DNA from: Glycera tridactyla
Lineage: Eukaryota
NCBI GenBank assembly: GCA_965644265.1
Contig: OZ286463.1
Span: 109,492,001-109,556,000 of the forward strand
Reading direction: 5' to 3'
DNA: 64,000 bases
Shown: positions 1-64,000 of the stretch, piece by piece
Numbering within the stretch: position 1 is the first letter of the stretch
Layout of the letters: every line of letters starts with the position of its first letter
The notes under the pieces: generated by a model
Seen by the model: the letters and a program-made list of their open reading frames with translations, nothing else
The model's database searches: none
Told to the model about the DNA's origin: nothing
Program-made: the position numbers and the translations under genes

Positions 1-250
1 CGATCCCCGGGGACGCGCGAGTGGCCGGCATTCTTTATAAATCCACCCCATGCCTCACCCTTCCCTCACCTTTCAAGATTGTAGGTGCGATATTAACCGA
101 GTTAGGCCTCAGTGAAAAACTTGTACTCAAAACTTTAACCAAAAAGTTTACGTTCTACGAAGTGATGGACGGACAGACGCAACCAAATAGACAGACCACC
201 TGCATCATTACATAGACTTGCATTTTGCTTCGCATGCAAGCCAAAAACTT
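1..250 (+). mobile_element. Possible 3' part of a non-autonomous Helentron-associated (HINE-like) interspersed repeat
   Basis: GGACGGACAGAC tract (~167-195), then a subterminal hairpin CTTGCAT-tttgcttcgc-ATGCAAG and an A-run. This layout resembles common marine-invertebrate HINE-type repeats. The 5' end is not in the window. Confidence 0.35.
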
Positions 251-574
251 CGACTCCATTCAAAGAGGGCAAATCCAACCTCTGTCCTCCCACCTGCCCA
301 AGTAGGTAGATTGATTCTAGATTCACCTGCCCTGGAGACGGGTGGAAAATGGTAAGTGCAATGAACATATATAAAGGGGCAGGTTAAATTTTGAAGGGGA
401 CAGGTAAGATCTGCAATATACCTACCAGGGTTCGTACAGGCCCGGCCAATTCAAATTTAGGGCGTTTTCAGGGCGCTTTTAAGGCACAGACTGCATTTTT
501 AGGGCACCTTAAAACTTTCGAATCTGGCAATTAAAGTGTTTTGACAACGATCGTACCAGCATCGTTCGAGGGTG

Positions 575-803
575 CGTGTTGGTTCCAATTTTATCCGTCG
601 CAATCCGATTGGCGCTGATCGATATTCGCGACATTGACTAACGTGAAACCGCCATCTCTCGCATTTTCGAAAAACTCGAAGAACACGTGGTCACGTGACT
701 TTCGTGTTGGTTCCAATTTTATCCGCTGCAATCCGATTGGCGCTGAACGATATTCGCGACATTGACTAACGTGAAACCGCCATCTCTCGCTTTTTCGAAG
801 AAC
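575..803 (+). repeat. 128-bp tandem duplication inside the outer transposon
   Basis: CGTGTTGGTTCCAATTTTATCCG...GAAACCGCCATCTCTCGC starts at 575 and again at 703, with a few substitutions. Confidence 0.9.
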
Positions 804-1216
804 TGAGCATCTTGGTTCTTCCTGTATATGGGTCGTTCTATTATTTCGCAGGTATTTACGTCCGGGCACTGCGCTGCTGCCATTCTGTGTATCTGATTCA
901 ATTTTTTTTTTGAGAATGGTACTAATAATATAGAACTTTTCGTACAAAGTACCAGATATTGTATTTTTCCAATATTTACCCTGAAAAAATAGTGGCTGAT
1001 GATCAAAATCATCAAATTTCCTCCGTCCCACATGTGCATGGAGCACACATTCTGACTATTTCAATTATGAAATAGTCAAATTTTCCAGATTTTTCTGTGT
1101 TCATATGTTGTATTCCAAAGTCTAGTATTTGAGATGAACTCTAATTTGTGCCTGCAGCTCATATTTTTTGTAGCAGATGCATTTTTATTGGCGTCCCACA
1201 CTTTTCAAATCTGGAT

Positions 1217-1641
1217 GTCACAACCGTAACACTGGAACCCTTGAACCAGAATAATGGAGGATCCCTTCTTCTGTCCAGAATTCCACCTCCATCAGTGGAG
1301 AGCACTTCCTCTTTGGATTGTTCTTCTGCTGAGCAGAAGCACACTGCATGCCACTTGCCATCAAAATTGAGAATTTTGGTAAGTCACCGGGTTGGGTTAT
1401 AAATAATTTATGTCACAACTGTTACGGGATTATAAGTTGCTTAGAATCTGGCCATGTCCCAAACAAGAATACCAAAATTTATCTCTTTTGATGCAGATTC
1501 ATCTGAATGTTTTGTTTTGATCTTGGAGGGAGCATCAATTAATTTTTGGGTGGTTTTCCACATGGAATGTCACAACCGTAACAGTCACAACCGTAACAGG
1601 CCTTTTTGTTACGGCTGTGACACACCTGTTACGGTTGTGAC
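1217..1641. repeat. Left cluster of the 14-bp motif GTCACAACCGTAAC in both orientations (putative transposase-binding sites)
   Basis: Copies at 1217, 1569 and 1584 (forward), 1608 and 1628 (reverse), partial at 1412. Confidence 0.75.
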
Positions 1642-1720
1642 AAATTTCTGTTCAGGAGCATTCAACAAGCAGCTATCATTTATTCATTAGTGATAACTGC
1701 AGGATATTCCTCTTGAAAGT

Positions 1721-4375
1721 ATGAAACAGAGCTTCATGATTTTGGCTTTCACAAAGCAGTCTGGAATTTTTTGGAAGCTGGGCATGGGAATTGGCAGTGC
1801 CTTGAAGCGTAGAGCTGACCAAGCTGTACTTCATGGAGCTGACATCATGTCTACTAGAGATTTTCTACGTGTGGCCCGTGGTAGTAATGTTGATTTGTTT
1901 GAGGTATCACATGAAAAAGTCATGCAAAGCCATGAAATGATAGAAATGCAGCAGCTAAATACAGTTCCTGGAACACTGAGATTACATCAGATATTCTCTA
2001 TGCCTGATGAACCAGCTACAATTCACTATAGGGATGTCAGCTGCACTTGTCTTCCACGGGATACCTGTGATGGGCATGAAGTACAGCAGGCTAAGTTGAC
2101 AGTGCCTGGGAATTCCTGTGAAAAGTTGACAATCAGATCAGATCCCTCGGTCATTGCCATGAACTCGGGAGATAAAAGTTCAATCTCTGCTTCTAAATCT
2201 CATCCGGATGCATGCAATGGGCATGGTACAGTGCATCCTTGTTCAGCAGACCCTGGAATTTCCTGTGATGACTTGTCATTTTCAAATACTTCATTAGCTG
2301 AGAATACGAACTCCAGACACAAAATTTCAAGTGTTGTGCATGGTTTTCCACAGACCTCAAACAATGTATCACCTGATGAAATCCCACTACCCACTGTACA
2401 ATTTGATGACGATCTGTTGAAAATCCAAGCCTGTAGTACCTATGAGCAGCTACAACACACCTGTCAAACATTGGGCAGAAATATAGATCCTCTTTATGTG
2501 AACCCTGAAGATATTTTTACTTCCCCTGACAGATCTGAAGTTGATGTAGATGCTCAGAGACTGTACCCAGATGATGTCCCAGTGGCATGTGTACTTGTTC
2601 CCTGTAGATCATTAGCTGATGGAAACTGTCTCCCCTCATGTGGAAGTCGCTTTGCATTCAAAACATGTGAGAGGACAACTGAGATTAGAGTACGTTGGAT
2701 AGTTGAATCAGTCAACAATGAGGGTTGGTATTTGTCTCATGACAGTCTGGCCAGTGGCTTAACCCCAGGTCATCAGCCAAAAAACCTTCCAGCTATTTAT
2801 GCCCAGTATTCTCCGGTATTTATACCTGGAACAAGGTTGAGCTCCCATGCCATCAGGGATATCTATCGGGGAGAAATTATGCAAATCAGGAGAGACAGGG
2901 AGTACATGGGCATCTGGCAACTCCATGCAATGTCCAGTGTTCTTAACTGCCCTGTGCAATGTGTCTACCTAAAGAAGGGGAATCCAAATGTCAGGAAAGA
3001 CTTCCACCGACTATTATTGCCTCGTGATAACTCAAGCCTCATGTCGTCATTCCCTGCTCATATCATGTGGACGAGTACTAGGGCCGACATGGTAGACAGG
3101 TACTGGTTACCAAATGGTACAGTGCATCCTTGTTCAGCAGACCCTGGAATTTCCTGTGATGACTTGTCATTTTCAAATACTTCATTAGCTGAGAATACGA
3201 ACTCCAGACACAAAATTTCAAGTGTTGTGCATGGTTTTCCACAGACCTCAAACAATGTATCACCTGATGAAATCCCACTACCCACTGTACAATTTGATGA
3301 CGATCTGTTGAAAATCCAAGCCTGTAGTACCTATGAGCAGCTACAACACACCTGTCAAACATTGGGCAGAAATATAGATCCTCTTTATGTGAACCCTGAA
3401 GATATTTTTACTTCCCCTGACAGATCTGAAGTTGATGTAGATGCTCAGAGACTGTACCCAGATGATGTCCCAGTGGCATGTGTACTTGTTCCCTGTAGAT
3501 CATTAGCTGATGGAAACTGTCTCCCCTCATGTGGAAGTCGCTTTGCATTCAAAACATGTGAGAGGACAACTGAGATTAGAGTACGTTGGATAGTTGAATC
3601 AGTCAACAATGAGGGTTGGTATTTGTCTCATGACAGTCTGGCCAGTGGCTTAACCCCAGGTCATCAGCCAAAAAACCTTCCAGCTATTTATGCCCAGTAT
3701 TCTCCGGTATTTATACCTGGAACAAGGTTGAGCTCCCATGCCATCAGGGATATCTATCGGGGAGAAATTATGCAAATCAGGAGAGACAGGGAGTACATGG
3801 GCATCTGGCAACTCCATGCAATGTCCAGTGTTCTTAACTGCCCTGTGCAATGTGTCTACCTAAAGAAGGGGAATCCAAATGTCAGGAAAGACTTCCACCG
3901 ACTATTATTGCCTCGTGATAACTCAAGCCTCATGTCGTCATTCCCTGCTCATATCATGTGGACGAGTACTAGGGCCGACATGGTAGACAGGTACTGGTTA
4001 CCAAATCATTTTGTGCCAGTGCTACCTTTTGTAGAACATTCAGGTACCCCCAGTATCATTCAGCATTCATCCACTGATCAGCAGGTGGATGATGCCTCCG
4101 AAATGCTGGGTAGATATGTGGTTGTGCTTTACCGTGGAAGTCACTACCCAGGACTGGTGCTAGATGTCGACAGGCATGAGGTTTACATTGACTGTATGCA
4201 CAGAATAGGGGGCAGATTGAATAACTGTTTCTATTGGCCACAGAAAATCAAGGACCGAAATTGGTACAGCATTGAGCAAGTACATATGATCTCTCCGCCA
4301 ATGCAGAGTGCCAACACCAAGAGGTATTTCTACTTGGACAAAGATGCCATGAATTTTGTCAATTCCCACCAGTAA
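1721..4375 (+). pseudogene. Transposase C-terminal remnant fused to a vertnin-type OTU-like cysteine-protease domain (duplicated) and a Tudor/KOW-like C-terminal module
   Basis: The N-terminal GIGSALKRRADQAVLHGADI...VPGTLRLHQI...YRDVSCTC resembles a transposase tail. An alternative frame upstream reads GFHKAVWNFLEAGHG, so a small deletion appears to remove the expected KGxxD. OTU-like motifs: LADGNCLP (2618, 3509), YMGIWQLHAMSSVL, WLPNHFVPVL (His codon 4007-4009). C-terminus GRYVVVLY..YPGLV..CFYWP..D..WY. Confidence 0.7.
2223..4006 (+). repeat. In-frame 891-bp (297-codon) tandem duplication, apparently identical
   Basis: 2223-3113 is repeated at 3114-4004, with a 2-bp AT microhomology at the junction. 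The two translated blocks (GTVHPCSADP...DRYWLPN) are identical. Confidence 0.95.
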
Positions 4376-5758
4376 GCAGAAAACATGCACCTGAATGAGT
4401 TGGGCAACAGAGACTTGATTTTCTGTTGCCAATAGAAACTGTTATTCAATCATATTAGCAAATAGAAATAATAAAGCAAGTAAAAACCAGGAGATAATTC
4501 ATTGAATAGGTTCTCCAAAATGTAGAATTAATGACATTTTTTATTCCAAATCAATTTCTATTGCATTTTTCACCCAAACATATGAAATTAGGAAAATGTT
4601 CATCTACATCGAACCACTTATGTGACATCTGAAATGAAACTAACCTTAGCAAATGAAGATTTTCCTTAGCATTTGTCTCCGCTGATTAGCTATAGTGAAA
4701 ACATTAATCTGTGCAGAGAACCCTGAACAAATTGATGTGACATAACAGTCTCACATGTGCCAAGATAAGAGAAAAGTTTGTTATTGTGTAAAAAAAAACA
4801 TATGGACAATTGATGTATGCTTTATATTTCCTGATGTTCCTTTTGAACTACTGTACAGTTCTCTGCTTCAATTTCTCATGTCTCTCATCTAAAGAGTGCA
4901 AAATATTACCTGAGAGGAGTACACCTTTTTACATCCAACTGCATGGTTTTTTTTCTTGGGTTTTTTTTTGGGGGGGGGGGTCATCAATCAATGCACATTG
5001 CTTCAGGCCCCATGTGGCCGATGAGCTAGAAATAATTTAGGCCACATAAAAAACAATCCAATCACTTATCTCTATGACTGAATTTTATGTTTTTCAATCA
5101 TTCCTTTCAAGACAAAACCAAATCCACTTAACCATTACTATTTGTTCTTTGTTTTTGCTCACTGTTTAACTTGAGTGATGTGTCTAGCTGAATCATGCCT
5201 TTTAGCCCACTGATTAGCCCAAGTTATTCTTGTAGCATGGAATCTCTGTAGCTGAAGCTGGCACCAATGCCCATTTAAGTTTGATATGATTGATTCATGA
5301 TTTAGATTACATGTGATTATAACAGATGAAAAGTTGCATTTGGATTCAAGATCTGGGGAGTTCTGTTGGCACTACATTTTAGTGAGACCCATATTCCGTG
5401 TTCTGTGTTGACCAGTATACAGTTCATACTGGCATATGGCAAAGCAACATTTTGAGCAGATACCTCCAATCTTTATATCTTACTGAGAGGTCTTTCTCAG
5501 TCACTTGAGTGGGGCATATCTGTGAAGTTGTCTCGTGATTTGTGTGATAAGGTTGTCCATTAATATAGATCAAGCAGAATTGCTTGATTTTGCTTGCTCA
5601 TAAATCATATAAATAAGCTGACTTCAAAATTACCCCAGAAAGGTATGATTTGTTCTCTGATGTCAATTTCCAAATAGTCACCCAGCATGATGGTGTTGTT
5701 GATGAAACCCACCTGAATTTCAGCAAAGATGCTGACCCGATATCTGTTTTCATTATTT

Positions 5759-6164
5759 GTCACAACCGTAACAAAACCCTGTCACAACCGTAACTATACT
5801 GTCACAGCCGTAACATGACCCAAAATCTATATTGCAGGAAAAGTGTGTTAAATTCCAAATCCAATTTTTAGGGTGTGATCAAGTTCTTGAGTGCCTTATT
5901 TCAGAAAGTAGTGTGGTGAATCTCCGAACATGGACAGTGAGAGACAAGTCGAAAAGGAAGCACATAAATGCTTGATAGTTTTTGTTGTCCGACAGATTTT
6001 ATGCGTTTGACACCCTCCTATTCACATATGCCCCACTCATTTATCTCATTTTGACCATTTTCAGGTGGATCTTCAAATGATTGATTTAGATGTGCAAAGA
6101 AAAAATTGAAAATATTTATTTGTACCATTCTTACAAATATGTTTCATATTGTTACGGTTGTGAC
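5759..6164. repeat. Right cluster of the same GTCACAACCGTAAC motif
   Basis: Copies at 5759, ~5781 and 5801 (forward) and 6151 (reverse). Confidence 0.75.
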
Positions 6165-8209
6165 AATCTGAGTGCATGGGAACACGACTCAACAATATGT
6201 AAGGAGCTGCAAACATGGCTGTGTGCAATGTTAAGCTTGCATTTTTTTTAAATGACTAATTTAGAATATGTATATTGAATCTGCTGAATAAAAAAATGTT
6301 CCGAGAACTTAGAATTTTTGTCATGATGCAATCCAAAATACCTGCGAAATTTTAGAATGACCCATATACACGCGACTATCACCCGGACCGGCGCCACGAG
6401 GGAATAAATGCAATTAGCAATGGATAAACAGACTCGGATTTCGCCTTTGTCTTCGCGAAAAACCGTTGAGGATTAAATTTAACCCCCGCCGTGCTTGTTT
6501 ATCGCTGTTTCCTGCCGCCAAGATCGTTTTTAGGGCACTTCTAACCGAATTTAGGGCGTTTTCAGGGCAATTTTAGGGCACATGTCAATTTAGGGCGTTT
6601 TCAGGGCAGAAGGTCGAATTTAGGGCATTTTAAGGGCCTGTGCGAACCCTGACCTACCCTCTGGACAGGTGGATATTTTACGAGAATGGCAAGAGTGACT
6701 ACAGTGAAGGAATACCACCATCCCTGTGGCTATCCTCATCAAATGGAAGCACCATACAGGGCATGACGAGATGGCATTCCATCTGCCGTGAACAGGTATA
6801 ATTCCACTGTGGGCAAGTTTATTTAAAAATCTACCTGCTCTATGGACAGGCAGAAATTGATATTAAAGGCAATGAACAAATAATAGGGGCATGGTGAATC
6901 TTGAAGGGGACAGGGAGATCTAACAAGTACCTGCCCACTGGGCAGATGGATATTTTTCATAGTGATACACAGGGGAGTGCAGAATGATCACATTATAGGC
7001 ACTTGCAAAAATAAAACATAGGATTGTGAACCCTGCTAAGCATGGGACTTCAAGAGGTGGGGCAAATTCTTAGCGATGTATAAACTCGATACTAACCTGG
7101 AACATTCGTCTGAACTGTGGAGGCGCTAAGTGGAGCAGACATGATTTTCCACGACATCCTACCATCATCATTCACTTCCTCCCACCAACATACTCTTCAA
7201 TGAGACTTGAATCTTGAATCAAAATAACAAGTGCGAATGAAGGTCCAATTTCCATTGTTAGCTGATGATTGGCTGATAAGAACATAAATATTTAGCACCC
7301 TGGTCAGATTTCTCAGCTAAAATCTGGCATTCAATCTAGTTAGAGAGACTAAAATTTTCTCCATGCCGCATGTGCCAAACTGCCATGTCAAGACACCATG
7401 ACTGGTACCACCAGCCACACCCGTACCCATGTGACATGCTGACTCATTATCCATTTAAGAAACCTATGGTTTAAGGACCGCTCACAAAAAGCAGCCGACC
7501 CATTTACCACAGATCACCACTAGGTGGCACCATGGATGTATATCACAGGGATGAGAAGCGGGCATAGCGGTAGCTCACGACAAGTGGGATCGCCGTGTGT
7601 GTACAGGTGCAGCTGCCCCCGACCATTATTTGAGTCAATATTTAGCACAAAATGTTGAAAAGATGCAGATTTTTGCAGGGCATCATCCCATCAAAAATTT
7701 AGATAGAAACTAGCTATCATCTTTCACAATATTCTACAAGAAGTGATTGTTTTTTAATAGCCTCTAGCAGGGGTTTTCAGCAGCCATCTTAATGTTAGTC
7801 CATTGTGAGCACAAAATGTGACTGATCACACCAATCATTTGGTTATTTTCTCTACAATATTCTACAGGGAGTTAAATCACGATTGAAAGCACCAATTAAT
7901 TGCTTATTGTGGTGGTGATTGTGCATTTGGTGATCAGGGATGTGATTGGCTCACAAACAAAAACACTGAAAACCGGACCGGGAGCACTTGCACTGAGATT
8001 TTGTGGATCAACAAACCAAAACAACTGGTGACTGAAGGCTACCAGAACTCCATACAAACATTGTGCTCTATCTCCACTAATACTGGCCCGACTTTCATGA
8101 TCTAAAAGCCAAAATACTCAGCAGAAAATGCTCCTCGCTGTCATGTACATGGCCTGCTGATTGCTGAAAAAACACGGAAATCTGCGGATCCGCAGAAGAA
8201 TCACATCCC

Positions 8210-9560
8210 TAGGTGATGTTGCTGGTGGTGTTGATGGTGCTGATGTAAGCGGTGGTGGTGGTGGTGCTGCTGCTGCTGCTGGCAGTGGTGGTGGTGGTGG
8301 TGGTGGTGGTTTGGCATCAGTGGTAGTGGTTCCGCAACCTCAACCACACCCGACTATCACAAGCACAACCAACACCAGCACAACCACCACCATCACCACC
8401 AACACCTGCACTACCACAACCAGTGGCAGGACCAGCACCAGCACTACCATCAACACCAGCAGCACTACCATCAGCACCACCACCACCTTCACTACCACTA
8501 CCAGTGTCAAGACCAGCACCAGCACCATCACTACCACCAGTACCAGCGCACCACAAACAGTGACATCACCATCAGCATCAGTGGTTGATCCAGTACCAGC
8601 ACTACCATCAGTATCATCACCGCCAGCACCACCAGCACCGAAAGTGGCACCCCAACCACCACCGCCAGCATTACCACCAAACACCACCACCGCCAGCACT
8701 ACCACCAACCAACCTATCTCCATTGATCAATCTGTCAATCAATCAATCCATATATAAAATCAGCAGGACCACCACTACACCACCAATCAACCAACCAACC
8801 AATCTCCATCAATGAATCAATCATCAATCCATTCATCAAATCATCAATTGATCGATCAATCTGTCAATAATTCCATCAATCCATCGATCCTTCTATTTGA
8901 CTATCCATACTTCAATGATCAATGAATGAATCAATTCATTCTTCCACCAATCAATCCTTCCATCCATAGATCAATCCATCATCAATTTATCAATCCATCA
9001 TCCATCCATCAATTTATCAATCAATCAATCAAGCAAGCAATGAATCCATTTATCAATCTTTTGATCAACCCATCAATCAATAAATCAATCCATCCAGCCA
9101 TCTATCACTACATCATCCATCCATCCATCCATCCACCCATCCATCCATCCATCCATCCATCCATCCATCCATTCATCCATCCATCCATCCATCCATCCAT
9201 CGGTCAATACAGCTATTGATATGTCGATCAGTCAATCAATTAATCCATCTCTAAAACAAAACATTCATTTATAAATCAATACATTGATCCATTAATCAAT
9301 CAACCTATTCATCCATCTGTCAATCAATCAATCCATCTAATGATTAATCAATCAGTCCATTGTTCAATCGACCCATCCATCGATCAATCATTCCAGTCAT
9401 CAAGCGATCAATCACTCCGTTGATCAAACTTTTGATCAATCCATCCATCAATGAATCAATCATTTCACCCATCCATCTATCGATCTATCACATTATCCAT
9501 CAATCAATCAATCAATCCATCAATCGATCCATCGATTGATGCATCAATCATAGACCAAGC
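8210..9560. repeat. Compound low-complexity tract: (GGT)n/(GCT)n, (ACC/AGC)n, then (ATCA/ATCC)n
   Basis: Directly visible simple repeats; near-pure (CATC)n at ~9110-9200. Confidence 0.95.
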
Positions 9561-9679
9561 TGTTCGTCTCCCCTCTGTCGATTTGGTGATAGTACCCTGG
9601 CATCGCCCCCGCCAATATCAATCATTTCTGCAGTCATGTATTTATCATTCAATCTGGCACCATCAATCAATGGTATCAG

Positions 9680-10765
9680 GACGACCGACCAACTCGCCAA
9701 CCGACCGCCGCTTTTTGCTGGTCAACCGACCGACCTTATTTCCTTTAGATTGACAGTTACCAAACACGTTAGTCAACTTTGATGCTGGATATTTCAGCAA
9801 CCGCTTGACATACAATGAAGGCGAACATGTGATTGTAAAGAACACAACTGGAAGATTACCCGATCTAAGTTTCATAATCTTTCAATGTGTTTATCACTTC
9901 CAAATACGAGTGCGAATATACAATTTCACGGCAAACTTTCGCCATTGCGGCAGCGATCTCCCAGTGATGAATTCCCACACAGAACGCTAACGTTTGCCAT
10001 ATTTATAACACAAAATGAGTGCGAACGATCGTTTTCTGACATGTTATGATGGTTACTGGTGAAAGTTGATGTATTTGTTACGCGCCATCGACGGATCTGC
10101 GCGATCGGCCGATAGCGCTGCACCAACGACCGACCGTTTGTTGGCGCAGGAATCGGTCGATGGCGCTGCGCTGATGACGGCCGTGGGGGAGGTGGCACGC
10201 ACTCAGCAATGCTCAATGGCAAAAGTTTGCCATGAATCGTAACTTTGAACTCATATTTGGAGGGGATAAACACATTAAAAAATTATGAAACTTCGCTCAA
10301 ATACTCTTATGACTCATGTGATTGAAACTCCATATTCACTTTTGATGTATATCAAGCGGTTGCTGAAATATTCAGTATCAAAGTGAGAGATTGGCGAGTG
10401 AAAAAACAAGATGGCGGCCATTGTTTACATCCGATATCGCCGACATTCGGCCACGATATAACCATATAGATACGTTGAAATCCAGATGTAGTACACACAA
10501 TCGATGGGGAATTTTGTTTTTTTCATACACCAATGAATATTTCGACTGAAATCTGTCAATTGGCTTGCCATCCATCGATTGTTGCGCGATCGATCGATCT
10601 CGGCGCCAACGAACGATCGATCGTTGGCGCAGCGCCATCGGCCGATGGCGCCGATCGGCCAATGGCGCGTAACATATTCATGGCTGTATATTGACCAGGC
10701 TTCGGCGTTGAGTGGCCGTCGGTTGACCAAAGAAAAGCGGCGGTCGGTTGGCGAGTCGGTCGGTT
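9680..10765. repeat. CpG-rich region with three pairs of inverted repeats (foldback/MITE-like)
   Basis: A 9680-9735 pairs with A' 10715-10765. B 9775-9950 pairs with B' 10200-10385. C 10065-10170 pairs with C' 10585-10680. No TSD identified. Confidence 0.75.
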
Positions 10766-10779
10766 GACATGTAATCCAA

Positions 10780-10965
10780 TCAATCATCATCAACATCAGA
10801 AGAAGAATAAGAAGAAGAAGAGGAGGAGGAGGAGGAGGAGGGAGGAGGGTCCCAAGAGGGAAGAGAAGGGGCTGAGGAGCTGCCTCAGCTGGGGCATGGG
10901 CAGGAGCAGCAACAGGAGGAGTGGTAATCAGGAGCAGGGGCAGGAGCAGCAGCAGGAGGGGGTGT
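10780..10965. repeat. (AAG)n/(AGG)n/(AGC)n purine-rich low-complexity tract
   Basis: Directly visible simple repeats. Confidence 0.9.
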
Positions 10966-12906
10966 AGCCCATATGATAGCCCACCCGACCCGCTCGGGCG
11001 GCTCATCAGTGGACGGCATTCTGTCCAGAGGTAGCGAGATCGGCGATTTACGCGGAGCGCGCGATCGTATCTGTCACCGTGTAAAATTCGCCGAAAACAC
11101 TCGGCGATCGCTCCGTGAATTCTTGACCAATCTCCTCTATATTGCAGATCCAAACAGAATAATATCTCAGCTTCAATTTCGTTTTTAGTTTGTGAAAATC
11201 GGATATATTTTTTTTCAAAGCCAAAAACCCGTCGTCCTCACTACTAGAGGGGGTGAAACTTGAAAGCTCTCTATTTCAACAACAATTTCGTCAGTTCGTC
11301 GATATGACGTAGTGAGACCACCCAAAACCGAGTCATGTACGTGGGAAAACATAATGTAGCATCTATCACGGATTTCCCAAAACCAAATCGCTCCGGGTGA
11401 ATGATATTCACCTATTTTGCTTTTCTCGGCAGAGACACACAACTGGGCGATAACAAGATAAATAACAACAATGAATGGCCGTTAGAATCACAGCGCCATC
11501 CTGCGACGAAAGGTAAAACCTCTATTTTTGTATAGTCTCCGCTAGGGGATACTACCACCGACGGGAACGACATCTAGCGGCGACGGCGGTAACCAGTTCT
11601 ATGATTTCCACTTTCTGTTTCTAGCTCTGTCATAAAGATATCTTGGAATATGAAATATGATTCCAAGTGCTTTTGGTCAACCAAAATGATATATTCAACT
11701 CGATAAGTCAGTCTTATCCTCAAATGTGACAAAGGAAGTGCATGAATTGCATTGGCAACTTCACAGAATCAGCCTTTTAGGCCTCTTATTTACTGAGAAA
11801 TCATCATCATGGCTTATAAATTGTGGGTATTATGCATCAGAATGGAAGAAATCCACCTTTATCAAATGCCATGTCTATCCTCCTCACCTAGCACTCTTTC
11901 CCAGTCCAACTGAACCAGTAGCACGATATCTGACGAGGAAACCAAGTTACCTCCTCACCCAGATAATGTCATCTACAACAAGTTATCCCATGGAATATTG
12001 CCCGGTCAAATTCACTTCGAGAAAAGTTACTTTTTTGTTGAGAAAGGGTTGTTGAAAATCTTAGTTGATGACATCGGGTCATTTATTTACTACTAGCTTC
12101 GATGTATCTGGACAAATATGCATGTTTCATTGATATCCGTCTTCAATTATGAAGGCAAGTCGCAGATGCACACTTGGAATAATAAAAGTCCAAAGACCAT
12201 GTGCCCCGTGCTCTCTATATATCAAATCAAGATTGTCAGATTCGATGCTATAGGAGTCATAAACAAGCCGAGACGAACTGACGCGTGCACTACGGGGAGG
12301 AGTGTAATTGATTTACATGCATGGAGGTATCATTGGAGTCAGATATACTGACGAAATTCAAGCAAGGATGTTAGTGATCATGCATGGACATTAGCCTGGA
12401 CTGTATATATCATCATCGGATCATATGGACCTACTATTGTCGTATCTTTGAGGATCAGTTTGTTACTTGAATTCATATCATTGGATGTACGCTCAGGGCC
12501 CCATGATAATCTCCTGATGCCAGGAGCATGTATTTGAAATCACTACATAGTGCACATCACATACAACTATGACCTAGTTAGGCTGCTCACTGTTTGACAA
12601 ATTGTTTGTGGGGCATGATCAAGTTACTGGGTGGTTGGCATAGGGTCACGTCAGCTGAGGGCGCGGCCCCGAACTAGCATTTGCAATCAGAATGCTTCTC
12701 TGCTCGCACAGCTGAGGCTGCGAACAGGAACTATTAAGTCCAACTCTTGACAGTAGTATAATAGTATGATATAGAAGCATATATTGCCACACTCTTGACA
12801 GTAGTATAGTAGTATGATATAGAAGCATATAGCAGACTACAGATGGCGCTCGCATGTAGGTAACCACCTCGAATCACGGAGAGCAAAAGTCGCTTTTTCT
12901 CTGGAA

Positions 12907-15900
12907 ATGTCTGAGTCTGAAACAGAACCAACGACACGTTGTGATGGATAAGCGTACCAAGAAGTCATCAACCAGGAGCCAGAAATCATCAGGTAGCGTT
13001 TTTGATACTAGCAGCTTCAGGAAATTTTTCACATTGACACCGCGCTTCACGATGAGCGATGATACAGAACATGCTGAATATACAACTGAGCAATCGTCAA
13101 CGCTAAACCTGACCGATACGGGTGAGTGCTCTGATGAGCAGAATAGAATGTAGATGAGTATAATACCAACGTTCAGCGTAATCATACTCCCTGTGAAAAC
13201 GCCCAGGCAGTCGACCGTGACGATAGTCATGACAATGACCGTGACAGGTCATTAATTATCGGATCATTCACCAGTGGAACCTCTGCCGATGGAAGCCTCA
13301 CACTGGATGGGAATCCCACATTGCGCGGTGATAGCCCTGACAGTGAGTCTACCATCTCTACATGCTCAAATCCCACAGCCGTCGATGGGAGTCCCACATT
13401 GCGTGGTGACATTCCCCCTGGCGGCGATGCGCTACACGAGGCAGGGCCGATAACTTTCCTTCAAGACTTGGTTGTCCATATTAATGATATTGAACATGAT
13501 ACTGAAGGTGAAATTGATAATGAACGTGAAGATCAGCCATCTATTGGCACTCAAAATAGACATGGCCTAAGTGACAGCATAGAAATTATATCGACGCCAA
13601 AAAACATGAAGCCTTCCAAAAAAGAAAACCTCGGGATCTCACCGCACAGACAGACCCAGATGCAGCTCCCTCTATAGCAATCCCAAAAAGTTTCGATTTC
13701 GCGGATGTTGAAATATCAGAAAAAGTGATTTTCGATGCCAGCACAGATCCTGAAAATATTTCAGAAGGCAATGAGGCACTTCCAATTGAATATCTATCAA
13801 CCTCAAAACATGTTACCAACCTTCGCCAAGTAAAAATGTCTGTCAAAGATAAGCAAGAACGTAAACGCATAAGAGAGTGTGTCTCTCCTGAATCGTTAGC
13901 ATCAAACAGTATCGACAAAAAGCCAAAGTTGGTAGATGATCCCAACTCTCCTATCAATGAGGATACCTCCTCGGAAATAGATGAAAATGTAGAAAATAAC
14001 ACCGATCATGCCAATCAATCAATGGAATCAATCCATTCTGAAGATGATACAGAAAATAATAAACACATTCCGCCTTCCTTTGTTCCTGGTCAACATAACA
14101 AATCTTTAGATGACATCATCCAGGGAATCTCTCCTGAGGCAGAACAAAGTACAGATGATCGATTGCAGTCATGCGCGGATTCTGCAGGTAACGCAAGAGG
14201 GAATCTCACATTGCGTGAAGATGCTCCCTCTGTCGGAAACCCCATGAACCAACGACCGGGTGATCCCGATTCAGACGATGCAGCAACACCGGTAGATGGC
14301 CCCGTCTTAGCAACAGGGAATCTCACATTGCGTGCAGACTGTCCCCCAATCGCCGTAGACCAAGGCCATATATCGATTTCATCATCGTCGAACCCCTCAA
14401 AAACCGCATACGTTCCACCCACGCTGAAAGACATGTCAGTTAACACAAAGAATATAACATTATGCTCGGCATCAACAATGACTGAGGATTGGCTAGAGAA
14501 CATGAAAATCGATATCAAAAAAGAGCTACGTGAAGACCTAGTGAGATCAATCAAGGCGGACGTTGCATGTGAAGTGAAAAATGAAATGAGACTGGAGATG
14601 AAATCCGATATCATCGCTGATTTAAAGGCCGAAATGAATATCTCTATTGCAAACACAGTAATACCCAACGTCGAGAAAAAACTGGAGAAAAACATGAATA
14701 AACTGATTGAAAAGAAATGTACTCACATTGTCAAGGACATATCAACAAAGCACAAGGAAGAACTGGGCAAAGAGCTACACAAAAATGCTACGGAGGAAAC
14801 GGTAAAAGAACTTGTCAAACAAGAACAAAAACTCAAAACGTTGCAGAAAAAAATCAAGTCGATTATCGATAAAGCAGCAACCCCCCAGGCCGAGGGCAAC
14901 ACTCAACTACCGTTGACACGCGAAATTGACATTGAAAAGATAAAAACGAGGATTGAACAATTAGAACTATCGGATAGACTCACGACTGTCATACTCGAAG
15001 GCATCGATATCGATCCCAATTATTCTATCACAGATAATGTATCATATTTCATCCAAAACAGCCTAGGTATCGATATGAATAACTCTCATATTGCAAAATT
15101 TATTTTATTGGAGGATTTGGGAAACCATCCAAACAGATCCTTGTTCGCTTTGAAGATGTTGATTTGAAACGTAGGGTCATGAAGATGAAAGGTATGTTAA
15201 CAGGTACCAACAAATTCATGAAGGAGTTTCTAATCTCTAGAAATGATAGTATCTTCTTCTCAGCCAGACAGGCTAGGAAAAAGAAAATTTTTCATAGAGT
15301 ATGGACCCATGATGGTATTATTTGGGCCACTCGCACACCAACCAGCCCCCCGGAACTCGTTACTGAATCACTTGACAGTTTGACTGAAGATGATAATGTT
15401 AACAATAACACCATTAACAACAATAACAATGCAACTATAAACGAAGCGGCGGTGGAGCCAACAGTCGAGGCACAAACTGTGACAAATCCGCAAAAGGAGC
15501 AAAATCCAACCACGGGAATAAACACAAAACCTGAGAGTGTGCAACCTAAAAACATGATGAAAACACAAAAATTCCATTATCTGATGGTGATTGAACAGAA
15601 TAAGAAAGCAAGCTATCAAGGAGAAAATCCAAACGACTACTACAGTATAAATGACAATAAAAATCGGCCAAAACATGACTATTACCACAATCAAGGTCCA
15701 CCGCCATACGCACACAAATATTTCACTAACCATGGCAACTATCTTCGCCATGATGCACCACCCTTTGTAACCAACAGGCTCAGTCCCCCAGTCGAACCGG
15801 TACACATTTCACCACCCCACCTAGCTTGGGGTGGTGCCAATTACCATTTGAACCAAACACAGTTCAACGGCCCGTGGCAGCAACAACAACGGCCACATCC

Positions 15901-15916
15901 TCCGCACTGGTATTAA
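12907..15916 (+). pseudogene. LINE-A ORF1 (acidic disordered N-terminus, coiled coil, L1/Tnp22-like RRM + CTD), frameshifted
   Basis: Fragments 12941-13153, 13321-13677, 13725-15167 and 15164-15916. The motif LELSDRLTTVILEGI...(frameshift)..KQILVRFEDVDLKRRVMKMK...F.SARQARKKKIFHRVWTHDGIIW parallels the ORF1s of LINE-B and LINE-D. Confidence 0.75.
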
Positions 15917-16747
15917 TTCGCTAACGAAACATGGCCTATGTACCTCTGTATCGCCGTCACTATGACTATACCATAGCGACAGAAAGAGTAAGTTATAATA
16001 TATTATATCTTATTAGATTACATTAAATTAGATCCGCACCGTGAATATTTGACTGTCATTGAACCAAATCGAAAATTGTCATTTCAGCTTGTTTCAATAT
16101 TTTTGAATGTCAAGATTTGTCCCAATGAATATAGAAGTCAAATGCCTGCTTGTCAACTATATCTGAATAAGTTCTGCTTTCAAGCATTTTGAGCTGAAGA
16201 CACTTAACGGAATCTCATGCCCCGACAGGAAAGGCAACATTGCCCTGCCTAACTCCTAAAGTATTATTCCATCACCTGATGAACCCAATGAATTACAGTT
16301 GAATAAACCACTATATGATCCACCACCTGTTTGTATTAATTCAACCGCTCATTTAAACATTTAACTTCACAACTGACGTGACTGACCATGACGGATTGGG
16401 ACTGGTTGGTATGATCTATTATCATCGTTGTCATTCAAACAGAATATCTTATTGGCAAATCACCCTGCCGTGATATTGTCGTAACTGTTACTATGAGAGG
16501 GTCAATTTCTTTCTTGCTTGTTGACTTGATTTGCCCATTGTTACTTATATAGCATGAGGTACCGACGATAGGGGACATTTAGATGAACTATTGCTCTCCT
16601 TCACCACCATACTTTTAGCTGTCTCCCAACTTGAATCTACCATGTACTATCACCGTTTAATATGTATTCGAGATTTGCATTTAACTTATTTTGCTCTCCC
16701 GACTTCGCTGTGATAAGAATAATATCTTTGAACCCCTTGTATGAATC

Positions 16748-16928
16748 ATGCTGTGGACGCGGAAACCGAAATTCGCCTTCCCGTTGAATAGCGATGAAAA
16801 CGATCTTGAGTATTGTACCAAGGTTCTCTCCAGCCAACAGGGAATCGTATCTGGAGCATATAACATACGCAGCATAGTGAGAAAATTCGATGACATCTCC
16901 AGTTTGTTGCTGGGAGTCAAATTGATAT
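16748..16928 (+). pseudogene. LINE-A ORF2 N-terminus (start of the APE endonuclease), cut by the Gypsy insertion
   Basis: GIVSGAYNIRSIVRKFDDISSLLL matches the APE start in LINE-B (SSLNIRSLINKVHDV) and LINE-D (AALNIRSLTLKLDDV). It resumes as DILCLSETFLN after 42878, with a 1-bp frameshift near the junction. Confidence 0.8.
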
Positions 16929-18786
16929 TGTAACAGATGGGGCTGGGGTGGTTTCCCATCACAGGTGGTCACTCTTCAGAAGTGCTTCAAAGAACAGGTT
17001 AAACTGTCACCTGGGAAATGACAATAAGGTCATTTTAGCCAGGAATTCAGCATTTGCTGGCAAATATTGACCCTGTAGATTGATAATTTAGGCCTAGGGA
17101 GTGGGCTGAAGGAGCTGTCAGCTGTTTTGACATGGAATTCAATTGATGGGAAAGACGATTTTTTACCAAGTAAAATCTTGCTTTTAAAAGCTGCTAGTCA
17201 CAGATTCCTGGTGAATTTCAATGAGGGGGATACAGGAACATAACTGTGGTGTCATTTGGTGCTAGTTTTAGTCAGTTTTGAAGCCAGTTTCATCACCTGT
17301 CATTCGAGAGAATACACTATCGTGATGTAAACAAACCACCATCTTGCCACTTACCAATGTATTTTCCTGCCAGTAAACCCTGCCAATCCTCCAGAAATGG
17401 GATTTCTTGTAAAAACCATGTTACTGGTGGTTATCCTGTGTTTTCATGTATATCTAGTCCACATTTGGTGTCAATACAACCTCTGAATGCCTTCATGTTC
17501 TTGTCAATGGCCAGCTGTCAATGTCAGGCGCTGGTTGTCAGTCTTGTCAACGATGTCAGGATACGCTCATTCTCCGCTCAGGATAAGAATCAAAACCTCC
17601 TGAATGTCAGTATTTGTGCAAAATATGGGTAGATCTGCTCAGATTTATGGGTTTATAGGGTGTTTTATGCAGATTTGTGCATTTATTCAGAAATTATTCA
17701 AGTGAACAGGCCAGTGTTTTGAAGGTGATCGCTGCACTCACTGCTCTCAACGCTGACTAGCGCAAGTCAGCGCACCGATCAAAACTGCCAGTTTAAATGA
17801 ATAAAACTTACATTTGGTTGAATTTTCGTCACATCTTGGCTTAATTTCCCTCAATAAATCGATAGGAATGGGTAATGAGTCCTCTAGTGGTGCCATTTCG
17901 AAGATATTTCACTTTTCCTGCTGGGATCTGGAGCACTCCAGCGCACTCCCGTATTTGCAGCGCTGAGTTTACTCCCCGCCGATTGGCTGGCGCTCGGCGC
18001 TGACCTCAATTCCAGCCCGCTGATTGGCTGGCGCACTGGATCCTGAGTCTATAAATAGGAGGATCCACCCATTGAATCCAGTGTGTCCTTTGTATACTGT
18101 CAAGTAGCCTAGGTGGCCTGAGGAGGCTAGAGGGCAAGTGGATCTGAAGCAATAACCTTAAAAGTACTTGAGTTTGGCAAGGTAAGCCATCATGGGATCT
18201 CTGCTTGATTGTGATGATATGTATCACATTATATAGGATGGGTTTTCCTGTTTAGGAAATTATATCCAGTTAGTAAAGGGTTGATCCTGACCTTGGATTA
18301 GAGGGCCATCTATTGCCAGATGTTGGCAGTATGGTCCAGTGGCTGAGGTTCAATGTGAAAGTAATTAAGACTTAGTTGGGGTTCTGAATTTATTTCAAGT
18401 GAATCAAAAATGGAATCTCAGGCTATTTCAATCAGTTATTAATTTTTCTGTGATGAGCTCCTTAATTTTTTTAGTGCATTCAGTGAGTAGTTGCATAGCA
18501 TGAGTATATAAAGTGAATGTTTCATTGAATATATATTTCTGCACTGGCCCACTGTGAAACTGGAACTGAGTTTATACAATTTTGTACTGGCACTGTGAAT
18601 TTGAAAGACATCCATGACCCTGGTAGCTGTTTTTCATGTGTGACATTGTGAAATAAGTACTTTGTAAAGCTCTCAATTGCCAAACAAATTTTTCTACCTT
18701 TTTATATTTCAAATTTGACTGAGTTTGTCATCAATTCAGCTGAGTGTATGCATAGCCCCGGCTTCCCTGACCTCCGTCCTGTTACA
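16929..18786 (+). repeat. 5' LTR (1858 bp)
   Basis: TG...CA with an 8-bp terminal inverted repeat; matches 30771-31618 plus 41933-42874. Confidence 0.93.
17982..18057 (+). promoter_or_regulatory. Putative LTR promoter: two inverted CCAAT boxes and a TATA box
   Basis: ATTGG at 17982 and 18023; TATAAATA at 18050-18057. Also present in the 3' LTR (TATAAATA 42138-42145). Confidence 0.6.
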
Positions 18787-18790
18787 TTTT

Positions 18791-18808
18791 TGGTGGCAGC
18801 GGTGGGAT
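18791..18808 (+). promoter_or_regulatory. Primer binding site complementary to the 3' end of tRNA-Leu
   Basis: TGGTGGCAGCGGTGGGAT lies 4 nt after the 5' LTR. It is the reverse complement of AUCCCACCGCUGCCACCA, the 3' end of metazoan tRNA-Leu(AAG/UAG). Confidence 0.85.
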
Positions 18809-19034
18809 TTCAAAACTTTTTGGAATCCAGTGGTACAGACCTTGTCTCAGAATCTGAAATTTAATGCACTCAGTCTGAATTCCTGTCTCAGTCTTTGGGG
18901 AAATTTTTCACATACCTGTAACCTGAACCAGCAATTTTCATTCACATTCCTGCCCATAAGTGATCACTTAGGTAGCATTTTAGTAGCAATATCGTAGCAA
19001 ATTTAGCAAGGTTTAGCTAAAAGGATCACCCGAG

Positions 19035-20095
19035 ATGGCAGAACACGACCCTGACATTGTATTCAGAATGAACCCAGAGGACACAAATGAGCCAGAGATG
19101 GCTCATGGAGTCAAATATCGTCCAGCAAACCCAGCCGCAGGTGATGTGGGGCATGTTCCTGAGGAGCTCCAACAAAATGCTGATTCTGATGAGGATGAAT
19201 CTGATGATGAGCTGCAGGAGGAAGCGCGACCGAATGTACTGCATGCAGATTATACTCCTCCTGTCCGAAGGACAACATGAAGCCTGAAAGCTACACGGGA
19301 GCCTAGGACTGGGAGGCCTACCTGTCACACTTTGAAGATTGTGCGGAACTGAGTGGCTGGGATTTATGCAACAAGAAATTGGTGCTATCAGCCAGGTTGA
19401 AGGGACAAGCACGAACCTACTACATGGGTCTGCCTCCAACAAGTAAAGCCTGTTATAATGCCCTGGTGGAAGCCCTCTCCCGACGTTTTGGGAGTAGGCA
19501 CCAAAAGGACTTGTGGCTTGCTCAACTAGAGGGAAGAAGACACCAGCCTGGTGAAAGTGTATCTGCATTAGCTGATGATCTTCGATGTCTGGCAAGCCGA
19601 GCCTACTACGACTTGGGTGAGAATGCGCAGGAGGCACTGGCACTCAAACAGCTGTACAAACCCTTGCCATTTGGAGTGAAATATCAGTGCATAAAGGCCA
19701 AGTGCTCAACTCTATATGATGCAGTGGTCATAATCGAGCAGTACGAAGCACTCGTGGGAGATAAAAAGAAGCAAGTACGAGCCACAAGCCAAGACCCTGA
19801 GAAGGATGTTAATCAAGAAGTCCTCAACAGATTGACTCAGTTGGAACAGGCTATAAAAGCAAATAAGGAGAGTTCTAATAATGAGAGCCAGCGTCCAGAA
19901 TCACGCAAACCTAGCTACCATTCCAATGGTGGACTGCAAGCCTGTTTCAGATGTAAATCCACACAGCACTTTGTTCGAGATTGCCCCGAGCCACCAACAT
20001 GCTATAACTGTGGATCGAGAGAGCATAACAGAAGGCAATGCCCCCAAAATCAGTCAGGTCGAGTGCAGGGAAACGACATACCTCCGACTTCATAG
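19035..20095 (+). pseudogene. gag: Gypsy Gag with two CCHC zinc knuckles (frameshift and stop near 19280-19310)
   Basis: KPESYTG.*DWEAYLSHFEDCAELSGW...LSARLKGQARTYY...ALSRRFG; CFRCKSTQHFVRDC and CYNCGSREHNRRQC. Confidence 0.88.
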
Positions 20096-20334
20096 GCATG
20101 CGTTGTGAGGAAATTAAAGGGCCATATGGTATGGCACCAGAAGGAAGGAGTTGCCTGGAGTCAATGGCAGGAGAAAGTGGAGATAGGCCCAGGAAATGGT
20201 GTCAAGCTCCTAGTGATCCAGAGCAGTTGAAGGCAACCTCACCTGGGATGGCAGCTAATGGCCAGAGTGAACCTGCTCTCTCTAAGCCTGTGAATTTCTC
20301 GGATGCCAAGGAATAAGTCAAAAGGATTGGAAAA

Positions 20335-23300
20335 GTGGCTCACTATCCCCAGTATGACAATGGATATTATATTACTGGCCACATCTCCGGAGTGCCAATT
20401 GACTTTCTTGTTGACACTGGGTCAAATGTGACACTTATATCTCTGGAAGTTTATGGAAGACTGAAGACTCGCAGTGGAGAGGACAATGTGCGGCCAACTG
20501 TGATCTCTCTGCATTCAGCTAATGGATCCAGCTTTCACCCGCTTGGTGAAATCTTTGCTAGGATAAGGCTTGGTAATGCATATTACAAGTTTCCTGTTCT
20601 CGTGGCTGATATCACCCAAGATGGCATTTTAGGAAATGATTTCATCAGTCATTATGTCAGTCGCATTGACTTAAAGAAGGGGACTATAGTCACAGAATTG
20701 GAAGAGCTGCGTTGTTGGTCCAGTAGCCAAGCTTCCACGGTGTGTCCAGTCGAGCTGAAAGAAAGCATCATGATTCCACCGAGTAGCCAGGTGGTGGCTA
20801 GAATAACCATACCCCGTGCAACACGACTGACAGAGGATGGTTTGGGGGAGCCCTCCGCCAAACTTTTAAAAGACCACCAGGTGGCACTTCAGAGGGGTAT
20901 TGTGAGAACAGCAGTGGATGACCCCTATGTCATCCTTGTGAATGCCTTTGATCATCCGGTGAAGGTCAGAGCGGGTGTGACCTTGGGCACATGCGAGTCT
21001 TATTATGAGATGAAATTCCCACCCAGACTGTGTGCTGGAATATCTGTAAATGAAGCCACAAACCCAGCAGAACAGGTGCCAGAATTCCTGAGGCAGCCTT
21101 ATGAAGACGGTTGTCAGACTCTCAATACGTTAGAATCGGAGGAATTTGCAAAGTTACTCATTCAATACCAATATGTTTTCTCAAAAAATTCTGAAGATCT
21201 TGGTCGCACCGACCTGGTCCAGCACAGGATAAACACTGGAACAGCTCACCCTATCAAACAAGCACCACGCCACCAGCCCTTTGCCAAGAGAGAGATAGAA
21301 AGGGCAGAAATAAAGAAGATGCTGGAACATGGAGTGATTGAGCCCTCTAGCAGTCCTTGGAGCTGTTCAGTTGTGTTGGTGACGAAAAAGGACGGAAGCA
21401 TGAGATTTTGCTGTGATTATCAGCTCCTAAATGACGTCACCATCAAGGATGCCTATCCATCACCCCGTATAGATGACTGTTTAGATGCTCTGCAGGGTAA
21501 CAAATATTTTCACACAATGGACCTGCAGTCCCCGCGGGTTCTGGCAGGTCGGCATGCACCCAGATGACAAGGAAAAAACTGCATTTGCATCCAGCTTTGG
21601 CTTATATGAGTTTGTTGTCATGCCTTTTGGGTTGACCAATTCTCCGAGCACCTTCGAAAGACTGATGGAGAATGTGCTGAGGGGCTTACAGTATGAGGAA
21701 TGCTTGCTTTTTGTTGATGATATAATTTCATTTGGAAATAGTGTCACTCAATGCTTGGAGCGTTTGGAACGGGTATTCCAGAGGATCATCGAAGCTCGAC
21801 TGAAGTTGAAGCCCTCCAAGTGTAAATTTTTCAGTGATGAAGTGAAATTCTTGGGACATGTTGTTTCACCTGAGGGGGTGCATACAGATCCAGCAAAAAT
21901 CAAAGTGGTGAGGGATTGGCCCATCCCCACTAGCAAGAAGGAGGTCAGGTCTTTTGTCGGGTTGGCATCGTATTATCGAAGATTCATAAAGTCATTAGCA
22001 ACAATCTGCAAGCCACTGCATCAGGCTGCTGAGAAGAACGAGACTTTGAATGGACCTATGGATGCCAAGCTGCATTTGATGAGTTGAAGAAACTTCTTAT
22101 ATCAGCCCCCATCATGGCATACCCTATTCCAGAGTGCCAGTTCATTTTGAATACAGATGCATCTCACACTGGTGTAGGAGCAGTCCTTTCTCAGATTCAA
22201 GAATCACAGGAGAGAGTGGTGGCTTATTTTAGCAAATCACTCAAAAAGGAGGAAATAAACCATTGTGTGACCCGCAAAGAACTTTTAGCTGCGGTGTCTG
22301 CACTGAAGAATTTCCGGTGTTACTTGTATGGGCAGCATGTAATCCTCCGCACAGACAATGCAGCAGTCAGCTGGATGAGAAATCTCAAGGCTCCTACTGG
22401 GCAAACTGCCAGGTGGCTACAAGAAATTGAGACTTATGACCTGGAAGTTCAACACCCGCCAGGCCTGAAGCACAACAATGCAGATGCCCTGTCTCGTTGC
22501 CCATGTAAATCCTGTACACACCAGTCGGCATTGAATGAAACTGCTGATGAGAATGGAGATGAGATGAGTGATGAGAAGAAAGAGGATGGTGACTTCCTGT
22601 GTGGATCAGTGGCCAGTGCTGGTTCAGTGGAATCAGGTGTATCACAGATCCAGAAGGAATTGTCCAGTGACTCAGAACCAGGTCTCCTCTCAGAAAATGC
22701 AGATGCTCACTTGCCCATGAGTGACCATAAGAGAGTGACTTTTGCTGACCAACTATGTGCAGATAAGGAGGATGAAACCAGATCCAGTGGTGGCATTTCT
22801 ATGAGTAAAAGCCCAGTTGAATGTGAGGCTTCCCAGATTCGAGCGTCCGACGATGACTGCGCCGTGATGAGAACACCATGGCACAGCATGTCTCTACCCA
22901 TGACACTTCAGTGTGTTTGGACAGTGAAGGGCAGGACAGATGTACTCTGGCAGCGAAGGTGTGTGCTATCAGAGTTCTTCGCCGAATTCAGCGGAATGAG
23001 GATGACCGATACGCTGGGAGAGTTGTCAGTGCTATCAATGAACAGCTCGGCAAAGCACCAACAAAGCAATCCCGGGCCATCACCTAAGGGCAGGCTACTG
23101 GCCAGTCCACTCTGAGAAATAATTCATGCTGGTTACAAGGATGGGAGCCACATATCCTCCGACTGGAACAACTTCAAGATCCAGATATTGGTCCAATTAT
23201 GGTGATTCTGGATGAGGGTGGTCCACGTCCAGCATGGGCAGATATATCCCATAATAATGAAGATGTCAAGATTATCTGGAGGCACTGGAACCGACTCCGG

Positions 23301-24540
23301 CTATTTGATGGCATCCTCTACCGGCGGTGGGTGAAGGAGCAAGGTCGAACTCACTGGCAGCTGATTGTTCCTGTGACAGATGCATGGCGTGTAAACCACC
23401 GCAGGTCAAATCTCGGGCTCCATTACAGCAGTACAGAGTAGGGATGCCTCAGGAACGCATAGCTCTAGACATCTTGGGCCCTCTGCCATTAGGCCTATTC
23501 GACTGGTCGGTTTCTGTTGAGTGTCCGTTGCAAAAATGTACTCAACGGCCGTAGCCCAGTCGAAAAGGTTTCGTTTAACGAGTTCAATGCAGTCAAACTG
23601 CCGTTGAGATCATACACAACGAAAAAGTCTTAAGCAACCACCCGAATACGAAAGGTAGTCAACGGACCAGCCGTACTCAACGAAACCGACCAGTCGAATA
23701 GGCCTATTGACTGAGAGAGGCAATCGATACTGTTTGGTGGTCGCAGACTATTTCACCAAGTGGACTGAGTGTTATGCACTTCCAGATCAGACAGCTTCCA
23801 GTGTGGCAAGAGCTCTTGTGGAGGAGTACATTGCCCATTATGGATGCCCCCTGCAAATTCATTCAGATCAAGGCTCGAACTTTGAATCTCAGCTATTCCA
23901 GGAAATGTGTAAGTTGTTCAAGATGACAAAAACTCGCATGTCATTCATGAGGCCCCAGAGCGATGGCATGGTGGAATGCTTCAATCGGACACTTGGAGCG
24001 ATGCTCACAGCCTATGCAGAGAAGAAGCAACGTACATGGGATCAGTACTTACCTCTGGTCAGTATGGCCTACCGAGCTTCAAAGCATTCAAGCACTGGGA
24101 GGACTCCAGCAGAGATGACATTTGGACGGGAGTTGAGGATGCCCCTGGATGTGTTGATACCTCATCCCGCAGGTGAAGAGATGAGTCCTGATGACTATGT
24201 AGTGCAGTTGAAGAAGCGGCTTGAAGAAGTCTATGCTGATGCCTGAAAGCATCTGAAAACCAGTGCTGTCCATCAAAAGAAACAGTATGATGTGAAAACT
24301 AATCACAGAGAGTTCTGGGTGGGACAAGCTGTGTGGGTGCTGAGACCCACAAGAAAAGTTGATATTTGCTCAAAACTGACTTCACCATGGAAGGGTCCAT
24401 AGGTGATTGTGGAGAAGCTTGATGATGTCACATACCGGGTGCAGGCCAAAAAAGAACTTGCTGCAAAGGTGTACCGCATTGACTGTCTGAAAGCATACAA
24501 GGGCCGCCGTCCACCAACATGGTATCGGCCAACCAATTAG
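20335..24540 (+). pseudogene. pol: Gypsy Pol (protease, RT, RNase H, integrase) with several frameshifts, a deletion and a MITE insertion
   Basis: FLVDTGS protease; MPFGLTNSPSTFERLM and LLFVDDII RT; TDASHTGVGAVLSQ RNase H; IALDILGPLP, HSDQGSNFESQLF and PQSDGMVECFNRTL integrase. Most of the HHCC zinc finger is missing near 23370. Confidence 0.92.
23491..23705. mobile_element. 215-bp MITE (PIF/Harbinger-like) inserted in the integrase
   Basis: Perfect 24-bp TIR AGGCCTATTCGACTGGTCGGTTTC; 3-bp TSD ATT at 23488-23490 and 23706-23708. Removing it restores GPLPLTERGNRY. Confidence 0.9.
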
Positions 24541-25306
24541 GCTGTTCCCACACGGCTAGGATTTCCAACTGTGTTGCAGAGGTGCAGAGAGTGACGAGAA
24601 AATCAAAATGCATTTGACATACCCGCATCTTGCCTGTATATGAAGGCAGCACAAGTTGAATGGAGCCGAAATTTAGTATTATTATTTTCCGAAAAAGGTG
24701 GTGTTAGAGCAAGGGGAGCTCTATGTCGTGCAGAGTTGCAGTGGTGACGGCCGCACCACTGAATGGAGCAATCTAGGATGAGGATCCAGGAGTCATAGAG
24801 GAGAGTTGGCCTGATCAACCACTTTCCTGGTGAAAAAAAAAAAATATATATATTGGTGTTTGCTGGTGGATGTGTGTGAGACATGTCAGCGGTGATCCTG
24901 TTTCATTCTTATCAGGGCACATCATGCTGAGGGTTGTATTCGCATTCCTTTTGGTTTCTAGTTAAGGGTCATGCTTCATGAAGTGGCGTTACATAGCTGA
25001 CTCTGCATTTTACAGCCCTGTCATAGGCGCTGGGCAGGTAGAATTTAACCTGCCTATATGGAAATCCTGATTGTTATACATGTTGATGAAATTTCCAGGA
25101 GTATGATGAGGAGCGTAGTGTTTGATTGTCGGCCCAGGTCGGCGGACTGCATGAGAGGACATGATGGTGAGCGTCGCAGTTCCAACCAGAGAGGAGGAGC
25201 AGAAAACAACTCGAGTCGGCGTGGCCGGAGATGGGATGGGAATCATCATCTTCCATCCAGGGCTAGAAATTGTTCCTGTCATAGGAACGGCCCAGTGAGA
25301 CCCGTC

Positions 25307-25900
25307 ATGGTGGACCGGGCTACGTCACCTATCCGTTGGCCGGGTGCTTACCAATGCCGCATCTGCCTTCGGAGATTTAACACAAGGCGGAATTGGCTAC
25401 GGCACCGAAGTACAGTGTGTGAAAGGTCAGGAAAAACGCCCTATCTGTGTCAGATGTGCCATTTCACATCACCCCGCCGGGATGAGATGCGTCGGCACTA
25501 CCGCCGAAGACATCAAGTGATGCTGCCTGTGGAGGCAGCCATGCCGTCTACACCGAGTGAGGCAACGTCGTTTCAGGCCGAAGAGATGGCTGATCATTCG
25601 GATGCCCAGAAGCTGGACGAGGCCACGGCGATCCCGGTAGAGGGATCGAAGGGCGAAGCTGCTGCTGTGAGGCTTAAGATGGCTGCCATGATCAACCGTC
25701 ATCCCTCTGGTGGTGCAGGGGGTGGTGTGCCACCAGAGCTCGCACGGGAGCCACCAGCTCCAAGACGTCGCTGGAAAGCTAATAAAGGTCCATCTTTAGG
25801 AGATCTCGAAATCGTCATCGAGGATGGATTTGATGATCCCTTTGCAGACAGCGGAAACGAAGGCTCTGACTGGGAGTTAGATTTAGATGCCGATCTGTGA
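25307..25900 (+). CDS. Accessory ORF (197 aa from the ATG at 25307) with C2HC and C2H2 zinc fingers and an acidic tail, in the Gypsy 3' internal region
   Basis: YQCRICLRRFNTRRNWLRHRSTVC and YLCQMCHFTSPRRDEMRRHYRRRH. A candidate acceptor, TTGTTCCTGTCATAG, ends at 25284. The frame is open from 25058. Confidence 0.6.
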   Translation: MVDRATSPIRWPGAYQCRICLRRFNTRRNWLRHRSTVCERSGKTPYLCQMCHFTSPRRDEMRRHYRRRHQVMLPVEAAMPSTPSEATSFQAEEMADHSDAQKLDEATAIPVEGSKGEAAAVRLKMAAMINRHPSGGAGGGVPPELAREPPAPRRRWKANKGPSLGDLEIVIEDGFDDPFADSGNEGSDWELDLDADL

Positions 25901-25904
25901 TCCT

Positions 25905-26265
25905 TCACAGTGCCAGTGAGCCAGTGTTGGTTCATATATGTACATTTTCAGTTTTCACTGTAACAGTGAGCCAGTGTTGGCTCATAATTACATTGTTGGC
26001 TCATACATATCCAGTATTCACAGTGCCAGTGAGCCAGTGTTGGCTCATACATATCCAGTATTCACAGTGCCAGTGAGCCAGTGTTGGCTCATATGTATCC
26101 AGTTTTCACAGCGCCAGTGAGCCAGAGTTGGCTCATAAATCTGATATTGCTTCATGAATGGCCAGTGTTGGCTAATACATATCCAGTTTTCACAGTTCCA
26201 GTGAGCCAGTGTTGGCTCATACATATCCAGTTTTCATAGTGCCAGTGAACCAGAGTTGGCTCATT
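25905..26265. repeat. ~43-bp tandem repeat, about 8 copies, each with a TGAGCCA-GTGT-TGGCTCA hairpin
   Basis: Consensus TCACAGTGCCAGTGAGCCAGTGTTGGCTCATACATATCCAGTTT. Confidence 0.9.
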
Positions 26266-26349
26266 CGGTAGCAACATCAATATAATCGAATTGTGTTCTC
26301 CACTGAGTGACGTGTTACTGACTATTTCTTCCTGTCTTATGTGCTTTAG

Positions 26350-27383
26350 ATGGATGGCAACTTACCGGGTCTGCTGCGATGTCAAGTGCCGGGAGTCAGT
26401 TCCGATGATGCATGCGCCATGATATTCACTCGTGTTGCTGAGCGCCGGGACCACTACCGCCGGCTACATAAAGCATCTGAAGTCGTTTGCCCCTGTTGTG
26501 GGAGCCACGCCACCAAGGTCTCGGACCTGAAACGGCATGTGGGGAAAGTCCATGCCGCCATCATGTCTCAGATGACGACCGCTCAGTGGGAGCAGGATGT
26601 TGGGTTTTATCTGGCCGTAAGACCACCCGTTTATGCACTGTGGTGCAAGCCTTGTCAATCAATGGACCGCGCCAGCCAGTTCTGGATGGGGTTGGTAAGG
26701 AGGAAGGTGGAGGAAGGAAAGCTGCACCATGCCACATTAGAAGATCTTGAGAACTGGTGGCATCGTGGGGCAGCGACAAAGCATAAGTGTGGTGGTATAG
26801 CTGCAACACCCAAGGGACAGAAGACGCCGGAAGTCCTGTTTCCTGTGGCGCCAGTTGCTGCCACTCCACCAGATCTGCTCGGGGAAGCAATGATGGAGGC
26901 AGATCTCCCAACTGGCATCAATTTCGATCCAGCGACTGACGTGTCACGTTCATCGACCGTGATTAGTAGCCAGATATGCTTGCCGCCACCAGCTCCGCCA
27001 CCGCCGAGAGTGCGTCCATTTCAGCAATGAAGATTGTTGAGTGTGGATGCCTGCCTCTCCTGCCACCTGCTCGGCGGGACTTTTCAACATCAAATCAGGT
27101 TGAACTGCCGTTCGGTCAAGGTACGTTCAAGTGGCCTCCAGAAGGGTGGGAATCGTACAGTGGAAGTCGGCGCCTGCAGGCATTCTTGGTCCTCACATCG
27201 AACTTTGAGATGAGGGAGGGGTCCCCGCTGGCTGCTCCAGACACAGATCCAAATGTGCTCGCCGCGAAGTACATTATGCTCCTCCTACCTGGTAGCAAGG
27301 TACCTGCAGCACAGACTGGAGACATGGCAGGACTAGTGCGTGCTCAAAGTGGCACATATCTTCATTTTGCGAACTTTGTGTAG
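26350..27383 (+). CDS. Second accessory coding region (226-aa ORF 26350-27030 with a C2H2-like finger, overlapped by the 135-aa ORF 26976-27383); function unknown
   Basis: CPCCGSHATKVSDLKRHVGKVH; GC-rich, coding-like sequence. A polypyrimidine tract and AG (TTCTTCCTGTCTTATGTGCTTTAG) end at 26349, immediately before the ATG. Confidence 0.5.
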
Positions 27384-28764
27384 GTGGTGACCCTGAAAAA
27401 AGCCCAGTGATGGCAGTGCTTCGTCCCCACTACCAGCTGAACCCACCAAGTACCAAGTGGATTATCGACCGCCTGAATGCCGCTGGCATTCCAATCTTGT
27501 TGGGCACTGCTGGCAAGCCAGAGTTGTGACTCTTCATTCGATTCTATATGAATTCTGTTTCCATGAGCTTGTTCATGATGACAATTTGTATATATACATA
27601 CATATATCTGTGTTGATCTTGTTTGAAAATGGAATTATCTTCAAATTGTTGTGGTGAAGCTGGGCTACCAGCTCTGATAAATACATGAGCCCTGTTAAGG
27701 ATTCAGTAGCCAATGGCTACTGGGCTAGTATTGAGTAGAAATTGTTGGTAGAGGTAGAGTTGACTGATGGTATTCGCTCTTCCCAGCTTATAATTGCCAC
27801 TCACCTAGAACAGAAAAATCAAACCACAATATTAATCATTCATGTATTATTTTGAAAAAAATTCATCTTCTAAATTCATTTCATAGTCAAGAATAAAACA
27901 AACACCTCGTATTTGGAGAAAAAAAAATTATTTCCCCATTTAGAAATTATTGACAAGTTGAGCTGCATTGAGCTGATGTCTGGCTGGTGACCTTGCCAAC
28001 ATGGATACCAACCTCTGGGACAAAAAGGGTGGCAGTGCCAATTTAAAGAGTAGTGAAACCAGTATTTGTTTGTTCGTTTGACTGTTTTAACTGATCTCAG
28101 TTCAGTAACCTTGTCAGAGCATGAAGGTTCTGATCTTCTAAGTGCTCCTTATAACTCTCTGCCTGTGATTAAATTTTGAATCTCCTCACCTGTGCTTGCA
28201 TATGGATGTAAGAAAGAGTATCAGGGAAGCTGATTTTTGTAGTCACTGGCCATCAGCATAGCTGATTTTTGTAGTCACTGGATATCAGTGTAGCTGATTT
28301 TTGTAGTAATTTGTTATAGCACCACCGCATCTCGAGTTAGAGGAGGGCTGAGGGTGGATATACCCAAGGGTTGTTTTTTATTCCGACTATTCCTTGCAAT
28401 GATTCCACTCTCTTTATTGATACAATGTCAACATTTTTATAAATCACCAATCTCTGCAATAGTCTCATGATGTTACCAGTTTCTGAATTATTTCAGGCCA
28501 TTAATCAAATCTGCAGGGTAGTATTAATGGTGACACAATCATCGGCACATATGGGAGCTACATGTATATATATTCTGTCACCAGACCATGAATCTTTATT
28601 TTTGAGTCGTTGGAGAGCATGTGACTACTCACACCTGAAATTATCAGACCGTGATGTGTAAATACACAAGATTCCGTCCTGAAAGGTGAGGACCTTTCAA
28701 ATATTGAAATACCTGTGAGAGTATTATTGTTGCCATGATAACACTTTGTAGTTGCCCATTGTAA

Positions 28765-29170
28765 AGGTGTGTGTGCGTGTGTGAGCGTGCATGTGTGTGA
28801 GCGTGCATGTGTGTGTGTGCGTGCACCTGTGTGTATGTGCATGTGTGTGTGTGCGTGCATAAATGTGTATGCCTGATCTTGTGCATGCATGTGTACAATG
28901 CTTAAAGTATATGATTTCTGGAGTGCCATGATTGGGCACTACCTACAGCATTGTGTGCACTGTATCCTGCACCTTGTACATAATTGGTTCCAAGTTGTAT
29001 GATGTGTCAGAGACATTCTGATAACTGCTTACTATTGCGAAATTCACCCAATGCAGTGCTGTAGATCCAAGGTGATTACATGCTTGTTTGTGCGTGCGTG
29101 TGTGTGTGGGTGAGTGCGTGGGTGCGTGCATGTTTGCAGGTATAAGTGGTGTGTGTATGACGGTATGTGT
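28765..29170. repeat. Degenerate (TG)n/(TGCG)n microsatellite patches
   Basis: Visible at ~28765-28885 and ~29085-29170. Confidence 0.85.
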
Positions 29171-29569
29171 GGGAATGTATATGAATACCAGTCACTCAGT
29201 TGAATTGAATTTTGTATATAGAGTAAAACGCTGAGTCTGGTATACCACTAATTGTGCCTATATCTGTTTATACCCTGCAGTGGTTAGGTGTGCATTTTGT
29301 ATGCATCCCTTGAAATATGTACCTGAATTCACCCAGTAGTTTTCTTTTGAAGGATGTTGAGAAATTACTGCAGATCTAGCAATGTGATTATTATTGAATC
29401 AGTCTGGCTCATGAGGGGTGAATTCCTTAAGCCAAAATAGGAATGTTTCCGCTCAAGTAATCTCATTATGTGTGAGCAGGTTTGGCTAAGAATATGATTC
29501 TGTGAGTTTGGTGCAGATCCAGCTATGCTACCTTGAATGAGAATGTAAAATGAGAAAATCTATAAATAG

Positions 29570-29770
29570 CTCCTGTGACCTTGACCTTTGACCTCTGGCA
29601 ACAAAATTCAAATTCTGGAATACAATTTTTGCATAGATCACACTCATTATGTTTTATGAAAATTAAACCAGCCAATCCAAATTAATTGCATGAAATGTGA
29701 GCGGACAGACGTACGGACGCCCGAGGTTAAACTATGATACCCAGCTTTTTCAGGAGCGGGGTGGAAAAAT
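29570..29770 (+). mobile_element. Possible HINE-like non-autonomous repeat fragment
   Basis: TGACCTTGACCTTTGACC motif, GGACAGACGTACGGACG tract, and a 3' CCCAGC...GAGCGGGG hairpin followed by an A-rich end. Confidence 0.4.
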
Positions 29771-29969
29771 GTTGGTACAAGTATTGTTCTGTATTTCAAT
29801 CAAGAGTACCAGTGCTGGGTATATGTCTCTGGCGAATGATGCCTGTATTTCTTGCCAATAGATGTACAGTACATATATATGATGGAGTTATCTAGCAAAA
29901 CAGTCATACAGGGTAATGTTACAAATTCCGCTTTGTATGTATATATAACCTCAAATGCATTCCATCCAT

Positions 29970-30342
29970 CTGAGCCGATTTTGGCGAATAATCTGTCTGT
30001 CCGAGGCAGTTTTGGCGAGTAATCGGTCCATCTGAGCCGATTTTGGCGGATAATCTGTCTGTCTGAGCCAGTTTTGGCGAGTAATCTGTCTGTCTAAGCC
30101 AGTTACGTTGAGTAATCTGTCTGTCTAAGCCAGTTATGGCTATTAATCTGTCTGTCTGAGCCAGTTCTGGCGATTAATCTGTCCATCTGAGCCAGTTTTG
30201 GCGATTTATCTGTCAGTCTGAGCCAGTTTTGGTGTCCAATTCCATCTGTCTGAGCCGATTTTGGCGACTAATCCGTCTGTCTGAGCCAGTTTTGGCGCCT
30301 GATTCTTTCCACCTGAGCTGTTTTGGTGAGTAAATCCATTCT
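29970..30342. repeat. 31-bp minisatellite, 12 copies
   Basis: Consensus CTGAGCCAGTTTTGGCGAGTAATCTGTCTGT. Confidence 0.92.
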
Positions 30343-30402
30343 ATCTTCACAGATCAGTATTAAAATTGAAAAAAGATATCATGTTATGTGTGTGCACGGA
30401 GT

Positions 30403-30770
30403 GAATTGAGAATTGAGAATTGAAAAACTTTATTTTAACTCTGGCATGGGAGGCCATGAAGACCATTTCTTCCCGGTAAGAGTACAAAACATGAAATTCA
30501 CAACATATATACACAAATACAAGAGGAAAAGAACACAAGGATGACATGGCGGTATAGTAGGATGAGGAGTGGCACACATTAAGCTGGGGGAATTGTAGCA
30601 GATGAGGCATCTGTTTGTAAATTTACTAATATTTCATGTTTACGATGAAATCGAGATTTTGAGAAATTTGTTCTCACTGCTGGTAGAGGTGCCAATCAGT
30701 CATGTATTGCCTCTATAATGTTCTATTAGGTTTTTCCTCAGTACCAGTGAATTTTGAGAGTATATCTTGT
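30403..30770 (-). mobile_element. LINE-E: short 3'-end fragment of a LINE related to LINE-D, abutting the 3' LTR
   Basis: The reverse complement of ~30403-30570 matches the LINE-D 3' end at ~54880-55033 (CTCTTACCGGGAAGAAATGGTCTTCATGGCCTCCCATGCCAGAG, AATAAAG, (TTCTCAA)n tail). The right boundary is inferred. Confidence 0.7.
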
Positions 30771-31618
30771 GGTGGTTTCCCATCACAGGTGGTCACTCTT
30801 CAGAATTGCTTCAAAGAACAGGCTTAACTGTCACCTGGGAAATGACAATAAGGTCATTTTAGCCAGGAATTCAGCATTTGCTGGCAAATATTGACCCTGT
30901 AGATTGATAATTTAGGCCTGGGGAGTGGGCTGAAGGAGCTGTCAGCTGTTTTGACATGGAATTCAATTGATGGGAAATTCCTGGTGAATTCCAATGAGGG
31001 GGATACAGGAACATAACTGTGGTGTCATTTGGTGCTAGTTCTAGTCAGTTTTGAAGCAAGTTTCATCACCTGTCATTCGAGAGAATACACTATCGTGATG
31101 TAAACAAACCACCATCTTGCCACTTACCAATGTATTTTCCTGCCAGTAAACCCTGCCAATCCTCCAGAAATGATGGAATTTCTTGTAAAGACCATGTTAC
31201 TGGTGGATATCCTGTGTTTTCATGTATATCTAGTCCACATTTGGTGTCAATACAACCTCTGAATGCCTTCATGTTCTTGTCAATGGCCAGCTGTCAATGT
31301 CAGGCGCTGGTTGTCAGTCTTGTCAACGATGTCAGGATACGCTCATTCTCCGCTCAGGATAAGAATCAAAACCTCCTGAATGTCAGTATTTGTGCAAAAT
31401 ATGGGTAGATCCGCTCAGATTTATGGGTTTATAGGGTGTTTTATGCAGATTGTGCATTTATTCAGAAATTATTCAAGTGAACAGGCCAGTGTTTTGAAGG
31501 TGATCGCTGCACTCACTGCTCTCAACGCTGACTAGCGCAAGTCAGCGCACCGATCAAAACTGCCAGTTTAAATGAATAAAACTTACATTTGGTTGAATTT
31601 TCATCACATCTTGGCTTA
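30771..31618 (+). repeat. 3' LTR, first part (lacks the first ~18 bp and an internal ~50 bp relative to the 5' LTR)
   Basis: Matches the 5' LTR from 16947 to ~17843; breaks at CATCTTGGCTTA. Confidence 0.92.
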
Positions 31619-31913
31619 TTTGATTTGATTCTTTATTTTATATCGTCATTCAAACAGTAACAAAAGAAATTGATACAGCAGGTACATGCACCCTATGTAC
31701 AGGGTCATTTCCATGTTGACGATAAAATATAGATTTCTATCAAATTCAACCGTGTCATCAAACATATTAAGAACAAAATGCTGAAGTATAGAATTCCACC
31801 ATCTTACTAGGCACATATAACATGATCAAAGTATGTATGATAATGAGATGAATTATGTGATTGTGATGTATGATATGATATATGATCTGAGGCGATGACG
31901 TATGCAAACCACT

Positions 31914-34795
31914 TCATATGAACAGGAAATTTTTGAGCTTTTCTTTGAAATTTTTCATAGTATCTGTTCTGAAGTCTGTAAATCTGTTTATATGCATATT
32001 CCACAGTTTGGGACCGCGGTGTCTAAAAGAACCTTCAACCTGTTTCAGTCTAGGCTGATATGTTACCAGATAATCTTTTTGGATAGATCTTGTTCTATAT
32101 TCATGTGTTGGATTCAGATATGTACATAAAGGGTAGTATTGTGAATGTTGCTCTCCCATCAGTATTTTATTCACATGTAGTAGAGTGTGATATTCCCTAT
32201 GACAATCAAGGTATGGCATATTTAAACTTTCATGTATATCTGAAGTTCTCGTTCTAGGAGCACATCTTGTTATGATTCGAAATGCTTTATTTTGAATTCT
32301 TTGCAATTTCATAGAATCTGCCACACCAAGATTGTCGTAGACAATATCACAGTAGTCAAACATAGGGAGAATGAGCGACTTGTATAGCATCAGAGACATA
32401 CTCTTACTGAGTATCCCCCTGAGTCTACCAAGTACGCCCACTCTCCCTATTGTCTTCATCCTTATGTATTCGGCATGAGCAGAAAAACTAAGGATTTCAT
32501 CTAATATTACTCCTAAATATTTGAAGGTTTTTACCTGTTCAATTTCTTTATTTTCAAATTGTAATTTATAAGTACATCTTTTCACCTGATTCCTAGTTCC
32601 AAAGAATATAATTTGAGTTTTACTGATATTTAGACTTAGTTTATTTCTGCGTAGCCAAATACATACAGATGAGAGAGCCGCTTCCAATTTCTCTTTTAAC
32701 AAATCTGGTGATGTATCTGATACCATGATTGCTGTGTCATCAGCATATAAGCTAATATCCATACCGGGTCCACTCATGTACGAAGGCATGTCATTTACAT
32801 AGATGGTAAACAAGAGAGGACCCAGTATGGATCCTTGAGGCACACCACAATTTATATTCTTCTCTTCCGAGATAACACCATTTGCACGTACCTGACATCT
32901 TCTATCAGTGAGATAGCTTCGAAACCAATTTACACAAATGTCATCGGCTCCATATCTAGATAACTTCATCAATAAAACACCGTGATCCACCGTGTCAAAC
33001 GCTTTCTTGAGGTCAAGGAAGAGTACTCCACTGGTCCTATTTCTTTCTATATTCAAATATATTTTATCTAGAAATTCTAGTAGACATGTACCAGTGGAGC
33101 ACCCCCCCCCCCCCCCCCCCCCCCCCCCGAAGCCAGATTGCTCCCGACACAGTAGACCAGGGGTTTCAAAATATGCCGATACTTGTTGATGCAATAATCT
33201 TTCAAGAATTTTGCTAAAAGTGTTCAAGAGACTGATTGGTCTGTAATTCGATTCTACATTTCTTTTCCCGGTTTTGAATAAAGGCACTATCAGTGCTGAT
33301 TTCCAATTATTCGGAAAATACCCATTCAAAAGACTCAGATTGAGCAAATGTTCCAAAAGTGGGCCAAGCTCTTGCGCGCATAACTCGATGATTTTTGTTG
33401 GGGGGTATCATCTTTACCTGCTTTATTAGGTGAGAGATCATTTATTATTTTGATAATATCTTCTTTAGTTGTTTTTACAAATGATAATTGATTGTTTATT
33501 GTATAAGGAAAGTTTTCAAGTGGATCTCCATATCCTGTTGGAATTTCATTACTCAATTTCTCTCCCACAGAACAGAAGAAATCATTCAACTTATTTGTTA
33601 CATCATTAGGATCTGAACTCTCTCCCATTTTCAGAATATCGACAGCAACCTTTTTCCGACCCCAAAAGTCATTTACAGTTCATTACTCTACATCTCTTTT
33701 CAAGACCTACTTTTATTTCTTTATTTGTTTCACTCTTATCTAATTTAAATAATTTATTTGATTTCTCTCGTTCTCTAATTTGGTCCAGATATTCCCCATT
33801 TAACCATCTTGGCCAATTTGAGGTAACCCGATGTCTTTTTAATGGGACATGTTTATCTAATATATTATTTAGTTTGCAGTGCAACATTTCCGAACAACTA
33901 TCAACATTTGTACAATCAAAATATTCAGACCAATCAGTACCCACGATGTCATTTTTAATGTCACTGACATTAACCTTAGCATAATCCTTGAAAAAAACAA
34001 ATGTTGATGTTCTGGGTTGTGAAAACCTTTTTCTGGCTGTGATGACAAGACTATGATCAGATACTCTAGTTTCGAGAACTGCATGTTGATGGTACATTTC
34101 AGGTCTATTCACCAGTATGTGATCAATAATTGTATTTGTAGTTGTGGTAACCCTGGTATATCTATCTATCTGCTGGACCAACTGGTTGTTTTTTAACATA
34201 TTTTTATAGGTACTAGATTAATTTATCTTCTTAAAATCTATGTTTGTATCTCCGATTATTACAATGTCATGAACTTTTTCCTCATTTATATTTACTATTG
34301 AATTTTCCAGCCAGTCGATAAATATACCTTGGTTACCTTGTGGTGGTCTATATAGACCACAAATATACGTCGGTCTGGTATTAGGAAGAGAAAATTTCAT
34401 CCACATCGCTTCAATATCAGGTGTCATATTGTAAAATCAATCATCTGTTCCACACATCTATCTCTTCTGATATAAGCGAGTAATCCACCTCCTGACTGTT
34501 TACAACTATTCTTGTTTCTATCAGCACGTATCAAATAATAACCAGGTATAGACAATTCACCATCATCATGATTTCCATTCAAAAAGGTTTCTGATATTAT
34601 CAATATATCAAGTTTCCCCATGAGTAATAATAAGTGAACATCATGAACCTTATTTATTAGACTACGTATATTTAAAGATGATATCTTGACCCCTTTGAGC
34701 TCATTCATCTCCCGTGCACATGTTAGTTGTTTTGTTGTGGTTGCAGTATGATGCATGGTTTGGGTGGTATATGTGCTAGCAATGGTTAGATTCAC
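31914..34795 (-). pseudogene. LINE-B ORF2 (APE endonuclease + reverse transcriptase), frameshifted
   Basis: SSLNIRSL, ISETFL, GLYRPP, IGDTNID, IDHILVN (APE); NYRPISLL, FLDLKKAFDTVDH, GVPQGSILGPLLF, YADD (RT). A 27-G homopolymer at 33102-33128 keeps the frame. Confidence 0.92.
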
Positions 34796-36343
34796 TAAAT
34801 AAAATCTATCAAACTATATTATTTATCCAATAATGGTCATTTCAATATCAATTTTGATAAGTAACTTATCTTTACTATAAGATGAGGGCTATGCTAACTC
34901 CTACAGATTGGGCAGCTACCTCAACATTTATATCACCCCCCCCCCCCCAGTGAGCCATTTTGTTTAAATTATCAAAATAAAATTTTACTCGATCAAAAAC
35001 ATATAGAAATCAAATTAATCTCCCTATTCCCTCATCTCTCACTGCAACAGTTACGTTTCAAGTAATTAAATAAACTTTGAGGGGGTACTTGGTATTGGTG
35101 GTCCATGAAAACATAATTCATACATCACTCATGAGGCAAATCTCTATGGTCATTCACAACTATAATTAAGATTCAGAGAAAAATAATATGTAGTTTCCTA
35201 CCGAACACAAAACGCAGACTTCTAGGTTTGGTTCATCAATTATCAAAATGTCTGTATTCTAGAATTGGGCATGACTTTTATGTCGAATGATTCCCATAAT
35301 GGACATCCTCTGAAACCAGAATTTTTCGGTACCATTCTAGATAGTATACATTCTTTATACCCCGTATAATACAGTTTTCATATTTCAAATAATAAATCAA
35401 CAAAATTCAAAACAAAATCTGGGTCTGATATGTGTGCTGTGATTTACATACCGAGTTTTGAATCACATTCTTACTGTTAGATCAAGGTTAGTAGCTAGAA
35501 GCATACATTCAACACAAGTCTTGACAAAACTTCACCATTCTTTCCCTATTTCATCAAAATTTGTTGACATTCTGTTTCTGATTTTCCATAAATTAACTTG
35601 GGCAGGAAAATCACTGAACACCACATATTTGCCATTTTCATAATTTCTAAGATTTGTAACATCAATCTACACCTTCACATATGAATATTCCATTGACACA
35701 CTGGTACAGCATATACTATCATATATTGGTTTCACATATGATTTATCCATTGTATTTGACCACTGCAGATTCACATATCATTTTGGTGACATAGCTGATG
35801 ACACCAATTTTTATAAAATTCTCTGATTAATCCTATAAATAATGCTCTGATTGGCTATATGGACTGGATTGAAAATAAAATAGTTGTACATTGATATCTA
35901 CAGTGAAATAGGACCACTGTTGTTAGTGAGAACCATTTCATCCATATTTGTTTCCAGTGCCATATGTTTTGTACTGTTATACTGCTCACCATTATTTTCA
36001 AACTGAATCCCAGTCAGAGCAAATGATAATAATTTTAATAAAAGCAATATGATAACAGGCAATAGATCACCCAAGACATTTCACCTCCAGGACGACAGCT
36101 GTTGGTAAGAACCTTTGGTGTCATATCTTTGGTTTTCCTTGCCTGTTTCACCCATCATGCACCATTGGGCATGGTGATTTATATACTCATGACCATCGGT
36201 TGTGGTGCCAAAATAATAACTCAGATTTGATAGGTTGATGTCAGCATAGCAATTCATTCTCATACCCATCCATCATTCGGACATTCCTCTACCTGCAACC
36301 ACACAGTAAAACATATTTGACACATATCAATACATGGCATATT

Positions 36344-37321
36344 TTATGTTGCATAAAACCAATTATCTAAGATTGGTCCTGCCATGGAGAGACACAGAGC
36401 TCTGTTTCCTGACTGGTTTAAATGGATTTTATCTGGCAGAAACATTCCAGTCATGATTTCACCATGTGTACAGGACTTTCTCCTGTTTCTTGCTCGATAT
36501 CTCATGACCAAGCTCAGGTCTCGTACTTGATATGGTTTAACAAACATATGGTGTGTATGTATGAAACGTAATGGTGGGTTAAAATAACTCCTCAAGAAAT
36601 GATCAGTCCAGATTGCTAACACCTTGGTCTCTGGACACCAGTTTGGACGCCAGGTGATTGGAACATTACACAAGGTTGAAAGTGGAAAATAATCCTGTAG
36701 TAGAGAAAAAAATGAAATGTTAAGGTTTTAGGTCCATTTTCTGCACTTGAGTAGGCTAAATCAGACCACCTGCCAAGGAAGAGCGAAGATGAAGGGTGAA
36801 AGAGAGACCACCTCCTTGATATGACCAACCAAATGGGCAAAAGCATCATTTCTAAGACGTACAATTTCCCTGTTTCTCAACCTTGGATCACGAATGAAGT
36901 TGGTTCGACTCTTTATCTTTTTGGAAAACCTGTCTATATCATTCGAACCCAGTATAATCACAATATAGTTCGGTGCCACTTCATCATCGATTAGGGACTG
37001 CATGATATTGCCATATCTCTTCGCCTTCATTTTCCCATTTGGTGTGTTTGAGAAATTTCCAATGATTTCATCTCCAAAGGTTCCCCAGCTACTTCCACTG
37101 ATACCCTTGTATACCCACGGTAGCATCAGATGTTTGATGTTATCTCCTTCTGGCAGGGATGAGATATATTTGCTTAGCCTCCACACATGACTGCTCCCAA
37201 TACATAAGACATCTGGTGTGCCATGTTGTTCTAGTAGGAAACGTCTACGATATACAGGACATGTTTCTGGGCTCCAATTCACTCTCTCTTCTGCCAATCT
37301 CCTAGCAATATCTGGTTTGAC
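36344..37321 (-). CDS. LINE-B SGNH/GDSL-type hydrolase, two predicted exons (37321-36812 or 36770, and 36694-36344)
   Basis: Block I VLCIGSSHV, block II GISG, block III ILGSNDID, block V LPDKIHLN. The track's start at 37297 is TTG, not ATG; the frame is open back to an AG acceptor at 37322. Confidence 0.75.
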
Positions 37322-37502
37322 CTACAACAAATTATTTGTGAATTACAGTATTGTTAATTACTAATCCTTATGCGCATTATGCTGACAATTACTACAACAT
37401 TTCATTTATGTTGGTATCTAATATTTCATTTGGTTTACTTATTAATAGTTAGACTATAATTCGTCTGCTTCCTGCCTCGCTAGGTACCAATATATGTTAT
37501 TT

Positions 37503-37868
37503 CACTCCATCGATATGTTGCTATGATATATCCTTACATTCGAGATGTTTGAGATGTGACACGGTTTCACAACAAGTTCAACACGTGCGCGCGTGCATCT
37601 TCAACCTCGTGGCGTCTGCAACCCGCTATACAAATTATCAAAATACACTGTTTCTAGTATGCATGTCACTTCATTAAGGTCATTACACTCCGTCGATATT
37701 TTGCTATGATACATTCATACATTCGAGATGTTTGAGTTGTAACACGGTTTCACCACAAGATCAACACGTGCGCGTGTGCATCTCAACCTCGTGGCGTCTG
37801 CAACCCGCTATACAAATTATCAAAATACACTGTTTCTAGTATGCGTGTCACTCCATTAAAGTCATTAA
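37503..37868. repeat. 183-bp tandem duplication between LINE-B ORF1 and the SGNH gene
   Basis: CACTCC..CGATAT..GCTATGAT starts at 37503 and 37686; several substitutions. Confidence 0.9.
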
Positions 37869-37946
37869 CTCGTTCTTGAATCCTAAATTCATATCTTTCA
37901 CCGTCCGCGCAATGACTTGGAGGGCCGGCGTTGTCATATTCGTTGT

Positions 37947-40900
37947 TTACGTTACGATAATCTTGGAAAGTGATCCGAATCTAAACATGGCGATGTCAAG
38001 CATGCGCATTGATATCTGGGTCGGACTGGAGTGTTCGATTAAGTTGTTGGCCGTGACCACGTTTCCCCTATATGATCGCTGTTTCTTACCCCTTGATGCT
38101 ATTTCTTCTTTGGAATTTAATGCCGGAAAAATACTTGGGTCTGGTTCATACCTACTACTAAACTTTATCGTTGATTGTCTCATGTTTTTAAATGATTGTT
38201 CATGATCCTGAATCTTTTTCCTAATGTGTTGTATTGATTTCGCTACTGTGTTTTGTTTCTTCCCAGATTTGATTGAAGGTTGCTTTTTTGGCAATATCAT
38301 ACTTTCCCCAGTTTTTGGTTTTGATGGCACCACAAAATCTTTAAATTGACGTGGTATTTTGGTCACATCAAGGACTTTTGGTCCCTGCTCCACTAATGGA
38401 TTTTCATCATTTGGTTTGACATTATTCAGAGCCTCAGCACCCTCCACTACGTGAGAGCCCTGTGTATCCGAAGTATGACATTCCTCAGATGTTTTTCCAA
38501 CTGCATTCTGATCTTTTTTACTTATAGCATCTAGTAAAGATTGCTGGTCATTTAACATGATTTTTCTTTTAAGATAACCAAATCTCATCATTCACTGATA
38601 TTAACTACGGAGTCCCACAGGGATCCATCCTTGGACCTCTTTTATTTATTATGTATACCAATGACATGTATGTGAATATTAAATCTTGTGACATTTTTCT
38701 ATATGCGGATGACACCGCCTTGTGCTACACAGGCCGTGACATCCAAAATATAGAATCCAACCTTAATAAAGACCTTGCTATCATTGCAGAATGGTTCAAT
38801 GAATCAAAATTAACACTTAATACCTCTAAGTCTTGTTCTATGCTATTTGGTACCAGTCGGCGTATTCAACAATCTCCATCTCTTAATCTCTCTTATGCCA
38901 ACACACAAATCATGAATGTTAAAACCTATAAACATCTAGGAATCACTCTTGACCCAACTCTGAATTTCTCTGAGCACACGAACAAAATCATTAATAAAGT
39001 CAACTTACGTCGACGTGCCTCTTCTTTTTACGACCTTCTATAGATGAAAGCATGGCCTTATATCTTTACAACTCTCTGATCAAACCTGTATTCACATACT
39101 GCGATTATATCTATGATGGCTGCAATGTCACTGACTGCTCGAAACTACAGATTGCACAAAATAGATGCATGAGTACTATCACGATGAGTGGCTGGAACTA
39201 TTCTGCCACTCAACTAAGACATCAACTTAAAATGGAAAAATTAGCTACCCTAAGATCTATTTCCACTGCTACTGAACTATATAAAGCTCTTCATAAACTC
39301 TCTCCCCCAGATATGTCAAATTTATTCACTATTCAAAATCTACCTCTCACCATTCAAACTCGTTCAACTAGTAATGGTCACCTTCTTTTAGAAACTCCTT
39401 TCAATCACCTATCTTTCCCTGATCGAAATATCCGACATAGAGGTGCATGCCTATGGAACTCCCTTCCCAATGAAATTCGAAATTCTCCCTGTCTCTCCAC
39501 CTTCAAAATTGAAACCACAAAATTTCTCGGTGAATTTCATTAAAACTCACTCAAAACATAACAGAAACCCACAATCTTGATCTACTCATGCATCTAGACC
39601 GTGATCTGGATTAGTTCAGTTCGACTCTGATCTATACAGATCAAATCATTTTAATATCCTGATATAGCATATATCTTGTTCATGCCTCTCTGATAACCTA
39701 TTATTCATGATATCATTTATTACATTCTATGAAAGTATATCTTTGCATCTTGCATGTATATGAACCGGCCTTAGAAGTATATCACCCCATATGTCAATAA
39801 TTCCTACCTTACTCCAAACCCTTATTGACTTCCCTATCTTCCCTCTGATGCTTCAACCATTTCATATTATCTTTAATCTTCCTCCTATTCATCCTTATTA
39901 CCACTACCACCACCGCCCAAGCCACTCTCCATCTATCATCTATCACCTGATCCATTTGCCACCCATTTTTCACCACCCTAATACTCCCACCATAACACCT
40001 CATACCTTCACACTCCTTATCCCACTCCCAACTTCATTATTTGCCGTTCTCAAATGTTTGTTTTTAACAATGTTCAAAGTTACTACCGGTGTGCTCTATC
40101 TCTTCTGAAATTTTATATGTCATCATCAGCATGTAATATGACCCTTGCGGTCCCATGTCTTTTGATAAATAAAGTTTTTCTTATCTTATCTTCTTATCTT
40201 ATGATTTTTCTTTGTGATCTCCCGTGTGATACGCACACCTTGCCATCTTGGGTCCAAGTATGTGTCAATTTACCGTCTTTCTGTGCCATTTTTGCTTGAT
40301 TGAACAATGAACTTTCCCATGGGGTCAGATATTCCCTAATGAAGTATTTGGCATTTCTCAAGTTCTGTTTCTGTTTCAGAACTTTTCGACGAAGGTTCGG
40401 GTTACAAAATCGCACTCGAACAGACCTCGGGCGATCCTCTCTACTGGGACCAAATCTCAGCGCTTGACAAATGTCATCAGCCTTTACTGCTACCTGGGTC
40501 TCTTTATTCAAGAAATCTACCACTTGGTCGTGAAGCAATTGGTTCCTATTTTGTGGCAACCCTTCTATTATAACAACCCCTAATCGCTCAATTTTTTGAA
40601 GAGTATCTACATCTATTTCTGAATTTTCAATTCTATACCCATGATTTGTAATCCTTTCTTCATGATCCTCTACTTTCATTGACAGGTAGCCAATTGCTTC
40701 AAGAATGTCTTCTTTACCCATCTCGTCAATCTCTTCTTTGAACTCCGTCGGTTTTCCCTGTACTGTGTTTTCTTGTCTGATGGTTGCTATTTCTTGTTGC
40801 GTCTCTTCTACCATCTCCTGTATTCTTCGATCAGTTTTCTTGATACGATCCTCATGGTCGGATACCACCACAGCTAACTTATTGTGTTTAACCAGCATCT

Positions 40901-41735
40901 CCTCTTTACATGCTCTTGTTTGTCCCTTTACTGAGTCTTCAACGTAGTTTTGCATCTCAAGTCTACATGTCTTGATTACTACATCAAACCTTTGCTGCAA
41001 ACGAACATCAATTATATTGTCTGCTTGTTTTTCTACCAATGATTTCGTCAATGAGCTCAGGTTTAGATCCTCATCAACATGTCGAGCAAAAACTTCTTTG
41101 ATCCTCTCATCTATCAGCTTCAATAGTTTACTTGACCCTGGTAAGGTCTCATCACCATCTATAACAGGTTTGATCAGTCCTTCGGTGTCGTAGGCACCAC
41201 TGTCCAGCTATTTTCGTGACATGTCTTGCAAGGTCATATCCTCATCTATATTATGCAATTTCAAGTCATTAATGTCACTTATCCGGGCTTCATTAGATTC
41301 GGAGACTGTAGTATGCATAGTATATTCAGACTCGTCACGTTTCATTGGATCCGAATCCATTTCAGCGAATGCTCTACTGTCGTCGGCGGTTATGCTTGAG
41401 TGAGTGAGGTCACCGTCATTGTCAACGTTGTCCTCTTCAACTGCGATAGATTCACTACCAAGATGGCTACATGAACTCTCTTGTGTGTCCTTGTATTTCA
41501 TTACATCCGTTGCAAAAATCTGTGTCGATGTAGCAAGGGCTCCATCTTCATCAATGGAGTCCATTTTGTCATCAGAATAATCTAAATGTGACGATTCTGG
41601 CGATAGAGGTTGAGATTTTGGTCGTTTTTCATCCATTACGTTGATTTTATCTGGAGTGATGTCGTCGTATTTTCTGCGATGTTGTGTTGGTGTATGGCAA
41701 TAGCGATCTTGTGTATCGGACATAGTGAATGTCAA
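37947..41735 (-). pseudogene. LINE-B ORF1 (~710 aa when reconstructed), interrupted by one in-frame stop (41208-41210) and by LINE-C
   Basis: Removing LINE-C and one TSD copy joins ...HGRSQRKI-MLNDQQSLL in frame. RRM/CTD motifs: ERLGVVIIEGLP, RPRSVRVRF, FIREYLTP, HTWTQDGKV. Confidence 0.85.
38570..40200 (+). mobile_element. LINE-C: 5'-truncated CR1/L2-group LINE (RT C-terminus + 3' UTR)
   Basis: 13-bp TSD ATGATTTTTCTTT at 38557-38569 and 40201-40213; GVPQGSILGPLLF and YADD; AATAAAG plus a (CTTAT)n tail. Confidence 0.92.
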
Positions 41736-41932
41736 TCACTTACAGTTACAATTCGTCTTAGCAGGTCCTACTTGGTCCTCATTTGTGTATTATAGTACTT
41801 TCACATTCCTGTTGTCACCACACGTTCTGCTATCTATTCCAATGTCCGTAATCCTACTTCATTCGGGGGAGTGGGGGTAATATGTGAGAACTACTCCGTA
41901 AGTGTGTTTCAGCACGCCGCCATCTTGCTGGT

Positions 41933-42874
41933 TTTCCCTCAATAAATCGATAGGAATGGGTGATGAGTCCTCTAGTGGTGCCATTTTGAAGATATTTCAC
42001 TTTTCCTGCTGGGATCTGGAGCACTCCTGCGCACTCCCGTATTTGCAGCGCTGAGTTTACTCCCCGCCGATTGGCTGGCGTTCGGCGCAGACCTCAATTC
42101 CAGCCCGCTGATTGGCTGGCGCACTGGATCCTGAGTCTATAAATAGGAGGATCCACCCATTGAATCCAGTGTGTCCTTTGTATACTGTCAAGTAGCCTAG
42201 GTGGCCTGAGGAGGCTAGAGGGCAAGTGGATCTGAAGCAATCACCTTAAAAGTTCTTGAGTTTGGCAAGGTAAGCCATCATGGGATCTCTGCTTGATTGT
42301 GGTGATATGTATCACATTATATAGGATGGGTTTTCCTGTTTAGGAAATTATATCCAGTTAGTAAAGGGTTGATCCTGACCTTGGATTAGAGGGCCATCTA
42401 TTGCCAGATGTTGGCAGTATGGTCCAGTGGCTGAGGTTCAATGTGAAAGTAATTAAGACTTAGTTGGGGTTCTGAATTTATTTCAAGTGAATAAACAATA
42501 GAATCTCAGGCTATTTCAGTCAGTTATTAATTTTTCTGTGATAAGCTCCTTGTTTTTTTTAGTGCATTCAGCGAGTAGTTGCATAGCATGAGTATATAAA
42601 GTGAATGTTTTATTGAATATATATTTCTGCACTGGCCCACTGTGAAACTGGAACTGAGTATATACAATTTTGTACTGGCACTGTGAATTTGAAAGACATG
42701 TATGACCCTGGTAGCTGTTTTTCATGTGTGAGATTGTGAAATGAGTACTTTGTAAAGCTCTCAATTGCCAAATAAATTTTTCTGCCTTTTTATATTTCAA
42801 ATTTGACTGAGTTTGTCATCAATTCAGCTGAGTGTATGCAAAGCCCCGGCTTCCCTGACCTCGGTCCTGTTACA
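41933..42874 (+). repeat. 3' LTR, second part
   Basis: Matches the 5' LTR from ~17845 to 18786 and ends CTGTTACA, followed by the TSD ATAT. Confidence 0.93.
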
Positions 42875-42878
42875 ATAT

Positions 42879-45530
42879 TCTATGTCTATCGGAGACTTTT
42901 TTAAATGAATCAATATCCGACGAAGAAATATCTATTCCAGGAAATAGATTCATTCGCCAAGATAGGTCTGCTGCAAGCGGTAAGCTCGCAGGAAGTGGAC
43001 TATTAGTGTATTGTGAAGATCAATACACCATACACCTCAACGACAAATTGTGTATATGTAACCCTGCAATTGAAATTATCACCTTTTCCCTCATTCTTCA
43101 AAAGGCAAGACCAACCTATTATTTTCCCATCTACCATCCGCCAGATGGTTCTGTAAAAGACGCCTTAATGCATCTCACCAACATAGTTGAACATGAATCC
43201 CTCGCTTAAGTATCAGATAAAATCGTACTCGGTGATATAAATATTGATCTATTGTCTGAGAGAAATCATAAAACAAAATCATATCTAGCTACTTGTGAAA
43301 CCCCAGGTCTACACCATCAGATAAAAACACCAACAAGAATCAGTAACGACTCGAGTACTTGTATAGACCATTTCATAGTTAATCGCCCTGATTACTACCA
43401 ACGAACAGGGGTCATTGACCCCTCCCTAAGTGACCATCAGCTTGTATATGGAATTAGGCATCACTTCAAAAAAGATAAAATTAAGAATATGATGGAAATA
43501 AGGTCACTCAGAAACTTTTCTTTAGAACATTTCAATAAGGACCTAGAAAATACAGACTGGTCACCAGTCTTAGCCAGTGAAGACGTGAACAGTGCATAAA
43601 TCTCCTTCGAGAAAATTTTCACATCGACCATGGATAAACACGCCCCAAAGAAATTCATCCCAGCCAAGTTCGACCATCAGCCATGGGTGAATCATGAATA
43701 TTTGAACCACATTGACTATTGCGAATACAGGACTAAAATAAAGAATAAGAACCCAACTATCTTGAATATTGAAACGAAAAAAGAGGCTGTTCGAGTAAAA
43801 AACCGTCTAAAACGCTGTCTGAAGAAGGCCTATATATCTGATTGTCTGACTCGCACTCAAGGAGACAGTAAAAAGCTTTGGCAAGAAATCAAACGGTTTT
43901 GGCCACTAACCCAAAAGATACCTGTTGCTCCTACAAATCCCCATATAGATGACCCGCAAATAATAGTGAATGAGGTGAACAAATACTTCGCATCGGTAGG
44001 GTCGACCCTAGCGGATAAATTTCGAACCACGGACAGCGAATATGAGGCGTCTAACCTAGCGGAAGAATTTCGTACTACAAACTATGAATCGGAATCGAAT
44101 ACTACCGTAATGGAGAAGAAGTTTGACTTAAATGAAATTAATGCATACAATATTGAAGCTGCTATCAAAGACTTGAGTAATTCTAACGCTGCTGGACCTG
44201 ATACAATTAGTAGCTATTCTATAAAAGCGTCTATAAAGGTTATCTCCCCTGTCTTGGCATTTTTGATAAACTTATCTATAAAACACAAAATTTTTCCTGA
44301 CAACTGGAAGGAGGCAATAGTGACTGTCTTACACAAAGGTGGTAAATCCACGGATTATGGAAACTTCAGACCAATATCCCTTCTTTCAGTTATAGGTAAG
44401 ATAGCCGAGCGTGTAGTACATAACCAAACCTATGAATTCATTAGTTCGAATAATCTATTCAGTCCTGTTCAATTTGGGTTCAGGAAGAAGTCCTCCACTG
44501 GCACTTGCCTGTCGATTCTACTGGACAAGATATATAAGGCATCGGACAGGGGTGAAATTAGTGGGGTCCTCTTCCTGGACCTAAAAAAGGCTTTTGATAC
44601 GGTTAATCATGCTATTCTCTTGACGAAGTTGTGCAATCTTGGCTTTACTATCAATTGTGTGAAATGGTTCAGTTCATACCTCAACAATAGGCATCAAACA
44701 ACTAAAATAGGCAAGGTGGTATCTTAAAAAGTCGTTTTGAATTATGGGGTTCCCCAGGGGTCAATTCTGGGACCCCTATTATTTCTAACATATTTAAACG
44801 ATATTCTAAGTCATGTATCACACAGCTTTCCCCTACTTTACGCTGATGACATGGCGCTTTATGTCTCTGGTAAATCTGTAGGAATTATCAAAGAAAAACT
44901 TAATTATGATCTTCATGGAATATTGGAATGGTTCAAGGAACTTCGATTAACGGTGAACACCAAAAAAAGTAACGTAATGATATTTGGCACCTCGCAGAGA
45001 CTTCGAATAACTGATAGTATCATATTGAAACTGAACAATGAGAAAATTGAACAAACAGCAAAATATAAATACCTTGGCGTACAACTGGACTCTTGCTTAT
45101 TATTTGAAAATCATATTACATATCTAGTGAATAAGGTAAATCTCAGAAGGCGAGCCCTGCAATACCTAAGACCGTCCATTTCCAAAGATCTAACCCAGTA
45201 TCTCTACACTAGCCTAATTCACCCACTATTTACCTATTTGGATTACCTATATTGAGACTTCGAATAACTGATAGTATCACATTGAAACTGAACAATGAGA
45301 AAATTGAACAAACAGCAAAATATAAATACCTTGGCGTACAACTGGACTCTTGCTTATTATTTGAAAATCATATTACATATCTAGTGAATAAGGTAAATCT
45401 CAGAAGGCGAGCCCTGCAATACCTAAGACCGTCCATTTCCAAAGATCTAACCCAGTATCTCTACACTAGCCTAATTCACCCACTATTTACCTATTTGGAT
45501 TACCTATATGACGGCTGTTCTGCGACCCAT
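42879..45530 (+). pseudogene. LINE-A ORF2 main part (APE + RT), with stops and frameshifts
   Basis: ILCLSETFLN, IYHPP, LGDINID, CIDHFIVN; NFRPISLL, FLDLKKAFDTVNH, GVPQGSILGPLLF, YADD; ends YDGCSAT at ~45527. Confidence 0.9.
44997..45510 (+). repeat. 257-bp tandem duplication in the LINE-A RT
   Basis: GAGACTTCGAATAACTGATAG starts at 44997 and 45254; one visible difference (CATATT vs CACATT). Confidence 0.92.
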
Positions 45531-47285
45531 ACTGACTTAGACCTGAAACTCACGGAAACCAAGTCTACCAATATTTCCATTAAATCGCCCCTCAACACGC
45601 AGGATAATGTATTTAAACTACCTTTCTGCCAAGAATCCTTTCTTGACAAGGAAGCGCTTCTCAAGTCTGAGTCTCAGAAATCCATTACTCCAATGAATCC
45701 TGAAATTACGTGGAGTGATCTTGAAATCTTTGAAAACAAAATCTGGGACTCCATCATTGACAAACTACCTCATATGGTAAATGTAGTCACTTCGGACAAA
45801 TTTGATGAAGTCTCGGCTGACCTGGCTAGTTTTACCAAACAGGGAAACTTCAACCTGGCAGAGCTAGAATCGACTATGCAAGCTGAGCTTACTGCTCTCA
45901 AAGATGAACTTAAGTTTGTGATTTCAGAGAATGGAAAGTTGGGTAGAACTCTGAAAAATCATGAAGCAACAATTGATGAAACTGTCAAATCAGTCAATGC
46001 CTTCAAAGAAGAATTCGGTCTCTCCATTATCAGATTGAGGAAAGATCTTGCTGAAGCTATTGAAAACACTAAGAATCCGGAGTCATCTACTCCTACAAAT
46101 ATGAATACTTTTGAGTCTATCGAAGGCCAATTGACCGACCTATCTAATAAGATGAATACCACTCAATTTCAACTGAACAAACTTGGACAGAGAATTGAGT
46201 CCGTAGAACTTGATGAGAGACAGAATGTAATCATCATCGAGGGAATCCTTGTACAACCCGGTGAAAATCTACACGATAAAATCATCTCCACTCTGAATTC
46301 ATATTTTGAATCTGAGCTTGAGCACTCCGACATTATAGCATGCCAATTTTTTAGCAAACCAGCTGAAGATATCTCTCAACCTAGATCGATCAGGGTTAAA
46401 CTAAAGTCTCAACAGCTCAAACGATGGATTATGAGACAAAAAGGAAGGCTACGTGGCTCAAATATTTTCATAAACGAGCATCTCACAGCAAGTAACAACA
46501 GCATCTACTTTCTCGCTAGGAAAGCTTGCAAAAGCAACATTCTTCATCACACATGGACTGATAATGGTAGGATTTGGGCTACTAAAACGAGGGACTCCAT
46601 ACCTACTTGGATCAAAGATCCAGAAAAGCTAAAAGAAGAATTGGAAGCCATTGCGCATGGCGGAGGAAAATCTACACCCACTTCTCGAGAGGACAAAATG
46701 GTCCTAACTGATCCTCCTACTGAAAACTATGAGCCGTTTGCAAATCAAACAAGACTGAATAATCGACGTGCTGAAACAGAGCGTCACAGAAATCCTGGGT
46801 CACAATGCAATGATCTAGAGCGTCAGAGATCTCATCGTTCGTCTCCTGATCATCTTGTCACCAATCACCTCAATTCTAAATTTGCTGCATCACTCAACAA
46901 CAAGAATAACATTCCAAACTTCTCTTTTCAGGGCCATGGTTGTGCGAATCCTCGTAACACTTCGACTTCAGTCCGGAATGGCGCGCCGAATGGACTCAAT
47001 GCTAGACTTCTAAATATTGCTTATGAAGACCGCTCTTTGCAGCCGAGTGACAACCATGTACGTGGTGACCTGAGACTTCACAATAGAGATCAACACTCCA
47101 TCCGTAAAGACCTGGGCTCTCACTATTCTCAACGCTATTCTCTTACTTCTGGTCCTCCGACATCAGCTGATAGACCTAGAAATCCGAGGCCCGGCTCGGT
47201 ACACCAAGAAAACCGCCTTCGTGAGTACTACTCAAATTTTCCTCTTCCCAACTATGGCAGAAGGAGGTCAAATACCAATTTATGA
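45530..47285 (+). CDS. LINE-D ORF1, N-terminally truncated (coiled coil + RRM/CTD + disordered tail)
   Basis: The frame is open across ~1750 bp; ELDERQNVIIIEGI, QPRSIRVKL, IFINEHLT, HHTWTDNGRIW. Confidence 0.82.
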
Positions 47286-48207
47286 GCTTTATCGCTATCC
47301 AATTGATCGTAACATCATTGATATCACCGAATTCGATAAGAAACAAGCTGACGAGCAATTGAATCAACCAAGTGAATTCCAGCTCAGATCATCTGCCGAA
47401 AAGACAATCTGGGAATTTGGAATCCCTCATATACTCTTCATTGGAGCCTCTAATGTTTGTAACATAAAGAGGGAAATCATCAAATCCTATTTTCCTGCAC
47501 ATCTCAAGTGTATGCTCTCCTACTCCTATTTTATGGGTTTTAGCGGCATGACATTTGCACGTTCACTAGATTATATGAAAGGGAAATTTGAGTCACAAAA
47601 GAAAAAAAATGAGTATGGATTCCCGTGGATGGTCTATAATGTAGACAAACACAAACCTAAATATGTTGTCATCCTCTTAGGAGGAAATGATGTGGATAAT
47701 TTTGACCGGCATATTAAAGCCCTCAAGAAACAGCACTCTGCACATCAATTTAAAAATGCAGCTGAATATGCCCTCGAGAGGTGGGACACCGACCTCAGGC
47801 CAGTCATAAGGCACTTCATCATGGACTTATTTTCCAGAACAAGTGGTACGCCCCTATATTTCATCTCGATTCCCCCTCGCGAATGGTGGGGAGACTATGC
47901 TCGCCAGCTGGCATCTAACATTGAATTCTTCATTAACAGATTTCTCAGGAAGGAGATTCCTGTCAAGAGCCTTAGATGTGCCACCCTTTACTATGATTTT
48001 AATCTCATGGCAAATTTCAACCCTAACCAGAGTGACATTGTGAAAGGCTTCTTAGAACCAGATGGTGTCCATTTTAACGACAAGGGATGCATGGCTCTCA
48101 CTCGAGATGTTCTCTATAAACTCCTTGATGCCTTTGGGCTTGAGCAGCGAGACAAGAGGAACAAATCAAAGACTAAGGCAAATCACAAAAGTGTGTATTC
48201 CTATTGA
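47254..48207 (+). CDS. LINE-D stand-alone SGNH/GDSL-type hydrolase, intact, 317 aa from the ATG at 47254
   Basis: Block I ILFIGASNV, block II GFSG, block III LLGGNDVD, block V EPDGVHFN. It overlaps the end of ORF1 by 32 bp in another frame. Confidence 0.85.
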   Translation: MAEGGQIPIYELYRYPIDRNIIDITEFDKKQADEQLNQPSEFQLRSSAEKTIWEFGIPHILFIGASNVCNIKREIIKSYFPAHLKCMLSYSYFMGFSGMTFARSLDYMKGKFESQKKKNEYGFPWMVYNVDKHKPKYVVILLGGNDVDNFDRHIKALKKQHSAHQFKNAAEYALERWDTDLRPVIRHFIMDLFSRTSGTPLYFISIPPREWWGDYARQLASNIEFFINRFLRKEIPVKSLRCATLYYDFNLMANFNPNQSDIVKGFLEPDGVHFNDKGCMALTRDVLYKLLDAFGLEQRDKRNKSKTKANHKSVYSY

Positions 48208-48299
48208 ATACAGCTCTGTCATTCATAATCTAAGCATATATTATGGAATCTGGATACATCTATACTTTTCGAAGAGCTATACTAATGTTGCTTTGGCTG

Positions 48300-48600
48300 G
48301 GAATGGTGACGTTCCTAGTTTGGAAACGTCTATCTTATTTTCGGCTGGACTCACACGAAGCTCCTCCTGATCTCTACAATTGTTCGAAGTTGGTGTTCCC
48401 CTGCAACGTTCCTAGTATGGAAACGTCAATCTTATTTCGGCTGGACTCACACGAAGCTCCTCCTTATCTCTACACTTGTTCGAAGTCGTTATACCCGTGT
48501 GACGTTCCTAGTTTGGGAACGTCAATCTTATTTCAGCTGGCCTCACATGATGCTCTTCCTGATCTCTACACTTGTTCGAAGTCGGTGTTCCCCTGCGTCG
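48300..48600. repeat. ~97-bp tandem repeat, 3 copies, each with the hairpin ACGTTCC-TAGTTT-GGAAACGT
   Basis: Motif copies at ~48308, ~48405 and ~48501. Confidence 0.9.
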
Positions 48601-48749
48601 AAATATTGCCTGTGATTTCTGAATGATTCTGGAGATCTACAACCCATCAACCATTCCATTCCATCTATAAATTGGAAATCTAGCCAAGTTGATACTTTCC
48701 GTACTTATATCACTACATGCCCCACAAGTGAAAAACCAACTAAGCAACT

Positions 48750-50090
48750 GTTCCTAGTTTAGAAGCATCTATGAACCTCAATGTCACCTATGATATCTGA
48801 TGTCCCTAGATAGGAAACATCAGGGCTTCTGTGTCTCATTAACAGTCGTTCCTAGTTTGGAAACGTCTGATGTGGTCTGTAAGGTTTTCTCGACTTCCGG
48901 TTTCTGTTTCCTGTTATAAACACATATGTCGCCTAGAATATCTAATGTTCCTAGATAGGAAACGTCAATGCTAACGTGTCTTGTTAACAGTCGTTCCTAG
49001 TTTGGAAACGTCTGATGGGGTCTGTAAGGTTTTCTAGACTTCCGGTTCCTGTTATCTGCTATAAAGACCTATGTCACCTAGGATATCTGATGTTCCTAAA
49101 TAGGAAACATCTATGCTACCGTGTCTTGCTAACAGTCGTTCCTAGTTTGGAAACGTCTAGCGTGTTCTCAACTTCCGGTCCCTGCTTCCTGTTATAATCA
49201 TTTACGTCACCTAGGACATCTGATGTTCCTAGATAGGAAACGTCAGTGCTACCGTGTATTGCTAACAGTCGTTCCTAGTTTGGAAACGTCTGATGTTTTC
49301 TTGACTTCCGGTTCCTGCTCCCTGTTATAATCATTTACGTCACCTATGATATCTGATGTCCCTAGATAGGAAACATCAGGGCTTCTGTGTCTCATTAACA
49401 GTCGTTCCTAGTTTGGAAACGTCTGATGTGGTCTGTAAGGTTTTCTCGACTTCCGGTTTCTGTTTCCTGTTATAAACACATATGTCGCCTAGAATATCTG
49501 ATGTTCCTAGATAGGAAACGTCAATGCTAACGTGTCTTGTTAACAGTCGTTCCTAGTTTGGAAACGTCTGATGGGGTCTGTAAGGTTTTCTAGACTTCCG
49601 GTTCCTGTTATCTGCTATAAAGACCTATGTCACCTAGGATATCTGATGTTCCTAAATAGGAAACATCTATGCTACCGTGTCTTGCTAACAGTCGTTCCTA
49701 GTTTGGAAACGTCTAGCGTGTTCTCAACTTCCGGTCCCTGCTTCCTGTTATAATCATTTACGTCACCTAGGACATCTGATGTTCCTAGATAGGAAACGTC
49801 AGTGCTACCGTGTATTGCTAACAGTCGTTCCTAGTTTGGAAACGTCTGATGTTTTCTTGACTTCCGGTTCCTGCTCCCTGTTATAATCATTTACGTCACC
49901 TATGATATCTGATGTACCTAGATAGAAAACTTCAGTGCTACCATGTTCTGCTAACAGTCGTTCCTAGTCTGGAAACGTCTGATGAGTTTTCTCGGCTTCC
50001 AGTTTCTGCTTCCAGTCATAAACACTAATATCACCTACGATTTCTGACGTCCCTGGATTGGTAACGTCAGTGTCACCGTGTTATTTCTCA
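48750..50090. repeat. Higher-order array: ~133-145-bp units with two hairpin motifs and one ACTTCCGG site each; 556-bp block duplicated
   Basis: About 20 copies of GTTCCTAG(TTT/ATA)GGAAAC; 48783-49338 is repeated at 49339-49894. Confidence 0.92.
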
Positions 50091-51346
50091 CCAAATAAAT
50101 TTGTTTATTTCCCTGCACAACTGCATGATATCTTGCTCGACTGAACAGCACGCATTTCTTTTCTGGAAGATAGATAACTCTCTGCTCGTCTACATGGGAA
50201 CCAGCACAGAGTATTCTACCTGAGATGCTAAATGCATGTCGCTTAAATTTGAATTTAAATTGAAATTAAAATTGAAATTAAGATGGACCTTCAGGTACCC
50301 TCCTTATCGTGAGATACTTCCTCGAGTAGAAACTTTAGTTATATTAATTAATGCCAATTCGAGCCTACTGGATTTCTTATTTGATACTGTTTGCACTGGA
50401 TGATACTTCCTACAAAGAAGTGAACTTTAAATATTCAAATTGATGACCACTTGAGCCTACTTGACTTATATGATTCTGTTTTGCATACAATTACTGTAAA
50501 ATGTACGGATGCACATGCTCAAGTTTTACGCAACATTTAGACACTGTTTTTCTCTATCTTATTGGTGTGTTACCTATTTTTAAGGAGATTTCTGCCTTGA
50601 TGTTGTTTAGTGTCAAATTATTGTTGCTCACACTAAGCTCAACTGGATTTTAATGCTACTATTTCAGCATATAAGTCACTATTAAATGTAGTCTCATTTT
50701 TTATGAGGACTAGACAGTCATGGTGTCAGGTCCCCCCTTTCTTTGTGCTGAGGAAAATTTTCCTCTCAGAATACTTGTGCGTACTAGGACCTACCAATTG
50801 GACACTATCTGCATGTTGTGTGTATATATTACATTCTACAACCCAACTGATTTATAGCTTCTGGACAGTTACAGATTGGAGCATTTCAAAGTGTCAATTT
50901 TCTTTTGTCAGACATTATATCGCCTCTGTGCTGCCGTTCCTATTTTGGAAACATCAGTGCACTTCTCTACTATGATAGCGCATTGATATTGCCTATATAT
51001 TGCTGAATATAAAGACAAATTCTATTGACTGCATTTGACTAGCCTGCAAGCAATTGTCTCTCTCTTCAAATGACTCTCACTGGTCATGATATATCCTATA
51101 GTTATCCATCTGCCCATATTAATCGTTCATGGTAGCAAAGTGTTTTTCTCCCTCTCTTTCAACCTACTTGACCAAGAGTGTTCACTATACTCACCCTGAT
51201 CGCTTCTATAGCATGACTCTATATTACTACTTCACTTACTTGTTTCTTTCGCGTTTGCGTAGATGTTATTCCTTTATTAGTGTTCTGGAAACTGTGTACT
51301 TATTAATATACACCTCTGTTATTCATTGCCTCATAGTGGTTATAAC

Positions 51347-54264
51347 ATGACCAATCTACCTGATAAGCACTCTAGTCTAACGACTAAGATGGAGTTTTCT
51401 ATTGAGTCACTTAATAGAGAGAGTAAAATGGGTTTTGCAGCACTTAATATTCGAAGCTTGACTCTGAAACTTGATGATGTAAAGGTACTTCTCAGGAAAA
51501 GCAATCTTGAAATACTCGCACTAACGGAAACTTTTTTAACTAATGCTATATCCGATGCAGAACTATTCATTGATGGCTATCAAGCTTTAGAAGCGATCGC
51601 ACTTTGGAATCGGGTAAAAATGGAGGTGGTGGCATTCTGATTTATTGCAACGAGAAACGTGATATCTGCCTGTTAGATAATGGAAGCTTATGCACACCTG
51701 ACATTGAATTTCTTTGGGTGAAACTTAGTTTACCTTGTACACGCCCAACCTTCATATGTGCTGTTTATAAGCCACCCTCGGGCAATACTACTTGTGCACT
51801 TAATCTACTGGGAGCTGCCATTGATAGGATTGTTGGCGATACTTACTCTGATGTCCTTATTCTCGGTGATACCAACCTAAATTGTCTTATAAAGAATAGT
51901 GAACATAGAAAGTATCAGTCTTTCTTGGCACAGCATAATCTGAATAACCTCATCAGAGAGCCAACCCGAGTCACTAGTCTGTCGTCAACATGTATAGATC
52001 ATATACTCACAAATAATGAATCTCAATTTTGTCGATCAGGAACACTGGACCCAGGTGTCAGCGATCACCTACTTGTTTACACCTATCGCCAACGTCGTAA
52101 AATTCCAAGAGTTAAGGAATTCATTAGTTTTAGGAGTTTCAGGTATTTTAATGCTGAAAATTTCCAAAATGATATCAATGGTCTCAATTTTGAACCATAT
52201 AACTATCAGGATATTGACTTATGTGTCAATAACTTCACTACCACCTTTTGCAGCTTGATTGATAAACATATCCCGATTGTGAGAAAGCCTTGAAGAGTGA
52301 ATAATGCCAAATGGGCTAATGGACACTTCCTCTCATTAATTGATATGAGATCATACTGTGCAACCAAGTTTGCACGTAAGAAAAATCCGGAGTTCAAACT
52401 CAATCATGATACTGTTGCACGTGAATGCTCTCTTCTGAAGACACGCCTGAAAAGATCTTATATTGCGAATAAAATCAATCAAGCAGGTGGTGACCCTAAA
52501 AAACTATGGACTACTATTCGCTCTTTCTGGCCGAATGCTAAATCTCAAAGGCAGCTCCCTCCCCAAATTGGAGGTCATACTTCTCATCCTGACATAGCTG
52601 AATTTTTAAACTCACATTTCTCTTCAATTGGTGAAGAATTGTCTGATGAATTACCCCCCACTAATGTTACTGATGAGAAATTACCCAAACAGTTACCCCC
52701 AGTTTTCGAGCTGCATGAAATATCAGCAGAAGCATTGGTTGATGCACTTAAGTCTCTTAGTAATTCAAATGCTACTGGTGATGACGGTATCACTAGTCGC
52801 ATTATAGAATTGGGAGGACCCCCCCTCAACCAGATCCTTCTTGGCATAATCAACCTTAGTATAAGACTGAATAAATTCCCTACATCTTGGAAGAAAGCCA
52901 CGATTACTGGACTTCATAAGGGTGGGTCCACATCTATCGCCACAAATTTTAGACCAATTTCGGTTTTAGCCTCTATGAGCAAGGTATTAGAAAGAGTGGT
53001 GCACACCCAATGTCATATCTATCTAAATAAGAACTGCATTTTGTCGGAGGCACAGTCAGGTTTCAGGAAGCATCACTCCACTACTAGTTGCTTACTGGAC
53101 TTCTGCAACTCCATCTATGATGGGATGGATAATGGAAACATGAGTGGAGTGATCTTCCTGGACCTGACTAAAGCCTTTGATACTGTGAATCATGAGATCC
53201 TTTTGTGTAAGCTACAGTGCCTGGGTTTTCGTAATTCATCTGTTTCTTGGTTTCGCTCTTATCTTGAAGATAGAATACAGGCAACAAAATTTGGTACAGC
53301 TACATCATCGCCCCAAACTGTCAGTCTTGGTGTTCCGCAAGGATCTATTCTTGGACCCCTATTATTTGTCATGTTTATTAATGACATCTCCTCTCTAGTC
53401 AATGAATCCCGTTTATTCATGTATGCAGATGACACTGCACTACTTGCTACAGGCCCTAACGAGGAGGACATCTTAGATAAACTTGATCTCGATATGAAAG
53501 CGTTGAACATGTGGTTTACTGCAAATAAACTCACCTTAAATAGGAAGAAATCGAAAGTAATGTTCTTTGGCACTAGACCAAAGCTAGCATCTTCTATTTC
53601 AAACAACACTTCTTTTCTGGGATATGAGAGAGTTTCGAAATTTTGTTATTTAGGCGTAACACTTGACTCTCATCTCACCTTCTCTAATTATGTAGATCAC
53701 ATCGTGAATAAAGTTAAAAGCAGAACTGGCCTTCTATGGCGTATGAGAACACTCATCGATAAACCACTGGCTATTCACCTTGTCAAATCTTTGATTTTAC
53801 CGTTATTCGATTATGCCGATGTCCTTCTCCTAGGCCTAAGTGTTGAGCTGAAAGTTAGACTTAAAGTGGCATTTAACAATGCCTTAAGAGCCGCTCTAAA
53901 GAGAGACAACCGAACTTCTTCAGATACCCTTTATACTGAAAGTGAACTGTCCTCACTCGAAAGTAGACATAGATCTCATGCACTATGTGAACTCTTTAAG
54001 ATTCTAAAAGGAGAGTGTTCCAATAGACTTAATATAATCAGCCAGATGAAATACAAACCAGTCTATGATGCATCCCTGTCTTGTATTACTAGACTTAGAG
54101 AAACAGCTCGCTTGAATATTCCGAGGACAAAACTTATGTCTACAGAATCAAATTTTTTTGTTAATGCAGGCCGTCTATGGAACTCCTTACCATATGATGT
54201 TCGTACTCTTACCTCGATATCCAAATTTAAGAAGTATGTTAAGTTAAATCTTCACACTCTTTAG
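51347..54264 (+). pseudogene. LINE-D ORF2 (APE + RT), nearly intact: one frameshift (~51600) and one stop (52291-52293)
   Basis: ALNIRSL, LTETFL, VYKPP, LGDTN, CIDHIL; NFRPISVL, FLDLTKAFDTVNH, GVPQGSILGPLLF, YADD. Confidence 0.93.
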
Positions 54265-55030
54265 AGTACGATAGAGATGCAGTGAAATTGCCGCCTTGTA
54301 GTTCCATCTGGCTCTCACTCTTATCCATTATCTGCATGCTAAATCACACAAGTTTATCGACAGAAAATTTGATTGTATTCGCTCTTGTACATTGTAAAAG
54401 TACTGAAGGTGTCGACATATGCTCTTACACAAATGGATTTATGCCAGTGTGTAAAGTTGGACCTTTGCATGCCTTTGCAATTGTTGATATCTTTTTGGCG
54501 GACGCATCTGTCTATATATGAGTTTTGACTTGTAAACGATATTGATATATGTATATACATGTCTGAATATCCACTGATATAATGATGTATGAGTCATACA
54601 ACAATACCTGACACCCCTTTTATGCTGCAACAGAACATTTGCTGTATGACGTGACACCATTTATTGCCACTCAAATAATTAACAAGTTGATATTGTCTGA
54701 GATATCCAGCCCACTGGGTCAGTTGATTCTGGATATTTGACTCTTCTCAATGACTATTATTGCACTAGCTTTTTTCTAGAACGTCTGCTTCATCCTGAAT
54801 ATTGAAAGCTTTAATACCTTTACGTCACATACTGATCTTTTTATTATGGTAGTAATACTATAGTATATTATGCTCGTCTCACTATACCGCCATGTCACCC
54901 TGGTGTTTATGTTTCCTTTTGTAACTGTGTATATATGTTGTAATTTTTCATGTTTGTACTCTTACCGGGAAGAAATGGTCTTCATGGCCTCCCATGCCAG
55001 AGTCAAATAAAGATTTTCAATTCTCATTCT

Positions 55031-55435
55031 CAAGTGTGTCAAAATAAATGTCTGAATGTGATCGTGCAAGGTGGCAAATGATATTCTGCTCATGACTTAC
55101 ACAGCTGTCTTGGTATGAAGGAACTTGCATTGACAAGAAGCAAGAATTCAATTATAGAAGTATATAAAGACCTGAATCGACCTGATATGTTGAACAGTTA
55201 TAACCTATTCCATTTGCGTTCCAAGAGGACTGTGAGTGATGGGAACGACCGATGTACCACTCGTAGCAGCACGAGAGAAACATTTAATGTAGAGATAATT
55301 AAAAATAAACTTCATTTCACCGACCGAAGTCTCCGATATAGAAGAGCTATCTATTGGAACAGACTCGATCCTGTAACAAAACAATGTGATTCTGTTGAGA
55401 ACCTAAAACGCAGGTTAGATGCAGTCATTACTTAA
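55031..55435 (+). pseudogene. LINE-A ORF2 C-terminal fragment
   Basis: QVCQNKCLNVI...EVYK...FTDRSLRYRRAIYWNRL parallels the LINE-C C-terminus QIAQNRCMSTI...ELYK...FPDRNIRHRGACLWNSL. Confidence 0.78.
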
Positions 55436-55769
55436 TACACTCACTAGTCACCATAGTTTTATTAGATTACCATCTGAGTGACACAAGATATCTCCGTGGA
55501 TTTCCCATGTAGCAAATCTTGGTCATAGAGTATGTCCCAACATGTGCACTGTTTACCCACTCTCATAAACCAAATGGATCTCTCCAAAATACTGGTTGTG
55601 ACTGAATGCAGAGAAAGTAACATTGTACTCCAATAAAAATTTAGAACCATTTTCCTACGAACACCAGCGTGATATGTACCTCCGTAGATTGCCTACGTAG
55701 TTACCCAAAATGGAAAATGATGACTGTGTGATTCGAGATATATGACTAATTGGAATGACACCTGTGATG

Positions 55770-55990
55770 TAATAGAGAGAGAAAATAGAGAGCGATTTGA
55801 AGAACCGGAGTGAGAGTGAGAGAGTAAGAGAGGGAGAGAGAGTGAGAGAATGAGAGAGTGAGAGAGTGAGAGTGAGAAGGAAACAGAGAGAAAGAGAGCG
55901 AGAGAGAGAGTGAGAAGGTAGATGAACAATAAGATTTCACCGTGTATATGTATATGTGAGGAAGCGTGGGAAGAGAGAAGACAAGGAAGA
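55770..55990. repeat. Degenerate (GA)n microsatellite
   Basis: Directly visible. Confidence 0.9.
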
Positions 55991-56283
55991 ATGAAAGAGT
56001 GAGAGAAATATGGCGTAAGTGCGAGAGTAAGAGAGTGAATTGAGGGAGAGAGGAATGGATGTAGAAGATTGTATGCATTGTAAATATTGATTTCACAATA
56101 TGAAACTTGCTATGAATGAAGAAGACTATATGGACTGTAAATATTGTTTTCACCATATGAAACTTGTTATTTGATAGTTGATCACATTGTCTGCATAAGC
56201 GTGTAATATGACCTCTCGAGGTCAGTTTTAACCATGTTTGTCTACTTATGCAATAAAAGCATTTCTTATCTTATTCTTATCTT

Positions 56284-56339
56284 ATGGATGGATGGATGGA
56301 TGGATGGATGGATGGATGGATGGATGGATGGATGGATGG
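56284..56339. repeat. (ATGG)14 microsatellite directly after the LINE-A tail
   Basis: Directly visible. Confidence 0.95.
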
Positions 56340-56487
56340 CAAAAACCACTGTTGATTTTCTCCAGCAGGCATCGGGTGATGACTCATTGGGGGCCTCACG
56401 CCAACCGGCACCGGGCCACTATCAGGCCATCACTGGCTTGTACACTTCTTAAAATATATGCCACTATCTCAGAGCCAGGGCAGGAAA

Positions 56488-56629
56488 NNNNNNNNNNNNN
56501 NNNNNNNNNNNNNNNNNNNNNNNNNNNNNNNNNNNNNNNNNNNNNNNNNNNNNNNNNNNNNNNNNNNNNNNNNNNNNNNNNNNNNNNNNNNNNNNNNNNN
56601 NNNNNNNNNNNNNNNNNNNNNNNNNNNNN
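56488..56629. other. Assembly gap (142 N), followed by (CTGT)n at ~56651-56720
   Basis: Run of N. Confidence 1.
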
Positions 56630-56648
56630 GGTTACAAGGGTCCAAATA

Positions 56649-56721
<73 letters not shown>

Positions 56722-59700
56722 ACTATGAATAGCTCAATTATTACAGCAAGCTGGCTCCCAAGTTGAAATTTTTGGTAGCCAGTGTAAACAAAATTTTTGG
56801 TTGACTTCTAAAATAGGGTAGCCAGAGGATAAATTTGGTAGCCATTGGCTACCCACAGGTAGCAATGTAGAGCCCTGCATCACAAAATGCATCCATATTC
56901 AAAAAGTAGGAACTCCCAGTTGCTAGAAATGTTGTCAGAGGTCACATTTCAGGTCATACTAGTGTCCCTGAATGATATCAACACAAAAAGTCTGGGACTA
57001 ACTACATGAAAATTCTTTATTCTCTCAAATCATCATATTTTGGGCAACTGAAATCACCCCGAACAAACTGGGACCAAATTGGGACCCAGAATTTCATAGA
57101 AAATAACCAAAAAATTGCCAATATCTGCCATTTGGAATGAAAATATCATGATGATAGAGCTCTGTTTGTGTATGATGTCTGTCTGTCTGTCTGTCTGTCT
57201 GGCCTGACTAAGTGCAAAGAGTAACTACCTTCAAATTCATGGATAATTGAATTTCAGAACCCAAATATCATTTGAAAATGGGTTTTTTTTAGATATGCCC
57301 TTGGAAAGTACATCAAACAAACCAACATGAAAATGGGCCTTTTCAGAAATTTCTTTGAAACCACATCAAATAGCCCAACAAAGGGAACATTGTCCTTTTG
57401 TTGAGGTTTACACCCTCCTCAAGGTGTGAACAATTTAGTATGCTCACCAATATAGTGTGAACTCACTCTTCACACCCTTGCCCAAAAGGGCCTCTGACCT
57501 CTCCAGGTGTGAAAACTTCACAGGACACCTATCACAGGAGCCCAAATCTCCTCATGTAGGTTTTGCAGGGCTCGCCTTCTTAGATTTACCTTATTCACTA
57601 GATATGTAATATGATTGTAACACTACGGATTGGTATCCGCGCGTGTTATTAGAATTAGATTTTCTTTTGAGGCCCTCGGTACTATTATTCAGTCCCGAAA
57701 TTGGGTAATAAACAAGTTAGATGGGTGAATAATGCGTTTTATCTCATATAAATCGCCGTATTTCTGTGTGATGCGTTTATTTCCATCTAAATGTTAAAGT
57801 ATTTCAAATAATACGTTGTCATGGCAACTAGCGATCGAGTTATGCGCCTACGAAGACGCGAACTCAGTTTGAGCCCTGCTTGTCATGAAACTAGGTGTAA
57901 TCGGTTAAATAAGCGCCATTTCTTCAAAATTGGAGTTAGGACGTCCAAACGTTTATGTGATATCCATGATATCGGGGCCGAATTATATCTCAAGTTGGGA
58001 GAATGTATCTTTAGTCGGTAAAAAGTTACGCCGATTTTTGTGTCATTTCGAGGCCGTATTTCGACTCGATTTGTCTCTTGTGAGGTTCCTAGAACGTATC
58101 CCTACGGCGGATTGTGCAGAGTCGAGACAGAGATTCCGCTCTGGAAAGTGACAATACTTTCCTTTGAAATTTGACTGAAATGGATCCGCATTAGCTGGAA
58201 AAGCATGTCCAAACAAAACATACTGGTTTGGGGGGTTGACATTCAACATTCCCGCTCATGTCAGTGTACCTGCTTGCCTCTCCAGGGTAGTGTAATAAAA
58301 CTCCTTCACTGCCGAGAGACCGGCACTTGAAGATTCTACCCTGGAGAGAGCGCACCTACGTTGAAGAAGTAAGGGAAGTCATAGATCCCATCCAACTTCG
58401 CTGTATTGGATATGATCATGCTTCCTTCATAATGGACAACTGAAACCTCTGCTTACACAGTAAGTCAGTGATTGAGTTTGTTAGTTTATGTAGGAGCTGA
58501 TAGGTTGCATATTTTAGGAGCTCTGTAACATTTTGCTCCTCTGGCCATATTGAGTACCATGCCATAACATGCCATCGGATTTTCCATGATTTGTATTGAT
58601 AATACTCATTTTCAAGCATACGTGGTCGTGGAAACCATGTTTTGGATATTTTGGATGCTTAAAATGTTGCCCTGTAAAATGCCCCATGCCCCATGCATTT
58701 ATTAGCTAATTTCCGTTTTATACCATCTGTGGCATTTCTGTGAATTCCCTGTGCTGTTCCGGTGAACGTGTGAAACTTTCTGGAACATGTGGAACTAGTG
58801 GAACTGCGAGGAACTGGGCCGTGTTTTTCCAGTATTGTTCCCGGCGCAGTACGCCAGTATGGGTGGAACAGGGCTAATCAGAGTGCTGTCAGATTGTCTG
58901 AAAAACGCTTGAACTCGCTGGGTTTGCTGAGTGAGGGGAGCATTCGAATTGAGCCAGTGAGCATCTCGATATAGCCCTAAATAGCGTAGTAGTCGCATGA
59001 ACGTCCAATTATAAGCGTGGTGTGATGCAGTGTATTGAATAATTCAGTTCTATCACTGTGGCACCGATTGTGTTAATAGACAAATGATTTGCAGTGTTTT
59101 CGCTGTAAAAACACTTTCTAATGAATGTTTTAGACAGAAACTGATAGTTTCAAGCATATTTGATCGGTCGATTAATCGATTAATCGAACACAAATTCCAG
59201 ATTTTCACACCATTTGATCGACGTTTGATAGAATAACACTACTGTAAAACCATTCCGCCGAAAATCAATGTTTTCATGGAAAATTTCAGTGAAAACTGAA
59301 GAGAATGTAAGGTTCTTCATTGAATGATTGAGAGGGACAAGAAACATCAAATCAGCTGTGCGCGCTATTTGTGACCAAAAGCATGGCTTCACCTGAGCGG
59401 TGACCTAGTTAGTACAGACATGACATCAAGCTCCATTGTTGGGGCTGTCAACTGATGTCGGTTTCCTGCTCTGCGCACATGGACTAGGCTGAGCTTCAGA
59501 TACAAAAACACACTGAATTTGGAAGAAATAAACTGCTGTTTTATAACGTTTTCATATCAGAAAGCTTTGTTCTTGAAGTACACCCGTTGATTTGATGGGA
59601 ATCAAAGTCAAAAGTTTGTTTTTATCGCATTAGATACTTGGAGATCCGCTGGTGAAGTTGTGGCATTCTAGTTGTAATGGAAACGGAGAGAGGAAAGCAA

Positions 59701-62700
59701 ACTGAGGCCTGTTTGTTTTCGAGAGAGAACCGCTAGTGGGGAATGTGCCAGACTTGAAGCTAGACTTTTTCGGACTTGTCCGGTCTTTTAAAGCACTTTT
59801 CTTGTCCTATGCGTCGAGTACCCTAAGCACGGATCTTCCCTAAGCACCCTAAGCCTTGTGTTCTGCTCCTGACCCCCGTGACCTATTTTTAGAGGCATAC
59901 CTCTCTATTGAGACCAACCTGTCACATGTGACCACCTCGAGATTTTAATGCTAAATGATGTGCTAAGTCACGTTGAACGTTACTTTTGAAGGAAATTGTT
60001 TTTGAACGATTTTTTGGCCATCGAAATTCGGTGTTTGTAAATAGTTTGTTTTTGTAAAGAAAAGCAGCCGAATCCGCTTTCTTTTTGAGCTTTGAAATGT
60101 TATAGACCAATGTCGGACCGATCTAGAGCTTTCTTGCTGATCGGTTGGATGTAAACAATCCGCCATTTTGGATTTCCGTCCGCCATTTTGGATAGCCTCA
60201 CTTTGATTTTTGATCCACTTTGACTTTTCAGCCAGTTTGGAACTTTTCACTTTGAGCTGAAAAGAGTTTGAACAAATGTAGAATTGATCAGAATTGTTTC
60301 TTGGTGATTGTGAATTGCTGGCTTTTGAAATTCTAACTATCGGTTTTTCGCTACTTGGTGAGTGACGGCGTTAACTTAGCGTGTCACCATAGACTTAGCA
60401 CGTCGCTACCCCACCCCCACACTGTCTTATTACATGAGCACATTTGTGTTTGTGGTTTGTGACCCATGGGCCTGCAGATAAAATTTAACTGCTCTGTATT
60501 TTCGGATTTCTTTTTCACTTTTTGGCTTTAGACTTTGCTTACGCATGGAAATCTGTCAAAATTTTGGGATTTTGAAATTTTGAAACTTTAGCACTTAGCA
60601 CGTTCCGGTCTAAGTTAGTAGTTGAGTCACACTGAAATGGGAGGGGGAACTTGCGTTGATTTCAGCTCATTGCCACCTGCCTCCGGTGAGTGGTAACTTG
60701 CATCTGATACATTCTATAGAGACCAACTGTCTAGATAGTGGTTAATAATTTGAATTTATTCTGAATTTGAATTCATGATTCGAAATCAACTTTGAATTAT
60801 TTCGAATTTTGAATTATTTTTGAATTGGGACTTCACTATTTTGAATTGAAAAGCGTGCTTGCTCTTTTCATGCAGACAGTTGGACTTCAAATCTTTTTCT
60901 GTTTACTGTTGCATCATAACCCAGCTGGTTTAGAGAGGATCTGGTGTTTTCACCTTTCTAGTTCATTTCCCCGTGGACTTAGCTCTCTATATCACAGCTG
61001 ATGATCTTTTAATGCCAATTCTCATGAATTGATTAACTTAGTTTGCTAGGTGCCTTCTTTGTTGGTTATGACTTTGGGCATTGAGATTTCTTTTCAACAG
61101 TAAATTTTTTCAAATTGTCCTTTGACAATTTATTCAACTGTTAGTTGAATTTTCAAGTAACTGGAACTTTAACTCAATCTCTTTTTTCTCTTTTTGCGGT
61201 CTTATCGCTATTTAGTCAGTGGGGATCAGTGGGATCTTGCCTTCCCACTATAATTGATCTGGCACTGCACTAGCAACTAAGAGCACGTAAAAACTTTTTG
61301 AGATTGAACCCAGTAAAGATAATTTTAATTTCTTGAGAGCCACTCGCCTTAGTGAATTATTTTTGGAACACCATGGTAGGAGACTTTCTCTGTCTTTTTG
61401 CAGCGAACATGTGTTCAGAAATCTTCATCTGAGCATTGAGGGAGGTGCGCTCTCTCCAGAGGTACAACTTCGAAGTTGCCTTACTCCGGGCCTATGGAGA
61501 ACTAATTGTGACTGGTGAGGTCACTAGCCCTTCTCTGGCTGATGGAGAACTAGCCAGGACGACTGCTGTTGGGACTTAGTCCGAGTCTCTTGGGCGCCGT
61601 CTTCGATAGATGAGATGTCGTACTGTGAGGACTTGTCTTTCTCTCATATCATCTGGTGAGAAGTATGACTTGCTCTTAAAGTCTTTGCTCTTCTTAGCGT
61701 ATTTTCACCAAGAGGACTTGCCAAATACTCTCCGTTCGATAAAGTCATGTCTACGAATGTCTTCGTTCTGAATTCGAACTGGTACACGAGTATCTCACGT
61801 GATCGATATTCTTCCGTGAATTATCTCGCGTGGCCACGCTATATCTGACTTTAGAACTATATTCTATATACTATATACTTTTCAGGGACTTCATTAATCA
61901 TGCTCTGATTACAGCTACTCTTCATGTACAGTTCCCTTTCTACATAGCGCTACAGACATCGTTGGATCATCGCATTTGGATCAGTAAATCAGGACTGTGT
62001 TTTCTTTATAAACATTCCTCCTATATTCTGAGGTCATATATTTACTTGTATTGTATCTCAACATGGGGATTTAAAACTTTCTATGTATTGGAGTGAATGC
62101 GAATGTCTGATGTTTGTCGAGAGTTGAACCTATCTCCAAGTATCAGCCACATATAACCTGTTCTGTGTTGCTCGTTACAAAGCCGATCTGAATTACTCTA
62201 TTGTATATTCACCATCTGATACTTAGTGATTTATCACTACATTATTATCATGAGTGTTTGACGTGGGGTACACTGATCATCCATTGACTCTGTCTCATCC
62301 ATCATTGACCTTCTTCTCATCAAAATAAATATATATTTACAATCTCAATTCTATATCTTCGTGCTCTTTTGTACTGGTCTTTATCTACTGAATATGGAGC
62401 AAAGTGTGTGTTCATAGATCTGATTCCAATTGGGCAAGTGAATCAAGAATGAGTACCAGAAAAGTCTGATCACGCAAACTTTTTTCATCTTCTAGACAGT
62501 TGTGACGTCTAACTTCTGAACTAACATCCACAGGAGTGAAGCCATTATTTTAAATGGGACAAAATCCTGGGCATATCCATCTTTACTTCACTTCCTGCTG
62601 TTCATTGATTTGGAACTTGAATTAGAACCTGATCATTAGCCATGGTCAACATCTTGGTCTGAGGAGGGAATACTCCTACAAGCCTGTCGGATGACTGGTT

Positions 62701-62729
62701 CTTGTTGCTCTTCAAATTGGAAGGATTAC

Positions 62730-62967
62730 ATGATTTTCAAATGAAAAGCAAGAGTCCAGTTGTATGCCAAGGTATTTATATTTTGCCGTTTGTTCAATTT
62801 TCTCATTGTTCAGTTTCAATGTGATAGTATCAGTTATTCGAAGTCTCTGTGAGGTGCCAAATATCATTACGTTACTTTTTTTGGTGTTCACCGTCAATCG
62901 AAGTCCCTTGAACCATTCCGATATTTCATGAAGATCATAATTAAGTTTTTCTTCGATAATTCCTACA
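62730..62967 (-). mobile_element. ~240-bp internal RT fragment of the LINE-A family, next to an (ATCC)n/(TTCC)n tract
   Basis: The reverse complement is near-identical to ~44877-45115 (VGII.EKLNYDLH...LFENH). Confidence 0.85.
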
Positions 62968-64000
62968 TCCATCCATCCATCCAACCATCCATCCTTCCTT
63001 CCTTCCTTCCTTCCTCCCTTCCTTCCTTTCTCCCTTCCTTCCTCCCTCCCATCCACTCATGCATCTGTAACACCACGAAAATTCTGTGATGTTATTTGAT
63101 ATGTAATATGGAATCATTATGGTCTAGCCCTAGAACAGTGACATCTCGCCCACAACCGAGTGTCTAATATTGTCCTCTTATGGCTATAGGCCTAGTTCTA
63201 GAATTACATGGGAGGAGGAAATTGAATCTAACGAATCGTTCTTTCGGCAGTAAATTTCCTAATGACGGCTCGATATAGCCCATCATGTTCTTTTCAGTGG
63301 TAATCTCAATCATATGACTGAACAGAGAGGTAGATACAACCCCTGCTCTGATTGCAGCTCTGATTTGATTTTGTCAGAAAAGAAGGAGCTAAATTCTCTG
63401 CCTGCGCAATCAACTCCGGTTTGGATGATTTAAATGAAGAGTATTTCAAATTCCAGATTTTCGGAGAGAATAGCAGTATTATAGGGTAACATAAACTACG
63501 TATTTTCAGAAAGTATGACTGGACTGCGCCTAAGATTTTTAAAGTTATAGCAGGCCGAAGATCAAAGGAAGATCTAACAGATCTTCAAAGGCCAACAGGT
63601 GCACTTGTTTTGTGACAGGTGTGTAATGAGAATTGCGGATCTCGAGCACGTGGACAGCCACCGCTGCTCGCATTAAAATGGAAGAGTCCATTATGTAAAT
63701 CGATAGGGGAGTCCTTCACTGTCGCTATTGTAATTTTGTTACCCTCCTCAAAAAAGCGTCACCATCTTGGTGAAGTGGACTCAGCTAAAAAGTGCACAAG
63801 ACGACTTCGCCCGTTTCTAACGTAACTGTTTACCGTAAACAAAACCCGGACACATGATTGGTGGTAGGTGATATCATTGGTATCTTAGGAGAGATCGGTG
63901 TCAGCACCTATATCTGAGCAACTCTCAATGTGAAGTTACTTTCGACACATTCGCTCCGAAGGTCGCTGTCACTGGATCAGAAGTCTTGCAAGATATTTGC

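Follow-up and report, generated by a model that had tools for sequence, protein, structure and literature searches.

The window, the whole stretch of 64,000 nucleotides analyzed here, carries on its minus strand a copy of a retrotransposon, LINE-B, in which a gene for a predicted SGNH hydrolase lies between ORF1 and an endonuclease-reverse transcriptase frame, ORF2. A homologous SGNH gene lies on the plus strand, in a second element, LINE-D. The features are as follows.

31616..41927, minus strand: LINE-B copy, full-length but dead, with ends common to copies on other contigs
37996..41723, minus strand: ORF1, ∼655 aa in intact copies, with a coiled coil and a LINE-1-like RRM/CTD
38570..40200, strand not given: foreign insertion in ORF1, a gap relative to other copies
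37998..38007, minus strand: NRF1-like GCGCATGC motif at the ORF1 stop, candidate internal promoter
37869..37937, minus strand: predicted SGNH exon 1, with ATG, 23 codons, ending AAYGAG
37322..37868, minus strand: predicted conserved phase-0 GT-AG intron, 547 nt in the window copy
36344..37321, minus strand: predicted SGNH exon 2, 292 codons without the SINE
36702..36800, minus strand: 5′-truncated SINE plus target duplication, the SINE part being 95 nt (36800-36706)
35911..36113, minus strand: 24-nt motif, two copies in the SGNH-ORF2 spacer (36113-36090 and 35934-35911), repeated across the clade
34856..34884, minus strand: CATCTT and a small hairpin upstream of ORF2, seen in several families
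31914..34813, minus strand: ORF2, AP endonuclease and reverse transcriptase, ∼980 aa when intact
47254..48207, plus strand: LINE-D SGNH gene, homologous, ATG-initiated, with no intron in the coding frame

The window copy of LINE-B starts CAAGATGGC and ends with AATAAAG and a short (AATCA)n-like tail. Comparison of ten copies in 20-kb stretches indicates that intact LINE-B is ∼8 kb long and comprises three same-strand frames (ORF1, SGNH and EN-RT ORF2), all of which are open in two of the ten. At the 5′ end of full copies stands CAAGATGG, at the 3′ end AATAAAG plus a short tail, and copies that are 99% identical on different contigs have different flanks, staggered 5′ ends and a single 3′ end. 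The clade of three-ORF LINEs to which LINE-B belongs has been active recently, and its dispersed copies have the shared 3′ end, variable 5′ truncation, short-repeat or A-rich tail and lack of terminal repeats of APE-type non-LTR elements. Most of the 22 copies viewed have no clear target-site duplication at the element ends; such duplications are often missing in CR1-group elements, to which LINE-B presumably belongs, judging by its ORF2 motifs and tail. The two flanks of the window copy (30768-31621 and 41921-42874) match one continuous repeat at 16944-18786, so this copy inserted into a copy of another repeat.

The window copy has lesions throughout. ORF1 is broken by a stop, a frameshift and an insertion of ∼1.6 kb, which contains a plus-strand LINE reverse transcriptase fragment (38573-39543); the SGNH gene contains a SINE; and ORF2 is frameshifted, lying in three frames with a ∼74-bp deletion. 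ORF2 still matches RVT_1 with E 7.6e-32, and Exo_endo_phos_2 weakly in this broken copy. A coiled coil, RRM and CTD are predicted for ORF1, as in type II (L1-like) proteins: the top 10 Foldseek matches of the core model, whose CTD part is of low confidence, are all human L1 ORF1p (best E 3.6e-5), and Transposase_22 is weakly matched in 5 of 13 ORF1 proteins.

The original prediction placed an intron inside exon 2, from 36811 or 36769 to 36695. The two SGNH halves do share one frame, as it stated, and the letters it cited are all present (GTGGTC at 36811 and 36769, CCTTAAC, and TACAG ending at 36695). Nevertheless, the flagged segment is, near certainly, an ordinary insertion of a tRNA-derived-type SINE in a dead copy. 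Relative to other copies, the extra DNA measures 99 bp (36800-36702) rather than 117. In a genome DNA search, other LINE-B copies match either side of 36800-36702 and not the segment itself, which alone matches many unrelated places in the genome at 96%–100% identity. The insertion is bounded by a target duplication of 4–5 bp, (T)CTCT, and the reading frame is kept across it because the net insert is 99 bp.

The SINE is ∼182 nt (181–184 nt) at full length, of which the window holds only the 3′ ∼95 nt. Six full-length copies show an A box in five, a B-box-like word in all six and target duplications of 8–15 bp in four, together with a T-rich tail. In its length of ∼182 nt, A/B-box-like words, T-rich tail, target duplications and 5′ truncation, the family to which the flagged segment belongs resembles tRNA-derived SINEs; an Rfam search with three SINE loci gave no match. 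A 27-mer from the SINE has 3,628 exact matches genome-wide. The SINE is young (L025-L030, 96%–100% identical), and several target duplications open with CT/TC directly after the T tail. An introner-type origin was considered for the SINE and rejected, given the single dead copy and the imprecise removal.

The site is empty elsewhere. Eleven other copies show the site, and all 11 are contiguous there and read through as one ORF, the outcome that had been named as contradicting the intron, and the SINE core occurs inside exon 2 in none of 128 other loci. The GT at 36811 is part of a native Val codon and the AG at 36695 of a native Gln codon; the GT at 36769 falls within the SINE, and the branch-like CCTTAAC (36725-36719) and T tract are the SINE tail. 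Among 39 intact members, there is no length change between the flagged donor and acceptor codons, and the donor codon has GT in 34 (a conserved Val) whereas the acceptor codon has AG in 2. The GT/AG conservation that the original prediction proposed to look for is thus found at one end only.

A second intron here, and with it an ORF1-SGNH fusion made by splicing, is therefore extremely improbable in our view. The letters allow an in-frame splice, GT at 36811 is common among intact members, and the SINE tail supplies a branch-like word and a T tract, such that this single copy may be spliced by accident. However, the insert is in no other copy, a splice from 36811 to 36695 would remove six native codons, and the window copy is dead through several further lesions. 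The fusion fares no better: SGNH is a separate gene with its own ATG and not part of ORF1, its first exon lies ∼60 nt behind the ORF1 stop (25–72 nt in most intact copies), and no conserved donor-like site in ORF1 was found in 857 alignment columns from 14 families.

A different, predicted intron lies ∼500 bases upstream of the flagged segment. It had been noted that no ATG precedes the block-I serine and that the frame opens after TTGTTGTAG (AG at 37323-37322); both observations hold, and the comparison below indicates that the frame starts at a splice acceptor. Exon 1 had been missed because the donor of the window copy has decayed to TT; the acceptor TAG is intact, and a 183-bp tandem duplication occupies 37496-37871 in the intron region. 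Alignment upstream of the acceptor shows YAG kept while the preceding DNA has drifted. An ATG exon of 23 codons, with GT after it, is present in all nine of the other copies that reach it, one being shifted by a 4-nt deletion.

A protein search gave 135 matches at 45%–100% identity, of which 128 loci were read; those left out are the two halves of the window gene, three with truncated or frameshifted starts (L058, L059 and C28:57064186) and two low-ranked, unfetched matches. The 128 loci form 26 families at 80% identity (minimum identity 39%), and about a dozen of them share flanks and are segmental duplicates rather than independent insertions. YAG precedes the same codon in 126 of the 128, as TAG in 69 and CAG in 57; the two being about equally frequent, the triplet is not a codon. 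A peptide profile built without the donor letters located exon 1 in 116 of the 128, directly followed in all 116 by GTA and never by GTC, GTG or GTT, which argues that the donor is not a Val codon. The DNA between is non-coding, AT-rich and free in length (237–618 nt; length mod 3, 45/40/31), is open in none of the 116 and is biased to pyrimidines before the acceptor (0.62 versus 0.47).

Exon 1 is under purifying selection. pN/pS is 0.12 for exon 1 and 0.15 for exon 2, as against 0.87 for an intron-triplet control, in pairs that share ancestry and are not independent. Exon 1 drifts at third positions and comprises 23 codons, or 24 in one family with an extra codon at the start. The 12 loci under the exon-1 score are accounted for by truncations inside the intron, truncation of exon 1 (L092), small lesions (L054, L163), a deletion (L129), divergence (L136) and, in L065, L081 and L178, intron truncation or possibly divergence. 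In 100 long loci, ORF2 lies downstream on the same strand in 99, ORF1 upstream in 91, and all frames are open in 39. SGNH and ORF2 distances are correlated (Mantel r 0.94), with 23 of 27 supported splits shared and 2 in conflict.

Across the clade, the conserved GT and YAG restore the frame and bound a stretch of free length between constrained exons, as expected of a U2-type intron. Judging from these sequences, the upstream intron is, very probably, conserved across a large clade of LINEs and looks functional, and the SGNH gene is likely spliced. ORF-based annotation misses its first exon.

Ten near-identical copies on C29 and C34 share flanks (L122, L124, L125, L127, L128, L131, L135, L148, L149 and L152), a case of segmental or tandem amplification of one insertion. 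In more distant families the acceptor lies two codons further upstream or about ten codons nearer a conserved Pro (L193, L195, L196, L198-L200, L202, L204, L211; L207, L210, L217, L221), possibly through indels or intron sliding.

The LINE-D gene offers an intronless comparison. Its homology to the LINE-B gene has a probability of 98.9%, and the type yielded 126 matches, with an ATG and no coding intron in 30 of 30 loci read. The block-I Gly is residue 64 in LINE-D and residue 65 in the predicted spliced product of LINE-B. These features bear on a reading in which the splice signals are kept for a role other than cis-splicing, either as a spliced-leader acceptor with exon 1 a separate ORF, or to engage U1 against early polyadenylation. 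The splicing is itself deduced from DNA, and spliced-leader trans-splicing occurs in some invertebrates. We nonetheless consider such a role very unlikely, as no Met is conserved in exon 2 ahead of the catalytic Ser, donor and acceptor match in phase in 116 of 116 loci, and the length of exon 1 equals exactly the N terminus of intronless homologs.

LINE-D itself (43600-54264, plus strand; L222-L251) represents a second large clade of LINEs that have three ORFs and an SGNH gene without an intron. In LINE-D this gene is separated from the next EN-RT frame by a tandem repeat array (48781-50091), and the junction of a nested LINE is recognizable from a 256-bp duplication (44997-45509).

A word-index protein search with exon 2 found no match at E ≤ 0.001 among proteins of 160–511 aa. 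A profile search found 123 outside homologs, of which 41 show block I and 26 reach the junction. Gln, which is what a CAG acceptor would read as, stands exactly before the start of exon 2 in 14 of these 26, with at most 2 at any other offset; in the remaining 12 the N terminus looks uninterrupted or unrelated, all at the protein level only. A metagenome scan of 54 candidates gave one locus, L252, on a 1.4 kb contig, with a GT-AG pair 289 nt apart, one base upstream and in phase 2.

The SGNH blocks GSSH, GISG, GSND and DxxH are conserved in the 39 intact members, and the blocks and modeled fold together predict an SGNH hydrolase. The exon-2 model (pLDDT 81) matches PAF-AH/GDSL folds with E 3e-4 and TM 0.4–0.55; Pfam gives weak support (E ≤ 0.1 in 20 of 39 members), and PDB sequence searches gave no match below E 0.1. 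The spliced product would be a hydrolase of ∼315 aa with an intact Ser-Asp-His triad and, by analogy with the ZfL2-1 esterase, may act on lipids or membranes for the ribonucleoprotein.

New insertions keep the intron. A degenerate exon-2 pattern, which misses copies altered at its fixed positions, has 491 matches genome-wide, of which 450 follow YAG at the same codon (reversed-pattern controls, 0). The 41 exceptions, all of them read, are explained by point changes in the acceptor, small indels, truncations, one duplication, or membership of families with a differently spaced acceptor; there is no intronless copy among them, and exon 1 is joined to exon 2 in 0 of the 491. Four loci (L083, L089, L140 and L145) are 5′-truncated inside the intron, with relatives 81%–96% identical. 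Such ends are expected of aborted reverse transcription on an unspliced, intron-containing template. Mobilization from unspliced RNA, which the original prediction had proposed, is thereby supported, and the search for intronless processed copies that it suggested found none among the 491 matches. Had a subgenomic RNA been copied, 5′ ends should cluster at exon 1; no such cluster was seen among the 100 long loci, and one further copy starts 34 nt before the exon-1 ATG.

Two features point to a separate origin for the SGNH transcript. A GCGCATGC-type motif, which we take to be an NRF1 site, is found with ≤2 mismatches in 19 of 24 family representatives, 56–82 nt ahead of the exon-1 ATG, and is missing at this threshold from the other 5; controls gave 4.7% for shuffles, 0/24 for upstream windows and 0/30 for the LINE-D type. 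CpG o/e has its maximum, 1.4, across exon 1 and the beginning of the intron, compared with 0.35–0.7 elsewhere and 0.98 in the 5′ UTR. Together, these suggest an internal promoter before exon 1 rather than a fusion to ORF1. An upstream ATG directly after the ORF1 stop was also considered and rejected, being missing from the C26 family.

The SGNH-ORF2 spacer is 1.3–2.6 kb long and holds 34–67 ATGs, so that translation of ORF2 behind them needs a special route. The 23–24-nt spacer motif is found by a strict pattern in 15 of 26 family representatives, in 0 of 520 shuffles and in 0 of 28 LINE-D-type loci. It occurs in up to three repeats after the SGNH stop (for example in L051, L060, L086, L110 and L117). 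Its sense strand resembles a branch-point word and its antisense strand a 5′ splice site, and it may fold into a small hairpin. The CATCTT upstream of ORF2 is the complement of the first bases of the element, AAGATG, and its hairpin has a 3-nt loop; the same arrangement precedes ORF2 in L084, L122, L164 and the C26 copy. An acceptor-like TTTAG before ORF2 in LINE-B was set aside, as it is missing from two more distant families aligned. Polyadenylation hexamers are not enriched in the spacer (AATAAA, 18 versus 29.5 expected; ATTAAA, 21 versus 34.3), and an early RNA end, as proposed below, therefore has no visible signal.

These data are best read, and probably rightly so, as two transcripts from two promoters. 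A 5′ promoter would give a full-length RNA used for ORF1, for ORF2 and as the template of reverse transcription. This RNA would stay unspliced owing to the weak +4 to +6 positions of the donor, its distance of >2 kb from the cap and the lack of an acceptor upstream. The other promoter, rich in CpG, would lie at the ORF1 stop and extend into the intron; its RNA would have a short leader that places the donor close to the cap, and splicing of this short-leader RNA would yield the hydrolase. The short-leader RNA would not be copied because it ends in the ATG-rich spacer or cannot translate ORF2 across it. The cap-binding complex is reported to affect the use of cap-proximal donors (PMC2800227).

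Alternatively, a single promoter may produce a full-length RNA that is alternatively spliced, as for retroviral env and Copia shGAG, with SGNH read by re-initiation after ORF1 and with packaging or copying limited to the unspliced RNA, for which the repeated spacer motif may be responsible. The short distance from the ORF1 stop to the exon-1 ATG in most intact copies is of the kind that suits re-initiation in L1, and the spacer motif is restricted to the intron-bearing clade. Even so, we regard one promoter as unlikely: a spliced RNA with ORF2 and the 3′ end should leave joined copies, and none occurs among the 491 matches; the NRF1-like motif and CpG peak would also go unexplained. Considered together, we put at about 0.7 the probability that the flagged intron is a SINE, that the middle SGNH gene of the clade is split by a conserved GT-AG intron and likely spliced on an RNA of its own, and that the element is copied with its intron in.

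Spliced RNA for one protein (env) and unspliced RNA as genome is an arrangement familiar from retroviruses and errantiviruses. Ty1/Copia shGAG follows the same division (PMC5580714). Copia and retroviruses differ from LINE-B in being LTR elements that package in particles and in that their splice removes coding sequence of another frame, whereas the LINE-B intron is non-coding. Within non-LTR elements, splice sites are likewise reported for human L1 SpIREs and for spliced TART RNAs (PMC5860796 and PMC1636488). Spliced L1 RNAs are copied and are dead ends according to the former; in the LINE-B clade, by contrast, splicing would build a selected ORF, and no spliced copy was found.

Penelope-like elements also keep introns after retrotransposition, a behavior called highly unusual among retroelements, and in Penelope and Chlamys-3 the intron overlaps the internal promoter, as we propose for LINE-B (PMC8557442). 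They belong to another class, with GIY-YIG, a telomerase-like reverse transcriptase and terminal repeats (same source), whereas LINE-B is a LINE with staggered 5′ truncations whose intron splits the coding frame of an accessory gene.

As for the hydrolase, the esterase ORF1p of CR1/L2 LINEs such as zebrafish ZfL2-1 is likewise an SGNH hydrolase in an APE-RT non-LTR element (PMC3905857, PMC4120745 and PMC13343379). The likeness extends to basic, arginine-rich stretches and to the PAF-AH/GDSL folds matched by the LINE-B model. In the ZfL2-1 type, as described there, the esterase is ORF1 itself, whereas in LINE-B it is a separate, intron-split middle gene beside an L1-like RRM ORF1; with a separate SGNH gene and an RRM-type ORF1, LINE-B differs from the type IV esterase ORF1p elements. 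According to a structural study, no esterase ORF1p in Repbase had an RRM (PMC3905857), so LINE-B unites in one element two features reported not to occur together in the ORF1 proteins of Repbase. Neither “intron” nor “splic-” appears in the text of PMC3905857 and PMC4120745 that was covered, and a literature search, with Repbase and subscription journals outside its reach, brought up no LINE whose coding intron is conserved.

The copying of a LINE is assumed to remove its introns, and both retrotransposition reporters and the logic of processed pseudogenes depend on this. A LINE clade that needs splicing and yet copies unspliced RNA would be a direct test system for the choice of template RNA and for the place where such templates are made, and the presence of intron-bearing and intronless sister clades in one genome provides material for the study of intron gain and loss. 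On balance, we lean towards a broader picture of an old, widespread and still active LINE lineage whose accessory lipid hydrolase is gated by an internal promoter together with an intron close to it. In this picture the RNA that transposes avoids splicing so fully that hundreds of copies include no processed one, homologs of other organisms share the intron position, and the spacer motif sorts the two RNAs. If true, this two-transcript lineage would overturn the usual expectation that LINE copies made by target priming lack introns.

The remainder of the window contains further frames, all on the plus strand. An 892-aa open frame at 1697-4375 has a weak OTU-like match (E 1.5e-4) and a perfect 893-bp internal duplication (2223-3115/3114-4006), which may be an assembly artefact. 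An L1-like ORF1, frameshifted, belongs to a further LINE at 13575-15916, and translated motifs identify frameshifted Gypsy-type gag, protease, reverse transcriptase, RNase H and integrase frames at 19307-24246.
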